A stretch of DNA of 64,000 nt from the NCBI GenBank assembly GCA_002633005.1, contig NMRA01000230.1, positions 187,453-251,452 on the forward strand. The letters run 5' to 3'. How positions within the stretch are numbered: the stretch's first letter is position 1; each line of letters begins with the position of its first letter. Below are positions 1-64,000 of the stretch, in pieces. The notes below the pieces were generated by a model. That model was not told the origin of the DNA, searched no databases, and worked only from the letters and a program-made list of their open reading frames with translations. The position numbers and the translations under genes are program-made. Origin of the DNA: Phoronis australis (taxonomy: Eukaryota; Animalia; Phoronida).

Positions 1-805
1 GGCGAGAACGTCATTTCGGTGCTCGGAGAAAAGTGAGAACGGTGCAGAGGGAGCATTTAAGCAATTAAAAATTGCAAGATGGACATTACAAAAAGCTTAA
101 AACAGCACTGCATTGTAGTTGACGATGCAAAAACAGGCAGTAAAGAAATGCGCTTGTCAACTTCGTTGCTGTGGATGAAAAATGATGTGGTCCTCGTAAC
201 CTACAAACAATTGACAATTACCCCTGCCTTTCTCACTGTATAAGCGTTATAAGGAATTAGTCTTTTGACGCTGGATTCCACGAGCTGTAAACTTATACCT
301 TTTTGACTACCTGAAGAAGCGCTGGCTGCTTAGCGTGACTGCAAAGAGCTAGGCCGCGACCGTCATTGTCTGCCACCTAAAAGACGGTCTACAGAACCGT
401 GTTTGCACGGAGCAGAGAAAAGTAGTTCGAGGACAATGGTTATTGCACGGGAATCGAGCGCCGACATAATAGGAATGTCGGTTTATTCACTTATAAAATC
501 GAGATTTCCTGCCTATACAATTCTCCATTGCCGATCTTACAGAAAATTTCATTTTTCGGTATTCACGTTATTTTTCCAAACGATTGCTCATTGGCTTTGT
601 CTGAAATACGTGCATATAAATTAACATGAGCAAGATAGCTTTTAGATTTCTTGCAAATTAACATGTCTGTGCTTTTTGTAGAGGTTTATGCCTTACAAAA
701 TGTTAAATGCGTGTTAGGATACTGCAGACGTGCTTGTTCGCTTCAGCCTAGCATTCTGTAGATAATGTTTTCTAACTCGATTGTGGATACCAGTCCATAG
801 CTTAC

Positions 806-959
806 CAATGGCGGATTTAAGGGGGGGAAAGGGGGACCCCCCCCGTAAATTTCTCCCAAATTCCAAGTGGCAGTTTGGGGGTGCGAATGTCTGACGGGCA
901 AAACCCTGGCTAATACTCTGTCCTGTCCCCCCCAACACAAAATCCTGGATCCGCCCCTG
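806..959. mobile_element. MITE family A copy (TIR CAGGGGCGGAT/CAGTGGCGGAT type, 5-bp TSD CTTAC)
   Basis: Ends are caatggcggattt...gatccgcccctg, flanked by cttac at 801-805 and 960-964. Internal sequence is shared with the copy at 23170-23325. Confidence 0.75.
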
Positions 960-2030
960 CTTACACTGTGATCCGCCCCTGCTTACGGTGTGCTCATGGC
1001 CACTTTGCACCACCCCCATCAGAGCGAACCTGACAGATGGTCATTTACGCGCCGCATTTATGGAATAACCATCTTGTAACCGACAAAGTTGGTTTATTCC
1101 TGAGTCAGTGTACCATCCTGTTCTATGACAGCGTGCAAAGTGTTTTGTTTCGAGCGACTGGAACTCACAGTCGACACCTCATATGTCTTATCAAAATGTT
1201 TGATGAAAAAGAATATTTATGTGCTAAGAGACTTCCGGTCGGTTGCTTTCATCATATAAATGCATTGTTTAAGGCACTGACCACGGACAAAGCAATGACG
1301 TCAATATACTGAATGCCATAGACATGACCAATTCAAATACAGTCCTGGTATTCCGGTTCCCATGATGCACCAGTAGATCTAGGATGCCACAACTAGGGGG
1401 AACAACCCAGAAAAAATATCCGTGCCACACCTAAAAATAGCATGCCGGTGTTCCTTTTAATTGTGTAGTTAGGGATGACACAGAGTTGCTACAGAAACCA
1501 GTTTCAGCTTTTTTAATGGTTTGAACTGCTTGGGAGTGAAACTAGACAAAATTGCATTTGATTTCACATGATTTTGAATTTTCACACAGTTACGTTGAGG
1601 TCACTGACATGGTCGTCCGACAAGCAAAAATTCAGACGTTCGCTGGACAACAATTAAATTTTCCGCGATAACAGTCAGCCAAAGCAGTCAAGGATTGGCG
1701 TCTTTTGGGACTTGCTTGTATCAAAATCAAAAATCGCGGTTCATATCACTATGCATGTGTATAACTTACTAAAATAGATTTCGGTTACGACAAGACTCGG
1801 ATGCTTCCGTCAGGTTTGGGGTAACCTGCAACAAACGGGCTTTGTGTTTGCCCATGAAAAAATGGCTGCCAGGTCGAGTCCAGTTACGTCTTTCCGACAT
1901 GTTTGGATTTTCAGTTGTGGAGAACACTGGCAACTGTAGTATAGCACGTTACACATACTGTACGTCATAACATCATGAAAGTGTCACACATGAAAACATG
2001 AATGCGATTCTAGATATGATCAATCTTTTT

Positions 2031-2165
2031 GGACCTACGTTAGGACCTAAATAAAATCTAGTCAAAGACATCTGTTTTCATTAAAAATACAAAGCAATGT
2101 CTAACGTAATCTCGCGAAGTCTTGCTCTTTAGCGAGGTCCTCGTGTTACTGAGCGGGGGGCAGGA
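2031..2165 (+). repeat. Dispersed repeat, second copy at about 3985-4122
   Basis: ggacctacg(t/c)taggaccta...ctagtca...cgtaatctc...ttttagcgaggtcct appears at both positions. Confidence 0.6.
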
Positions 2166-4256
2166 AAACCTAGGCGTGACAGTGCTTAGGCCTCGGTTCG
2201 CTTTTTGCAAAAATGGACAAAAATGGACTTATCCGTAGCACTGCAACAAAAAATGGAATAAAGGTTGAGATCTTGGCCATTTACCTCTACGATAAAAGTA
2301 CTTTTAACGAGAACAACACTGCGGAACCCCCACAGTCTAGTCATGGGCGTAGGTTCTGATCGTCCTCTCGGTCAAGTGCTGTATTACCCGATAAGTTACC
2401 TTCCGTGGCGAACCGACGATTGCTGTTATCCATTCTTAACTCATCGGGTAATACCGTACTTCACCCAGAAGCTACCCACGTGACCTGCTCTACTGGAATT
2501 GCGACGCATCGGCCTTTTGGGAAGATGTTCGTGTTTTTATAGTAAATTTGTTGAGAACTCGCTGGAGCAGGACGCTGTAAATGCTATCAGGAGAAAAAAA
2601 ACATTTGTTCATGGTTTGTTGAATCGCCGGCCTGTTTGTGTAAATTTATTGAGATTTGTGTTTGATTGGACGGCTGAAAAGGAAGCATCCGTGGAATTCG
2701 CATCTTTTAGTTTTATATAGTGCGTTGAGGACGTTTATGAGTCTAGTCGTGGTTTCGAAATTTGTAAATGGACGCGAACGCTGCACACAGAGTACATGTA
2801 CTCGTACGGGGCAGCGAAAGCCGGTGCGCGTAAAATGCCGAGTCTTCACTCGAATTTCAGAAAGTCATTCAATGTTTACATCATTTCTTCAAATTCTATC
2901 GCCACCGAATATTGAACACGCGTCCTAGTAGGCTTAAAAGGTAAAAACAGGCGCCGGACAGATTCCTCGGACCGAACAATATTTGACTTCGAGAAAGAAG
3001 CTTGTTCGCATCATTGGTCCAGATCGACGAACTTGAATTCAATTAATATCCGGGCCTCGTTATCGCGTTTTTAATCACGACTGAATCAAGGGCAAGTCAG
3101 CCACGATGTATATATCATGGTTAACTGTCTGAAGCTTTTGATCTGTGGTGGTCATTTTATTTACACTTGAGAATGAAACAAGTATGTTTCGAAATATCGT
3201 GTGTCTTATAATCATGTCTCTTGGTCAGTCGATTCACCATTGTTGTCCTGAATGCAGATACGAAAGGAACGGAATAAACATTGTTAATAACGACAAGTGT
3301 CGTGTATTCCACCAATTTTCCGTATGGTTAACTTTGCGTAAATACATGGGTTACATATCTCTAGCGATATGGGTTGCCTCAGTAGCTACTGAGACACGGA
3401 GCTTCACGGCCTCTAGATGGATTTTAGGATCGAAAATACATTTACAGGAATTTTGTTCTATATGCGAAAAACTGATTGAAGATATTAGCTTCGACCTGAG
3501 GTGGTTAAGGCAACTAAATTCGTTTGTTGTAATTTTACCATAAATCGCGATTTCTCGTGGTTGACCTCTAGTCATCAATTCTAATAAATTTCACTAACCT
3601 AATCAGTTTAGTACGATTGAGAACCTTAGCTATTTGTCGATTTGCCTTAGCTAATAAGGAGTTCGAATCAGTCTTAAAAACACCTTTCTCGCCGATTGTG
3701 TTACTTTAAGGGATATGCCTACATAATCAGCAGTCTACGTGTCCCCGAGTGAAGGTCAGGCCTACGTCTCGCCAGATGTCACTTCCCAGTTACTAAAAAT
3801 AACGACTTCCTTGAACTACTTCATTGCAAATCCCCCACGCCCTGACAAAATTCAAGGTATCAAAGACACTGAAGCTTATCACCATTTTGTCGGCGGTACC
3901 TATCATAGTTATACTATCTTTAAGAGTACCGGAAGGGACTTCGCTGTCAAGCACTAGACCGGGCGTGCGTTCAATAGACGCCAGGACCTACGCTAGGACC
4001 TACGCTAGGACCTAGCTAAAACCTAGTCAGTCACGTGTTCTCATTTAAACTACACGGCAATATCTCGCGTAATCTCTCTTGCTTTTTAGCGAGGTCCTAT
4101 CCTTTCTGAACAGGAGGCAGGTATGTTCGTTGGACAAGAATGTGGTCTTACGCTCCACATAATATTTCTGGAAAAATTATACTCATTTTAGCAATAGAAC
4201 AAAGTATCTGAGAATATTTCCACTATTGTTAATTAGTGAGAAAATTTGTACAGGTA

Positions 4257-4393
4257 ATTTGCAGGTTGTGTTGCATTAATAATTCAATCACTAAACCTTT
4301 ATTTGCAGGTTGTGTCGCATTAATAATTTCATCACTAAACCTTTATTTGCAGGCTGTGTTGCATTAATAATTTAATCACTAAACCTTTATTTG
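4257..4393. repeat. Minisatellite, about 44-bp unit x3
   Basis: tttgcaggttgtgttgcattaataattcaatcactaaaccttta repeated in tandem. Confidence 0.85.
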
Positions 4394-4831
4394 ACAATTG
4401 TGAAGTGGAAGCGTACATGTCACCAAACTCAAAGACGTTAACTGCTAAACTTGTGATTTAGTTTTAAGTCACTGCTCTTTGTCAGCGCCATATATGGAAG
4501 AGTGGCGCAATTCAAGGACGATGTTATAAAAAAACTTACCCAGTGCAGCCATCCCGCCACCGGTCGTCACGAGGTCGGAGGATCGCGTTATTATGACCAC
4601 TTAAGCTGGTTTGAGGCGAATTAAACAGAATTACACTCATTAATTTTGTACGTCTTAGGTGGATTTTTTGAAAGTGGACAACCAAAAATCACCCTAGAGC
4701 CCATCATCGTGTCAATTTTCAAAAAACAGGCCCGAACCAACATTAACCGAACTACGCATGCCCACCGATAACGAGCTCTATATCTTTTACAACAGCATCC
4801 AGCTGTCCCTAGATGTCCATCTGTCCTTAAC

Positions 4832-7800
4832 ATGGCGCGTCTGGCTGAAATTGGTGTCCTAGTCGCTCTAATTTGCGGCTTTATGCCAGGTGAGTGCATT
4901 TGAGAAAACTTTTCCTCCGGTCCACTAGTGAAAAATGAAAAACGGTAATTTCAAACAACACACAAACTTGCCTTGTATTGATGATAATTGGTTTCTACTA
5001 AGCCCGCTTTTAACATAAACGCTAGCTCAATCTTAAACGTCATTCCTATTTCCTTAATAATCTTTCTAGGCATGGAAGCCATAGCAAGAATATTTGAAGT
5101 GTAATTGTATGATCTGGCTTAAAATTGATGTTTTGGTGATGAGCAGGGAGAAATGCTCCCTTAATGGTGATGCATCATAATTAGAATTCAAATAATAAAC
5201 GCGGCGTCTCAAAACTGGCCACTGGGACTCGTGATTCTCTTCATATACTGTTTCATCATAGGGTAATTTTCACTTAATACGCACAAAGTGACTGAGTCGT
5301 GAGTTTCACTGTAGCTAGGCGCCTTCAGAGATTGTTCAGTCTCGCCTACATAGATTTTTGAAGACTTATTGCATGGCATTGCATATACATAAGCTGTCTT
5401 ATCTTTAGCGGTTGCGCAAGTTTACATGTATGTCTTTAAGTGCCAAAAGGTTTAAGCGCTGTGCCGATACAAATCCTGAATACTGATTGTTCATAGACTC
5501 TTTCTACATAAGGGGTAGTTGTCAATGGTTGATCAGGTACAGGGGCGTCACTTACACTCAGTGGTGTTTTACGGGATGCCGTTTTGCAGGTTTTTTGCTG
5601 GTAACTGTAAAACATCAAGATGTGAGTTCATAACAACATCCAGACGCCCCAATTTTGCTTGGATGGTGATGCACTCATAATAAATGGGGAAAGTAGATTG
5701 AACGTGGTTTAAAGGAATATATTAAAAGATCGAATGTCCCTTTATGAACAGGAAAGGTGGACTTGGATTAAACGTGTCACACTGGGACCGAATATTGTCG
5801 AATATTCCCGCATTCCAGACATGGGCTAACAGATATCATACACAGTAGGCTTAATAAAGTCAGCAACGGCTAATGAAACGTTGACAGTTATTCTCAAATA
5901 AGTCAAGGTTTGCGGGGAGCGCTTGTAGTATGAATAATGTCCTTTTTAATTTACTGCCTCTTTCCACTGTTTACGTTTGCTCTATTCCTAGCTCTAACCA
6001 ATCCAGTGCGTGAAAAGCGTGGGATCTCCAAATTTGGTTTTCTGATTCGATGCGCCACCAACCGGTGGGCCATTGAGTTCAGCGACTACGGCTGCTTCTG
6101 TGGTTATGGCGGCAAGGGAAAACCAGTTGATGCCATTGATAGGTGATAATACTAATAATATACTCTCGTCTTTAGGACGTTTTATGAAAATAAAACAAAT
6201 ATGCTTTCGTTAAACTGTCTAGGAGACAGACGAGATAGTGTCGTCACGTCATCAACTATAGGAATGTTTAGCATGACTTCATTTTGACGTCATTATGACG
6301 TTTTGGACCCAGTGTCTGTTCTCATTTCCGGGTCCAAATTGTGCCTAAAACCATCATTCACGTTGTTTTGACAAGTCACTACACTATCAGTATCATGCAT
6401 TGTCTTCCTCTATAGCACTGCATATCACACTCTAGAATTCAATATCCGAAAAAGGAGAGAACAGAAAGCTACTTTCAAATGAGTTCACAGCCGTCGTGAG
6501 TGTGACGTATGAATGTATCCAGTAACACTGTGTCAGCACGCGAGTGTCTCGCACATACCCCTCCCCTCCACACACACACACACGCGCGCGCGCGCGGGCG
6601 CCTGAAGGAAAGAGATAAAGCCACAGCTTCGGGTCAGATACTATGTTGTCACAACCACAAACTAAAAGCAATCATGGAGCGTAACTAGTGCTGTGATTGG
6701 CTATCCATTAGTGTGTTTCGACCAATAAGTGCTTGTACCCCGAGCTCAGGTAATTAACATAATGTCCATACTGTCAAATAGCGTTTGCAGATGTACATCT
6801 TGTTGACTGCTGGGGTTATTTTTTGTGTTTTTGGTACGAAATTAGTGCATGACCCTTTACATGTGACCTTGACATTTACATCACGCTAGTTCTTGTCAGT
6901 TCTTTTGAGAATGAGAGCACACCTCGAATAATGTCAGGAATATGAAGTTGTGTACTATTTGTCTATTTGTTAAATGTTTGACTGAGCTTCTGCTGAACAG
7001 GTTCTTCCACGTATTTTCTCTGTTCATTTTATTCAATCACGTAGGCCTAATATGATTTCTCTTTGTGTTCTTGTATTATGTTCTACCGTTTACCACTCAG
7101 TGGAAAATAAATCCCATGTTTTCTTGGCTTTTTTATTCATGCAGCGTTATTTTCTATCGATGTTAACCATAATGACCTTATTTCGATTTCAATAGGAGGT
7201 CGCGTTTGCAGTTATGATTTCAAAATTACAAACGCACCGTTGTTTTATTTTATACGTGTACTTCCCCAGTACGGTATACACCATGTCTTGTGGACCTAAA
7301 GATATAATTCAAATAGGAACGTTTTGTTAAAAGGGTCCGTCAAAAATAATTGTTGGATCACTTAGCGTTACGAAGTTGGTCTCCTTATTGTCAAATTAGC
7401 TGTGATTTCTTGCAGTTCAGTGCTGCTCCGTCGAGTCCGTGCTCTTCAAGTCGACTGACTTGTCACGGCGTGTCGTTTTACTCGCCGAGCACAATCTCGA
7501 TTAATATCGAATTGTCAGCTGTTTGCATGACCTTTAACCTGAGTAAGGAACCCGTTGCGCCCTATATTTTAAAGTGGTAAGCTGTCTAAATAAAAAATCA
7601 GTTTCTTTCACAGACGGCAAGGGGCAGGGTCGTTGCCTCCATAACTGTAGTCTGTTCATAAAAAGGTTCACCACCAGATTCTAAAAAATACACAACTCTA
7701 AGACAATGTCAGGCTTTCCTAATCACGTGATGGCTCCCCATACTGTATTTGCTTTGCTAGGTGCTGCCAAATTCACGACGCGTGCTACACTAAAGTGATG

Positions 7801-10800
7801 GACCACGGCTGTGATAGTTTCCGCGGTCCTTACACCTCGAGATACGACTACACGTGTACAGGGAACCAGACAGCATGTGGTAAGTGCCATGGGTCAAACG
7901 ATGACGTAGACTTTGCGTGTCAACAGTTAAGAATTAAGCCTTGACCCGTGTAGCAGCGAAAGGACACCCAGCTAAATCAAGAAAGAGGTCCCTTTAACCT
8001 TGAATGGAAAGTGATATTATAATTCATTTTGCCTTCTCTAAAAAGTATACTTGCACGTAACTGGCCAACGGCTTAATAGTACACTAAACATGAAATATCC
8101 AGAAAGCACGCCCAAAATAGCATGGATCTAATAGTTACGTTAGCGCGTGTGTGAAAAAGCGGGACATTATGTACGTGTGGCGAGATGACGGGAAAATTCA
8201 AAAAGTGAGACGCTCCGCCAAGAGCAGGGAAATAGACAAGTACAGTGTACGCTGCCAGCAACACACAGACTTGGATAGAATTCTTTTATATGGTAAACTT
8301 TTTATTTCTTAATTGTTTTTTTCTTAATTTTACTACACCGGTATTTGTAAATATTACAGATAACACTATTGCTAGGTACACGTAGCTCGGAAATTGGGTG
8401 AACAAAATAAGAAACACCTGGGCAGCAGTTGAACATTGCACGAATGACTTATTATAGAATTATAGAAACATTTGAAAACAGTTATAATATAAATATGCAT
8501 ACACACACACGCAAGACACACAAACACACACGCACGCAGCGACACACACACACACACGCACGCAGCGACACACACACACACACACAGAAACACACTTAGG
8601 TGCTGGTAAAGAATGAAACGTGTGTAAGTGTCGGGTTTGTTGTCTAATTTTGTCGAGAAAGCACTGGTTCTTAGCATCCGTGCCTCAAGACTCTCAACTG
8701 GTAAACAAAAATGAATAAACGAAAATAAAGCAAGTTTGGCTAGAGTTGATTTGATAACTACAACATCTTGTTAAAACCAGTCGAGCACACAACCGGAAAT
8801 TCACTGTGCAAACTTCTCTTATCTAGTCTGGCCGTCGCAAACTCTAAAAACAGATTGAATATATTGGCTTCGAATGCTACAGCTCTGTGATTATAAAGTA
8901 ATACCTTACAGCCATTGCTCCTCTCTAACCCGATGATGGTTCTCAAACCATAAAACGGTATTGGATGGGCAATATTTGATAAAAAGAATGGCTAGCTGGG
9001 TTTGAAGGAGACTGTTTTTTACGTTTCCTATAGCAACCGCTGTTCTATTAGAAGTCGCCAGGTGGCACAAACATATTGGTCTCCAATACTTGGTCAATTT
9101 TAATTGTGTCTACAATTTATTATCAAGCGGTCATTGGCTCATTACCAGATACCACGGGAGTTCGGGTGCGCGCAAGCAGGGGCTCGTAGGGGGGGGGGGA
9201 ATAAACAACGCATAGGCCTTGAACAAACTGAACAAACCCCGTTTACCGTTTTTTTTAGTCAGGTCCGCATTCGAGGCCTGTGCATCTCCACAATTTAGCC
9301 TGGGCGCGCACATCTGCCGAAATTATGGTTATTCCCGTGCCCTGCCCCCCAACCCCTAACTCAAATCCTGGATCCGCCCCTGCATTGCGTCAACAAGTTT
9401 ACGTTTTAGGGTGGCGAGTTTTGGCAACCAACGATAACATTTCGTTGTTACCAGAGGCAGAAAAAGAATCTATTGTGGGTACCGGGAGCTTCAGAAACAA
9501 GGTGTTCCATCGAACTGGAACCGCGGTGTGAAACAGATGTCCCGGAGTTTAAAACAGACTCCCGCACCTTCAAACCGCTAATCACGCCGAAAAACACAGG
9601 AACCCATGGTATCAGACAGGACATCCGGAGACCGAAACACCACTACCGCACTTTCTGTCAGAGTGAATGCGTTGAGTTCAGAAACTCCGATTCAAATTTC
9701 CGTTTTAATAATCGATGAAAAGTTACAGTACACTCTTTAAAGCAAGAACGGTGAAATTGGTGGCGGTGCTGGTCTTTTGAGTGAATAATTCATTTCTCTC
9801 GGTCCATTTCAAAATCTGAAAATTGTGCCGGAAATAATGTACTCTCGACAAGTAAATCGACGAACCCTAAAATGCAGTGAATAGTAAAGATAATCAATTA
9901 AAAGAATTAATCAACAATGGCACTCGAAAGTCGAAATAATATTGTTTTTCGTTTTTAAAGATATTTTGGAAAAAAATTATTATAATCTGAGATTAACTAA
10001 ATATTCACTGAGTAACAACGTGCTGAGAGTATAAATTACGTTGAAGTTTGACCACATAAAAGTTGCATGAGTAGAACTGATAAAAATCAAATAACATAGT
10101 CAATATAATTTAAGTTACGTTTTATCATTGAAACTTTTTAACAAGCAACTGGAAAATACTTGAAGGTTACTGAGAACGGTCTCAGAAAATTTGAAAAATT
10201 ATCCGGGTTTTCTATCCGATCCTTGGGGTTCGTCTTTTAAGGTCGGGGTTCGTGTTTTTCGGACTGGTAAGCTGTTTTGAAGGTGCGGGAGTCTGTTTTA
10301 CACCGGGATTCCAATTTCGATGGAACTCCTTGAGAACAAACTTCGAGTGGTATGGTTAAAAGGGACTCGCCCGTGAGACCACCTGTTGTTGATGCGTGCG
10401 TGCTGCCTACATGTTACTACATTTGACTTCAACGACATCTATACATCAACTTTGCCCGCAAGTGAGAAATTCAGATAAAGCGCACAGTAAAAATTCCAAG
10501 CCCAAAACGACAGTAAATGTGTGTCATATTGTACTATAGGTCACAGAACAGAGAAACTGTTTAATTTCTGAGGACAAAAGACCACTCTGTCTTAGGCGCA
10601 ATGTCAGCCTCACAGAATTAATCATGCAATAGTCAAAAATCGTTGATTTGCCACTTCACCCTTCCTTCCGGTAATGTCTTCCTGGCATTGGTCAAAAGTT
10701 TTGTTTCTCCATTTATAGTTACTGATCCGAAGAAGAACGAATGCGGCTGGATGTCATGTGACTGCGATAAAAAGGCGGCGGACTGTTTTGCTGCTAATCT

Positions 10801-10858
10801 AGACTCATACGATAAGTCACACTACAGCCTCAACGTGAAGAAGCATTGCACGGATTAG
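4832..10858 (+). CDS. Secreted phospholipase A2 (group I/II superfamily, group I-like), 155 aa. Exons 4832-4889, 5992-6142, 7761-7879, 10719-10858
   Basis: GT-AG exons join in frame (468 nt). Signal peptide [20 protein letters not shown], propeptide ending REKR, Ca-binding loop [11 protein letters not shown], catalytic [18 protein letters not shown] (Asp99 equivalent), 14 Cys in the mature chain. AATAAA at 10967. Confidence 0.93.
8500..8595. repeat. (CA)n-rich compound microsatellite (PLA2 intron 3); a shorter (CA)n(CG)n lies at about 6569-6597
   Basis: Read directly from the sequence. Confidence 0.9.
9177..9382. mobile_element. MITE family A copy, inverted relative to 27658-27885
   Basis: Ends ...aatcctggatccgcccctg. 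Internal ggttattcccgtgccctgcccc and aggccttgaacaaac are reverse complements of sequence in the 27658 copy. Confidence 0.7.
9498..10332. mobile_element. Non-autonomous DNA transposon with long imperfect TIRs
   Basis: caaggtgttccatcgaa...aaacagactcccgcaccttcaaa on the left is the inverse of tttgaaggtgcgggagtctgttt...ttcgatggaactccttg on the right. The core is AT-rich with no ORF. Confidence 0.7.
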
Positions 10859-12665
10859 AACTCTGACGTCAAAATGTCATTTTGCCATGGTTAATCATTG
10901 GCCGATGATATGACTGATACGTCTGCCGTTCATGTAATTGTTCTGAGGAGATGGGACAAATGAGAAAATAAAATGTATGACACAATTCTTTCAACTTTAG
11001 ATGAATAATTATAGGCCTGTGCATAGATCACCCACGGACCTATACGAGAGCGACAGGGGCACATATCCCGCTACAGCTTCGTTGCATGACGTCACGCATG
11101 AGTGGTAATGGATTGTAAGAAGCTGAAGGCGCGAAATCGATGACTGTATTTAATGAGAAAGAGTAACGAAGGTTTCCCGGATGACTCGGCCCCTGCACAA
11201 TCGCGCCCGTGAGAACTATGCAATTTTCCTTGGATTAAAACCAAAATTCTCAAAACGAAGAAAATGCGAAAAGGCAAAAATCTCACTGCTGGTACATATG
11301 CTACTGGCATTATATTCGGAGTCTATTTCAATCCTCGAGGTGACATCTGCACTTACATGTAGTTTCCTAATTGCTTATTTGCGTATTTTGGCGCAAACCG
11401 ACGAAGATAATACGTTGTCACTTCTCAACTGTCTCGCGTACTCGCAGTCACATGTGTACATGCGAGCACCCAGTCTTTGATATGAGGGGCTCGAATTTCT
11501 GGCGATGTGGACATTTTGCTGACAAAAAAGCGGGAGGACCAAAAAAAAAAACGGAGTACCATCTTCACTGTGCGTCTGCACCTTTTTAGTAGACTTTAGT
11601 CTCGTTTTCTCGGACTTTTTGATTTTCTGAGGCGTACCTTTTTGCCCACTTCGCCAAATCNCTCGCCCCCCCCCCCTCCCCCAGGATGCGCGCATGGTGA
11701 ACATGTTTCACTTAGAGCTATAAGAGTGGGCGATTCTAGTTGCCTGTCGGTGGAGTTTCAGGGTATTAGTCGGTATTGTGCTGCCGTGACTGAATGACTG
11801 GGTTAGTGTGTAAACTTGGAATCTTCCTTAATCTCAAAATTGCGTATGTGTGAACTTGGAATACACGTACGGCGGTGGAAGCTTTACAAATTCATTCAAA
11901 TAATCACATTCGCGTTAAAAAAAATTTGCACTGCGCTAAATCAAATTACATGTTAATAAAATAATGTAATTGTAACCAATCTCTATTCACGCAAAATCTC
12001 TGATTATTTGGCACAAGTTACGGTAATGAAGAAAATGGACGAACGCGAGGACAATGAAAAATTCTTTAGTGATGTAGTGGTAAAATTAGAGGTAATTAGG
12101 CGTCAAAAGCACATCGTATCACCTTGAGCACTGAATGTAACTTACGTTGCGTAGGCACTACGTTCAAATGCCAAAAGGTGGTTGGCTGCTCCTACGCCCC
12201 ACTACAGCACTGAATTTCACGATTGCCTAAATGAATATTCCATGACCCAAGTTTAAGCGATCTTGTAGTTCACACTGAGACTCAAAAGAGGGCGCTTTAA
12301 ACATAAGACTTGCGGTTCGTCCTCACCAAAATGATTCCTCGCACGGCAGTTGTTCGCTTGAATTTCCGAGGTACGAGATCCGTGTTCGCTGTGAACAGTC
12401 TTTATATCAGTGTGTCCAACCTTAAACAGATAGTCAGCCTTAATCGTGGTAAGTGGGCGCACGCCCTGGCTTAAGGTTTATCGAAAATTTCTCCGTTCGG
12501 CTCCAAGATATCTACCCGCCCCGGCTCCCGACAGGCGGGCGCGCGCCAGATGGACACAGAGAATAACGATCACCACCGTTGTCCGTTTTCACTAAGTTGA
12601 CCGAGGACGTACTCGCGTTCGCCCCTGTGGGAGACGTGTTGCCTTGCGCCGCTTCAGGGAAGAAA

Positions 12666-15600
12666 ATGGAGGAAACAGGCTTACAGGTACAGTACTTCTG
12701 TAACGTGCACGGTTCATTGATGTTGGCGCTTGCTAGTTGAACTGACTTAAATGCCTCAGTAGTCACTGACAAAATCCCCTAATCTAGTACTCTAGTAGTA
12801 GATGTGAAGCTGGATCTGTGCCTGGTACCATATGTCCTGAGTGGGGAATATTTTGGCCGAGGAGGAAATCAGCCCTCTCCCCCTTAGACAATGCAGTCAA
12901 TAGACAGGCAACTGACGGCTGACGCATTGTCTAACCTCCCCCTCTGTCTCTGTCACCACCAATCCACCCCCCCCCCGCTCACATCACCCTTCATTCAGTG
13001 GCATGCCTCAAGTTGCAGTACTCAGTACTGATTTTATATCCTTGATTAAGGGTACTTTTGCGAATTGGGTGGAGATATTTTTCTGTGATTTAAAAAAAGA
13101 ATTATTGGTAAATACGACTAGGGCTGAATTGACATCATGGAACCTGTGTTGTAATTAATTGGGGCACAACCGAAATTGAATGTCTGGTATGGTTGTTTTT
13201 CTAGCAACATCATGCCAAACCATACGTCATATTTGAATTATTTTGTACACGGTTTTTGGCCAATCGCATATGATGGAAATGCTGCATCGGAGCATCATGT
13301 GTTGCTTCTAATTTATTCATCTCAGCGGAAACAAATTCCCGGCACAGATAAGCTAAACACAGCTTAACAATAATTTATGGCTCTCTGATGCTCTGCGTAC
13401 TGCATGGATAATTAGTCCCATGTATCTTGCCCTGCAAATAACCACGCCGTGTGCAGAATTTGGCGTCGTTGTAGTTTGAATTCAAGTTCATTAACAGCTG
13501 AATTGAACAGAATGTACTTCCATTTCAGGTGTTTTCTCGCTTGACCCCACGACCTGACCTTCGCCTTGACCCTGACCTGTTTGATGACCCCCCAGTGAGG
13601 GGCAAAGTGTACGAGTTCTACGGAGAGACTGGCAAGACAGAACTGATGCTCCATTCTGTCATACAGTGTATACTTCCTGAAAGTTGGAACGTAAGTGAGT
13701 GTTTCATTTGAAAATTTGTTGTTGATATGGGTACTATAGGAATATCTCAATAATTTGGTCTACAACATGGCAGACAAGTGAAATTTTGTTTCTTATTTTA
13801 TCCTTAAAGAGGCCTGGAACGCGATGAACAGACTAAATTGCCTTATTGAAAGTGGTTCTCTGCCACTGAAACAGAATTCAACCTGCTCACCAGGTATTTC
13901 AAAAATCATGAATTTTGTGACTTTTTTCTGGAAAATTCATCACAGGGGAAAGTGAACTATGTACACGCTACTGGACATTGCGAGATGGTACTTTCGTGGG
14001 GAATTGTTTAAAATAAATTTTTGACTAGCTTTAGCGCTCCATGCCTCCTTAAAAGCTAAATTTCATCAAAAAACTCTTCATCTCTTTAACACAGCAACCA
14101 TTCAGTAAGTGTTATCAGAAGTTCTGGACATTCACTACAGTTTTAGAAATTTTTGGGAAAATGTGGCACAGAAAATTTTGGTTATCATTTTTGTTCAAAA
14201 TTGGTAAGATTTATCATTTCCAATTTTTATATTTTGAAAGTTTGGCTAACTCATCAAAACTCATTTGACTTTGTCAAATTTGTAGTGAACTTGCCCTGAA
14301 ATTTTGTTGACAAGAAGAGATTTGCTTTATTATTCTGTTTAAATTACCCCAGGTTTTGTGTAGTTATGCTGTTATAAGTCAGCATTTTACTGTAGTATAA
14401 ATGAGTATGATTATACATTGGTAACATCACGCCACCTATTGTTAAGTCTAAAAATATCTCTGTCACGGTGTGTTGGCAGAAAATTATAGATTCGTCTTGG
14501 TTGGAACAGGATTTTTTCAGACTTAACTATAGGTGGCGTGATGTGTCCAACAAATGGCATGTATGAAGACTAATTATTCTAAGCTTATACTATAAGTATT
14601 AGTCGATTATTTCCTAATGCTAAGTATTGATTTGAGGCAACTTTTTGACACTGTGCTTGGCAGTTCTTTTCTCTACATGTCTGGAAAAATGACTGTGTTA
14701 AACCCTCTACTCAAATTGTCCAATGAATTTAGTTTTTCCCATAGTTGCATTAAACAATACAGAAACACCTTTCTCCAGACTTTAGTAAAGATTCTCTATC
14801 CAGCTTGGTGAATCTCAAAAGTTGGTCTGGCACCTCTCTGCTTGCTGGTGGTCATTTTTGATAAATGGTTAATATAGTTACATATACATGTATCTATTTG
14901 TCTTATCAGTTTTTCACATGCACTGTAGTACAGTGGGCTGTGCATAGAGTATTGGGTCTATTTATAGTCATGGTCATTTTTATCATATTTTGATGGTATT
15001 TTTAATAATTGCTTGGATTGTTGCTGTTATTATTATTATTTTTATCATTATTATTATGATTGGTATATTGAAGAACTTATTATGTAGTTAACACATTGTT
15101 CACTACCACACATTGTTTTGTTTCAGGGTCTACCACTAGGTGGTGCTGGTGCTTCTGTCCTCTATTTTGACCTTGATTGTCATCTATCACTCCTGCGAAT
15201 CGCGGCAATCCTCGAGTCACGCTTCCACCAAACTTTATCTACCTCTGGTCATCAGGGTGTCTCCCAAGCAGACCGTTTCGTCAGAGACTGTTTACAGCGC
15301 CTCCATGTGGTTCACTGTTGTACTATCACTCAACTTCTGGTAACCTTACACGGATTGGACAGCTTCATGGCTCGTGAGTTGAACACATGTCTCCTTGTTG
15401 TCGATAGCATTGCAGCATTCTATTGGACAGATCGACAGGAAGGTCACAATGAGGGTGTTGCCAAGGTGACCATGACTCATCGAGTGATTGAATGCTTGCA
15501 GAAAATTTTGACGGACTATAATCTAATTGGCTTCGTTGCAAAACCAGTGTTGTTTCAAAGGAAGAAAACTGGAGAGACTGATGTGAACAGATCTGTGGGT

Positions 15601-15789
15601 GCAGAAAACAGCAACAGTGGTCTAGAACATTATGAATACCTGCCGAAGGTATGGCAGGCTTTAGTATACAGGCGGTTTATAATAGACCGATGTGGTGCTC
15701 AATACAGAGTGTCTTGGACTGGAAAAGGAATGGCTTGTATGGAGAAAAGCTTTGATATATGTAATGCAGGTGTGACTCTCATGAGTTGA
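12666..15789 (+). CDS. XRCC2: DNA repair protein XRCC2 (RAD51 paralog), 281 aa. Exons 12666-12686, 13529-13690, 15127-15789
   Basis: MEETGLQ|VFSRL...EFYGETGKTELMLHSVIQCILPESWN|GLPLGGAGASVLYFDLDCHLSLLR...LLVVDSIAAFYWTDR...YLPKVWQ matches XRCC2 motifs (GKTEML, CILP, DSLSAFYWIDR, YLCKAWQ). The 3-exon layout with a large last exon also fits. GC/CpG-rich region upstream at about 12500-12660. Confidence 0.93.
14393..14592. mobile_element. Small foldback (palindromic) MITE in XRCC2 intron 2
   Basis: acatcacgccacctattgttaagtct is the inverse of agacttaactataggtggcgtgatgt. Outer ends tagtataa/ttatacta. Confidence 0.65.
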
Positions 15790-16887
15790 GATCTTTTGAA
15801 ATGACAGTGTTTCAGTGGACCGTGTGGGATGAGTGCTCAGAGCATAGCAGGTTTTGACGAGGAATGGGGTTGAGGCTTGTCGCTTGAAAATGGTCCTGTT
15901 GGCTCAAAAATGGTTATGAGAAAGTAGACAATTAAAGCAGTTTCATGAGAACGTTACTACACAGATGGCACTATGATGTTTACTTGTTTCAGTTCTTAGC
16001 CTGTTTGCTTATTGAGTGCCTCAAATCACCCATTAATCCCTTTTGACCTCACGAGACATAAGCCAGGAAAAATATTTCTCCAAGCAAAAATTGTGGTGGC
16101 ACAGAATTTTCCAAACTTGAAGTTCCGGGTACACCTCCTGGGCTCCTGTTGGAAGTGAGAGATAACCTGTGATTTGATAGGCCGGTCCTTAAATAACAGG
16201 TCATCGTGGTTGCAAGGTGTTTACCCACAATGCAGCACCTATCAAGCACTTGCTCTGCTTCTTCACATGCAATTGCCTTAGTCACTGTCTCATATTTTAA
16301 TTATAATTTAATTTTAATTTTATTATCATTGTAATGCAGCGAAGAAACTTGTACTTTTTGTATTTTGAGTTGCAGTGTCGTCTCTAAGAAATTAGCAAAA
16401 GATCTGGATGTGTTTTATATGCTAATCTTCTCAGGAGTGTTTGACATTTTGGAAAATATGTCAATCATACCAAAGATACTGTGTAGCTATATGTTTGACC
16501 ATGCAATGTGTATTTCTACCTCCAAATAGTAGAGCACAATCCTGTTGAAGCTGTCAAATTTCATGAGGGTGAATAGTGACGTCGCGGCTTGTGTGTACAA
16601 TCAGATTTCGACCATTGAAAATATAGGGAGTTGGTGGTCTATCATTAGGGTATATTTCTGAGATAGTTTTGATTTAAATGATCGTTGTAGCAATGGAAAT
16701 ATTAGTTATCCTGATATAGAGAATTTCAGATTGACTGGTTAATGAGCTACAACTTGAATTTTATTCTGAATAAATTTTGCATAGTTTTCTATGAGTTACA
16801 TGTATTGATTAATTTCACTAATAATTCAACAGCAAAATCATGCAAAAGAGTGTCTATGAAAGCTCCCTACAAACAAGTGCCTTTTTT

Positions 16888-17108
16888 TAGGGCTTGGAAT
16901 TTTCCTCTTTTAAGGGGATTTCCTCTTTTTTGGTTTTGATTTCTGCGTATTTGATTTCCAGTTTCTTCTTTTTCTTCTCTTTTTTATCATTATTTTGTCT
17001 TTATTCGTGCAAAAACGTTTATTTCATCTAAATTTTACGACACAAAAATTGATGTCATCACATAAGCCTAAATGTGCCTCTTTTTGTAATTGGTCATTCC
17101 AAGCCCTG
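16888..17108. mobile_element. MITE family B copy (TIR CAGGGCTTGGAAT)
   Basis: agggcttggaat...attccaagccctg. Related copies at 39525-39778 and 49511-50020. Confidence 0.75.
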
Positions 17109-19806
17109 TTTTTTTGTTTTTTTTTTTGGAGTCCAATTTCTAAATGAGTGACGCGTATCTTAATTCCCTCCACATCCAAGATAAACGCACTGTCTCATTG
17201 AGTTACAGAGAAAAATGCCTTTAAAAGTGTAAGTACGACTCTAGTCGAGATCTGCAAAGTAATACTATTGGTAAATTCATGAATCTGTTTCGCTAGTGCT
17301 GCCTTTGGCCGTGAGGGCTATTCCCTTCATTGTGAAAGTGTCTACACAGGCGAACGAGGCTAGGGCTAGGGAGGCTGCATGTATAATTTCACAAAAAGTA
17401 TTCTAGCGTCGGAGAACGCGAGAGGTACATGTAGGTTAAATGTAAAAAAAATCGGGCAAAAAAATTACTTTGTTATGCACTGAGCAGACCAAACTGAACT
17501 TAGTGTCGTTAAGGCTGGTGCCATAAATTCAAAGATTTCGCTTGGCATGATCCGCAAGCTCACAATACGTAATACATGTTTTAGGCCCTCGACCGGAAAC
17601 CATGTCGGAAAAGTCTTTCTCCGAGAACAGGAAACTGCAAGGGTTCAGCTGCCAAGATATCAAACAACTAGAGTATTTTATGAAAAAAGTTCCCTAAAAG
17701 TAGCACGATAGCGAAACCGAAGCATGTTCACAAAATGTTGGCCTATATACGGGATTGGAACCAATAGAATCTTGCCTTGAAATATGCTTTAAAGTAGATC
17801 AAGGGCGAGTCCCACTGTGCTACAAACATATAGACAGGTGTGTTGATGAACTCGTTAGTTTTGTAAGCTTTGCCAAGTTCAAATAACAACGCGTTATAAT
17901 GGCCACAAATGAAAACACTGAAAAAACGGCAGCTCTTTGTTTCACGATTCATTCTTGCTATGAGCTATATTGCTTCAGTGGTAGCGAAGTACCCGATATT
18001 GTCCCAGGTGTATACAGTACGCACCTGCGATGACCTTTTCCTGCACTTCGGAGCGCCTTGTTCTCAATTATGAAGAGAGTCAAATCTCAACAATGAGTTG
18101 TATAGTGTTCGTCGGTTTGTTCAGGCAACAGTGGATCCTTCACTTGACACAGAATGAATAATTAATTTGGTGGGGAATCGTGGTATGAAATGTCAAATGC
18201 CGTGATGTGGTATCTCAGTCCAAATTTCATTGGTAAGTGTGAACTTGGATGTTCATTAACTACCGAAGCCAGTATGAACGGTCCAGTTAACTTGGTACTA
18301 TACGTCGACGCTGCGCTCTGACAGGAGTTAAGTCAATGTGAAAGGGCCTTAAGTCAAGCTCGTTGAAACCAATTCCCTATATTCAAACTGTCTCCGAACT
18401 TTGTTTGCAAATGTAAATTTCTTAATTCGAGTTCATGCCAAGCTAGGGCCCGGTGTTGTTCTCCCATTTCAAGCACGCACCCAGCCTAAAGTATAGGGGT
18501 GCTCGAATTTCTCGGAGCGCGGACGTTTTACTGAGAAAAGGACTTTCTGGACTTCTGTCTCGCGCTTGCGGACCGTCGCTGAAAAGCATCGGATGTACCT
18601 GCACAGTAAACTAGTTGTGTTAAACGTGCGCATTTGATAGATGATTTATCAAGTCCATGAGTTATGTTCAGTCAAAATTAGCACCATTAAATTAAATAAC
18701 TGCCGATGTGTCCTTTTTCTAGTTGGAAAATAAACGTATTCCTTTTTCTTGTTCGTGATTTATTAGTCATGGTCAATGTTGTCCAAACCCAATCGTCCAG
18801 ACAATTACACGCACGACATAACACAAATAATTACACTGTTACAACCACAGCCCCAGAAATCGCTTTCACATTATATTCATGTTTTCATTCATTCCCATTT
18901 ACTCCGTCACTCCTCTGTGAGGGTTTGATTTTTAAGTAGATACCGCCGCGTGGAATTCTATGAGAATCGGGTGCGCCCTATCAGCCGTAGCGTTCGAATA
19001 ATTAGCCTAAAAATTTTCAAAAAGCTGTCATCTCTTTGCCAAGCTGTAAATTTGTTAGAATGTATTAGATACTTGGTTGTAATTCGGTGCTGCAAGTTCC
19101 TTGCGCGAAAAGCAAGATCACACAAGATTTCCCCGTGCATTTCAAGAGAAGCCGTACACCTCATGGGCGGCTCACTATAGGGGACTGGGGGGGGGGCTAT
19201 AGTCTCCCACTTTTTTCAGTGCTGCGCCGCCCATGTTACGGGGGTCACGATTATTCTACCTCTACTCGCTTGTGTGGTCACCGGAACGCGATTCTTCTCG
19301 TCACCTAGCTGATCGATCAGCGCCATCTGGGTCTTGGGTCTTGGAGACGAGGCAGGCATTGCAGACCTGATAAGAATTCAGGAGTAAAAACAAAATAGTT
19401 GTGTGATCAAAGTGGACGTGCCTCGACAGGTAATGAGCCCAGTGGAAAATATACTGATTTATCTACTTACTAATCTTACAGGAGTTCCGACAGGACAAGA
19501 AAATGTTTGTCAATTAACGAGAGAGTTACGTGCTTTCCTGTGGGCGTATTGATTTATTAGTCACGTTATCTCAATAATTTCCCATTTGAAAACTTCCTCG
19601 ATTATTTGGCCAGGTGTCAAAGTCGTAAACGAAGAATAAGTAAGCAATAAAAGTTATTCGTGGGCTTTTCAAGTTTTGTTTTCGGTGATTTATTTGAAAA
19701 TGATCTGTCACGACCTACGGGAAGAACATGAGAATCTATCACGTTGCCGGTATTTCGACAAGTTTGTATCTCGAAAAGAACGCCCTGCGTCGTAAACATA
19801 TTACAA

Positions 19807-19876
19807 TTATTATTATTATTATTAGTGGTATTAGTAGTAGTAGCAGCAGCAGCACCAGCAGCAACAGCAGCAACAG

Positions 19877-19925
<49 letters not shown>

Positions 19926-20045
19926 GTTATAATTATTATTATTATTATTATTATTATCATTATTATATTATCATTGCAGTTATTATTGTTTTTATTATAA
20001 TCGCTACTATTATCAATTATTGTTATTGTTAGTGTTGCTGTTATT
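19807..20045. repeat. (ATT)n microsatellite with embedded (AGT/AGC/AAC)n tract
   Basis: Read directly. It explains the poly-I/L/S ORFs in the track. Confidence 0.95.
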
Positions 20046-20959
20046 ATGTACAGCTGTCGAGCAAGTAGGCTTTTTACTCTCTTCAAAAATTAACAAAAAA
20101 TAAACTAAGTGGATGGTTTCAAATGCTTGATGTGACGTAACTGGCAATGTTCTTTGACAGTGATATCCACAATCAAAAAGCGTCTGTGGCAACATCCGCG
20201 TCAACTCTAACAAAATTCGAGCCTTGATAGATAAAATTGTCCTCGTCACTTCTTCATAGTTCATGTTGCAGTGACTATATCAAGAACGCATAGGGACAGT
20301 TGGCTGTTGAGCGCCTCTAACAGTGACTAAAGCTGTTTCTCACGTTAGCCCTTGTTTCATAGAAATTGAACAAATGAACATTATCGATTAGTGGATTTTC
20401 TTCAAAATACATCAAGTTGTATGGGACCCTAGGAAAATTCATCTTTACTTAAGGAGACTTTGTTTACAAACTCACAGGCCTCATTCTACAATAGTTGCGG
20501 TCGGTATTCACTAACGTCACTTTCGATAATTGGAAATGGGATTTAGTCTTTTAACTGGAAAGTTAAAATGCAGATTCTAAAAATGTAAAAAATCGTGTGA
20601 GTTTGACACACTCTTCAATGAGTTATCATTGTAAAGTCCTCTTAACTAATGAAACTTGTCTTGATATTACAGTGGGCTTTGATTAAATGATTGTAGAAAA
20701 GCATTAAGAAAAAAGAAATATACAGGTGTAGAGCAGAGAAAATTTTGTTGGACAGACTCTCCCTAACCGTGAACCATTGAGGAAACGAAACAGATTATTA
20801 TCACGGTGAAGCATAACTCGTTGTCATGTTCATTTGAACTTGAGCCTGCCAAATGCGCGGTAAACCTGCCATTCTGACTCATAAAATCAAGAGGTTATAC
20901 ACCCATTTTGATAGTTCAGAGTGATAGTGGTGATTCAAAAATCATAACGGTGATTTTTA

Positions 20960-21121
20960 CATAGGCGGATTTAGAGGGGACCGTTTTTTTCTAGTAAAAG
21001 GTCCCCAGGAATTCGAGCCACTTATATTTTAGACTGGGTGCGCGCATGCAACCGTGCTTTACGCAGTTGCCCGAGACAAAATGTTGGGCCCCTCCCTTAT
21101 GATATCCTAGATCCGCCACTG
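20960..21121. mobile_element. MITE family A copy
   Basis: cataggcggattt...gatccgccactg terminal inverted repeats. Confidence 0.6.
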
Positions 21122-21248
21122 TTTAAAAATCACTTCGGTGATTCCGGAACCAACACGTTGATTGTCATAAATTTTCAGCAGTCGTAGTTGTTGCAAATAC
21201 GGAATGATTTTCCACACTGAAGCCGCCCCTGGATCTCGAGCACCACAA

Positions 21249-21475
21249 CACGTGGAGATGACGTCAACGTTACGCTAGAGGAGAAAATTGAAAGACATGG
21301 AGGGAACTGTGGGTGGGCCCATTTTGTCAACATATGCCACGTGACACGTCAAAGGGTTGTCCACTACAAAACTCGAATTTGATTCGTTGGCCTGACCACC
21401 GTCTCCAACCAAGCGTTGCCAGTGAACGTTACAAAAAAGCCAACTCAGTCGATGTTGGAATCACTGAATCCCGAG
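21249..21475 (+). promoter_or_regulatory. Putative promoter and non-coding first exon of the peptide-precursor gene
   Basis: E-box CACGTG at 21249 and 21338, perfect CRE TGACGTCA at 21259-21266, strong donor GAG|GTGAGT after 21475. The first coding exon begins at an acceptor (ttttctttacag|23436) 10 nt before the ATG, so an upstream exon is needed. Confidence 0.5.
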
Positions 21476-22169
21476 GTGAGTTGTGTAGTATTCAAAAATC
21501 TTGATAAAGCTTTTTCTAATATGGTCAATGGTTTAGTTCATATTTTAGCGTTCAGTAACATTTGTGATACGCATTCTGGGTAAAATTTAATTGTTACATT
21601 ATGTCCAATGCTTTGTTCTGGACATGCGCACAAAACAGAGGTGTTCCGATGAACTTGGAAACTAACGTTATAGGAATCTAGGAAGGATGAACAAAGCAAC
21701 AACGGTCTTTGTTAAGAAAGAAATTTTGTGGGCCTGATTTGGATGTTCAAAACTGACGCAAAAACTCGATTAAGATAAGTTTCAAAGTCAGAGTTTTGTG
21801 AAATGCGGTGGTGTAATTTCATTTTAATAGTTTTGCAAACAATGGTACATCCAACCGGGCATCAATCTTTGGCCCAGCGTACGTCAAGCGTTCCTTTATC
21901 AGCGAGTTTTCAATTTTTTACTGTTAGGACCTTCTGAACAAGCCAGCGTATTTAGCAAAAAATCTACAAAACTCTTGAGTTTTACTCAGTAAAGGAAAGT
22001 ATTTCCAGAAAGAAATTAAAAAGGATGGGGAATTCATTTTTTTCTTAGTACCCAGTAAATTGGATCACGTGACCATGTGTTTGGATAAAATTAAGCAAAA
22101 TTGGAAAATTTTAAAAACACTTCTCAATAATGTTTTGGAAACCAGTGCAAAAAGTATTGTGCGGTCATG

Positions 22170-22480
22170 CTTCCGATCAGCCATTTCCGAGATTTCATAT
22201 TCCGAACTGGCCAAATTTGGACACAACCGCAATTCGAGCAGTTTGATCAGACATTCTTTTTCATTGATCATAGTGTTGGTTCATAATCCTCTCATAAACT
22301 GGGAGAATATTTGTAGCAGTGAAAGTGATTTTATGGGGTTAGGAATAGTGTTAATGTTGTGAACATGTACAGAGACAATGACGGTTATCCAGGATTTGGA
22401 ATAGCTTGGGCATCTCCTCTTATGGTCATTAGTTTCTGAAGATGGCTGTTATGAAGAGCCGAAACTGTCAAGATTTGACG
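22170..22480 (+). mobile_element. Decayed Penelope-like retroelement 3' end with hammerhead-ribozyme-like motif
   Basis: Broken-frame peptides SAISE...H..INWENI and MYRDNDGYPGFGIAW resemble the Penelope GIY-YIG C-terminus (SAIxEH, IDWEN, MNRDxG...W). They are followed by CTGAAGA-T-GGCT-N9-AGCC-GAAAC-TGTC at 22436-22469. Confidence 0.45.
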
Positions 22481-23169
22481 TTGTGTCTCAGTAATCTGTC
22501 GGGTAGTATGAGAGCAAATACGTTCTCAAGTGGTTATAAACCTGGCCGTCTTCGACCACAAAAAACAGGTTTTGATTTAGGCCTCTTGCCTTAGCTCATG
22601 GAATAGTCCAACTGTGAGATGACCAAAAGAACTGACAGTTCGTTATTGCTCGAGATCGGACACTGCATGTTGACTTGTCACGACACGTCATTTTCTCATG
22701 GTCTCAACGAATGACGGGCAATCAGTGCCCTGCAAACAGAAATTATTTCTCATCTGGGTAGGCCTAAGGTAGTCACCTGGTCTTTGCTAGACCGTCTCGT
22801 CTAAGAGTGGGCTCACCTAGAACAGCCTAACAACGATATCGTCGAAATCGACGACATTTCTTGAGTCCGCTCAAAAATATTTCGGCAAAGGAACAACTTA
22901 CGCCTTCGTCTTTACAGTGCAAACTGTATTTTTCAAAAATTTCGAAGTCTGGTTAGCATGCCAACTGTGACCATATTTATAGGTTGAGGAATTACCATGT
23001 TCTGTTTGCCTTGTTCACTTGTTCGTCTTTCAGTTCTGATAATTTGTTAGATTGAGTTGATTAGGGAGAAAGGGAAGAAAAAGTTATCAAAAGCGAGAAC
23101 GATCGCTTGGCAATGCTTTTGATCAGTGCGCGATATTACTAGTTAATGCTATGATTTTCCGTCTGAAAA

Positions 23170-23325
23170 CAGTGGTGGATTTATAGGGAGGGGGGGGCAA
23201 GAAGGCCAAATTCTCCAAGATTCCATTTGGCAGTTCGGGGGTGCGAATTTCTGACGGGCCGGGCAAATTCCTGGCTAATTCTCTAACCTGACACCCCCTA
23301 ACTCAAAATCCTGCTTCCGCCCCGG
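23170..23325. mobile_element. MITE family A copy, 5-bp TSD GAAAA
   Basis: cagtggtggattt...cttccgccccgg flanked by gaaaa at 23165-23169 and 23326-23330. Internal similarity to 806-959. Confidence 0.75.
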
Positions 23326-23445
23326 GAAAATACCGCATCTAGTTTTATGTGAATAGTAGATTACATCGAAATTCCTCCTCCTGGAAAAAAACGCGGGTTC
23401 ATAACCGCTTTAAACCGCATTCCTTTTCTTTACAGGTGAATCACA

Positions 23446-25622
23446 ATGGGGAAGGCTGTCGCCATATTTCTCGTGCTCGCCATTTTCTGCAGCATCGTTG
23501 TTGAAAGCGAGGCTGGCTGGTTTCGCCGAGTCTGGCGCCGTGTGAGACGAGCTATAAGCAACGGATGGAGCTGGCTACGTCGTAATTGGTGGAAAATCAA
23601 ACAAGCTATGTAAGTTTTATCTTCGTGCCTTCGCACAGTCGGTGACATTATCACCACTCTACCGTGCACTTCGTCACGTCACAGAGCTGATGCACACACA
23701 AAACCCTTATATAAAAATGTAGAACTTGTTTTGTTGGTAGACTAAATAGAACACTTTGTCTCGTTCAATCTGAATTTTAACAATACCAACGGGTCTGCAC
23801 CGCTTCAGATCCACCAGAACTTCCTATCTTCGTAGCATTTATTCTATGATGGTTATTCAGAAAACAGGCAACGCTGTCTCACAACTGTTGGCCATTTGAG
23901 TCAATATACATAGCGGGACACACCTAATAAGACAATAACAAAAAAAACGTACACAATTTCCAATTCCGAAATTAATTAACAGCAATGGATAGCCATTACC
24001 GTTCTAGTAGAACAGCTTGAAGCCCATGCATTTAAAGGATTTTCTGACTATTTTTAAAAGTTAATGATATCGAGTTACAACATAGTATACACTGGCAACC
24101 CAAGAAATGTTTTAGTTGCGCCTAATATGGTTTACTAACCGTATAGGTATTTCATTACACGTGCTTATTGTCTCGCCATCTCACGTTTTTCTAACCCTCA
24201 CACGTGACACTTGACGGTTCTTTTTCTATGTTAATGGAATAGGTTTATGCAATTAGACTTTACATTGAATGGTACTTTGTCATTTATATGTATTTTTAAT
24301 TTATTATTCATCTTAGGGCTCTTACCCTATTTATTGAGCCTTTGCAGTACTTAACTAATTATGAATATTTCAGTCGGATGCTGTGATCAACGCAACGTAA
24401 TTTAACCAAGTAAGTCCGACTGAAATATTTATAATTAGTCATGTACATGTTTGCTGTATTACATTCAAAGTTTTCATACAAGCTTGCGTGATCTTTAGTC
24501 GCGTTTACCTGAGTGCTTTGGTTCGATAGATTTCAAATTTATCGTTGTCTTAAATGTACTTGGTCATAAACGCCTTGAACGGTTTGCCTTCCAGCCCTAG
24601 AGCTTGCCGCTTCGTATGCCGCTACAGAACGTATTATTCGAAACCGTGTAAAATCTGCAGAAATTTCTTCAGAAGATATGGCAAGAGAGAGGTAAGTGTC
24701 ACGCGCGTCAAGTCAGTCTTTAGTCTTTGTGTTCATTGCCCTCAAAACTGTACTTTTGGTGTCTACGTCTTCCGTTAGCCTTTAGCGAAAATTTCTGGAT
24801 GTCGCCTCTAAGCAGTTACACCTACTCCGCTCTACATCTCTTGCATCGTTACCGTTTGCAATAGTCACGGTGAGCGCATATCGGTGCTTTGCATTGCACC
24901 TTTTGTACTTTCAGCTGACGGAAACTAATTACCAGGAGATTATAAAGTATGTCCCAGAAGAAGAAAAGGAAATGGCACTGAGAAGTTTGAAGGAGCCTGG
25001 ATCATATGGTGGGTGATAATTATTCCCCATGAGTTGTGCTATTAAAGTAACCGAAGATTTTTAGCAGACGTTACTGAGCGATAATAAAGTACCCTTTGAA
25101 TTCCCATGCAGCACCATCTTTGTGAAAGCTATTGTGTTGCTCAATGTTTTGGGGTGGAACCTTTTGTGATGGTTCTTTAGTATGTCTAGTTACCATTTCT
25201 ATACTTGATGAGAACAACATGGATCGAATGCTTCAATGGAAAATCCACGGTCGCTTTCTTGATTTAACCGAGTTTGCATTTTAATAGGGATCGGTACTTA
25301 TATAATATTAACATGAATAATTATGCCATTTTAACGTTTTTTTAAACAGTTAAAACTGTTCATATGGGTGTTTCCCTAAGGTGAAACAAAGACTTCTTAC
25401 GTGTCTGAGACTATGACGTATTCAAAGTCAAGTAATACGAGGCTCATGCACAAAGCATTTGAACACAATTCACGAGAAAATTTCGATAAATGTAAAAGGA
25501 CACGCCAACGAACTTTTTTGCACGAACTGTTGTGACTTTGAAATCCGTGTGTGATGATGATAATATTAATAATGATAATAATAATGATAACAACAACAAC
25601 AACAGCAGCAACAATAATAATG

Positions 25623-25659
<37 letters not shown>

Positions 25660-26674
25660 TATTAATTTTCAGGAATGTGCATAGATACAAAAATCAGAGT
25701 AGGTGTCTTCCCAGACACATTGGAAATTGAATTCGCATCGTGTGTCCAGCATTGCGAATATAATGCGCTTTGTGATGTTCACATGGTCAACCGTGAACGA
25801 ACATGCGGCCACTTGTCCGTTCTGTAGATACATTTTGGTAACCAAGTAATTTAACGAGAAATACAAACACGGCAAAAAGACACAAAATTTCAAAATTTTC
25901 CATTAGCATGCACTTATTCAGTGGACACTCACATTTGCGTATTAGGGAAACATTTGAGCAAATATTTGTTTGGAAACTTCACTATTCGTAAGGCCAAAAA
26001 GTGGGCTCATTTAAGGGTGACTGTGTTATTTATTTATGCAGATCAGTTCATCGACGAAGGTTTCTACGATTCAAACACTATGGATGAAAAAGACCAGCTC
26101 GTAGAAAGGGCAATGCAAGGTATGAAATGAAATTTTACTATGAAGACCGATTTAACCATCCTAAAGACGTACATGTACGTGTATCTTTCAAATTTAGACT
26201 CGCCAAGGTACGCAGTTAACCTCAGTATCTTGCGTGTTCGGCAAGATGTTCTATAGTGTTTCTCTAGAAGGCAAAATGGCCGCCATTGTACAATATTTGA
26301 TCTGAGGGTTATCCAAGGATGGGGAATTATATGAAAAAACGGTACGTGACGTCACATTTTCCTTTGCATTAACCACTAAGATTTCTCGCGCAAGAGTCGC
26401 ACCAGTTGGTAGCATTACACGTCCTGGAGTTATCTTTTGAGGTCAAATAATGTTTTTTTATTCATGGTCCTGTAACAGAATTCGTAACAAAGTAGTTGCT
26501 CACTGTATTTTCGAAAATTCACTGACATGTTTTATCGTTTGCTACTAACACCAAAATAGTAATTAAAAATGCTCTACTTCCATTTTAGAGGATGACGTCG
26601 ATGACGACGATGACGTAGAAGAATCCTATGAGCGCGAGCTGAACTCGTACTTGAATGAGCAAGAAGTGAACTAA
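23446..26674 (+). CDS. Secreted cationic Trp/Arg-rich peptide precursor (putative antimicrobial peptide), 172 aa. Exons 23446-23609, 24595-24691, 24915-25008, 26042-26119, 26589-26674
   Basis: Five GT-AG exons with compatible phases (2,0,1,1) give MGKAVAIFLVLAIFCSIVVESEA-GWFRRVWRRVRRAISNGWSWLRRNWWKIKQAIPRACRFVCRYRTYYSKPCKICRNFFRRY-GKR-ELTETNYQEIIKYVPEEEKEMALRSLKEPGSYDQFIDEGFYDSNTMDEKDQLVERAMQEDDVDDDDDVEESYERELNSYLNEQEVN*. The parts are signal peptide, cationic core, amidation/convertase site and acidic tail. Confidence 0.85.
25553..25665. repeat. (AAT)n/(AAC)n microsatellite
   Basis: Read directly from the sequence. Confidence 0.95.
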
Positions 26675-27399
26675 ATTACGAGGCAAGAATTCCTTGATGA
26701 TGCTATATTGAACTCGCCTTCTGTCAAAAATAGCTTTTGGTTTATATCATGTTTTAGAGCTGGTCAGATTAAAAGTGACATATGTGTTTGAAAAAATGAC
26801 CGTAGTTCATGAATACTTGAGACCAGACTTTACAAGATGGTTTTACCAGCATGTTCATTTTGTGTGCCTCGACCAGCTTCGAGGAGGCAGTGTGGTTTAG
26901 TAGGATGCGTGTCGTGTGTTCGACTTCCACTGGGCACATTGCTAGACCCTTGAGTCAGGTCTTTAACCCCTATAATCAGTTTTAAGTACATATTTATTTA
27001 GTAAAACATGAATATTGCCCCAGGTGATCATTGCAAATGGGCACACCTGAGTGACCTGCGCAAAACTGGTGTAAGGTCTACCAGACCACCTTTGAGGCTT
27101 ATTTATTTCGATAAGTGGTCAAATCAGAAGTTACGTTTTGACAAAAAGGTGGTTTGTGGCACTTTAAGCCATAAAAATAACAATAGCAATGATAAGTAAG
27201 GATGACATTATTGATAATGATAACTGTGATAATTGAAAAAATCATGACAGTGATGAATCGGAGATGATGGTAACCGTAAGCGTACTGATAAAGACGGTAG
27301 CGGTTGTAAAACTGGTCAGAAAAGACGGCAGCGGTTGTAAAACCGGTCAGAAAATCACAGCGTGGCCAATAAGCGTCATATTCCTTTTTTTATTTTTAG

Positions 27400-27560
27400 G
27401 ACTCTATCAAGACTGACTGCCAGCTTCCGCGGACAACGAATCTACCTTGATGAAGGGAGTTAGTGTACTTCAATTGATTCAGAATATACAGAATGCGTAG
27501 CTAATACAACCACAGTGTGTTGCTGCTTGGCTTTATTAATGCAATAAATTATATTGAAAA
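27400..27560 (+). other. Putative 3' UTR terminal exon of the peptide-precursor gene with polyA signal
   Basis: Strong acceptor ttcctttttttatttttag|27400 and AATAAA at 27543-27548. Candidate GC donor AG|GCAAGA at 26683, 8 nt after the stop. Confidence 0.45.
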
Positions 27561-27657
27561 TCTTTTAGCGTTCAGTATTCTAATTGGAAAGCATTCGGGT
27601 ACGGTGTGGGTTAAACTGAAATGATGATCCAAAAAACAAACAAATGCCAGTCTATTT

Positions 27658-27885
27658 CAGGGGTGGATTCACGATTTTAGGGGGAGGGGGGCAGGGCACA
27701 GGAATAACCAGAATTTTGCCACATGCACGCGCCCAGCCTAAAATGCAGGGATGCAGGGGTGTCGAATTTTTTGGTTTGTTGTACTTATTACTAAAAAACG
27801 ATAAACGGGGTTTGTTCAAGGCCTATCCATTCTGCATTCGCCCCCCGAGCACCCTTNCCCCCCCCCCCCCTTAAATCCGCGACTG
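27658..27885. mobile_element. MITE family A copy, 5-bp TSD TATTT
   Basis: caggggtggatt...aatccgcgactg flanked by tattt at 27653-27657 and 27886-27890. Confidence 0.75.
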
Positions 27886-29921
27886 TATTTATTGCAATAT
27901 AAGTTACTTACATTATTCGTTATGACCTGCGCTGGGTGCCATGCTTAATGGAACCCCTTTGATTGAGAAATACATATACATGCGCAGAAGTAACAGCTAG
28001 AAATTGGAATTAACTTTGTCAGTCAACTTGAAGACGGCCGCCAGGCATACTGACTTAAGGATAAATTGAATGATTGGCCACGTTTAAAACAAGTTTTACG
28101 TTCCCGTTCAAATATGGGCCGTGCATCAGCGAAGAGCCCTTCTCAATAAGAGCTTAAGACAAGGCCTGGTTGGGTTGCAGAAAACGTAAATTCATGATGA
28201 CGTAGCAATGAAAATAACACAGAATTAAATTCTCTGAAAAGATGGACTTAGAAAAACAGCCACTTAATGCATAGAAAGCGCATAAACAAACCTAAATACA
28301 ACGGAACACAAAGTAGTGGAAATACAACTACATGAAACATTGGTGTCGGGGGGTAGTTTAGTAAATGTGTACTGCATGGTATTAACAGTATGTGTAGCTG
28401 ATGTGAAAGTGACTCTAAAACAGACACTGTTCAAGACATAAGAATACAAAGACACGAAACAAACAGCCATAGAAATGTTGAATGGTAGTCTCATTCCCTA
28501 TGACCTATGACCTATGACATAAACGCTAATGAGAGGGCCACCAAGTGACGTCATGGGATATGGACAACATGACACATCTGAAGGAGATTTGAGTAACGAT
28601 CCAGCGGCAACAGGCGGTCATATGAGAAGGACAAGAATTTCAGTGAAATTGGTAACATCGCGGAATCGAACAATGACACCAGCTCCACAGTAGCAGCCGA
28701 GCGTTCTGGCGCCGCTACGTCAAATCCCAATGTCAATGTCTTTTAAGCGGTAAAGACAACGACCTTGATTTCATTAATGTCTGCTAGACGATAATGGCGT
28801 TTTTCGGCGTAAAACTGGTATTATCCTTTTAAAGCAAACATGCAAAGTTCGCGTATGATGGCACGAATTCCTAACCAAATACAATTTTAATTAGCCATCG
28901 CTCCCAGTTTTATACTGAAGAGAATTATGCATTGATGACTGTAGTAATTTTGGGTAGACTGAGGGACCACAAACAATATTTTTTGCCAGACTCGGTTCAT
29001 AATCCGAACCCTTCGCCCGTGGTTCTGTTTTGGGACAAATTATCTACCGTAATTGTTAGATTTGCTAGTGACTAAAAACATCAGGCTAATTGTTGATGGA
29101 CCATCAGACACACACTCCAAAACCCCAATTGGATGGTTGGTTCTAGTTTTCAAGACCAGCTGCATCAGTGAATATACAATTTGAGGGATATAACCCAAAA
29201 GGACACAAAGCCAGCTTGTCGTAATTATGTCAGTGAGCACCCATATCGCCGGCCAGGTATTCAGATGATCCAGTGAGACAATTAAAAACCCGAAATATCA
29301 GTTTAAAACAAATGCTCAGAATCGCATTATTTGTTCATGCAGACGTTAAACAAAGCATTGCAAAACGGGGAGAAAATTCAAAATCTACATATACAGATCA
29401 AATTAGGACTCTTGGAAAATACACTAGTAAACTGTGAAAAACACGCAAAAATCAAAATAAGAACAATTCTTGATTTAGACCGTATACCGTTATGAAATTG
29501 GTCTTGGCCTGAGTTCAGAGCAAAAGAAATGAAACCCGGTTATTAGAAACAACAATCGTCGCCTGCCATTGCTTTTAATGCCAATGATTACAAGATGCTT
29601 TAGGCCGGCCAGGGAAAAACTAGTCACGTTTGGCAAGCCGACAGGAGTAGTGTAAGTAGCGGATGATAGATGTCGCTTAATGTGTGTAGAGATCGTAGAT
29701 CTCGCATAGCTTTCATCTCGCTCCTTGGCTTATCAGTTATCTTTGGCAACTTCCTAATCTTTGTCAGACCTTGCAGATGCTGATTTTGAAAGGTTCAATG
29801 TCCATATTACGACAGTCACGTCATGTGTTGGAAGACACTAGATAGGTAACGCGTTGACATCCAAGAAACTGAGAGTAAAGAGACTCGACACTTGACAAAA
29901 CAGACTGTGATTGAGAGTACG

Positions 29922-32900
29922 ATGAGCAGCAAGAAGGTTGCAGTTATTGGCGCAGGTAATGTCGCAGGCCTTGGGTTGGGTGAATGGAACAGGAAGGCTC
30001 CTTCGTCGGATTTTCTGTAGGCCTACGTTGTAATCTAGGAATGAGTGCAACGACGGTCGTGAGATCGCCGACTTCCGAATCAAAGCTAGGTGATAGTATG
30101 GGGCTCACGCATTTTGAGAACCAATTTTCTCCACTGAATCACGGGCATCAAATAAGGGTTCTCAAAATGCTGGATTCATGTGACTATTTGCCGCTTAAAA
30201 GCCAAGGGGCCATGACCTTGCAGTTGTGTGAAGTAACTGAGCTAGTGCAGTGAAATTGGCCGGTGATTGGGGAGCAGTTTTGTGGGGGGGTCTGTGGTGA
30301 CCAGGGAATGGACTGAGCTTATGCCCACTGGGGAGCATGTAGTTTTTATTTATTAGTTGAGTGGGTATTTGGACTATTTGGAAAATGTCCTTTCAAAAAC
30401 ATGAAATGAAATCGAATATATTACATGCCTCACAGGGCATTAATTTTTCGGAGAGGGAGGTAATATTTTCAAAAGCTGCATCAATTGTTTAATATGCTGC
30501 AGTTTTAAAGCAAATAATTCGATCATTCGCTCAAGAATGTTTTCACAGAACATTTTACCCTACTGTAAATGTGGTCCTTAGAAGGATGTGTGCATATTTC
30601 ACATTCAGCAAACAACGACGGTCCTTCATTCATACTGTGTACCTTACCTCGAGTCACCCTAAATCGTTGTTAAATGACTGTTATATGAGTCTGACATCGC
30701 AATTCCAAAATATAGTGTCTTGCCAAATAACAAAGTTTTAGGTCAAAACATATATTACGAGTCTGTTACATTTTCAAAACACGCTGTTACCACAAATACA
30801 TCCATGGGTGTACGTTTGGAAATTTTTTCTGAAAAATGCCCGTGTACTTTTACGTGGGCCTATTTTCGTAAATTCCTGGTGTGTAATCAAAGTACTACAG
30901 CATGACATTCCAGCCGTATTCATATCTATGGTAAATCTCATGATGTTTTCAATCTTGTCGCTGCTCGTTGCATGACACGTTTGTCGCTCGTTAGTTGCCT
31001 TGTGATGGACTGCTGCCTGATCTTGACAATTGAGATCACTCATTGGTCAAATAATCCTGTCAATCCCAGTCAAAGGTCAGCCAGCGGCTATAGTCAGAGG
31101 GTAGCTATAGCAATCCCCAAGCGCATACAGGTGCGAGGTTGAGAATATTGCGAGACTTTCAGTAAGTCATTATAGTTGTAAAGAAAAAAACCTATAGTGT
31201 ACCTTAATGAGTGTGAGAGATGTGTGCTAAAATTCGAGATAGGATCTCATGCCAGGCAGGGAAGAAAGGTGAGTTGGACGGGAAGCTGAGAGCACGGCTA
31301 ACAGACGATAGGTATTTGGGCAGTTCAACTCAAGAATGAGAGTTAGCTAGGGTGGGCTCCACATACCCATAGTGATTAATATTCAACAACAATCATCTTG
31401 AGTGCATACTGTGAAATTATGGGCCATTCAAAATCATTTAGAATATGTGGTTGTAATATGATATACATATAGTTATTTCAAAGATCGTTTTTATTAGAAT
31501 GAATAGGATCTGTAAATAAACAAAAGCAGGACTTAGCCTAACGATATGATAAAGTTCTACTATGTGAAATACGGCTTAAAATAGTCTTATTTACCAATAA
31601 AAGAGTTTGACAGCACAATCGTGGGTTGAAGCGAGTAGCGGAAGGAAGTCCTATAGCGACACCTATCGTTCGCCGAACAAAGTATTCTCTTATGATTTTA
31701 TTAATTGCTGCAGTCTCTTACACACCCTTGGGGCTCCGGCCCTAACCCCGCCTACCTGTGTCAGACTCTCCAATTATGTCATTGCAGGCGCCAGCGGTCT
31801 TACTGCCATCAAATGTTGTCTCGACGAAGGACTAGAGCCGATCTGCTACGAGCGCTCTGATGATCTAGGTGGACTATGGCGGTACACAGAGACATCTGTT
31901 GAAGGCAAGATCTTGTTGCTATATAACCTGATACTACCGAGCTTGCTTGTTACTCAGTAAGCGTTGAGATAACCTCTGTCGGTATACCGAACACATGTTG
32001 ACTTATTGTGTGCTACATAGGTGACGAATTGTCATAGAGATTTATTGAACTTGGTAGGTTTTCCAATTTAGCTCAATAGTTAACAGTCTCCAGTTTCTTG
32101 AATTGAACCAACTAGTCTGTATTCTTTCCTTTAATCTCTGATATGGTTATTCAGTCTGCATATTAGTTCAAGAGTTCACAGCATCATAGAATATGCCCTT
32201 CTTTGACTGAAGGACTATGGTCATTTCTCAAAGGCTATGGCTGACGTTGATATTCGGACGGGTTCTACTACTTTGGTACCCCTCTAGTACCATTTTTTCT
32301 CTACACCTGTGTCTCCTAAACTTTTTTGTAGGATATTTGTGAAATTTGGCAGAGGTGTTCCTATGGAGCTGACACCATTTTGTGACGTGTTTCAGACCCA
32401 TTCGACTACCACCATGCCCCCTTGTGGCAATTGTAGTTGCATGTTTATGCTTGCCTTTCTCTGTATTTTCGGAGTTCATCAATGGATTTTCGATAAATTT
32501 GGTTCTGTTTTCGTATGGATTTGATGTATTTTTGCACCCCTTATTGGCAATTCAAATTTTTACATTTACATCTGTATCTTCAGAGTTCTTTAACAACTTT
32601 TATTGAAATGTGGCTAACAAGTTTTGGGTATGATGGTGATAGCATCAATTCATTTTGGGATGGATTTGAGGTATTCTGCACCACTTAGTATCCATTTTTA
32701 GCACTAATAACTATCCCGGGAAGCACACTGTTTGCGTTGCTGCCGTGGACGCTCTGCGTTCACTTGCTCTAGTTTCTTTTAAAATTTGTTTAATTCATCA
32801 ACATATAGTATAGACTGGATTATATTACTGGCCAGAACTTAACAGAAATGCAACAAGCACTTGTTCTGGACAGAATTTAGGTCTGTCTATCTTTTTACAT

Positions 32901-35900
32901 TCAAGTTTCTTGCTTCTTGCATGTTCATTGGTATTTTACTTTGAAATGACTAGAAATTGTTCGGGTCTATGCTGTAAAGTAGTCCTGGTTGCCATAAATC
33001 TCATTTACCAAAAGTATTTCCACGCTGTTGTTCCATTATTTTTCGTTTAATTTTATTGCTTCACAACTTCTGAGTGATTGATTGGTCATTTGCAGGTGAG
33101 GCGTGCGTGATGAAGTCGACAGTGATTAACACCAGCAAGGAGATGATGGCTTATAGTGACTTCCCTATACCTGAGGAGTTCCCAGCCTTCATGCACAATA
33201 CCAAAGTATGCGGCTATAGTTAAGAACTAATGAAGTACACTGCTAAAGTACAGTATTAAAGTACAGTAAGGTACAGGACTAAAGTACAGTACTAAGGTTC
33301 AGTACTAGAGTACATTGCTAAAGTTAGTGCTAAAGTTCATTACTAAATGTTTAGTATTAAAGCTCTAAGCACTACTAAAGTACAGTACTAAAGTACAGCA
33401 CTAATGTGCAGCACTGAAGTTCAGTACTAAAGTACAGTGCTTAAGTTCAGTTTTTAAGTTCAGTACTAAAAGTTTAGTATTAAAGCTCTAATCACTACTA
33501 AAGTACAGTGCTGAAGTACAATACCAAAGTACACCACTAAAGTACAATGTACTAAAGTACAGCACTAAAGTACAGTTCTAAAATACTGCACTGAAGTTCA
33601 GCACTAAAGTTCAGTACTAAAATACATTAGTGAGTCATAGGTGAATTTAGAAGTTCCGGCCCCTCTCCCCTAACGAAGACCAGAATAATGCTAGTTTTAG
33701 AGTTGTCGCAAGGGTCTGTCGTTTGGAAATGTTGGTTGAGCCCGACAAGGTGCGATTTCAATATTGTGACTGTGATCACTTTAAATAATTATATATTATG
33801 TTCATCACTGAATTTATTTATAAATCAGTGATTTCGTGTCACATAAATAAAAATTATTAGTCTTGATACATGCCCTGTGTTGGTCACATTACACACATGT
33901 TTGGTAGTGAACAAGGAGAATATGCCCCTTTAAATAAATTAGATTTCCGTCCAGGCACGAGTTACAAGCCAATTTACTCAACCATTGAAAAGTGTCTCGT
34001 ACCGTTTTTCAAACAGGTTGTCTCGGCATCGTCTAAAAGATGACACTTTTGACAAAGTTGGACCAGCTGATCAATAATTGGACCACCTGATCAATAATTG
34101 GACCAAATGATCAATACTTGGACTACTTTCCAATGGTTGCTGAAGATGTTTCTGATGCAGCTGCTGCTATGGAATGGCAGGTTTATCAAACACAGATTTA
34201 GAGGTGCTCAGGAGGCCTTCGTTTACGGTAACAACAAAAATGCATTCGGCTAGCCCTTTTTAGGTCTCCAAATTTTGTCCTTTCGAAAATTGTGGTTGCT
34301 GCCCCTGACGTCCAAATTCCACCAGAGTGGCTATGAAAGTTTTGAGACCATTTTTTTAGTTAACCCTCTTGTGTCATTGTTGTGACAGGAAAGGACCATT
34401 TTAAGTGCTGGTGATAAATTGTGTTGTTGTGTATTGCAGGTGTGTGAGTACCTGAGGAAATACAGCCAACATTTCGGCTGTGACCAGTATATTAACTACA
34501 GAGTGGAGGTGGTCTCGGTCAAAAAGTCTCCCAACTATGATGACAGTGGCAGATGGAACCTTCATATAAAGTGTGTAATTATTAAAAAATGTAATCAGAA
34601 TATTAAAGCAGTTATCAACCTGCATTCAATCGAAAAAACAGATTTTAATTTAGACTACTTACCGTTATGAGGTTGATCTAAAATTGTTCAGTGTAGTCAA
34701 AATAAGAGTGTTTGCGGGGCTTGTAAAGAACTGACACACGTTATTGCTTAATTTCAAGCTCTGCGAGTTGACTTAATTTCCCATTACATTGACTATGGTC
34801 TCGAAAATAAGCAAGCGTCAGTTCTTTGCAAAATCAAAAATCATGTCTCATCTGAGTGAGAAACAAGTTGAGGTCACTTTTTATAGTTGTAAACAGTCTG
34901 AAACATTTTTTTCTATGGAATGCGGTTAATAGTTGCTTTAACTATGGATTGGAAGTGGTCTGGGAACAAACCAAACGAAAACGTTATATGGGTCGTGGCA
35001 GCTGAGTGCTAATAGAATTTCTACGTTATGACAGATGAGTGTAAGTGTAATTTACAGTCTGTCATAGCGAATACTTTAAATCATTTTAAAAACAGTTTTA
35101 AAAAATGATTTTGGCTAAATTTCTAGTCATTTACAATGCTGATGCACCTGTTCTATTGTTCATGAAACAATCACGCAAACGTATTCTTACAGTCATGAAG
35201 TTGTGATTTGCAAAATCTCCAATTTCATTGGTCACTTTGTCTTGCATAGCGACAGAAGAAGCCGACTTTGAGACCAGTTCAGCCATTATTCAATTTTTTC
35301 TTAATCAAGCTCTGTATCCTTTATAGGAACTTAGCAACAGGCAAAGAAGAGACAAAAACTTTTGATGCTGTTTTTGTCTGCACCGGGCATCACGCTGATG
35401 CTCACAGACCCAAGTTTGACGGCTTGGATGGTTTCCGTGGAAACGTGACCCACACGCATGAGTACAAGAATCACCGTGGGTACGAGGACAAGAGGGTTGT
35501 CGTCATAGGAATTGGTAACTCGGGAGGAGATGTTGCGGTAGAACTGAGCAAGATAGCCAAAGAGGTTAGCATATTAATGTTGTGCTAATAAGTGCTTGGG
35601 AACTTCAATATTGCTGACTCATTGCACCTATGGAATGAAGTGCGGGTGGTCTAGAATCTAATGTCAACACATCTGTTGGTCTTTCTAGTTATACAATGTT
35701 GTGTATCTTTGCAAAATTTCATAGGAGGGCTGATGTGTAACCTACATATTATACACTTGTTTGCAGTGGTATTGTTTTTTCCAAAACCTTATCCAATTGT
35801 TTGTCTCGTACATCTCCAAATAATAATAATAACGATGATTGCCAATAATTGCCTGTAGTGCAAGATTCGAGGCAGCCAAGTGGGCCTGCCCCCCTGTTGA

Positions 35901-38900
35901 CAACTTTAGTACTTCTAGTAAGCTTTTGCACGTAGTTTTGCCAACCATTTATAAATGCCATTCTGCATACTCACTATTCTAGTACAATAGCAGACACTAG
36001 ATGGCTCTATCTATACTGGGTCATGATAGGTCAAAGAAATGACGTCACGTATTTTAGCAATGAGGGCTGACCCTTTGGCAATTACAAGCAGGGCTCAGAT
36101 TTGTCCCTACATTATAATACTCTTATACTTTTACTTCCATGCTGATGTCCCTTGGGTAACGACAACATTTTTATAATCTCACTCTCTGAATCTCTGAATG
36201 ACAACTTGGGAACTTGAGTGTGTTTCTGACTTGCTCAAACCCGACTACATGCTGGAGACTGGAACGAGGATACATGCTCACTGCAAACTGAGCTACCGTA
36301 CTACCCTCTATTGATAATTCTAGTTTTTGGACAGGACATGACTCGTACTTATCATGGAAAACCAGGAAATATGCACTCTGCGAACAATAGCCTCCAGACG
36401 TGGAAAGTTTGTGACAAATAAAAGATGGTAAAAACTCCTGGAAAACTTCTGAATCATAGAATTTTTGAAAAACTCATGTAGAGACAATAGCACGAGTTTG
36501 TACGTTCTTGTGGAAACTATTTCCTAGAAAATGAAATCCAAAATGGGAGGTAACCATGCTGATTGCCAGTTTCCACTTTTCTTGTAATATACTCATTGAT
36601 ATTTAACACACAGGTTTACCTCAGTACTCGCCGAGGATCATGGGTATTAAATCGAGTTGCAGAGAATGGCTTGCCCGTCGACATGGTTCACTCCACACGA
36701 TTCAACATGGTTGCTAGGCAATATGTATCCTTGTCGAAATTGAACGATGTCGTTGAGGGCAGATTGAACCGTCGGTTTGATCACGAGAACTTCGGCTTGA
36801 AGCCAAAGCACCGATTCACAGCGCAGCATCCTATGGTGAATGATGATCTTCCTAACCGTATTATCTGTGGTGCAGTGGTGGTAAAACCAGATGTGAAGAA
36901 ATTTACGGAAACCAGTGTCGAGTTCGTGGATGGTACAAAAGCCGAAGTGGATGCGGTGGTTTTGGCGACGGGCTACATCTTCGGTTTCCCATTCTTAGAC
37001 TCATCCCTTGTGCGGGTGGAACATAATGACGTCAACTTGTACAAGTACGTGTACCCACCAGAGTTGAAGCACCCTACATTGGCTGTGATTGGCTGCTTCC
37101 AGCCGCTGGGTGCCATCATGCCATTATGCGAGATGCAATGTCGATGGGCTACTAGGCTGTTAAAGGTATTCTTTGCTTGTTTCTGTTTTGTGATCATGAT
37201 TCAGAAACAAAGTCGAACATTTGGCTGTTTGTGTCCTGACTATGAATTTATTTAGCTGTTGAAGGTATTGAGAACAGAAGGGGAATTTTATTTATGAGTA
37301 TAGTGGAAGAGTTTAACAAGTCTTTGATTTTTTACCTTCGTAGTCATTTTCATCACTCCTTTTGCAACATTTTGCTGAGTGACTTTTAGGGATAGTTTTT
37401 AACTTTTTAAGTTTGCACATCTCTGATAAGCCCATTTAAAAGAGTAAAACACTTAAACATATTCCATCAATTTTTCTGGCTTTGTCAAAGTTATGGCTCA
37501 ATTGGTGGAGGAAATCTGAAGAAAAGGTTTCTGCAGTGTGTTCTAAATTGTGTATGAATTCAAAATTAGCTGAAAAGTGTTTTGTTCTGAAATTTACTTA
37601 GCTTAAAATGTACATTACAGTTTTTCAACTAGAAAGTCCTCCTTTTATGAAGTTTGATATTGTATTAATTTTCATAAAAGTCTTGGGCAATTTCTAACTT
37701 AGTTGTTGTTCTTTAAAACGTTAACAGGTACTTAACAGGTTCTACAAATATAATTTTTGTCACAATTATCCCATTGCTCAGATTAATCTAATGAAATTTG
37801 TATTTCACGCTACTGCTCTCAGGGAAAAGCTGCTCAGCGTTATCCCGTAAATTTTATGTAACACGTGGGCCAAGGCCTTAAATGTTGAAATACATGAATT
37901 TGAAAATTATGATCCTTTTCAGAAACTGTGTATTCTTCCTTCTTCGGAGGCCATGTGGAAAGATATTCGTATGAAGCGAGAAGCAATGAGCCGTCAGTAC
38001 GTTAAGTCGCAGCGTCACACCATTCAAGTGGACTACGCTCAATTCATGTGCGAATTAGCCGAGCTCATTGGTTGCCAGCCTCACCTCTGTGAGTACTTTT
38101 GAGCTTTGTTACATTTTTAGGTTTTGTTTACAACGCAGTCATATATATCAAGGGCTGTTTTGAGTGGGAGAAATGAACCTTTATAGGTAACCAGTAAACG
38201 AGATATTCTATCATGTTTTGAANGTCAACTTGTACAAGTACGTGTACCCACCAGAGTTGAAGCACCCTACATTGGCTGTGATTGGCTGCTTCCAGCCGCT
38301 GGGTGCCATCATGCCATTATGCGAAATGCAATGTCGATGGGCTACTAGGCTGTTAAAGGTATTCTTTGCTTGTTTCTGTTTTGTGATCATGATTCAGAAA
38401 CAAAGTCGAACATTTGGCTGTTTGTGTCCTGACTATGAATTTAAGTTTTGTTGCTTTTTGTGTTTTTTGTAGCTGTTGAAGGTATTGAGAACAGAAGGGG
38501 AATTTTATTTATGAGTATAGTGGAATAGTTTAACAAGTCTTTGACTTTTTACCTTCGTAGTCATTTTCATCACTCATTTTGCAACATTTTGCTGAGTGTA
38601 ACTTTTAGGGATAGTTTTTAACTTTTTAAGTTTGTACATCTCTGATAAGCCCATTTAAAAGAGTAAAACACTTAAACATATTCCATCATTTTTTCTGGCT
38701 TTGTCAAAGTTATGGCTCAATTGGTGGAGGAAATCTGAAGAAAAGGTTTCTGCAGTGTGTTCTAAATTGTGTATGAATTCAAAATCAGCTGAAAAATGTT
38801 TTGTTTTGAAAATTACTTAGCTTAAAATGTACGTTACAGTTTTTCAATTAGAAAGTCCTCCTTTTATGAAGTTTGATATTGTATTAATTTTCATAAAAGT

Positions 38901-40485
38901 CTTGGGCAATTTCTAACTTAGTTGTTGTTCGAACATTCCTTAAAACGTTAACAGGTACTTAACAGGTTCTACAAATATAATTTTTGTCACAATTATCCCA
39001 TTGCTTAGATTAATCTAATGAAATTTGTATTTCACGCCACTGCTCTCAGGGAAAAGCCGCTCAGCGTTATCCTGTAAATTTTATGTAACACGTGGGCCAA
39101 GGCCTTAAATGTTGAAATACATGAATTTGAAAATTATGATCCTTTTCAGAAACTGTGTGTTCTTCCTTCTTCGGACGCCATGTGGAAAGATATTCGTATG
39201 AAGCGAGAAGCGATGAGCCGTCAGTACGTTAAGTCTCAGCGTCACACCATTCAAGTGGACTACGCTCAATTCATGTGCGAATTAGCCGAGCTCATTGGTT
39301 GCCAGCCTCACCTCTGTGAGTACTTTTGAGCTTTGTTACATTTTTAGGTTTTGTTTACAATCCAGTCATATATATCAAGGGCTGTTTTGAGTGGGAGAAA
39401 TGAACCTTTATAGGTAACCAGTAAACGAGATATTCTATCATGTTTTGAACTACTAAAAGAAGTAAAATCTTCAGCCAAAATTGTACAAAACGATAATGGA
39501 TTTTTGTGCCTCTTTTATTTGTCACAGGACTTGGGAATCTTCCTCTTTTAAGAGGATTTCCTCTTTTTTGGTTTCAACTTCCTCTTGTTTGATTTCCAGT
39601 ATAATCTTCATTTTTCATCTTTTTTATCATGATTATTTTGACTTCATGCCAACAAGGTTTGTTGCTGTTAAATTTTACAGCACAAAAATATTTGTATCAC
39701 ATAGGCCTATTTATTTGTAGAATGGTACATCACCTGGAAAATTTTCCTCTTTTTTGTCATGGTGCATTCCAAGCCCTGATGTCAGTCACTGCATCTGTTT
39801 GACAGCTTTAATAAAATATGAAACTTGCTAATTTGGGAAGTTTAATCCACAGCACTGCTATTTTTTCAAATGCGTTGGGAACTCTTGTGGGCTAGTTGTC
39901 ATCTAGTAACTTCACAGATAATTTGGAAACATTATGTCAGAAAAGAACATTTGAGTGCATCAGAATTGAAAGCTTATGGTATGAGTATGACTAGGCGGCC
40001 ATAATAGAAAAATATTTGAAAATTAGCCTCAAATTACATCAAATATATATACAGATTAGTGCTAAAGATTCTCTAGGCACATATTTACCTGAGTTTACCC
40101 AAGTCACATGACTCGTCAGTGGCTTTATGTCTGTGGACTGTTTTATTCGGGTCTTGGAAAAGTATAAAACTGATTTTTCTTCTGATTGTACATCATATTA
40201 ACGCTGTTTACTGTAGCAACTTTGTGAATTGTTCCAGTCAAACTCTGGCTTACTGACCCTTCACTAGCCTGGACGATTTTGTTCGGTCCACTCACCCCGT
40301 ACCAGTTCCGACTGCACGGCCCAGGAGCATGGGCAGGGGCAAGGAAAGCTATCGAAGGCCAGATGGAGAGAACCGTTCTACCAACCAGACGAAAACCATT
40401 ACCTAAGAAGTCCTGGGCAGGTGTCATTAAAGCTCTGTTTGTAATTTGTGCTCTTTTTGTAGTATTGTTTTTGTTTTTTGGATAG
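29922..40485 (+). CDS. FMO5: Flavin-containing monooxygenase (FMO5-like, class B), 531 aa. Exons 29922-29955, 31788-31904, 33096-33205, 34440-34570, 35327-35564, 36614-37165, 37923-38088 (duplicate copy 39150-39315), 40238-40485
   Basis: FAD motif [36 protein letters not shown] motif [16 protein letters not shown] motif [26 protein letters not shown]-terminal hydrophobic anchor. Exons sum to 1596 nt. Orthology to FMO5 specifically is not established. Confidence 0.92.
33228..33630. repeat. Degenerate about 13-bp minisatellite (taaagtacagtac)n in FMO intron 3
   Basis: Read directly from the sequence. Confidence 0.85.
34060..34125. repeat. 20-bp tandem repeat x3
   Basis: ggaccagctgatcaataatt units. 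Confidence 0.8.
37031..39449. repeat. About 1.2-kb tandem duplication joined by a single N (38223), probably an allelic overlap from assembly
   Basis: 37031-38222 is nearly identical to 38224-39449, with SNPs and small indels. The second copy starts mid-exon directly after the N. Confidence 0.9.
39525..39778. mobile_element. MITE family B copy
   Basis: caggacttgggaat...attccaagccctg. Internal similarity to 16888-17108. Flanks ttgtca/atgtca. Confidence 0.7.
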
Positions 40486-41265
40486 ATAATGTGAAATTAG
40501 CTTCAGCGCATTGGTATGTGCGGGCGCTTTTTGTGAAGAAATTTAAGAAATAAAATACCGCTTTTCTGCCATATTGTGTGTTAAATAAATGAACACTACC
40601 TCTATGATATCTTTATGCTAAATGTGATTTTGTGGCAATAAGACATATTATAAGAATTAAAAATTAACCAAAATATCAAAGAAATCGATTACTGTTTCGC
40701 TTTAATTATTGGCTATAAAGTATTTCACAATGAATTTCTACGTTGTTGTAGGTAATTTTATGTTCTACTACTTTAAACCAAAGACTGATGTTGTCTCAAT
40801 GTATATTTAATATTGTTGATTTTATATAAAAAGCTCAATTTATAAGATTTTGTGGCTTTCTTGTGCTTGGCATAACAAATCTTCTGTCTGTTCAGTAGTA
40901 GTTTATTTTGATAACTTTTCTGTATTCAAATTCAGCAGATTCATCAATATTTACAGATCTAAGTGCTTAAATTATTTAGTTAAAGGGGCCTGTCACAACA
41001 TTCCAAGTCAGTGTGTACTTTATGCCTGGCGCACAGTAATGCAATAAAGGGTGCCAACTGGATGTACTGTCCAAGTGTTTAAGTCCAGATTCAATACAAA
41101 AGGGTGCTTCTCTCATTTCTACAAAACAGCACCTTTTGTGGTTCAATGTTTCTGTTTGGTTTAGCCCCTACCTTCGTTGAAACATTTTGTTATTGAATGA
41201 AACGCAGGTGATATAGTAAGCGTTAGCTTCGCTTATGTACAGTTGTGTCATCCATGTAAGGCACC

Positions 41266-41428
41266 TCATGGCCATGCTAGATACAGTTGTAGTGTCATGC
41301 ATGCAAGACACCCCATGGCCATGCTGGATACAGTTGTAGTGTCATGCATGCAAGACACCCCATGGCCATGCTAGATACAGTTGTAGTGTCATGCATGCAA
41401 GACACCCCATGGCCATGCTGGATACTGT
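41266..41428. repeat. 47-bp minisatellite x about 3.4
   Basis: ccatggccatgctagatacagttgtagtgtcatgcatgcaagacacc units. Confidence 0.9.
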
Positions 41429-42132
41429 TCTTGAATTGTTCACGAAATGTTGATAATCACTGACAAATGTTATATTAATCCAATTTTATTTTCTTTTAAG
41501 ACACTTTAAAACATTTAGTAGTTTTGTTTTCTTAATATGCAATTTCCAGAGCTTCTAAGACATGGGGGTTGCTGAGGTTTCACTTTGTTACTAAGATATC
41601 TGATATAATTTTGTTACTATTTTTAAATTAAATTATTGTATTTTTGATCTCAATATGGTGCCATTAATATGAGCTTGTCTAAAGCTATGTTGCCATGGGC
41701 AACATCATGGACTGACACTGTTGGTTGTCCATGATTCTCGAGTGTAATGTAATAGAATGATGTCTTTATCTTAAAGGTCAATTCCGGCTGCTGTTTAGCT
41801 GTGGGTGTTGATTGTTAACCAAAACCCTTTGGAGGTTTAAAACATTACCATGCCTATCCAGTCTTGAATAAGTCACAGGCTATGCCCAAATGCATCGTTT
41901 TCGATTTTGTAATTTTCTGGAGTCACTGATCCTAAGGGACTCAAGTTCTTTCACAGTCAGGAGTATTGCACAAACATGATTGGCTCTATTCATTTTTCAT
42001 TCTTGTCAGTTAGGTACTGAGGAAACGCAACTTTAAATGGACAATCTCTCCTTCTTCACTTCATAAAACATAAGATAAGCAGGTTAGTACATGTTTATCT
42101 ACACATTATGTATCTCAAACTTGTCTATGTAT

Positions 42133-43095
42133 TTATAAAATGATTTCCATCCTCAAACAGAGCTTTCTATTAATGACAGATTGGACAACCCTTCCAAGAT
42201 TTGGTTTGATTGATACGTTGGGTGTTTCCTCGTTTCCTTTTGATGACAGAAATCGAGGCAGAAATAACCATGGGGGGGATTCTAAATCGTGTCTTTCGTG
42301 ATTTCCACCATTTAAAGCAATGCTCTAATAAGTTTTCTGAAAATTGTCATTCATGAGCTAAATATATTTATGGTATTTACAACGCTAATTTTCTTGGGGT
42401 CGCATTACTCGCTTTTAAAACAACAATAAACTCACCTTCCACAATAGAAACCAACCCTTTTATCATTATGAAATTATTCTCAGACTGTTTATTAGTCAAA
42501 TTTGAAATTATTGCAGACCTTCGAAGGAACTGACGTCATTGCTGTAGTTGAGGTCATGCTCTACAAAATGACGTGTCACGTTTGTCATTTTATGTGCCGG
42601 GCGTGGTCTTCAAATNTTATAAAATGATTTCCATCCTCAAACAGAGCTTTCTATTAATGACAGATTGGACAACCCTTCCAAGATTTGGTTTGATTGATAC
42701 GTTGGGTGTTTCCTCGTTTCCTTTTGATGACAGAAATCGAGGCAGAAATAACCATGGGGGGAATTCTAAATCGTGTCTTTCGTGATTTCCACCATTTAAA
42801 GCAATGCTGTAATATGTTTTCTGAAAATTGCCATTGAGCTAAATATATTTATGGTATTTACAACGCTAATTTTCTTGGGGTCGCATTACTCGCTTTTAAA
42901 ACAACAATAAACTCACCTTCCACAATAGAAACCAACCCTTTCATCATTATGAAATTATTCTCAGACTGTTTATTAGTCAAATTGGAAATTATTGCAGACC
43001 TTCGAGGGAACTGACGTCATTGCTGTAGTTGAGGTCATGCTCTACAAAATGACGTGTCACGTTTGTCATTTTATGTGCCGGGCGTGGTCTTCAAT
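42133..43095. repeat. About 480-bp tandem duplication joined by N (42616), probably an assembly artefact
   Basis: 42133-42615 is nearly identical to 42617-43095. Confidence 0.9.
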
Positions 43096-45399
43096 TAATG
43101 TAAGGAACTATCTGATCCTTGCAAACCGAGAAATTACTTCTCATGAGAGTAGGGAACACATTGAAAGCAAATTACCACTGTATAAGTGGTTCATAGTACA
43201 GTCGGGTTTCACAGTACAGTCGCTGTAATGGGGGAACGTGATAGGTTGGAAACGGTAGTAGTAGCCACAACCATATTGAAAACTACCCAAACATGGCCAA
43301 CATGACAACGTTAGATTCTAAGCTTTATCCACTATTATCCAAAACGTTATTACGGTTTGTTTTTTAATGATCTACTTTTGCAAGAGTATTACAGAACTTT
43401 TACGAATTATCAAAGTACGTTGCATAAAACGATGAAAAATCACTTCATTCGTTAAACTTTGTTTTTCAAAACAACATCTTTTTTATTAGACTCAGCCTGT
43501 TCCGCAAGTGTTATTCGTTAGCCGTGCGACATTTACACGGCGCGAACCGGCGATTAGCTCAAATTTCGTAAACACTGAGCTCGTGAAATAAGCTATAACT
43601 CTATAAGTGTCACTCGGGCCTCCCCTGGTCTGCCAGAAATTTAACAATATGTCGCAACTGCGTTTTGCTGTCAGAGCGCATCAAATTAAAAAAAAAAAAC
43701 ACTTTCGTTTCGTTTATTCCTAAATTTGACTTGCTATCGCAGATTTTCATTAGAAGTTCTCGTAAGGAATGAATTTTAGTCATGTACAATATTTTCGACA
43801 CATAATTATACTCGTTGATCTTGACAGATTCCCAGTCTGTCCTCCAATCTCAACAGATAACTTGAACTTCGAAACGTGTTCACTCCTTTCAAATACTGAT
43901 TCTTGATCATAGGTGCCGTCTGTTCAACAGTTTGCACGTACACTACCGCCAAGTCAGCGTTTGCCAATGTCACTGCACAACGTACGCTGTTTTGATAACG
44001 TCCAGAAAAGAAATTTATATTTTCCACCCCTTGGTTGTACCAAATTTCCGACAACAAAGCCGTAAGCAAATGGCACTGCTTGACATTTGAACTGAATCCA
44101 GCAGTCTTAATTGTTACTCGTCTGTCGTGTCGTGTTGAAGCTTGTAGCAGTGTTATGTATCTGGCTTCGTCTTTAGATATCAATTTTAACCGCAGTTACC
44201 TGTAGACACTCAGCCTCTGGGAATCGGCCGGGTGTTGTGCGTCTTCCCAATTCCTCCGGCTTTGTGACATTTGGCGTATATCTTTTAGTTTTCCGAAGAC
44301 TAAGAAACTGATTTGAACAGTTTCTATATAGATTTATAAATCTTTGCCATGATGAAATCTCAAGATCTCGGGACCATGAGGATTGGGACAATTTTCTTGT
44401 CGGGAAGATAAGCACATTTACAGGTGCATGTCTTTTCGAGCTTTAATGTCGGTTTCAAAATGGCTTTAAACGTTCGACAATTAAGCAAGTATCCAAACGC
44501 CGTTGTCCAAACAACTTTATAGTACAAGTCAATCTGATTATAATTATTTGTATTCTTAAGTCGTATTTATCAGGACACCGTTCAGATATCACTTCAGTAC
44601 CCTCACGAGGTAACCCGTTAAACACCAATATTTTTCCTGGTGAATGTGAATTCATAAATTTTCCATGTTTACAATATTCCTTTGCAATGATACCTCATGG
44701 GCGCACCCAGGCTGGCTCGTTCAAGCTTACATACCTCCTAAAATTTTATACATCATGTTTGGAGTTTTTAAATTTAAAGGTTGGGATTCAACCTGCAGTA
44801 CGAGCTTGTTCACCTCAATTACGCGTGCCATCGAGTTCTATAGCTCAAAATACTGAATTTATCAATGGCGTTTTTTCAGTGGTCGGTTCTGTGCACATTA
44901 AAGTTCAACTGAAGCGGAGAAATTGAAATGTTTTCAACACCGACGGCGCTTGGCTGGGACAGTGAAAATATCATTTTTATGTAGCCGATGGCGGGAAAAA
45001 ACACTGCCACATCACCGGCCGCTGGGACCAGCATTCAGTTATGAGCAAATTATTTTGAGAAAATGCTGTCGCGTAACTCAATGATTACAAATCAATATTT
45101 AACGAAATAAAATTGACACGGGTTTTGTATAAATCTTTCTCACGTTTCTACTTTCGGCCTCCTGCCGGCGCCAGATTAGTGCAGGCATAACGGCGTTTCC
45201 CCGTTCAGGGACTTTACTAGACGTAGGGACCGGGTTGTGAGCGCTTTGGTAACATATCTAGCTCATTCTCAAGCACAGTCTCGTTTTGTCTGGTATGACA
45301 ACAGGCAGGCCAATTATCTACCAGCCTTATTACAGACCACGTAAAAAGGTCATTTTTACGAACAGTCGAACCCAGAGCGAATTGGTACCCCNGGAATTA

Positions 45400-45505
45400 A
45401 TCAGTCGTGTAAGATATTGGCTACAGGGGTCATCTTCCCAACTTGTTGCTGAGCTATAGAATCGAACAAGTTGGGATAAACGGGAAAACGCCGTAATGTT
45501 TCGGC
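45400..45505 (+). repeat. Dispersed repeat, second copy at about 60402-60503
   Basis: tggctacaggggt..cttcccaactt...agaatcgaacaagttggga..aacgggaaa..ccgtaatgttt appears at both sites. Confidence 0.7.
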
Positions 45506-47720
45506 GACTTCACTAACAGAAAGTTGAATGAGCTATTAATTTTGGGCCCGACGAATGATAGTTACAGTCAATTTGGATACCGTGACCCGCACTGTAGCAA
45601 AAACTGTTATTAAAGTACTGAAAATGCTCTTTATGTCCGATACTAAAAATATTTTGCTTTTTGGTCGGAAAATCAGATACCAACATGCGGTGGACCCCGC
45701 CGGAGACACGAGTAAGCAACCTGCCTAAGCTTTACATGTCGTTCCCTAGGTGGCGTTGCAAATAACAGTGCTATTACCTTTTCACACGTGTGTAACTTCT
45801 GCTTGATTACAAGAACGTTGGGTTTGTTTGATTTCTGTCCCTTTATCTGATTAATTATTCCATAGTTGTTCGGCAGTTTTGTACATCCTTTTTAATGTCT
45901 GTTTTGCAATGTCTGAAACAAGCCACTGTGGAAAAGTATGACATTTTTACCTAAAATTTTCCGCTTGATCAGTGTCACTGAACAGTGTGGTTGACGTGGT
46001 TGACCAGCGCCAACGGCAACGTCATGACGTATTGCAGCGCTCGAGTTGGCGACCTGCAGGTCGCCAATACGACCTCAGAATGTGTTTGGCGACTTCGAAA
46101 AAATGTTAAGTCGCCACCAAGTTGCCACTGCGAGTATCAAAGTCCAACAATAATTCCCCCTAAATCCGTTTCAAACTTTCAAAGTTCGTGTACTGTTGAC
46201 TTATAAACTTTAAATAATAATTAACAGTAACACTGTCAAGTTTTCATAGATTCATGACCGTTGATTCACCACTGCTCCATTTATTTCATAAAATCGGTGT
46301 ATTTGCCATCACAGCAGTCAACACACATCAACCACATGCGTAAATAACAACAAGCGGAATTGTTCGGTGAAAATCTGGCAAGATCGGCGAAATACGCGCC
46401 ACCAGGGTACTGTGACCGTCGGAAATAGATGTGCCAGAAGTCTGGCAATTAAGTTTCGTAATCTTACCAATAGGTGACCCTCGTGTAGATCATTGTGGAA
46501 TTACTGTTGCTTGACCTACGATTGGGTCATTCATTGTCTGACCCCACTTGAAGTCAAACAGCTGGTAGCGAGATTGCGTACCTCGCCCGACGTGCCACAC
46601 ATCTAGATTACTCTGAAATGACGTGTGCATTACTCCCTTTTTTACTTATAAGGTGTATTACATATTGAAATAAGATGCCATGGTCACGGGCCTCAGAATC
46701 TCCCAATGACTCACATACCCATAAAAAACATGAAGGTACACAAAAAATGCTGTTGAGTCTGATGTCCAAACTTCAGTTTTCTCAAATGCAAATGAATTAT
46801 GCGTGCACCGGTGTAGATGTACACAAAAGCCTGGCAACAAAATTTCAAGAACAACTTCAAAATTCTGTTCAAGGCCACTTTTTTCTGTTGCGGTAGATGC
46901 AAGTTTTGCTTCAACTTTGTTTCATATGTGCACCATATGTTTTTTTCGTGGGAAAATTGATTTCTGGCATATATTGCCAGAAACTCAGACAGTGTGATTG
47001 AAATCAACCTATTACAAGTGCGGACGTTTCTGCTGGAAAGCTAAGGGGAGATTTCATTTTTGTGTTTAGGCACAAGTGTATATGTAACACTGTTCGATTA
47101 AAATATTTACTTGTGCGAGGAAAGAGTTTTTTTGACTTTCTTAATTGCTTTATCAGCGTCTGCCAAAAAACCCCTTGTACATTTATACAGAGGTCTGCCA
47201 TGACGTAACAAATTAACTTCAATGATTTTGTGAGTTAGCTGTTTCCTTTGAGATTTTTGTCACCAAATCACAACTCAAAAGCAAATTGGTGTCCAACCAT
47301 AATGTTTTGATATTATTACCCTGTAGTGGTGTTCGTGATGGATAGGAAGGACTGCCTCGCGATGAGAAAACCCCCCATGCTCTCAATGTTATTGAAAATA
47401 CTCACCAATATCTCGCATTGACTCACAAAGTCCAGCGAGGTCCTAGATTTTTAGAGATTCTAGAGCCTGTGGTCTATGTAATCAAGACATGGCCATAGAC
47501 AGTCTGTAGTGCCCACCTGTTGTGCTAACCCCCTCTCATTTGACTTCAACCCTCATGTCTTTGAAAAAAACAAGATATACCCGGTATGTGATTTTTGTAT
47601 TTTCAAGCTTTTAGTTGACAGTGTGGGGAAACATTGGCATGCTGATTTTGTTTGTCAAATTTTTGCTTTAATATATATTTTACATTTCATTTAAAGATCA
47701 GAAGTCAGGTCATACAGACC

Positions 47721-50700
47721 ATGGCAAGACTACATGCGTTACTGATCCCGCTATGGGCTGTGATAGGACTTGAGGCAATAGCCATTGATCCAAAGGGTTA
47801 CCTTGTATATTGCCCGTGTATGGGTAAGTCAAAAGTCTACGTAACAAAATTGTCTGTAGTTCTAGCCTGTTAACCCCAAATCTTCCTGAAAATCCATTGC
47901 ACTGTGGAGGACCCTAACCTGTGAAGTGATGTCATGATCAGCAGTCAACAAGCCGAAGTCTTTTGGACACCATTTAAAGTTATTAACAGCTTATTATTCA
48001 AATTTTTGCCTCTGTCATTTTAATAAGAATAAGTCATTTTAAATAATAAGCTGTTTATTGTGATTTCAGCTCACAGATTTTTCAGAATAGAAGATCCAGC
48101 TGTACTAAATTTTTGATGAAAACATTACATAATGTTATTTTCTAGAAATTTTAGCTTTTGAGGTTTTTGTATATTAGGCCCGACCACTGACGCTATGATC
48201 AGATAAGATCTGGCTCACTAATATGTAGTCAACTCAACCGTAGATCAGCTTTGGACTTTTGATGTGTCATACCACTTTCCTAGGGCTCTTGGGGATACAT
48301 AGTTATCCTGACTTCTTTAGGAGTCTGCAAAATATGGAACTGAAGACTTTTATTAATGAGCCTGCTGGGTAGCTGTCTATGACTACTTCAAAACACACGG
48401 GAAATATTTAAACTCAAACATGATTTAATAAAGACATGACCAGACAGGTTATATAAGGTTGTCCAATAATGACTCAGTTACCCTCATTCATCTTTCTGTT
48501 GATGAGTCGTGTGATTTTGGACAGTGTTCAAGAGGATTTAGACTTAAAGCTAGCACAGTTTGTACCTCGATTCTGGGTTGAAAATTCAAAATGTCATTTT
48601 ATACAGATTTGACAAACACAGCTACGTGCATCGGGTTGGTTTTCAAATTAATGACTTATGAATCAACTCTCAAGACAATGAAACCTAAGGCTAAACAAAC
48701 ACAATCTGTTGGATATCATTTACTCACCTCACTCTCCCTCTTCATGTGTTACAGTGTATGTTGCTCAATAGTTAAACGGATACCAAACTAGGCTTGGCCT
48801 ATCAATGGATACTAAAATCAACTTTCTCGGAAACAAAATAATGCTCTGTAACCCTTGACAACCGTTAAACGTTTGGAGGCAAATTTGAAAACTCCTTTCA
48901 AAGTCCACTAAATGGGCAACCGTGACGTATGCTTATAGCGAATTACAGGGGAACTGTGGGAAAATACCACCCACCACAGACCATAGTGTCCAAATACGAC
49001 CCACCACAGACCATACTGTCCAAATACCAGCCACCACAGACCATAGTGTCCAAATACGACCCACCACAGACCATAGTGTCCAAATACCACCCACCACAGA
49101 CCATAGTGTCCAAATACGACCCACCACAGACCATAGTGTCCAAATACGACCCACCACAGACCATACTGTCCAAATACGACCCACCACAGACCATAGTGTC
49201 CAAATACCAGCCACCACAGACCATAGTGTCCAAATACCAGCCACCACAGACCATACTGTCCAAATACGACCCACCACAGACCATAGTGTCCAAATACGAC
49301 CCACCACAGTCCATACTGTCCAAATACGACCCACCACAGACCATACTGTCCAAATACCACCCACCACAGACCATGCTGTCCAATCTGTGACATTGGGAGT
49401 ATGAGGTTTTTAGTTGATTCCTGTCTTTAACATGGAAGAGTGACGCCAATGATACACTAGCAGGTGACACAACGTGGATTGGTGGAAATCATCAAAACAG
49501 GGTTAGGATCCAGGGCTTGGAATTTTCCGCGGAAACGCGGATTTCCGCTTTTTTCAAATGTTCTGTCCGTGCATTTTATTATATTTCCGCGTAAAAAAAA
49601 TCGGTTTTGATATAAAATTTCCGCAGCAAATTCCTTTCTTACCGCGGCGTTGCTGACGACGTTCACCTCGAAAAGCGGAAGTTGGTCTGTATGTTTCGGA
49701 GGAACGTAAATTGTCAACATTGCCGGGGCATCTGGGATATCGTGGTGGGATTTTCAATGGCGTTTCGTGTGATTGTAAACCGCGGTGAAAAATACTATGG
49801 CTCTGCAGCCAAAAATGTGTGGGGGTGGGAGTGGAGGAGTGGATGGACGAGATAAAAAGACGCAGACGCATGCTACTGATGGTGCTAACGTTTTTTTTTT
49901 TTAGTGCTACCGATTTTTGTCGGCAAAAGGTTCACATTGACTATTTCAAGGCTGGGTAGCGTGCATGTTTTGGGCCGTAAAAATCTCCGCGTTTTTTGTC
50001 ATTGGTCATTCCAAGCCCTGAGTATCCTTTTATTATTCTAATTTCAGGTCGTTTTGGTAACCAAGCTGACCACTTCCTGGGCTCGCTACAATTTGCTCGC
50101 GTACTGGACCGTACCTTAATCTTGCCGCCATGGGTTGAATATCCAAGCCATAAGATTGGGGGATCTGTAAGCGATTTTTGAAATTTATACTGGATCTTAG
50201 ACTTTTAAGTTTCAGTCACTAAAATGGTCATTATTCAAAGGTTTGTGTTTTATATTTTCCCAAAAAAGATTTTTTAAATTTATTTTTTGTATTACCTTTT
50301 TCTGCCACATTGTGTCTGCCTGATTTTTAAATTTTTTAAAATCTATTGTAAACAAGAGATAAATATTTATATATCAACACAAGATCTGAAGAATTTTTAC
50401 CTTAATATATACAATGTGATGGTTCTGGTGAAATGACATGTGGATTGGAACTTCCTGTGTGTGCAGCAATGCTCGGAGCTTTTAAAAACACCTATTTCCT
50501 CATTCCACGTATTTCTTTGCTCTTACAGGATCAAATTCCATTCGACCGCTACTTTCAAGTGCAAGCTCTGTCGAAGTTACACCGTGTTATTACCATGGAG
50601 AAGTTTATGAACGAACTTGCCCCCAAAGTGTGGCCGCCTGGCAAACGAATCGGTACGCCTTGTTCTAACTTATGACTGGTTGTAGTTAAAAATAGAAATT

Positions 50701-53700
50701 TAGGTCTAGCAGTGGGCTATTGTCAACAATTTTTTTCATGATGCTGTTTTCAAACTTTTTAAGATTCCTTGGTTAATGTAACATAGTCATTTATAAGGAA
50801 GGTTTTGTCTCATTTCAAGTCACTCAAAATTAAAACAAGACATCTTTGATAGTTACCAAGTAGTAATACCATCAGAAAACTGAGAATAATTTTCTTTACT
50901 CTAAACAGCAAGCACCGTATCTATCAAAAAACTGACAGCAGTGTCCAGTAACACTAAGCGGAATGTGTAGTGGTCATCAGAAATGAAGTTTGCCAGAACA
51001 CGGTCACTTTTTGGGGCCCTGATTTTCCACGATAATAGAAAATGAGACGAGAGTTCATGGAATATGCCTTCTCTCTCGGAATTGTAGGGTTTGAGTGGAA
51101 TTTTCGTTCATAGATACTTTCGTGATTCTAATATTATTGGGGTTGTAATTACCAAATCTTGAAAGTTTAATCCATCAAATTCCACGATTTTGACTTCATT
51201 CAACAACTGTCTTGCCACATACATGTTCAGATAGCAGGCACTGCTCTTTTTGCCAATTTTGAGAAACGTTATTGCCAGTTGAAATAATAACATGTTACAA
51301 GTGGTTTCTTCAGTGCAGAAATTTCTGCTCGGAATTCCAGCGCAGAAATTTCTGCGCAGCAGAATTCCAGCGCTGAAATTTCTGAGCAGCAGAATTCCAG
51401 TGCAGAAATTTCTGCACAGCAGAATTCCAGCGCTGAAATTTCTGCGCAGCAGAATTCCAGTGCAGAAATTTCTGCGCAGCAGAATTCCAGTGCAGAAATT
51501 TTTGCGCAGCAGAATTCCAGTGCAGAAATTTCTGTGTTGGAATTGTGCACAGAAATTTCGGCACATGATACAAGAGAGGGCTGAAATGCAATAGAATATA
51601 TCAATTTTTAAGCCAAAATGATGGAAATCCAGGCGAAGAAAAAATCTGCATCTTTTCAAGCACAAAAAGGGAATGAGTGGAAATTCCCTTTTTAAAATGG
51701 AAAGTGTTTTAAATAGAACATGCAATATGTTATTGGCACAACGGAGCAGTAGCATTATTCAACTGAGGGAGTTAGGTGTTACTTTGAGTATCTATTTCTC
51801 ACTTAGAAATAGTAAAGCAGTATTTGCTAAGGGCTGTTCCAGTAAAATCTGTATGGGAGGGGGGAAGGCACCTTTTTTCGCATGTTTTTCATTTATTTCT
51901 TCAGCCTACCACCCGTAATTTTTTATAAGTTTGAAATGCAACCACCCGTAATTTTTTTTGTTCTTGTGGTTGACTGCACAGGCGCTTGAGTTTATCTGTT
52001 CCTCCATCACCACTAATGTCATTCATTACTAAGAAAACGTATGTTTCTTATATATGGTTATTAGCCATCCAGAAATTCGAGCACCTGTGGTTAACTGGTG
52101 TTATGGGCAAGCCGATGAGGAGATCGGAGGGAGTGAAAAAGTCGGAGCTTTTTGCAAGTTGCATTTTTGTTTCAGTTTTTGATTCTGAATTTAAATCAAA
52201 CGCAACCACCCATAAATTTTTATTTCAGTTGCCTTCCCCCCCACACAGATTTTGCTGGAACAGCCCTAATTTACGCAACAAAAAATACAAAATCAGGGCC
52301 TGTGCACGTTCTAGTTGTAACATCCAACTGCTGGGTTATTTGTTAGGTTTGGCTGTAAAATTATACGTGGTGGATGAGTTTGGTAAGCTTAAGCCACCGG
52401 AATCAGACATGGAACGTAAACAGAGATACATTTCTATCTGTGTTTTATTTGGTGGACTTGCTTTTCAGTATTGTGTTATCAGGCTCGTCATCGATCAAAC
52501 CACTGCAATGCTAAAGAGGGTAACCCGTTTGGACCGTTCTGGGACAAGTTTGATATCGAGTTTGACAAGTCTGAGTTTTACGCGCCACTGTATTTTGACA
52601 CTTCGTCCCCTCGTACTAAGGAACAGTGGGACCGCAGGTAGATTTAATTTTTCATAGTGCATTTATGATTTTTATGAAGGAACTAAAAAAGTTACATAAA
52701 AGCAAAAAAGAAATGTTTCAAAAAGCTCTAAAAATGTTTTTGAGATTTTATCTTGGACATTTATATCAAAGGAAGTTTGGCCATGTTATTGATGCTGAAG
52801 TCACGTGACCCAATTAATGTCAGAAAGTAATACACCAATTCTACAGGTTCCCCCCAGAGAAGTACCCTGTGCTAGCGTTCGTCGGTGCCCCTGCCTCGTT
52901 CCCTGTTGAGCTTCACAACGAGCCCCTTCAGGCTCACCTCCAGTGGTCAGGTGAGATACAGAGACTGGCTCAGAACTACATCACGCGGGAGATTAGGAAG
53001 CCCTTTGTGGCTGTTCACTTCCGGCGTGGCTCCGACTTTGTAAGTTGTGTGTTTTTTACTGATTTTATATTCATATATTTTGTTAATTTCGATATTTGGC
53101 TACCACAACTATTTTTAAAATTTTCAATCATTTGTTATTGCCTGCTCCCAATGTGTCAGTCAGTACTTTTCTTTGCTTGATGAAAGCACCAATGTCTGTG
53201 TTTCATTTGCTTAAACTCTCACAGTGTGTTTAGTTATACCTAAGACTAACTGACAGTACATTGTTTGGGCCGAAAAAAGAAAAACGTTGATTATGGTCTC
53301 TGTTCTTTTGAAGAAAAAAGAAAAACGTTGATTATGGTCTCTGTTCTTTTGAAGAAAAAAGAAAAACGTTGATTATGATCTCTGTTCTTTTGAAAATCTA
53401 GTCGTTGGTACAGCATTTTTGGGTTTGTGTTAATTGGCAAAGCATGAGACTTTATTGTTTTCTCCTTCTCAGCATAACAAGGAGTACCCAGTTTGAGAGC
53501 TACTTGTGTGGCGGAAATGGGAAATAAAATTCTTTCCTTGACTTGTTTGAGAATTTTAATCAACATTTTTTACACTAGAGGGATGGTATGCAAGAGGTAT
53601 TGTGATGCAGAAATGTGCCTGGGAGAGGGGAGTGCTGCAGGTGCTGTGGTTCTGAAGATCAGGAAAATCATCTTTATGGAATAGAAAATGAGACTTTTTA

Positions 53701-55310
53701 ATTAATATAATGCAAAACTTCTTTGTGATTGCAGATATTTTAAATTTTTTGGCTAATTAAAAATTATTCTGACTTATTCTATATTGATTAAATATCACAA
53801 TTACAAAATCTGTATATTGCCCCCTCTTTTGGCTAAATTTGGGCCAAAATATTGTTTGAGACTTTTGAGGAATTACATTTCACATGAGAATGACTGTGTT
53901 AAGTATCATTTATTGAGAGACGTCTGCCAGAAAGAGAGCGTCTTTTACACTTTTCAAAATGTTAATACTGATAACCAATCCTAATGTGTTAATTCTGTAC
54001 ATATAATTAAATTGATTATGTCACCCATTCCACTCACTCAACAGGAGAACGCGTGTCGTCACGCTAAAGACAGTCCCCTGCTGTTCTCAGCGCGCCAGTG
54101 CCTGGGACCTAACAAAGAATATGGTGTAGTGACCAAGGAACTGTGTTACCCCTCGGACGACACTATCATTAATCAGCTGAGAGACACGGTGCAGAAGGTG
54201 GGGGCTAAGTCAGTGTACATCGCTACGGACTCGGACACCATGATGGATAAATTGAAGATTGTATTTGACCCTCTTAATGTAAGTGTGTGATAGATGGGGT
54301 GGGGCATGGTGTCATTATGTACGAGCTGTTTCACACTTTCAAGCCGAGTGTATCTTGTTGGGAGGGGGGGGGGGGTGAGCTGCCACGTAAATTACTGATT
54401 CACACTCTATAATGGATCGACCCTTCTAGGTAGGCGTACAATTTTTGGGCTGGGGTAAAGTTACTTGAGGAACATCCTTGACCCTGTCAAGGTTTGTGGG
54501 CGATACAGGGGATGGGGCTGTATGTTTGACCACCTCGAGGTAGGTGTACAATACAGGGGGCTGGGGTGAAGTCATTTTATTAACATATTTGACCCTCTAG
54601 ATGTTGTTTACTGGACCAATTGATGTGTCATTTCTGCTTATTTGCCTAATTAATATTTTTCTTTTTTTCAATTCTCCTTGAAAAAACTTTTTTGTTGTGA
54701 CTATGTTACTGAGCCGTTCAATCTTTCGTATTCCTTACTGTGATATGATTCTGTTTCCATTGTGCAAGTAAAAGACATAAAATTCAAATTTTAGACAGCT
54801 ATGGAGTGAAATGCCACTTTAAGTTTCGTCGGGTGTTGTATCACATGCATTAGAGCACGCCCAGTATTTTCTATGGGGATTAAATGTTTGAAATGGGTCA
54901 ACAACTATAATGGTAATTATTGTGTACTTTTTGTTTTTAACAATTTTTATTTTAAGTTCAGTGCTGTTACAATGGAGCACTCAAAACACATCTACCTTGT
55001 CATTGTTGAGTTCTGTATTGTACTTTTATTTCAAATTGCTACATAATTCTTTCTTCCTTGAATTACAAACAGCCATTGCAAGATTTTGGCATTTTTTATT
55101 TGGCGTCTTATTTCTTTCACCCTCCAGGTTAAACTCGTCGAGGGTATCAGCAGTTCACCCCATATTGACCTGTGCATTCTGGGACAGGCTGATCACTTCA
55201 TCGGCAACTGCGTCTCATCATTCACTGCGTTCGTTAAACGGGAACGTGATGTCAAGAGGAAGCCCAGCTCGTTCTGGGGGTTCTCTCCTAACGTTCACCG
55301 CGAGTTATAA
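47721..55310 (+). CDS. POFUT1: GDP-fucose protein O-fucosyltransferase 1, 374 aa. Exons 47721-47823, 50048-50166, 50529-50652, 52469-52637, 52847-53039, 54045-54278, 55128-55310
   Basis: Signal peptide, [86 protein letters not shown], and C-terminal KDEL-like HREL. Exons join in frame (1125 nt). Confidence 0.96.
48961..49383. repeat. 30-bp minisatellite x about 14 (POFUT1 intron 1)
   Basis: caaatacgacccaccacagaccatagtgtc units. It explains the repetitive ORFs in several frames. Confidence 0.95.
49511..50020. mobile_element. MITE family B copy (longer internal sequence)
   Basis: Perfect TIR cagggcttggaat...attccaagccctg. Flanks aggatc/agtatc. Confidence 0.75.
51311..51560. repeat. 30-bp minisatellite x about 8 with internal palindrome
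   Basis: gcagaattccagtgcagaaatttctgcgca units, containing the 14-bp palindrome gcagaaatttctgc. Confidence 0.9.
53272..53394. repeat. 41-bp tandem repeat x3
   Basis: aaaaaagaaaaacgttgattatggtctctgttcttttgaag units. Confidence 0.9.
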
Positions 55311-58105
55311 CATTGGAATGTGTCTGTAGAGTGTTCTGGTGACGTGGAACAGTTATCCTTTGGAAAAAAATCTTGTTTTCAGCTCCAGACGACAGTTTCC
55401 AATTCCAGATATCAGTCTTATGTTAGACTTTTTAAGCGTTCCCATGGTATTTTGTGCAGTGTCATGACTCACATGCCAATTATCTACGATCACGTTTTAA
55501 GGAGTTGCTAAAACCAAATGGAACTACCCTCATTAATGGGTGCTAGAGAACCAAAATCTAACTCCTCTATTTCGTCTAATTTTTATTGCATTTCTTTTGA
55601 TAGATAATGACCCAAACCTAATTGTTCACGAGGAATTCAACTTGAGAAACCAAATATTTCGAAAAAACGCCAGTTTTGGTCCAGCATATAATAATTTATT
55701 TTACCCTGTGTTTCATTGCCCATGAAGTCATCGTTGAATCAGTAAATGCTTTGCTCTACACAAAAGGTCTTAGATCAGTTTTCCCGATAAGTACATTTCT
55801 TCATGAATGCGGTTCGTATACATATGCACTGATGAAGTACAAGATGCCATGATATGGCCAAGTTTTTAATGTTTAACACGCAGCTGGTGCTTTCTATTGT
55901 TGTAAGTCCTGCTCAGTTCTTGTTCCTTGTGACTGACTCAATGTCCACCAGGTGGTGCTAGTTTATAAAGGTCCCTCTTCACATCTAAATGGATTGAGAG
56001 CAGAAAGCAGTTCATCATTTGTGTGGTAAAGGGCAAATGTGATTTACCTGAATGCAGGTATTTCTAGTTGAAGGTCTTTGCTTTACTTGCAACACCTGGT
56101 GGATGTCAAGTTCTCCATTTGTGTATCTATGCTGGAATTAATTTGTGATCTGCCCAAAATACTATTTATGGACATGTGGGAATTTGTTGATATATTTTTG
56201 TCAGAGATGTAAAATTGAGTTCACTTACCATAAGTAAAGAACTTAATTTGTTTAGCGCATAGTTCAGTTGCGAATATTTTCTTTGTCTTGATTTTGACCG
56301 AATCTGTACTATTCCAGTGGTTTTCTTTCCTGGACATTGGGTTGAGTTATGCAAACATATCGTAAATATGCACAGCCACGGAACCTTGCTTTTCATTGAG
56401 GTTGAAATGTTATTTGTTAGACCCACTAGTGACTTATTTTTATATGTTCATGTTGACCTATGCACAATTATTTAGAGTGACATCTGGTGGCAAACAGGCA
56501 TGTGCCTAAACCTGTACAGTTAATGCAATAATGCAAACATGAAGGGACTGTTTTCAATGGCAATTTTTGTAGTAAAAGTGATCTAGTTAGGTAAAGTGGT
56601 CAAAGCAATGTTTAACTATGAACACGTTCGGTATTTTTTTATTTGTGACCAATTCTATAATTTACATAATTCTATTTTTCAGAGGCTTACCACATTGTTG
56701 GTAAAAGCGAAATAAATTTTCCTGACAGTTATTTTTGTTCAGAAATGTGACAAAACAAAACTTCACCTGTGCGCTATATTGAAGAATTTTTACTGTAGCT
56801 TGTTATGGATTTTGAGGTACACAGTGTACATTCTTAACCAGAAGATGGCTGAAATTTTTCTTTTTTGGCTGTCAATCAATTCGCATGTTATTCTTCAATT
56901 TGAGACTTTGAGGAATCTGAAGCAATCGTTCTTAAATATTTTGCTATTGCCTCTCCAGTATTACTCCAGTGTTATTATTATTATTATCATTATTATTATT
57001 ATATGGCTGCCTGACTGTGTAGTAGAATCTTTTAGTTTAGAGCTTTTACATAGAAAATGCATACCTGCCATTCTACACAGTCTAAGTACTAAGTAACAAT
57101 ACTGTTTAAGGTATATTGGGTGCTGTTCAGGTAATATGGCTGTTGTCTTGGGACATCCTGTTTCGATCCTTGCCAAATGCCAAGAGGTTTTGCGATTGTC
57201 ACAAAAATTTGAGTCTGTAAATTAGGTCGAGTTAACATATCTTGTTTTCGTGTTATTTTTTGATGTCATAAACTGCTCCTGCACTTGGTGGCCATTTTAT
57301 GCGCTGAAACAGCATTCAATACAATTTTAAAGTGAGTATGTCTCAGGTGTAGCTGTATAAGTGGTGTATTTGCCTGATTGAACTGTCTCAAACGTGTTTT
57401 ATGTTAGGTTGAAATTATCTTGTTTTTGTCCTTCGAAGGCATTGCAGTCTGGCTTTTAATTAAATTCCCCACGCAGCACTCGGTCAAGTTGAAATTGTAA
57501 ACTTTAAACTGGAATAATTATATATCAAGGCATGAGCAGCAAACCATACTTAAAGTGATTGATCTATCGCCAGCATTTTGAGTGACGGATTAACTGACCA
57601 ATCAGAACGCAGCATTCTTGGCACACCTTTGTTTCCAAGCCGCCATTTTATCCAACAAACAACACGTTGTCAGGTAAAACTTGTTGTTTGGCAGAGCTTG
57701 CGATAGGTCAATTAATGAGCTCCATTTGGTCCATGGTGTTGCCGTGTGCAATTTAAATACTGATTCGTGGTCAGTAAAGAACAAGCCCAAGGGGTTCCAT
57801 CCAAAACATGGATCAAAACAAAGGTGATCATAGATGGCGCTGCATGGGATTTAAAGAATAGCTACTGACAGACTCTGTTCTTTTGGTGAAACACTTCCTG
57901 GAAAGATTGCCTTCGGAGGCTGATAGAGCATTGATATCAATTAATGTTTTAAAGTTGTTTTGTAATTAGTTTGTGAAGTATTTTTAAGGCAAGAGTATAA
58001 TATGAGCATAATGGCTTGTAATCTGACTATGCATGATTTTATCCTTGTTATATTGAATGTTGACCTACCATATAGTTTACATTGTTTATAGGTTACATTA
58101 ATAAC

Positions 58106-60169
58106 TGGAGTTGAACAGTTTAGCCATAATTCAGTGCGTGTCTTTTTTACTTATGTCCTGCATACATTGTAGCAGTGCACAGAATAATTGTCTCCTTTTC
58201 AGTATTACTTGAAATTTCAATACATGTATATTTGTTGAGAAAATAAAAATTGCATTTACCAGGCTCCTATCTTTGATCTAGCCTGGGCTCAACAGAAGGG
58301 ATTTCCAGGATTTCAGATTTATTTATTTATGGGTCTTAAAACACTTTTCTAATACTACGGCTTTTTATGTTGACATTGGTTAATTCTGATAATGGAACTT
58401 CTTGGACCAAGTGATATTCTCTTCTCCCGGCAACTTATCACAACGACCGTGTGTTGCTATTCCAACTTGCAATTTAGAGTGGACAAGTTTATTACAAACT
58501 ACAAGTGGTCATGTTTTAAAGTACCCTCCCTCTATGTTAAATTGCTTTCCTTTCTTTGCATTCGTCAATTTAGAACACAAAATGAGTTTCATCAATTGAA
58601 GTCATATCAATTGGATATGGATATTTCACTAAATTGTAACCTTGTATAAATTTTCGATTTTTATTAACAATTTTTTCTCTTAAAAAATTATTCAACATCG
58701 CCGTGCAATCATTGAGCAGTGCATCATCAAAAATCTTACTGTATGTTTTAACTCAGCTGCATTTCGTCATATTTAGCCAGAAAATTAAACCTTCTATCCT
58801 GAAATGGGTACCTTGATGCTACCGTATTGTCAACTTTAAACTTCATTTTGAGTGCCAATTTCTGGGGAAAAAACCGTGACAAAAAATTCCAGACACTTAG
58901 TCGATAGAAATAAAGAGAACGTGTGCGTTCCTTATGTGGAGGTCTCCGTTAATTTTCATTATGTTCATGATAAAAAATCAAGACTTTCCTGAAAGCACGG
59001 TCACGCCGCAAATACAAATTCTAGGCACTTGAATCATTTGTGGCGAGTGAAAGTTTCTGCGACCACTAGGGATTTTGAAAATCTTTCCAATTCCTGTGAA
59101 TTGGTGTATTCAGAAACTATCGATTGCCACGNTGGAGTTGAACAGTTTAGCCATAATTCAGTGCGTGTCTTTTTTACTTATGTCCTGCATACATTGTAGC
59201 AGTGCACAGAATAATTGTCTCCTTTTCAGTATTACTTGAAATTTCAATACATGTATATTTGTTGAGAAAATAAAAATTGCATTTACCAGGCTCCTATCTT
59301 TGATCTAGCCTGGGCTCAACAGAAGGGATTTTCAGGATTTCAGATTTATTTATTTATGGGTCTTAAAACACTTTTCTAATACTACGGCTTTTTATGTTGA
59401 CATTGGTTAATTCTGATAATGGAACTTCTTGGACCAAGTGATATTCTCTTCTCCGGGCAACTTATCACAACGACCGTGTGTTGCTATTCCAACTTGCAAT
59501 TTAGAGTGGACAAGTTTATTACAAACTACAAGTGGTCATGTTTTAAAGTACCCTCCCTCTATGTTAAAATTGCTTTCCTTTCTTTGCATTCATCAATTTA
59601 GAACACAAAATGAGTTTCATCAATTGAAGTCATATCAATTGGATATGGATATTTCACTAAATTGTAACCTTGTATAAATTTTCGATTTTTATTAACAATT
59701 TTTTCTCTTAAAAAATTATTCAACATCGCCGTGCAATCATTGCGCAGTGCATCATCAAAAATCTTACTGTATGTTTTGACTCAGCTGCATTTCGTCATAT
59801 TTAGCCAGAAAATTAAACCTTCTATCCTGAAATGGGTACCTTGATGCTACCGTATTGTCAACTTTAAACTTCATGTTGAGTGCCAATTTCTGGGGAAAAA
59901 AACGTGACAAAAAATTCCAGACACTTAGTCGATAGAAATACAGAGAACGTGTGCGTTCCTTATGGAGCCGGGGTCTCCGTCAACGGTTAATTTTCATTAT
60001 GTTCATGATAAAAAATCAAGACTTTCCTGAAAGCACGGTCACGCCGCAAATACAAATTCTAGGCACTTGAATCATTTGTGGCGAGTGAAAGTTTCTGCGA
60101 CCATTAGGGATTTTGAAAATCTTTCCAATTCCTGTGAATTGGTGTATTCAGAAACTGTCGATTGCCACG
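58106..60169. repeat. About 1.03-kb tandem duplication joined by N (59132), probably an assembly artefact
   Basis: 58106-59131 is nearly identical to 59133-60169. Confidence 0.9.
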
Positions 60170-60997
60170 GTCGTAACTTCGGTTGCGGTTGGGCGATTTT
60201 GGCGATTCAAAAACTAAACATGATCACCATTTGACGAAGATTTCAGAAATGCTATTGGTTTATGTTCAAATGTGTTATAACTTAACTTTGAAGTTTATTT
60301 TTAACAGCAGGCCCCAGTCAGGGTACAATAGGAGGGCTTATTGGAGATATAGAGCAATTATTGAACAAAAGAGAGCTGGCACTCTAGCCATCAATGCCAG
60401 AATAGTCGTCAGATACTGGCTACAGGGGTAAACTTCCCAACTTCTTGTTGGGCTAAAGAATCGAACAAGTTGGGAGTAACGGGAAAGCCCCGTAATGTTT
60501 TTCAACTGTATATGGGGGGGGGGGTATACCAACTCGAAGCGGAACCTAACTTAATTTAAAGCTCGTTGAGTAAATTACGAGAGAGAGAAATTGACAGGAA
60601 GAATATGTAACATGTGGGGGGGTTGATGTACTCAAAATTGTTGAAATACAAACTTATTGTGCAATTAAGTAGCAAATTTTCTACTCATACTTCGTCACTG
60701 AGAGTCGCCTGACTTAATTATTTCAAAAGCACGTCTATTGAATGCGTGTGAATTTCAATCCTACTTTATTTGGGGGGAAATTATTGTCTATAAAAACCTG
60801 AAAGTGTGTGCTGGTGCATTTGGACAACGGTATGAATTGGTAATTATCATAAAGCTAGGTCATTAGTAAGGAAAATTTTGTCAGCCGCCCGGTAAAACTG
60901 AGCTGAGCTTGTTGGTTCCCTTCAAATCAGTCTTTCGATTGTCGCGTGATGTCGCTGTGCACAATCCCCGCTCTCACTAGTTTGAAGATAAGAACGA

Positions 60998-61205
60998 ATG
61001 AGTAGGTCAAGAAGAAATGTTTTGAGCAACACTGGCGCAATGCCGTGGTTAACTCGACACCCATTCAGATATAGCCAAGCCATCGTATGTAAAATCCCGG
61101 ATTCCTTCAAAGATCACGCTTTGAGGTCCAACCCTGATGCCGTGGTTGATCTTGAAAAGGTCAGGAAGCAACATGACAACTATATTGACAGCTTGCGCGC
61201 AGTTG
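60998..61205 (+). CDS. DDAH1: First coding exon of dimethylarginine dimethylaminohydrolase (gene continues beyond the window)
   Basis: FRYSQAIVCKIPDSFKDHALRSNPDAVVDLEKVRKQHDNYIDSLRAVG resembles the DDAH N-terminus (HAVVRALPESLGQHALRS...VDVARAERQHQLY). Ends at donor G|GTAAGT. The start could be Met 60998 or the downstream Met (MPWL). Confidence 0.8.
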
Positions 61206-61249
61206 GTAAGTTTTGATTTTCCGCGACACCAATGGCAATGCTAGCAGGT

Positions 61250-63736
61250 TAAATACTTATTGACGGGTTACGTGTCTGAGTGCTAGTGGTATATAGACAG
61301 AGACCACCGTCTCTAGTTGGCTCCAGTAGAGACGGTGAAGCTCCTGTTGTATTACTGCAGGTTCACTAGGTAGGCCTGTAGCCTGTAGAAGTACTCACCA
61401 GTTAAAACATTCAACCTTCAATGGCTTCAATAAAACCCAATCGAGATGCTCGTCCCTGACGGCCTGATTGAGCAGCCTCCTGCCAGTGGTATGAATAACA
61501 AAAAAAAAAACATCTTGGGAACCATAAAACTTACAAATCACAAAACACTGTAGAAAGATCAAGGACAAATGATGTTGACGATTACAACATTCCCCTCCTC
61601 CCTAAAAAGTGTGGGCTCAACTGGGAATCAACATCATTCGCCAAATACGAAAAACATCTCAAAAATTAACCATATCCCCCTTACCAATAATTAAGCCACT
61701 ACTAAATAGACCAAGAGTGTTAGAATTACAAGGACAGTTCCCGTGGAAGTAGAGAATAACTGTCGTGAACACTGGGATTGTTACGTCAGGCTTTTTATGA
61801 TTCCCTAGTTGGTTGCTACTTGAACCCCTCTTGTGGTCTATTGTTTTGGCCAATTAGGGCCTGCTGGTGTTATTCTGCTGGTCCGCTGGGACCTCGTGGT
61901 CTGCCTCTTTCCGGGGAGAAAACACGTAGTGTTTGCAGTGGTGAAGAGACATCGTATTTGAAGTAGAAGACTTTTGAAGAGTTGTAGAATTGGCTGTAAA
62001 GGTCGCTTTGGGTATCCTGGTGGGAAGGCGTAGTGCTTACTGTGTCAGAAGGGTATAGAGTAGGCAGTGGCCGAAAGACGTGTCACTCACGTGAGTACAG
62101 AAGAAGAAAGACGTTAAAAACATGGCGAGTCCCTGGGCTGACGTAACTACTGGTTACCAGTGAAGCCAGCTCGGGGAGGTTTGCCACATAACGCACATAG
62201 GTTCAATATAGAAGCACCAAAAATAATACAAAAAGTTCAGAATGCCAGCACATCCCAAACACATGAAGTAAATCATAAAAAGAAAACCTAAGCAGGATCC
62301 CAATCCACCCCCCCCTCCCCCCAGGGCGGAAGAGCAGTCACCTAACGTAAAAAGTTTTCACGGACTTGTAGATGCAAAAGGGTATAGAACCCGTGCATTG
62401 CTAGTGGAATTCTCAAAATAAACCGTGCACTACAATGATGCATGTATATTACATTTTGACGGGCTTCGGGTGGAGGCCGGACGGACATTCCAACCCGATG
62501 GGAACGCCTTGGACACAGACCTAAAATGGATAGGTTCAAAGAGAAATGTAACTGACCCTCCACTAAATGTAGGCATCCTGGCAACTGAGACAGACATGGA
62601 AGTACCACACCCAGGTTAATCGGGCACTAGGAATAGATAATAAATAAGGGACTTAGTTGTAGGAAGAAAGTATTAGGTCAATGAAATGGTGTTCAATGAC
62701 ATAACCAAAACACTTCCTAAGCCTAAAATCACCAACTACGAGGACGCAATAAATAAATACCCAAAACCCAAAGGATACACAACCCAGTTAAACCACCAAA
62801 CCAAACAGACCAAGAAATCACTTAGTCACCATACCAGCAACACTCCCCTATCCAACCATCCCCCGGACCTACAGAATGCCCTGGTCAGGAAAAGGTTTTC
62901 AATAAAAGTTGTTGAATACTCCTAGAAAAACCTAACCAGTGCCGACTACGCCAAATGTTGTATTACTACAGGTTCACTAGGTAAGCCTGTAGAAGTACTC
63001 ACCAGTTAAAACAACTACTCAACCTTCAATAAAACCAAATCGAGGTGCTCGTCTTTGACGGCCTGATTGCCTGCTGAAAGACTGTCAGCAGCCTCCCGCC
63101 AGCAGTATAAATAAAAGAAACATCCGGAGAACCATAAAACCGACAAACCACAAGACACCACTGAAAGATCAAGGACGAATGGTGTTGACGATTACAGGGA
63201 TTTCTACAGGAGTAAATTGTGCGTCACTGTGATTATTAGTAAAACAAAGTCACGCTGTACCTTTTACACAATAGCATAGTGGGAAACGTCGTTGCAGTCT
63301 TTAATTTCTTCCAACTGGAACAAATACTCCTGTAATCAAACTTGTTTTCAAGCAGTCCTTCATTCAGTTGCCCAAATTGGCAACTGGCCATTTTTAGCAC
63401 TGAAGGCACTACTGGCAGGCGTGATAAAAATAGGAGCACTCACGCAATATAAAAATTACCAGTTGCAGATTTGGGCTACTGAATGAAAGACTACTCAAAA
63501 AAGTTTGATTCCAGGAGTATTTGTTCGAGTTAGAAAAAATTAAAGACATCGACAGCCTCCTAAGCTATCCCTCTATGCGCAAAAAGTACTTATATAACAA
63601 CGTGACTTTGATGTTTTAATCAGTGTGAGGCATAATTCGCCGAAAAGCTTCACCGTCTCTACTGGGGTCATCTACAGATGGTGGTCACTGTCTATGTGAC
63701 AGTTAGACGTGTGACCTGTCAGTAAATAAGTATTTA
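61250..63736. mobile_element. About 0.63-kb foldback element (arms 61250-61344 plus 63197-63400, and 63430-63736), interrupted by an LTR element
   Basis: taaatacttat...agacagagaccaccgtct...ccagtagagacggtgaagct is the inverse of agcttcaccgtctctactgg...agatggtggtcactgtct...ataagtattta. The palindrome continues after the LTR element (aaagtcacgctgt/acaacgtgacttt, gaacaaatactcctg/caggagtatttgttc). Confidence 0.75.
61345..63196 (-). mobile_element. Non-autonomous LTR retrotransposon (TRIM/LARD-like), LTRs 61345-61589 and 62956-63196
   Basis: About 245-bp direct repeats with TGTTGTA...TACAACA ends. PBS TGGCGTAGTCGGCA (reverse complement of 62940-62953) is complementary to the 3' end of tRNA-Ser (…TGCCGACTACGCCA). 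PPT AGGGAGGAGGGGAA (reverse complement of 61590-61603). No gag/pol ORF inside. Confidence 0.85.
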
Positions 63737-64000
63737 CAGTGGGTGAATGAGTGACAGACCCAATCTGTAATTAATCACTAAGGCCCGAGACAGGCAGGCC
63801 AACCATGCCTAAACTCTGAGTGGCCCTAGGTCTTTTAGGCTTAACCCCTTGGTGGAACTGCTTCGACTTTCAGCACGACACTGTTGCTGTTATTTTTTGT
63901 GCACCTTCAAAATTTTTTTAAAAATTCCCTTTCCCCCAATCCCATGACTTGGCAAAAAGTAACAAAATGTCACAGCCTGGCTTCTAGGTCACCTAGTGTT

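Follow-up and report, generated by a model that had tools for sequence, protein, structure and literature searches.

An expressed six-exon gene of Phoronis australis that probably encodes a membrane-active host-defence peptide of an undescribed family

In several groups of validated peptides the precursor runs from a signal peptide to a cationic part and then to an anionic tail. This order is given, in the passages accessible to us, for the myticalins (PMC5577615), the Ciona LCAMPs (PMC7387483) and the styelins (PMC8659048). Anionic propieces are described as neutralising the mature peptides in the accessible part of one review (PMC10608444), and the myticalins are described as taxonomically restricted (PMC5577615). 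Here we analyse a 64,000-nucleotide stretch of the Phoronis australis genome (the window), in which an original prediction, made from the letters of the DNA, had proposed a precursor laid out like those of known host-defence peptides, a likeness with which those passages agree. Our analysis shows the locus to be an expressed gene of at least six exons, and we consider it likely that its product is a host-defence peptide that acts on membranes and belongs to a family not yet described. A signal peptide, a peptide, G-K-R and an acidic tail also make up the layout of hormone and toxin precursors.

With the myticalins, as far as their description is accessible, the Phoronis precursor shares a signal peptide, a cationic Arg-rich peptide with pI > 11, a Lys-Arg site, an anionic C-terminal extension, a Gly amidation signal and membership of a multigene family (PMC5577615); the modiocalins, which like the myticalins come from Mytilidae, show the same likenesses in layout in the available part of their source (PMC12294457). 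Myticalins, however, are described in those passages as Cys-free and 23-47 aa long, and as encoded by three exons, one of which holds signal, mature part and KR site (PMC5577615), whereas the Phoronis peptide has 60 aa and four Cys and its precursor is spread over five coding exons. Styelins and the Ciona LCAMPs (Ci-MAM, Ci-PAP) resemble it in having signal, amphipathic cationic helix and anionic tail in that order (PMC8659048, PMC7387483), and styelin D also in its Trp at position 2 and its Gly amidation signal (PMC8659048). Unlike the Phoronis peptide, the styelins of the passages seen are linear, Cys-free and 31-32 aa long, with a 26-aa tail (PMC8659048), and the LCAMPs there are Cys-free and without basic processing motifs (PMC7387483). 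As to homology with styelins or LCAMPs, exon 1 gave no match in the databases searched, where short peptides are hard to find. The 60-mer shares its layout with styelins, LCAMPs and myticalins; because these are Cys-free and shorter, and the myticalins have another exon plan, it is by such described features a member of none.

The original prediction had also pointed to a GW(F/L)(K/R)(K/R) start shared with styelin D, centrocins and HFIAPs. A partial check, against accessible text of PMC8659048 that does not show the sequences, puts Trp second in styelin D and the centrocins and at position 7 in the HFIAPs, which are classed there as cathelicidins. Cathelicidins such as the HFIAPs place a cathelin prodomain first, whereas here the cationic part directly follows the signal and the propiece is C-terminal; Pfam gave no cathelicidin match on the five coding exons. 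Centrocins, in the partial description available, have an N-terminal prosequence and a heavy and a light chain with one disulfide, unlike the Phoronis precursor, which has no N-terminal prosequence and no Cys in its tail.

Other likenesses concern the predicted fold, and each is limited to the accessible parts of the sources. Turgencins from Synoicum turgens are cationic and amidated, with nested disulfides on a helix-loop-helix-like fold, as predicted here, but they have six Cys (C1-C6/C2-C5/C3-C4) in about 36 aa and no long N-terminal amphipathic helix, against four Cys in our peptide (PMC7024374). Plant alpha-hairpinins (PMC4695807) and amphioxus mBjAMP1 are Lys/Arg-rich helix-loop-helix peptides with two disulfides, again matching our prediction; the alpha-hairpinin motif is CxxxC-(x)n-CxxxC (PMC4695807), whereas the later pair in the Phoronis module reads CxxC, and a 32-residue helix is fused to that module. 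Nicomicins, from a polychaete, are likewise two-part peptides with an N-terminal amphipathic helix and a disulfide-closed C-terminal part, the arrangement predicted here (PMC10608444, PMC6265681). They differ in having one disulfide and 33 aa and in lying at the C-terminus of a BRICHOS precursor (PMC10608444), whereas our gene has no BRICHOS, no Pfam match on five exons and a cationic part directly after the signal. Finally, mature residues 4-12 are identical at 8 of 9 positions, compared by eye, to the first nine residues of the designed peptide H-RWV16 (PMC11504230). Unlike the Phoronis peptide, H-RWV12-16 are synthetic and 12-16 aa long (PMC11504230), and we read this likeness as convergence on a low-complexity amphipathic pattern, not as homology.

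Splicing the five coding exons (Table 1), which end at 26674, gives an open reading frame of 519 nt that encodes 172 aa plus stop, with GT..AG at 4 of 4 introns, in full agreement with the original prediction of an in-frame product with canonical sites. The RNA evidence comes from four public runs (X1-X4), under one species label and from two studies, with about 18-19% of X2-X4 read. An RNA-seq check had been proposed for the junctions 23609/24595, 24691/24915, 25008/26042 and 26119/26589. At 90% likeness, all four were seen in three of the four runs: by 12, 9, 6 and 6 junction reads in X2, by 5, 3, 1 and 4 in X3, and by X1 contigs spanning all of them, the third with one differing letter at the joint. 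X4 had no read over any of the four at this likeness. First mates lie on the minus strand across exons 1-4, the usual sign of plus-strand RNA, and X1 can be taken as RNA because its intron bins are empty, those of X2 and X3 being almost so. The gene is real, spliced and expressed.

Table 1. Features of the peptide gene, in positions of the window.
Feature	Position	Strand	Evidence
Possible acceptor for an upstream untranslated exon: pyrimidine tract and AG 10 nt before the ATG	23421..23435	+	sequence
Coding exon 1, starting at the ATG: 23-aa leader (predicted signal peptide); predicted mature residues 1-31, Arg/Trp-rich amphipathic helix; furin-type R-x-R-R site; weak 18-residue internal repeat	23446..23609	+	splicing, RNA, composition, model
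Coding exon 2: hinge at a Pro, followed by the CxxxC-x9-CxxC module (predicted helix-loop-helix) and G-K-R-E	24595..24691	+	splicing, RNA, AlphaFold2 model
Coding exon 3: first portion of acidic propiece	24915..25008	+	splicing, RNA
Coding exon 4: middle portion of acidic propiece	26042..26119	+	splicing, RNA
Exon 5: last portion of acidic propiece, stop codon 26672-26674, 8 nt of 3' UTR	26589..26682	+	splicing, RNA
GC..AG intron of 717 nt within the 3' UTR	26683..27399	+	RNA, sequence flanks
Untranslated exon 6, AATAAA at 27543; 3' end approximate	27400..27565	+	mapped RNA

The predicted number of five exons holds for the coding part, a sixth, untranslated exon after a GC-AG intron having been overlooked. 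One X1 contig and five X3 reads depart from the contiguous genome after 26682/26683, and the departing sequence has a single exact map position, at 27401 (0.01 expected by chance). The flanks are GAG/GCAAG at the point of departure and a T-rich tract with AG at 27399, and together these observations place the GC..AG intron 8 nt past the stop, with exon 6 beyond it. The gene has at least six exons, five of them coding. The introns bordering exon 2 have unequal phases, so this exon cannot be skipped in frame, and the mature peptide is interrupted by a phase-2 intron. At the other end of the gene, an in-frame stop lies three codons upstream of the ATG. The acceptor-like site before the ATG hints, from its sequence, at an upstream untranslated first exon; no RNA joint was found there in reads or contigs of X1-X4 at 90% and 80% likeness. 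Just upstream of the gene is a dispersed repeat (23200-23326), to which hundreds of reads from either strand match in part. The samples differ greatly in expression, with 0 of 81 reads in X4 and 52 of 347 in X2 at 95% likeness or more. The depth of the X1 contigs (3200-5700) is very high in that one sample, depth being a poor measure of expression.

The composition of the precursor agrees exactly with that given originally: a 23-aa leader, a 60-aa segment with 19 K/R, no D/E, six W and four C, then G-K-R and an 86-aa tail, in which we count 30 D/E. The leader is a predicted signal peptide, judged by hydropathy (highest 11-residue Kyte-Doolittle mean 3.3, at residues 5-15) and by its A-x-A-like end. 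Computed values for the 60-mer are a charge of +18.7, a pI of 11.8 and a mass of about 7.9 kDa, and for the tail a charge of -23.1 and a pI of 4.05; the propeptide as a whole has a charge of about -2. Two blocks of opposite and nearly equal charge could also belong to a secretion with a structural or adhesive role (in tube cement, mucus or an egg coat) whose cationic and acidic halves are complexed, and richness in Arg, Trp and Tyr brings marine adhesive peptides to mind. We regard this as very improbable: the convertase and amidation site conserved between the two blocks, together with a Cys module that is predicted to fold, speaks rather for a bioactive peptide that is released.

Mature residues 1-32 have a hydrophobic moment of 0.69, equalled by 11 of 20000 shuffles; four shorter helical windows are weakly amphipathic alone (248, 1468, 4392 and 1099 of 20000 shuffles reach them). 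Single-sequence AlphaFold2 models, made separately for each exon, have helix 3-30 in the exon 1 part (pLDDT 70, with a low pTM of 0.23) and helices 3-13 and 19-28 in exon 2 (pLDDT 72, with a low pTM of 0.30). The cysteines lie at mature positions 36, 40, 50 and 53, beyond a hinge at Pro33, and their spacing suggests that nested disulfides C36-C53 and C40-C50 (mature numbering) probably close the modelled hairpin. The sole KR of the precursor is at 85-86. A furin-type R-x-R-R motif ends at precursor residue 35, and a cut there could split the 60-mer after mature residue 12. Exon 1 also contains an internal 18-residue repeat (reached by 36 of 20000 residue shuffles and 4 of 5000 codon shuffles), which we rejected as proof of duplication; its boundaries were picked after seeing it, and 18 residues are five helical turns.

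Gene structure, splicing, composition and paralogous RNAs are observed; the steps after transcription, all of which we infer, would run as follows. The signal peptide would direct the precursor into the secretory path, where the acidic tail (about -23) would mask the cationic part (about +19) and so protect the producing cell, a role of anionic propieces treated in the accessible part of the review cited above (PMC10608444). A prohormone convertase would cleave after Lys85-Arg86, a carboxypeptidase would remove the basic pair, and PAM would convert Gly84 to an amide on Tyr83; this chemistry follows that given for the myticalins in the accessible passages (PMC5577615). The released 60-mer would bind anionic microbial membranes through the Arg/Trp amphipathic helix of residues 1-32 and then permeabilise them, while the four-Cys helix-loop-helix beyond Pro33 would add charge and protease resistance. 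A second cleavage may happen at the R-x-R-R site. In a bolder version, which we put forward tentatively and think doubtful as a whole, the gene would represent an undescribed, lineage-restricted family in which a natural Arg/Trp/Val helix, almost identical to the designed RWV antibiotics, is joined to a helical hairpin that has two disulfides and an exon to itself, and the furin-type cut would give two active peptides, an N-terminal 12-mer and a 48-residue amidated helix-plus-hairpin.

Homology searches were run exon by exon, mainly with exons 1 and 2. For exon 1, a word search among longer proteins returned five candidates, none with E <= 1, and searches among proteins of near length and of PDB by sequence gave no match. 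Two HMMER matches of exon 1 among 1.84 billion representatives (E = 3e-5 and 5e-5) were rejected as single-member, unnamed tandem-repeat translations whose scores are made up of 5 and 7 weak stretches. The ESM Atlas held no usable match for exon 1 and gave exon 2 scores of just 0.75-0.76; among metagenome contigs, none of 595 pattern matches was confirmed; and Pfam gave nothing beyond sub-threshold chance matches on the five coding exons. By sequence, the PDB candidates for exon 2 were granulysin (E = 0.56) and moult-inhibiting hormone (E = 1.3), which are not significant. With the exon 2 model, Foldseek found no match and VIA none at Z >= 5; the best hit of a fold search (Z 3.2, rmsd 2.6, 32 aligned) belongs to generic hairpins. 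These results have no bearing on fold novelty. Of 17 papers returned by a full-text literature search with the first five mature residues, none concerns such peptides by its title, and topic searches found no family of such architecture in the main texts covered, which are mostly those of open-access papers. From these sequence and literature searches a novel family is likely, with the proviso that small animal peptides are poorly represented in collections and relatives may sit in supplements or figures. The original failure to recognise the peptide as belonging to a described family thus agrees with the exon-wise searches run. The gene is, moreover, one of a multigene family with a conserved processing site; these paralogues, the predicted Cys helix-loop-helix module and the furin-type site had been overlooked in the original prediction.

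That family is seen in the RNA, which at 80% likeness contains further diverged copies, about 80-85% alike and with the Arg/Trp start kept; there are at least two, because an X1 contig and X4 reads differ at codons 27-29. Of 84 letters compared in the signal region, 14 are different in the X1 paralogue contig (678 nt). Comparison by hand shows that it has the same residue at 8 of the next nine codons, six via a different codon, and that it keeps the R-x-R-R motif. Among the changed codons listed for X4 reads, silent ones make up 5 of 6 in exon 1 and both of the 2 in exon 4, and in exon 3 the residue is replaced at 10 of 13. Nine X4 reads, compared by hand, preserve G-K-R-E where exon 2 ends, the codons for K, R and E each carrying a silent change. 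Apart from this G-K-R-E end, exon 2 has no paralogue read matching it at 80% likeness, which makes it the most diverged exon. RNA pieces from separate exons are unphased, so the copies are known as pieces and not as whole transcripts. Possibly the species label covers several pooled individuals or cryptic species, from which the diverged copies would come.

In X2 and X3, close variants of this gene have the charge-keeping replacements K71R, E102D and E103D, as well as T67V, which is irrelevant to charge either way; they are silent at F61 and at C63, the latter supporting one cysteine only. An abundant transcript (274, 207 and 17 reads, in X2 and X3 far above the gene) has the 32 letters of 24977-25008 in common with it, apart from two silent differences. 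Read by hand, this transcript has a stop at codon 108, immediately ahead of those letters, and its sequence diverges from exactly the end of exon 3; it may be a short-tailed paralogue. By analogy, the X1 and X4 copies and the charge-keeping variants suggest a pattern of family variation that resembles that of defence peptides. The same copies bear on whether the gene could instead be a neuropeptide or hormone precursor with an amidated product acting on a receptor. Prohormones are typically laid out with a signal peptide, G-K-R and an acidic peptide at the C-terminus, but several copies 80-85% alike under one species label, and a 60-residue, strongly amphipathic product of about +19, are unlike conserved signalling peptides; Pfam had no hormone family on the five exons and exon 1 no homologue in the searches above, and we find this origin quite improbable.

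No second copy of the peptide gene lies within the 64-kb window, and the gene is not in a tandem cluster there. Nor is there a kappa-B consensus near it, the nearest being at 16914 (the window has 9, where 5.3 are expected). Several other genes occur in the window, all on the plus strand. A secreted-type phospholipase A2 gene (5934-10855; Pfam PF00068) has at least three exons (5934-6143, 7723-7941 and 10622-10855), the first of which matches group I/II PLA2 structures. A large exon at 15088-15786 belongs to a Rad51-family gene, presumably XRCC2. An FMO5-like flavin monooxygenase gene (29850-40479) contains exons that occur twice. Residues ~345-393, which lie within the part encoded by 36611-37165, are encoded again by 38212-38358, and residues ~395-452 are matched by 37935-38099 as well as by 39144-39326; partial tandem duplication or mutually exclusive exons could account for this. 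The monooxygenase has no close relative among the 120 matches listed (best 65%). In a tree of 44 of these 120 with the window gene, built from matches in which no echinoderm, hemichordate, nemertean, phoronid or tunicate is named, the window gene falls in a group of 30 rows (95/87) together with molluscs, annelids, one brachiopod and unnamed rows; it lies outside a mollusc group of 19 rows (99/94) and apart from chordates. The tree tentatively suggests a lophotrochozoan other than a mollusc, and probably not a tunicate. A protein O-fucosyltransferase gene (49981-55307; Pfam PF10250) has at least five exons, and a tandem repeat at 48889-49490, with a unit of about 30 nt, is open in several frames.

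A cytolytic peptide of mucus or venom, directed at predators or prey, would use the same processing and the same membrane mechanism as a host-defence peptide. A strongly cationic peptide without acidic residues suits anionic microbial membranes, and a charge of about +19 with no acidic residue favours such targets over those of a toxin. The very high X1 contig depth, poor measure of expression though it is, would fit a gland product. The secreted-type phospholipase A2 gene, 12.6 kb upstream, could be seen as a companion of a venom component, but it is separated from the peptide gene by the Rad51-family gene and may be a chance neighbour. H-RWV16, a similar Trp/Arg-rich helix, can lyse red cells (25-30% lysis) according to the accessible text (PMC11504230), whereas searches of Pfam and PDB with single exons gave no match to a toxin family. 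On balance we think a cytolytic role unlikely, and retain a host-defence peptide as our preferred reading.

A host-defence peptide of this kind implies no new mechanism, since its precursor logic and membrane attack are already well known, and lineage-restricted peptide families with the same layout turn up regularly in under-studied invertebrates. The Trp2 and Trp7 positions are brominated in styelin D, centrocins and HFIAPs, as the accessible text has it (PMC8659048), and the Phoronis peptide is a candidate substrate for Trp bromination, a poorly understood modification. Annelids and their kin have yielded few known families of defence peptides; a review, in its accessible part, puts the annelid total at 38 peptides of six families, from 14 species (PMC12466427). 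An expressed multigene family missed by similarity searches would contribute another scaffold, new in that a long Arg/Trp helix is joined to a cystine-closed hairpin, and its natural variants would show which positions of the peptide tolerate change.
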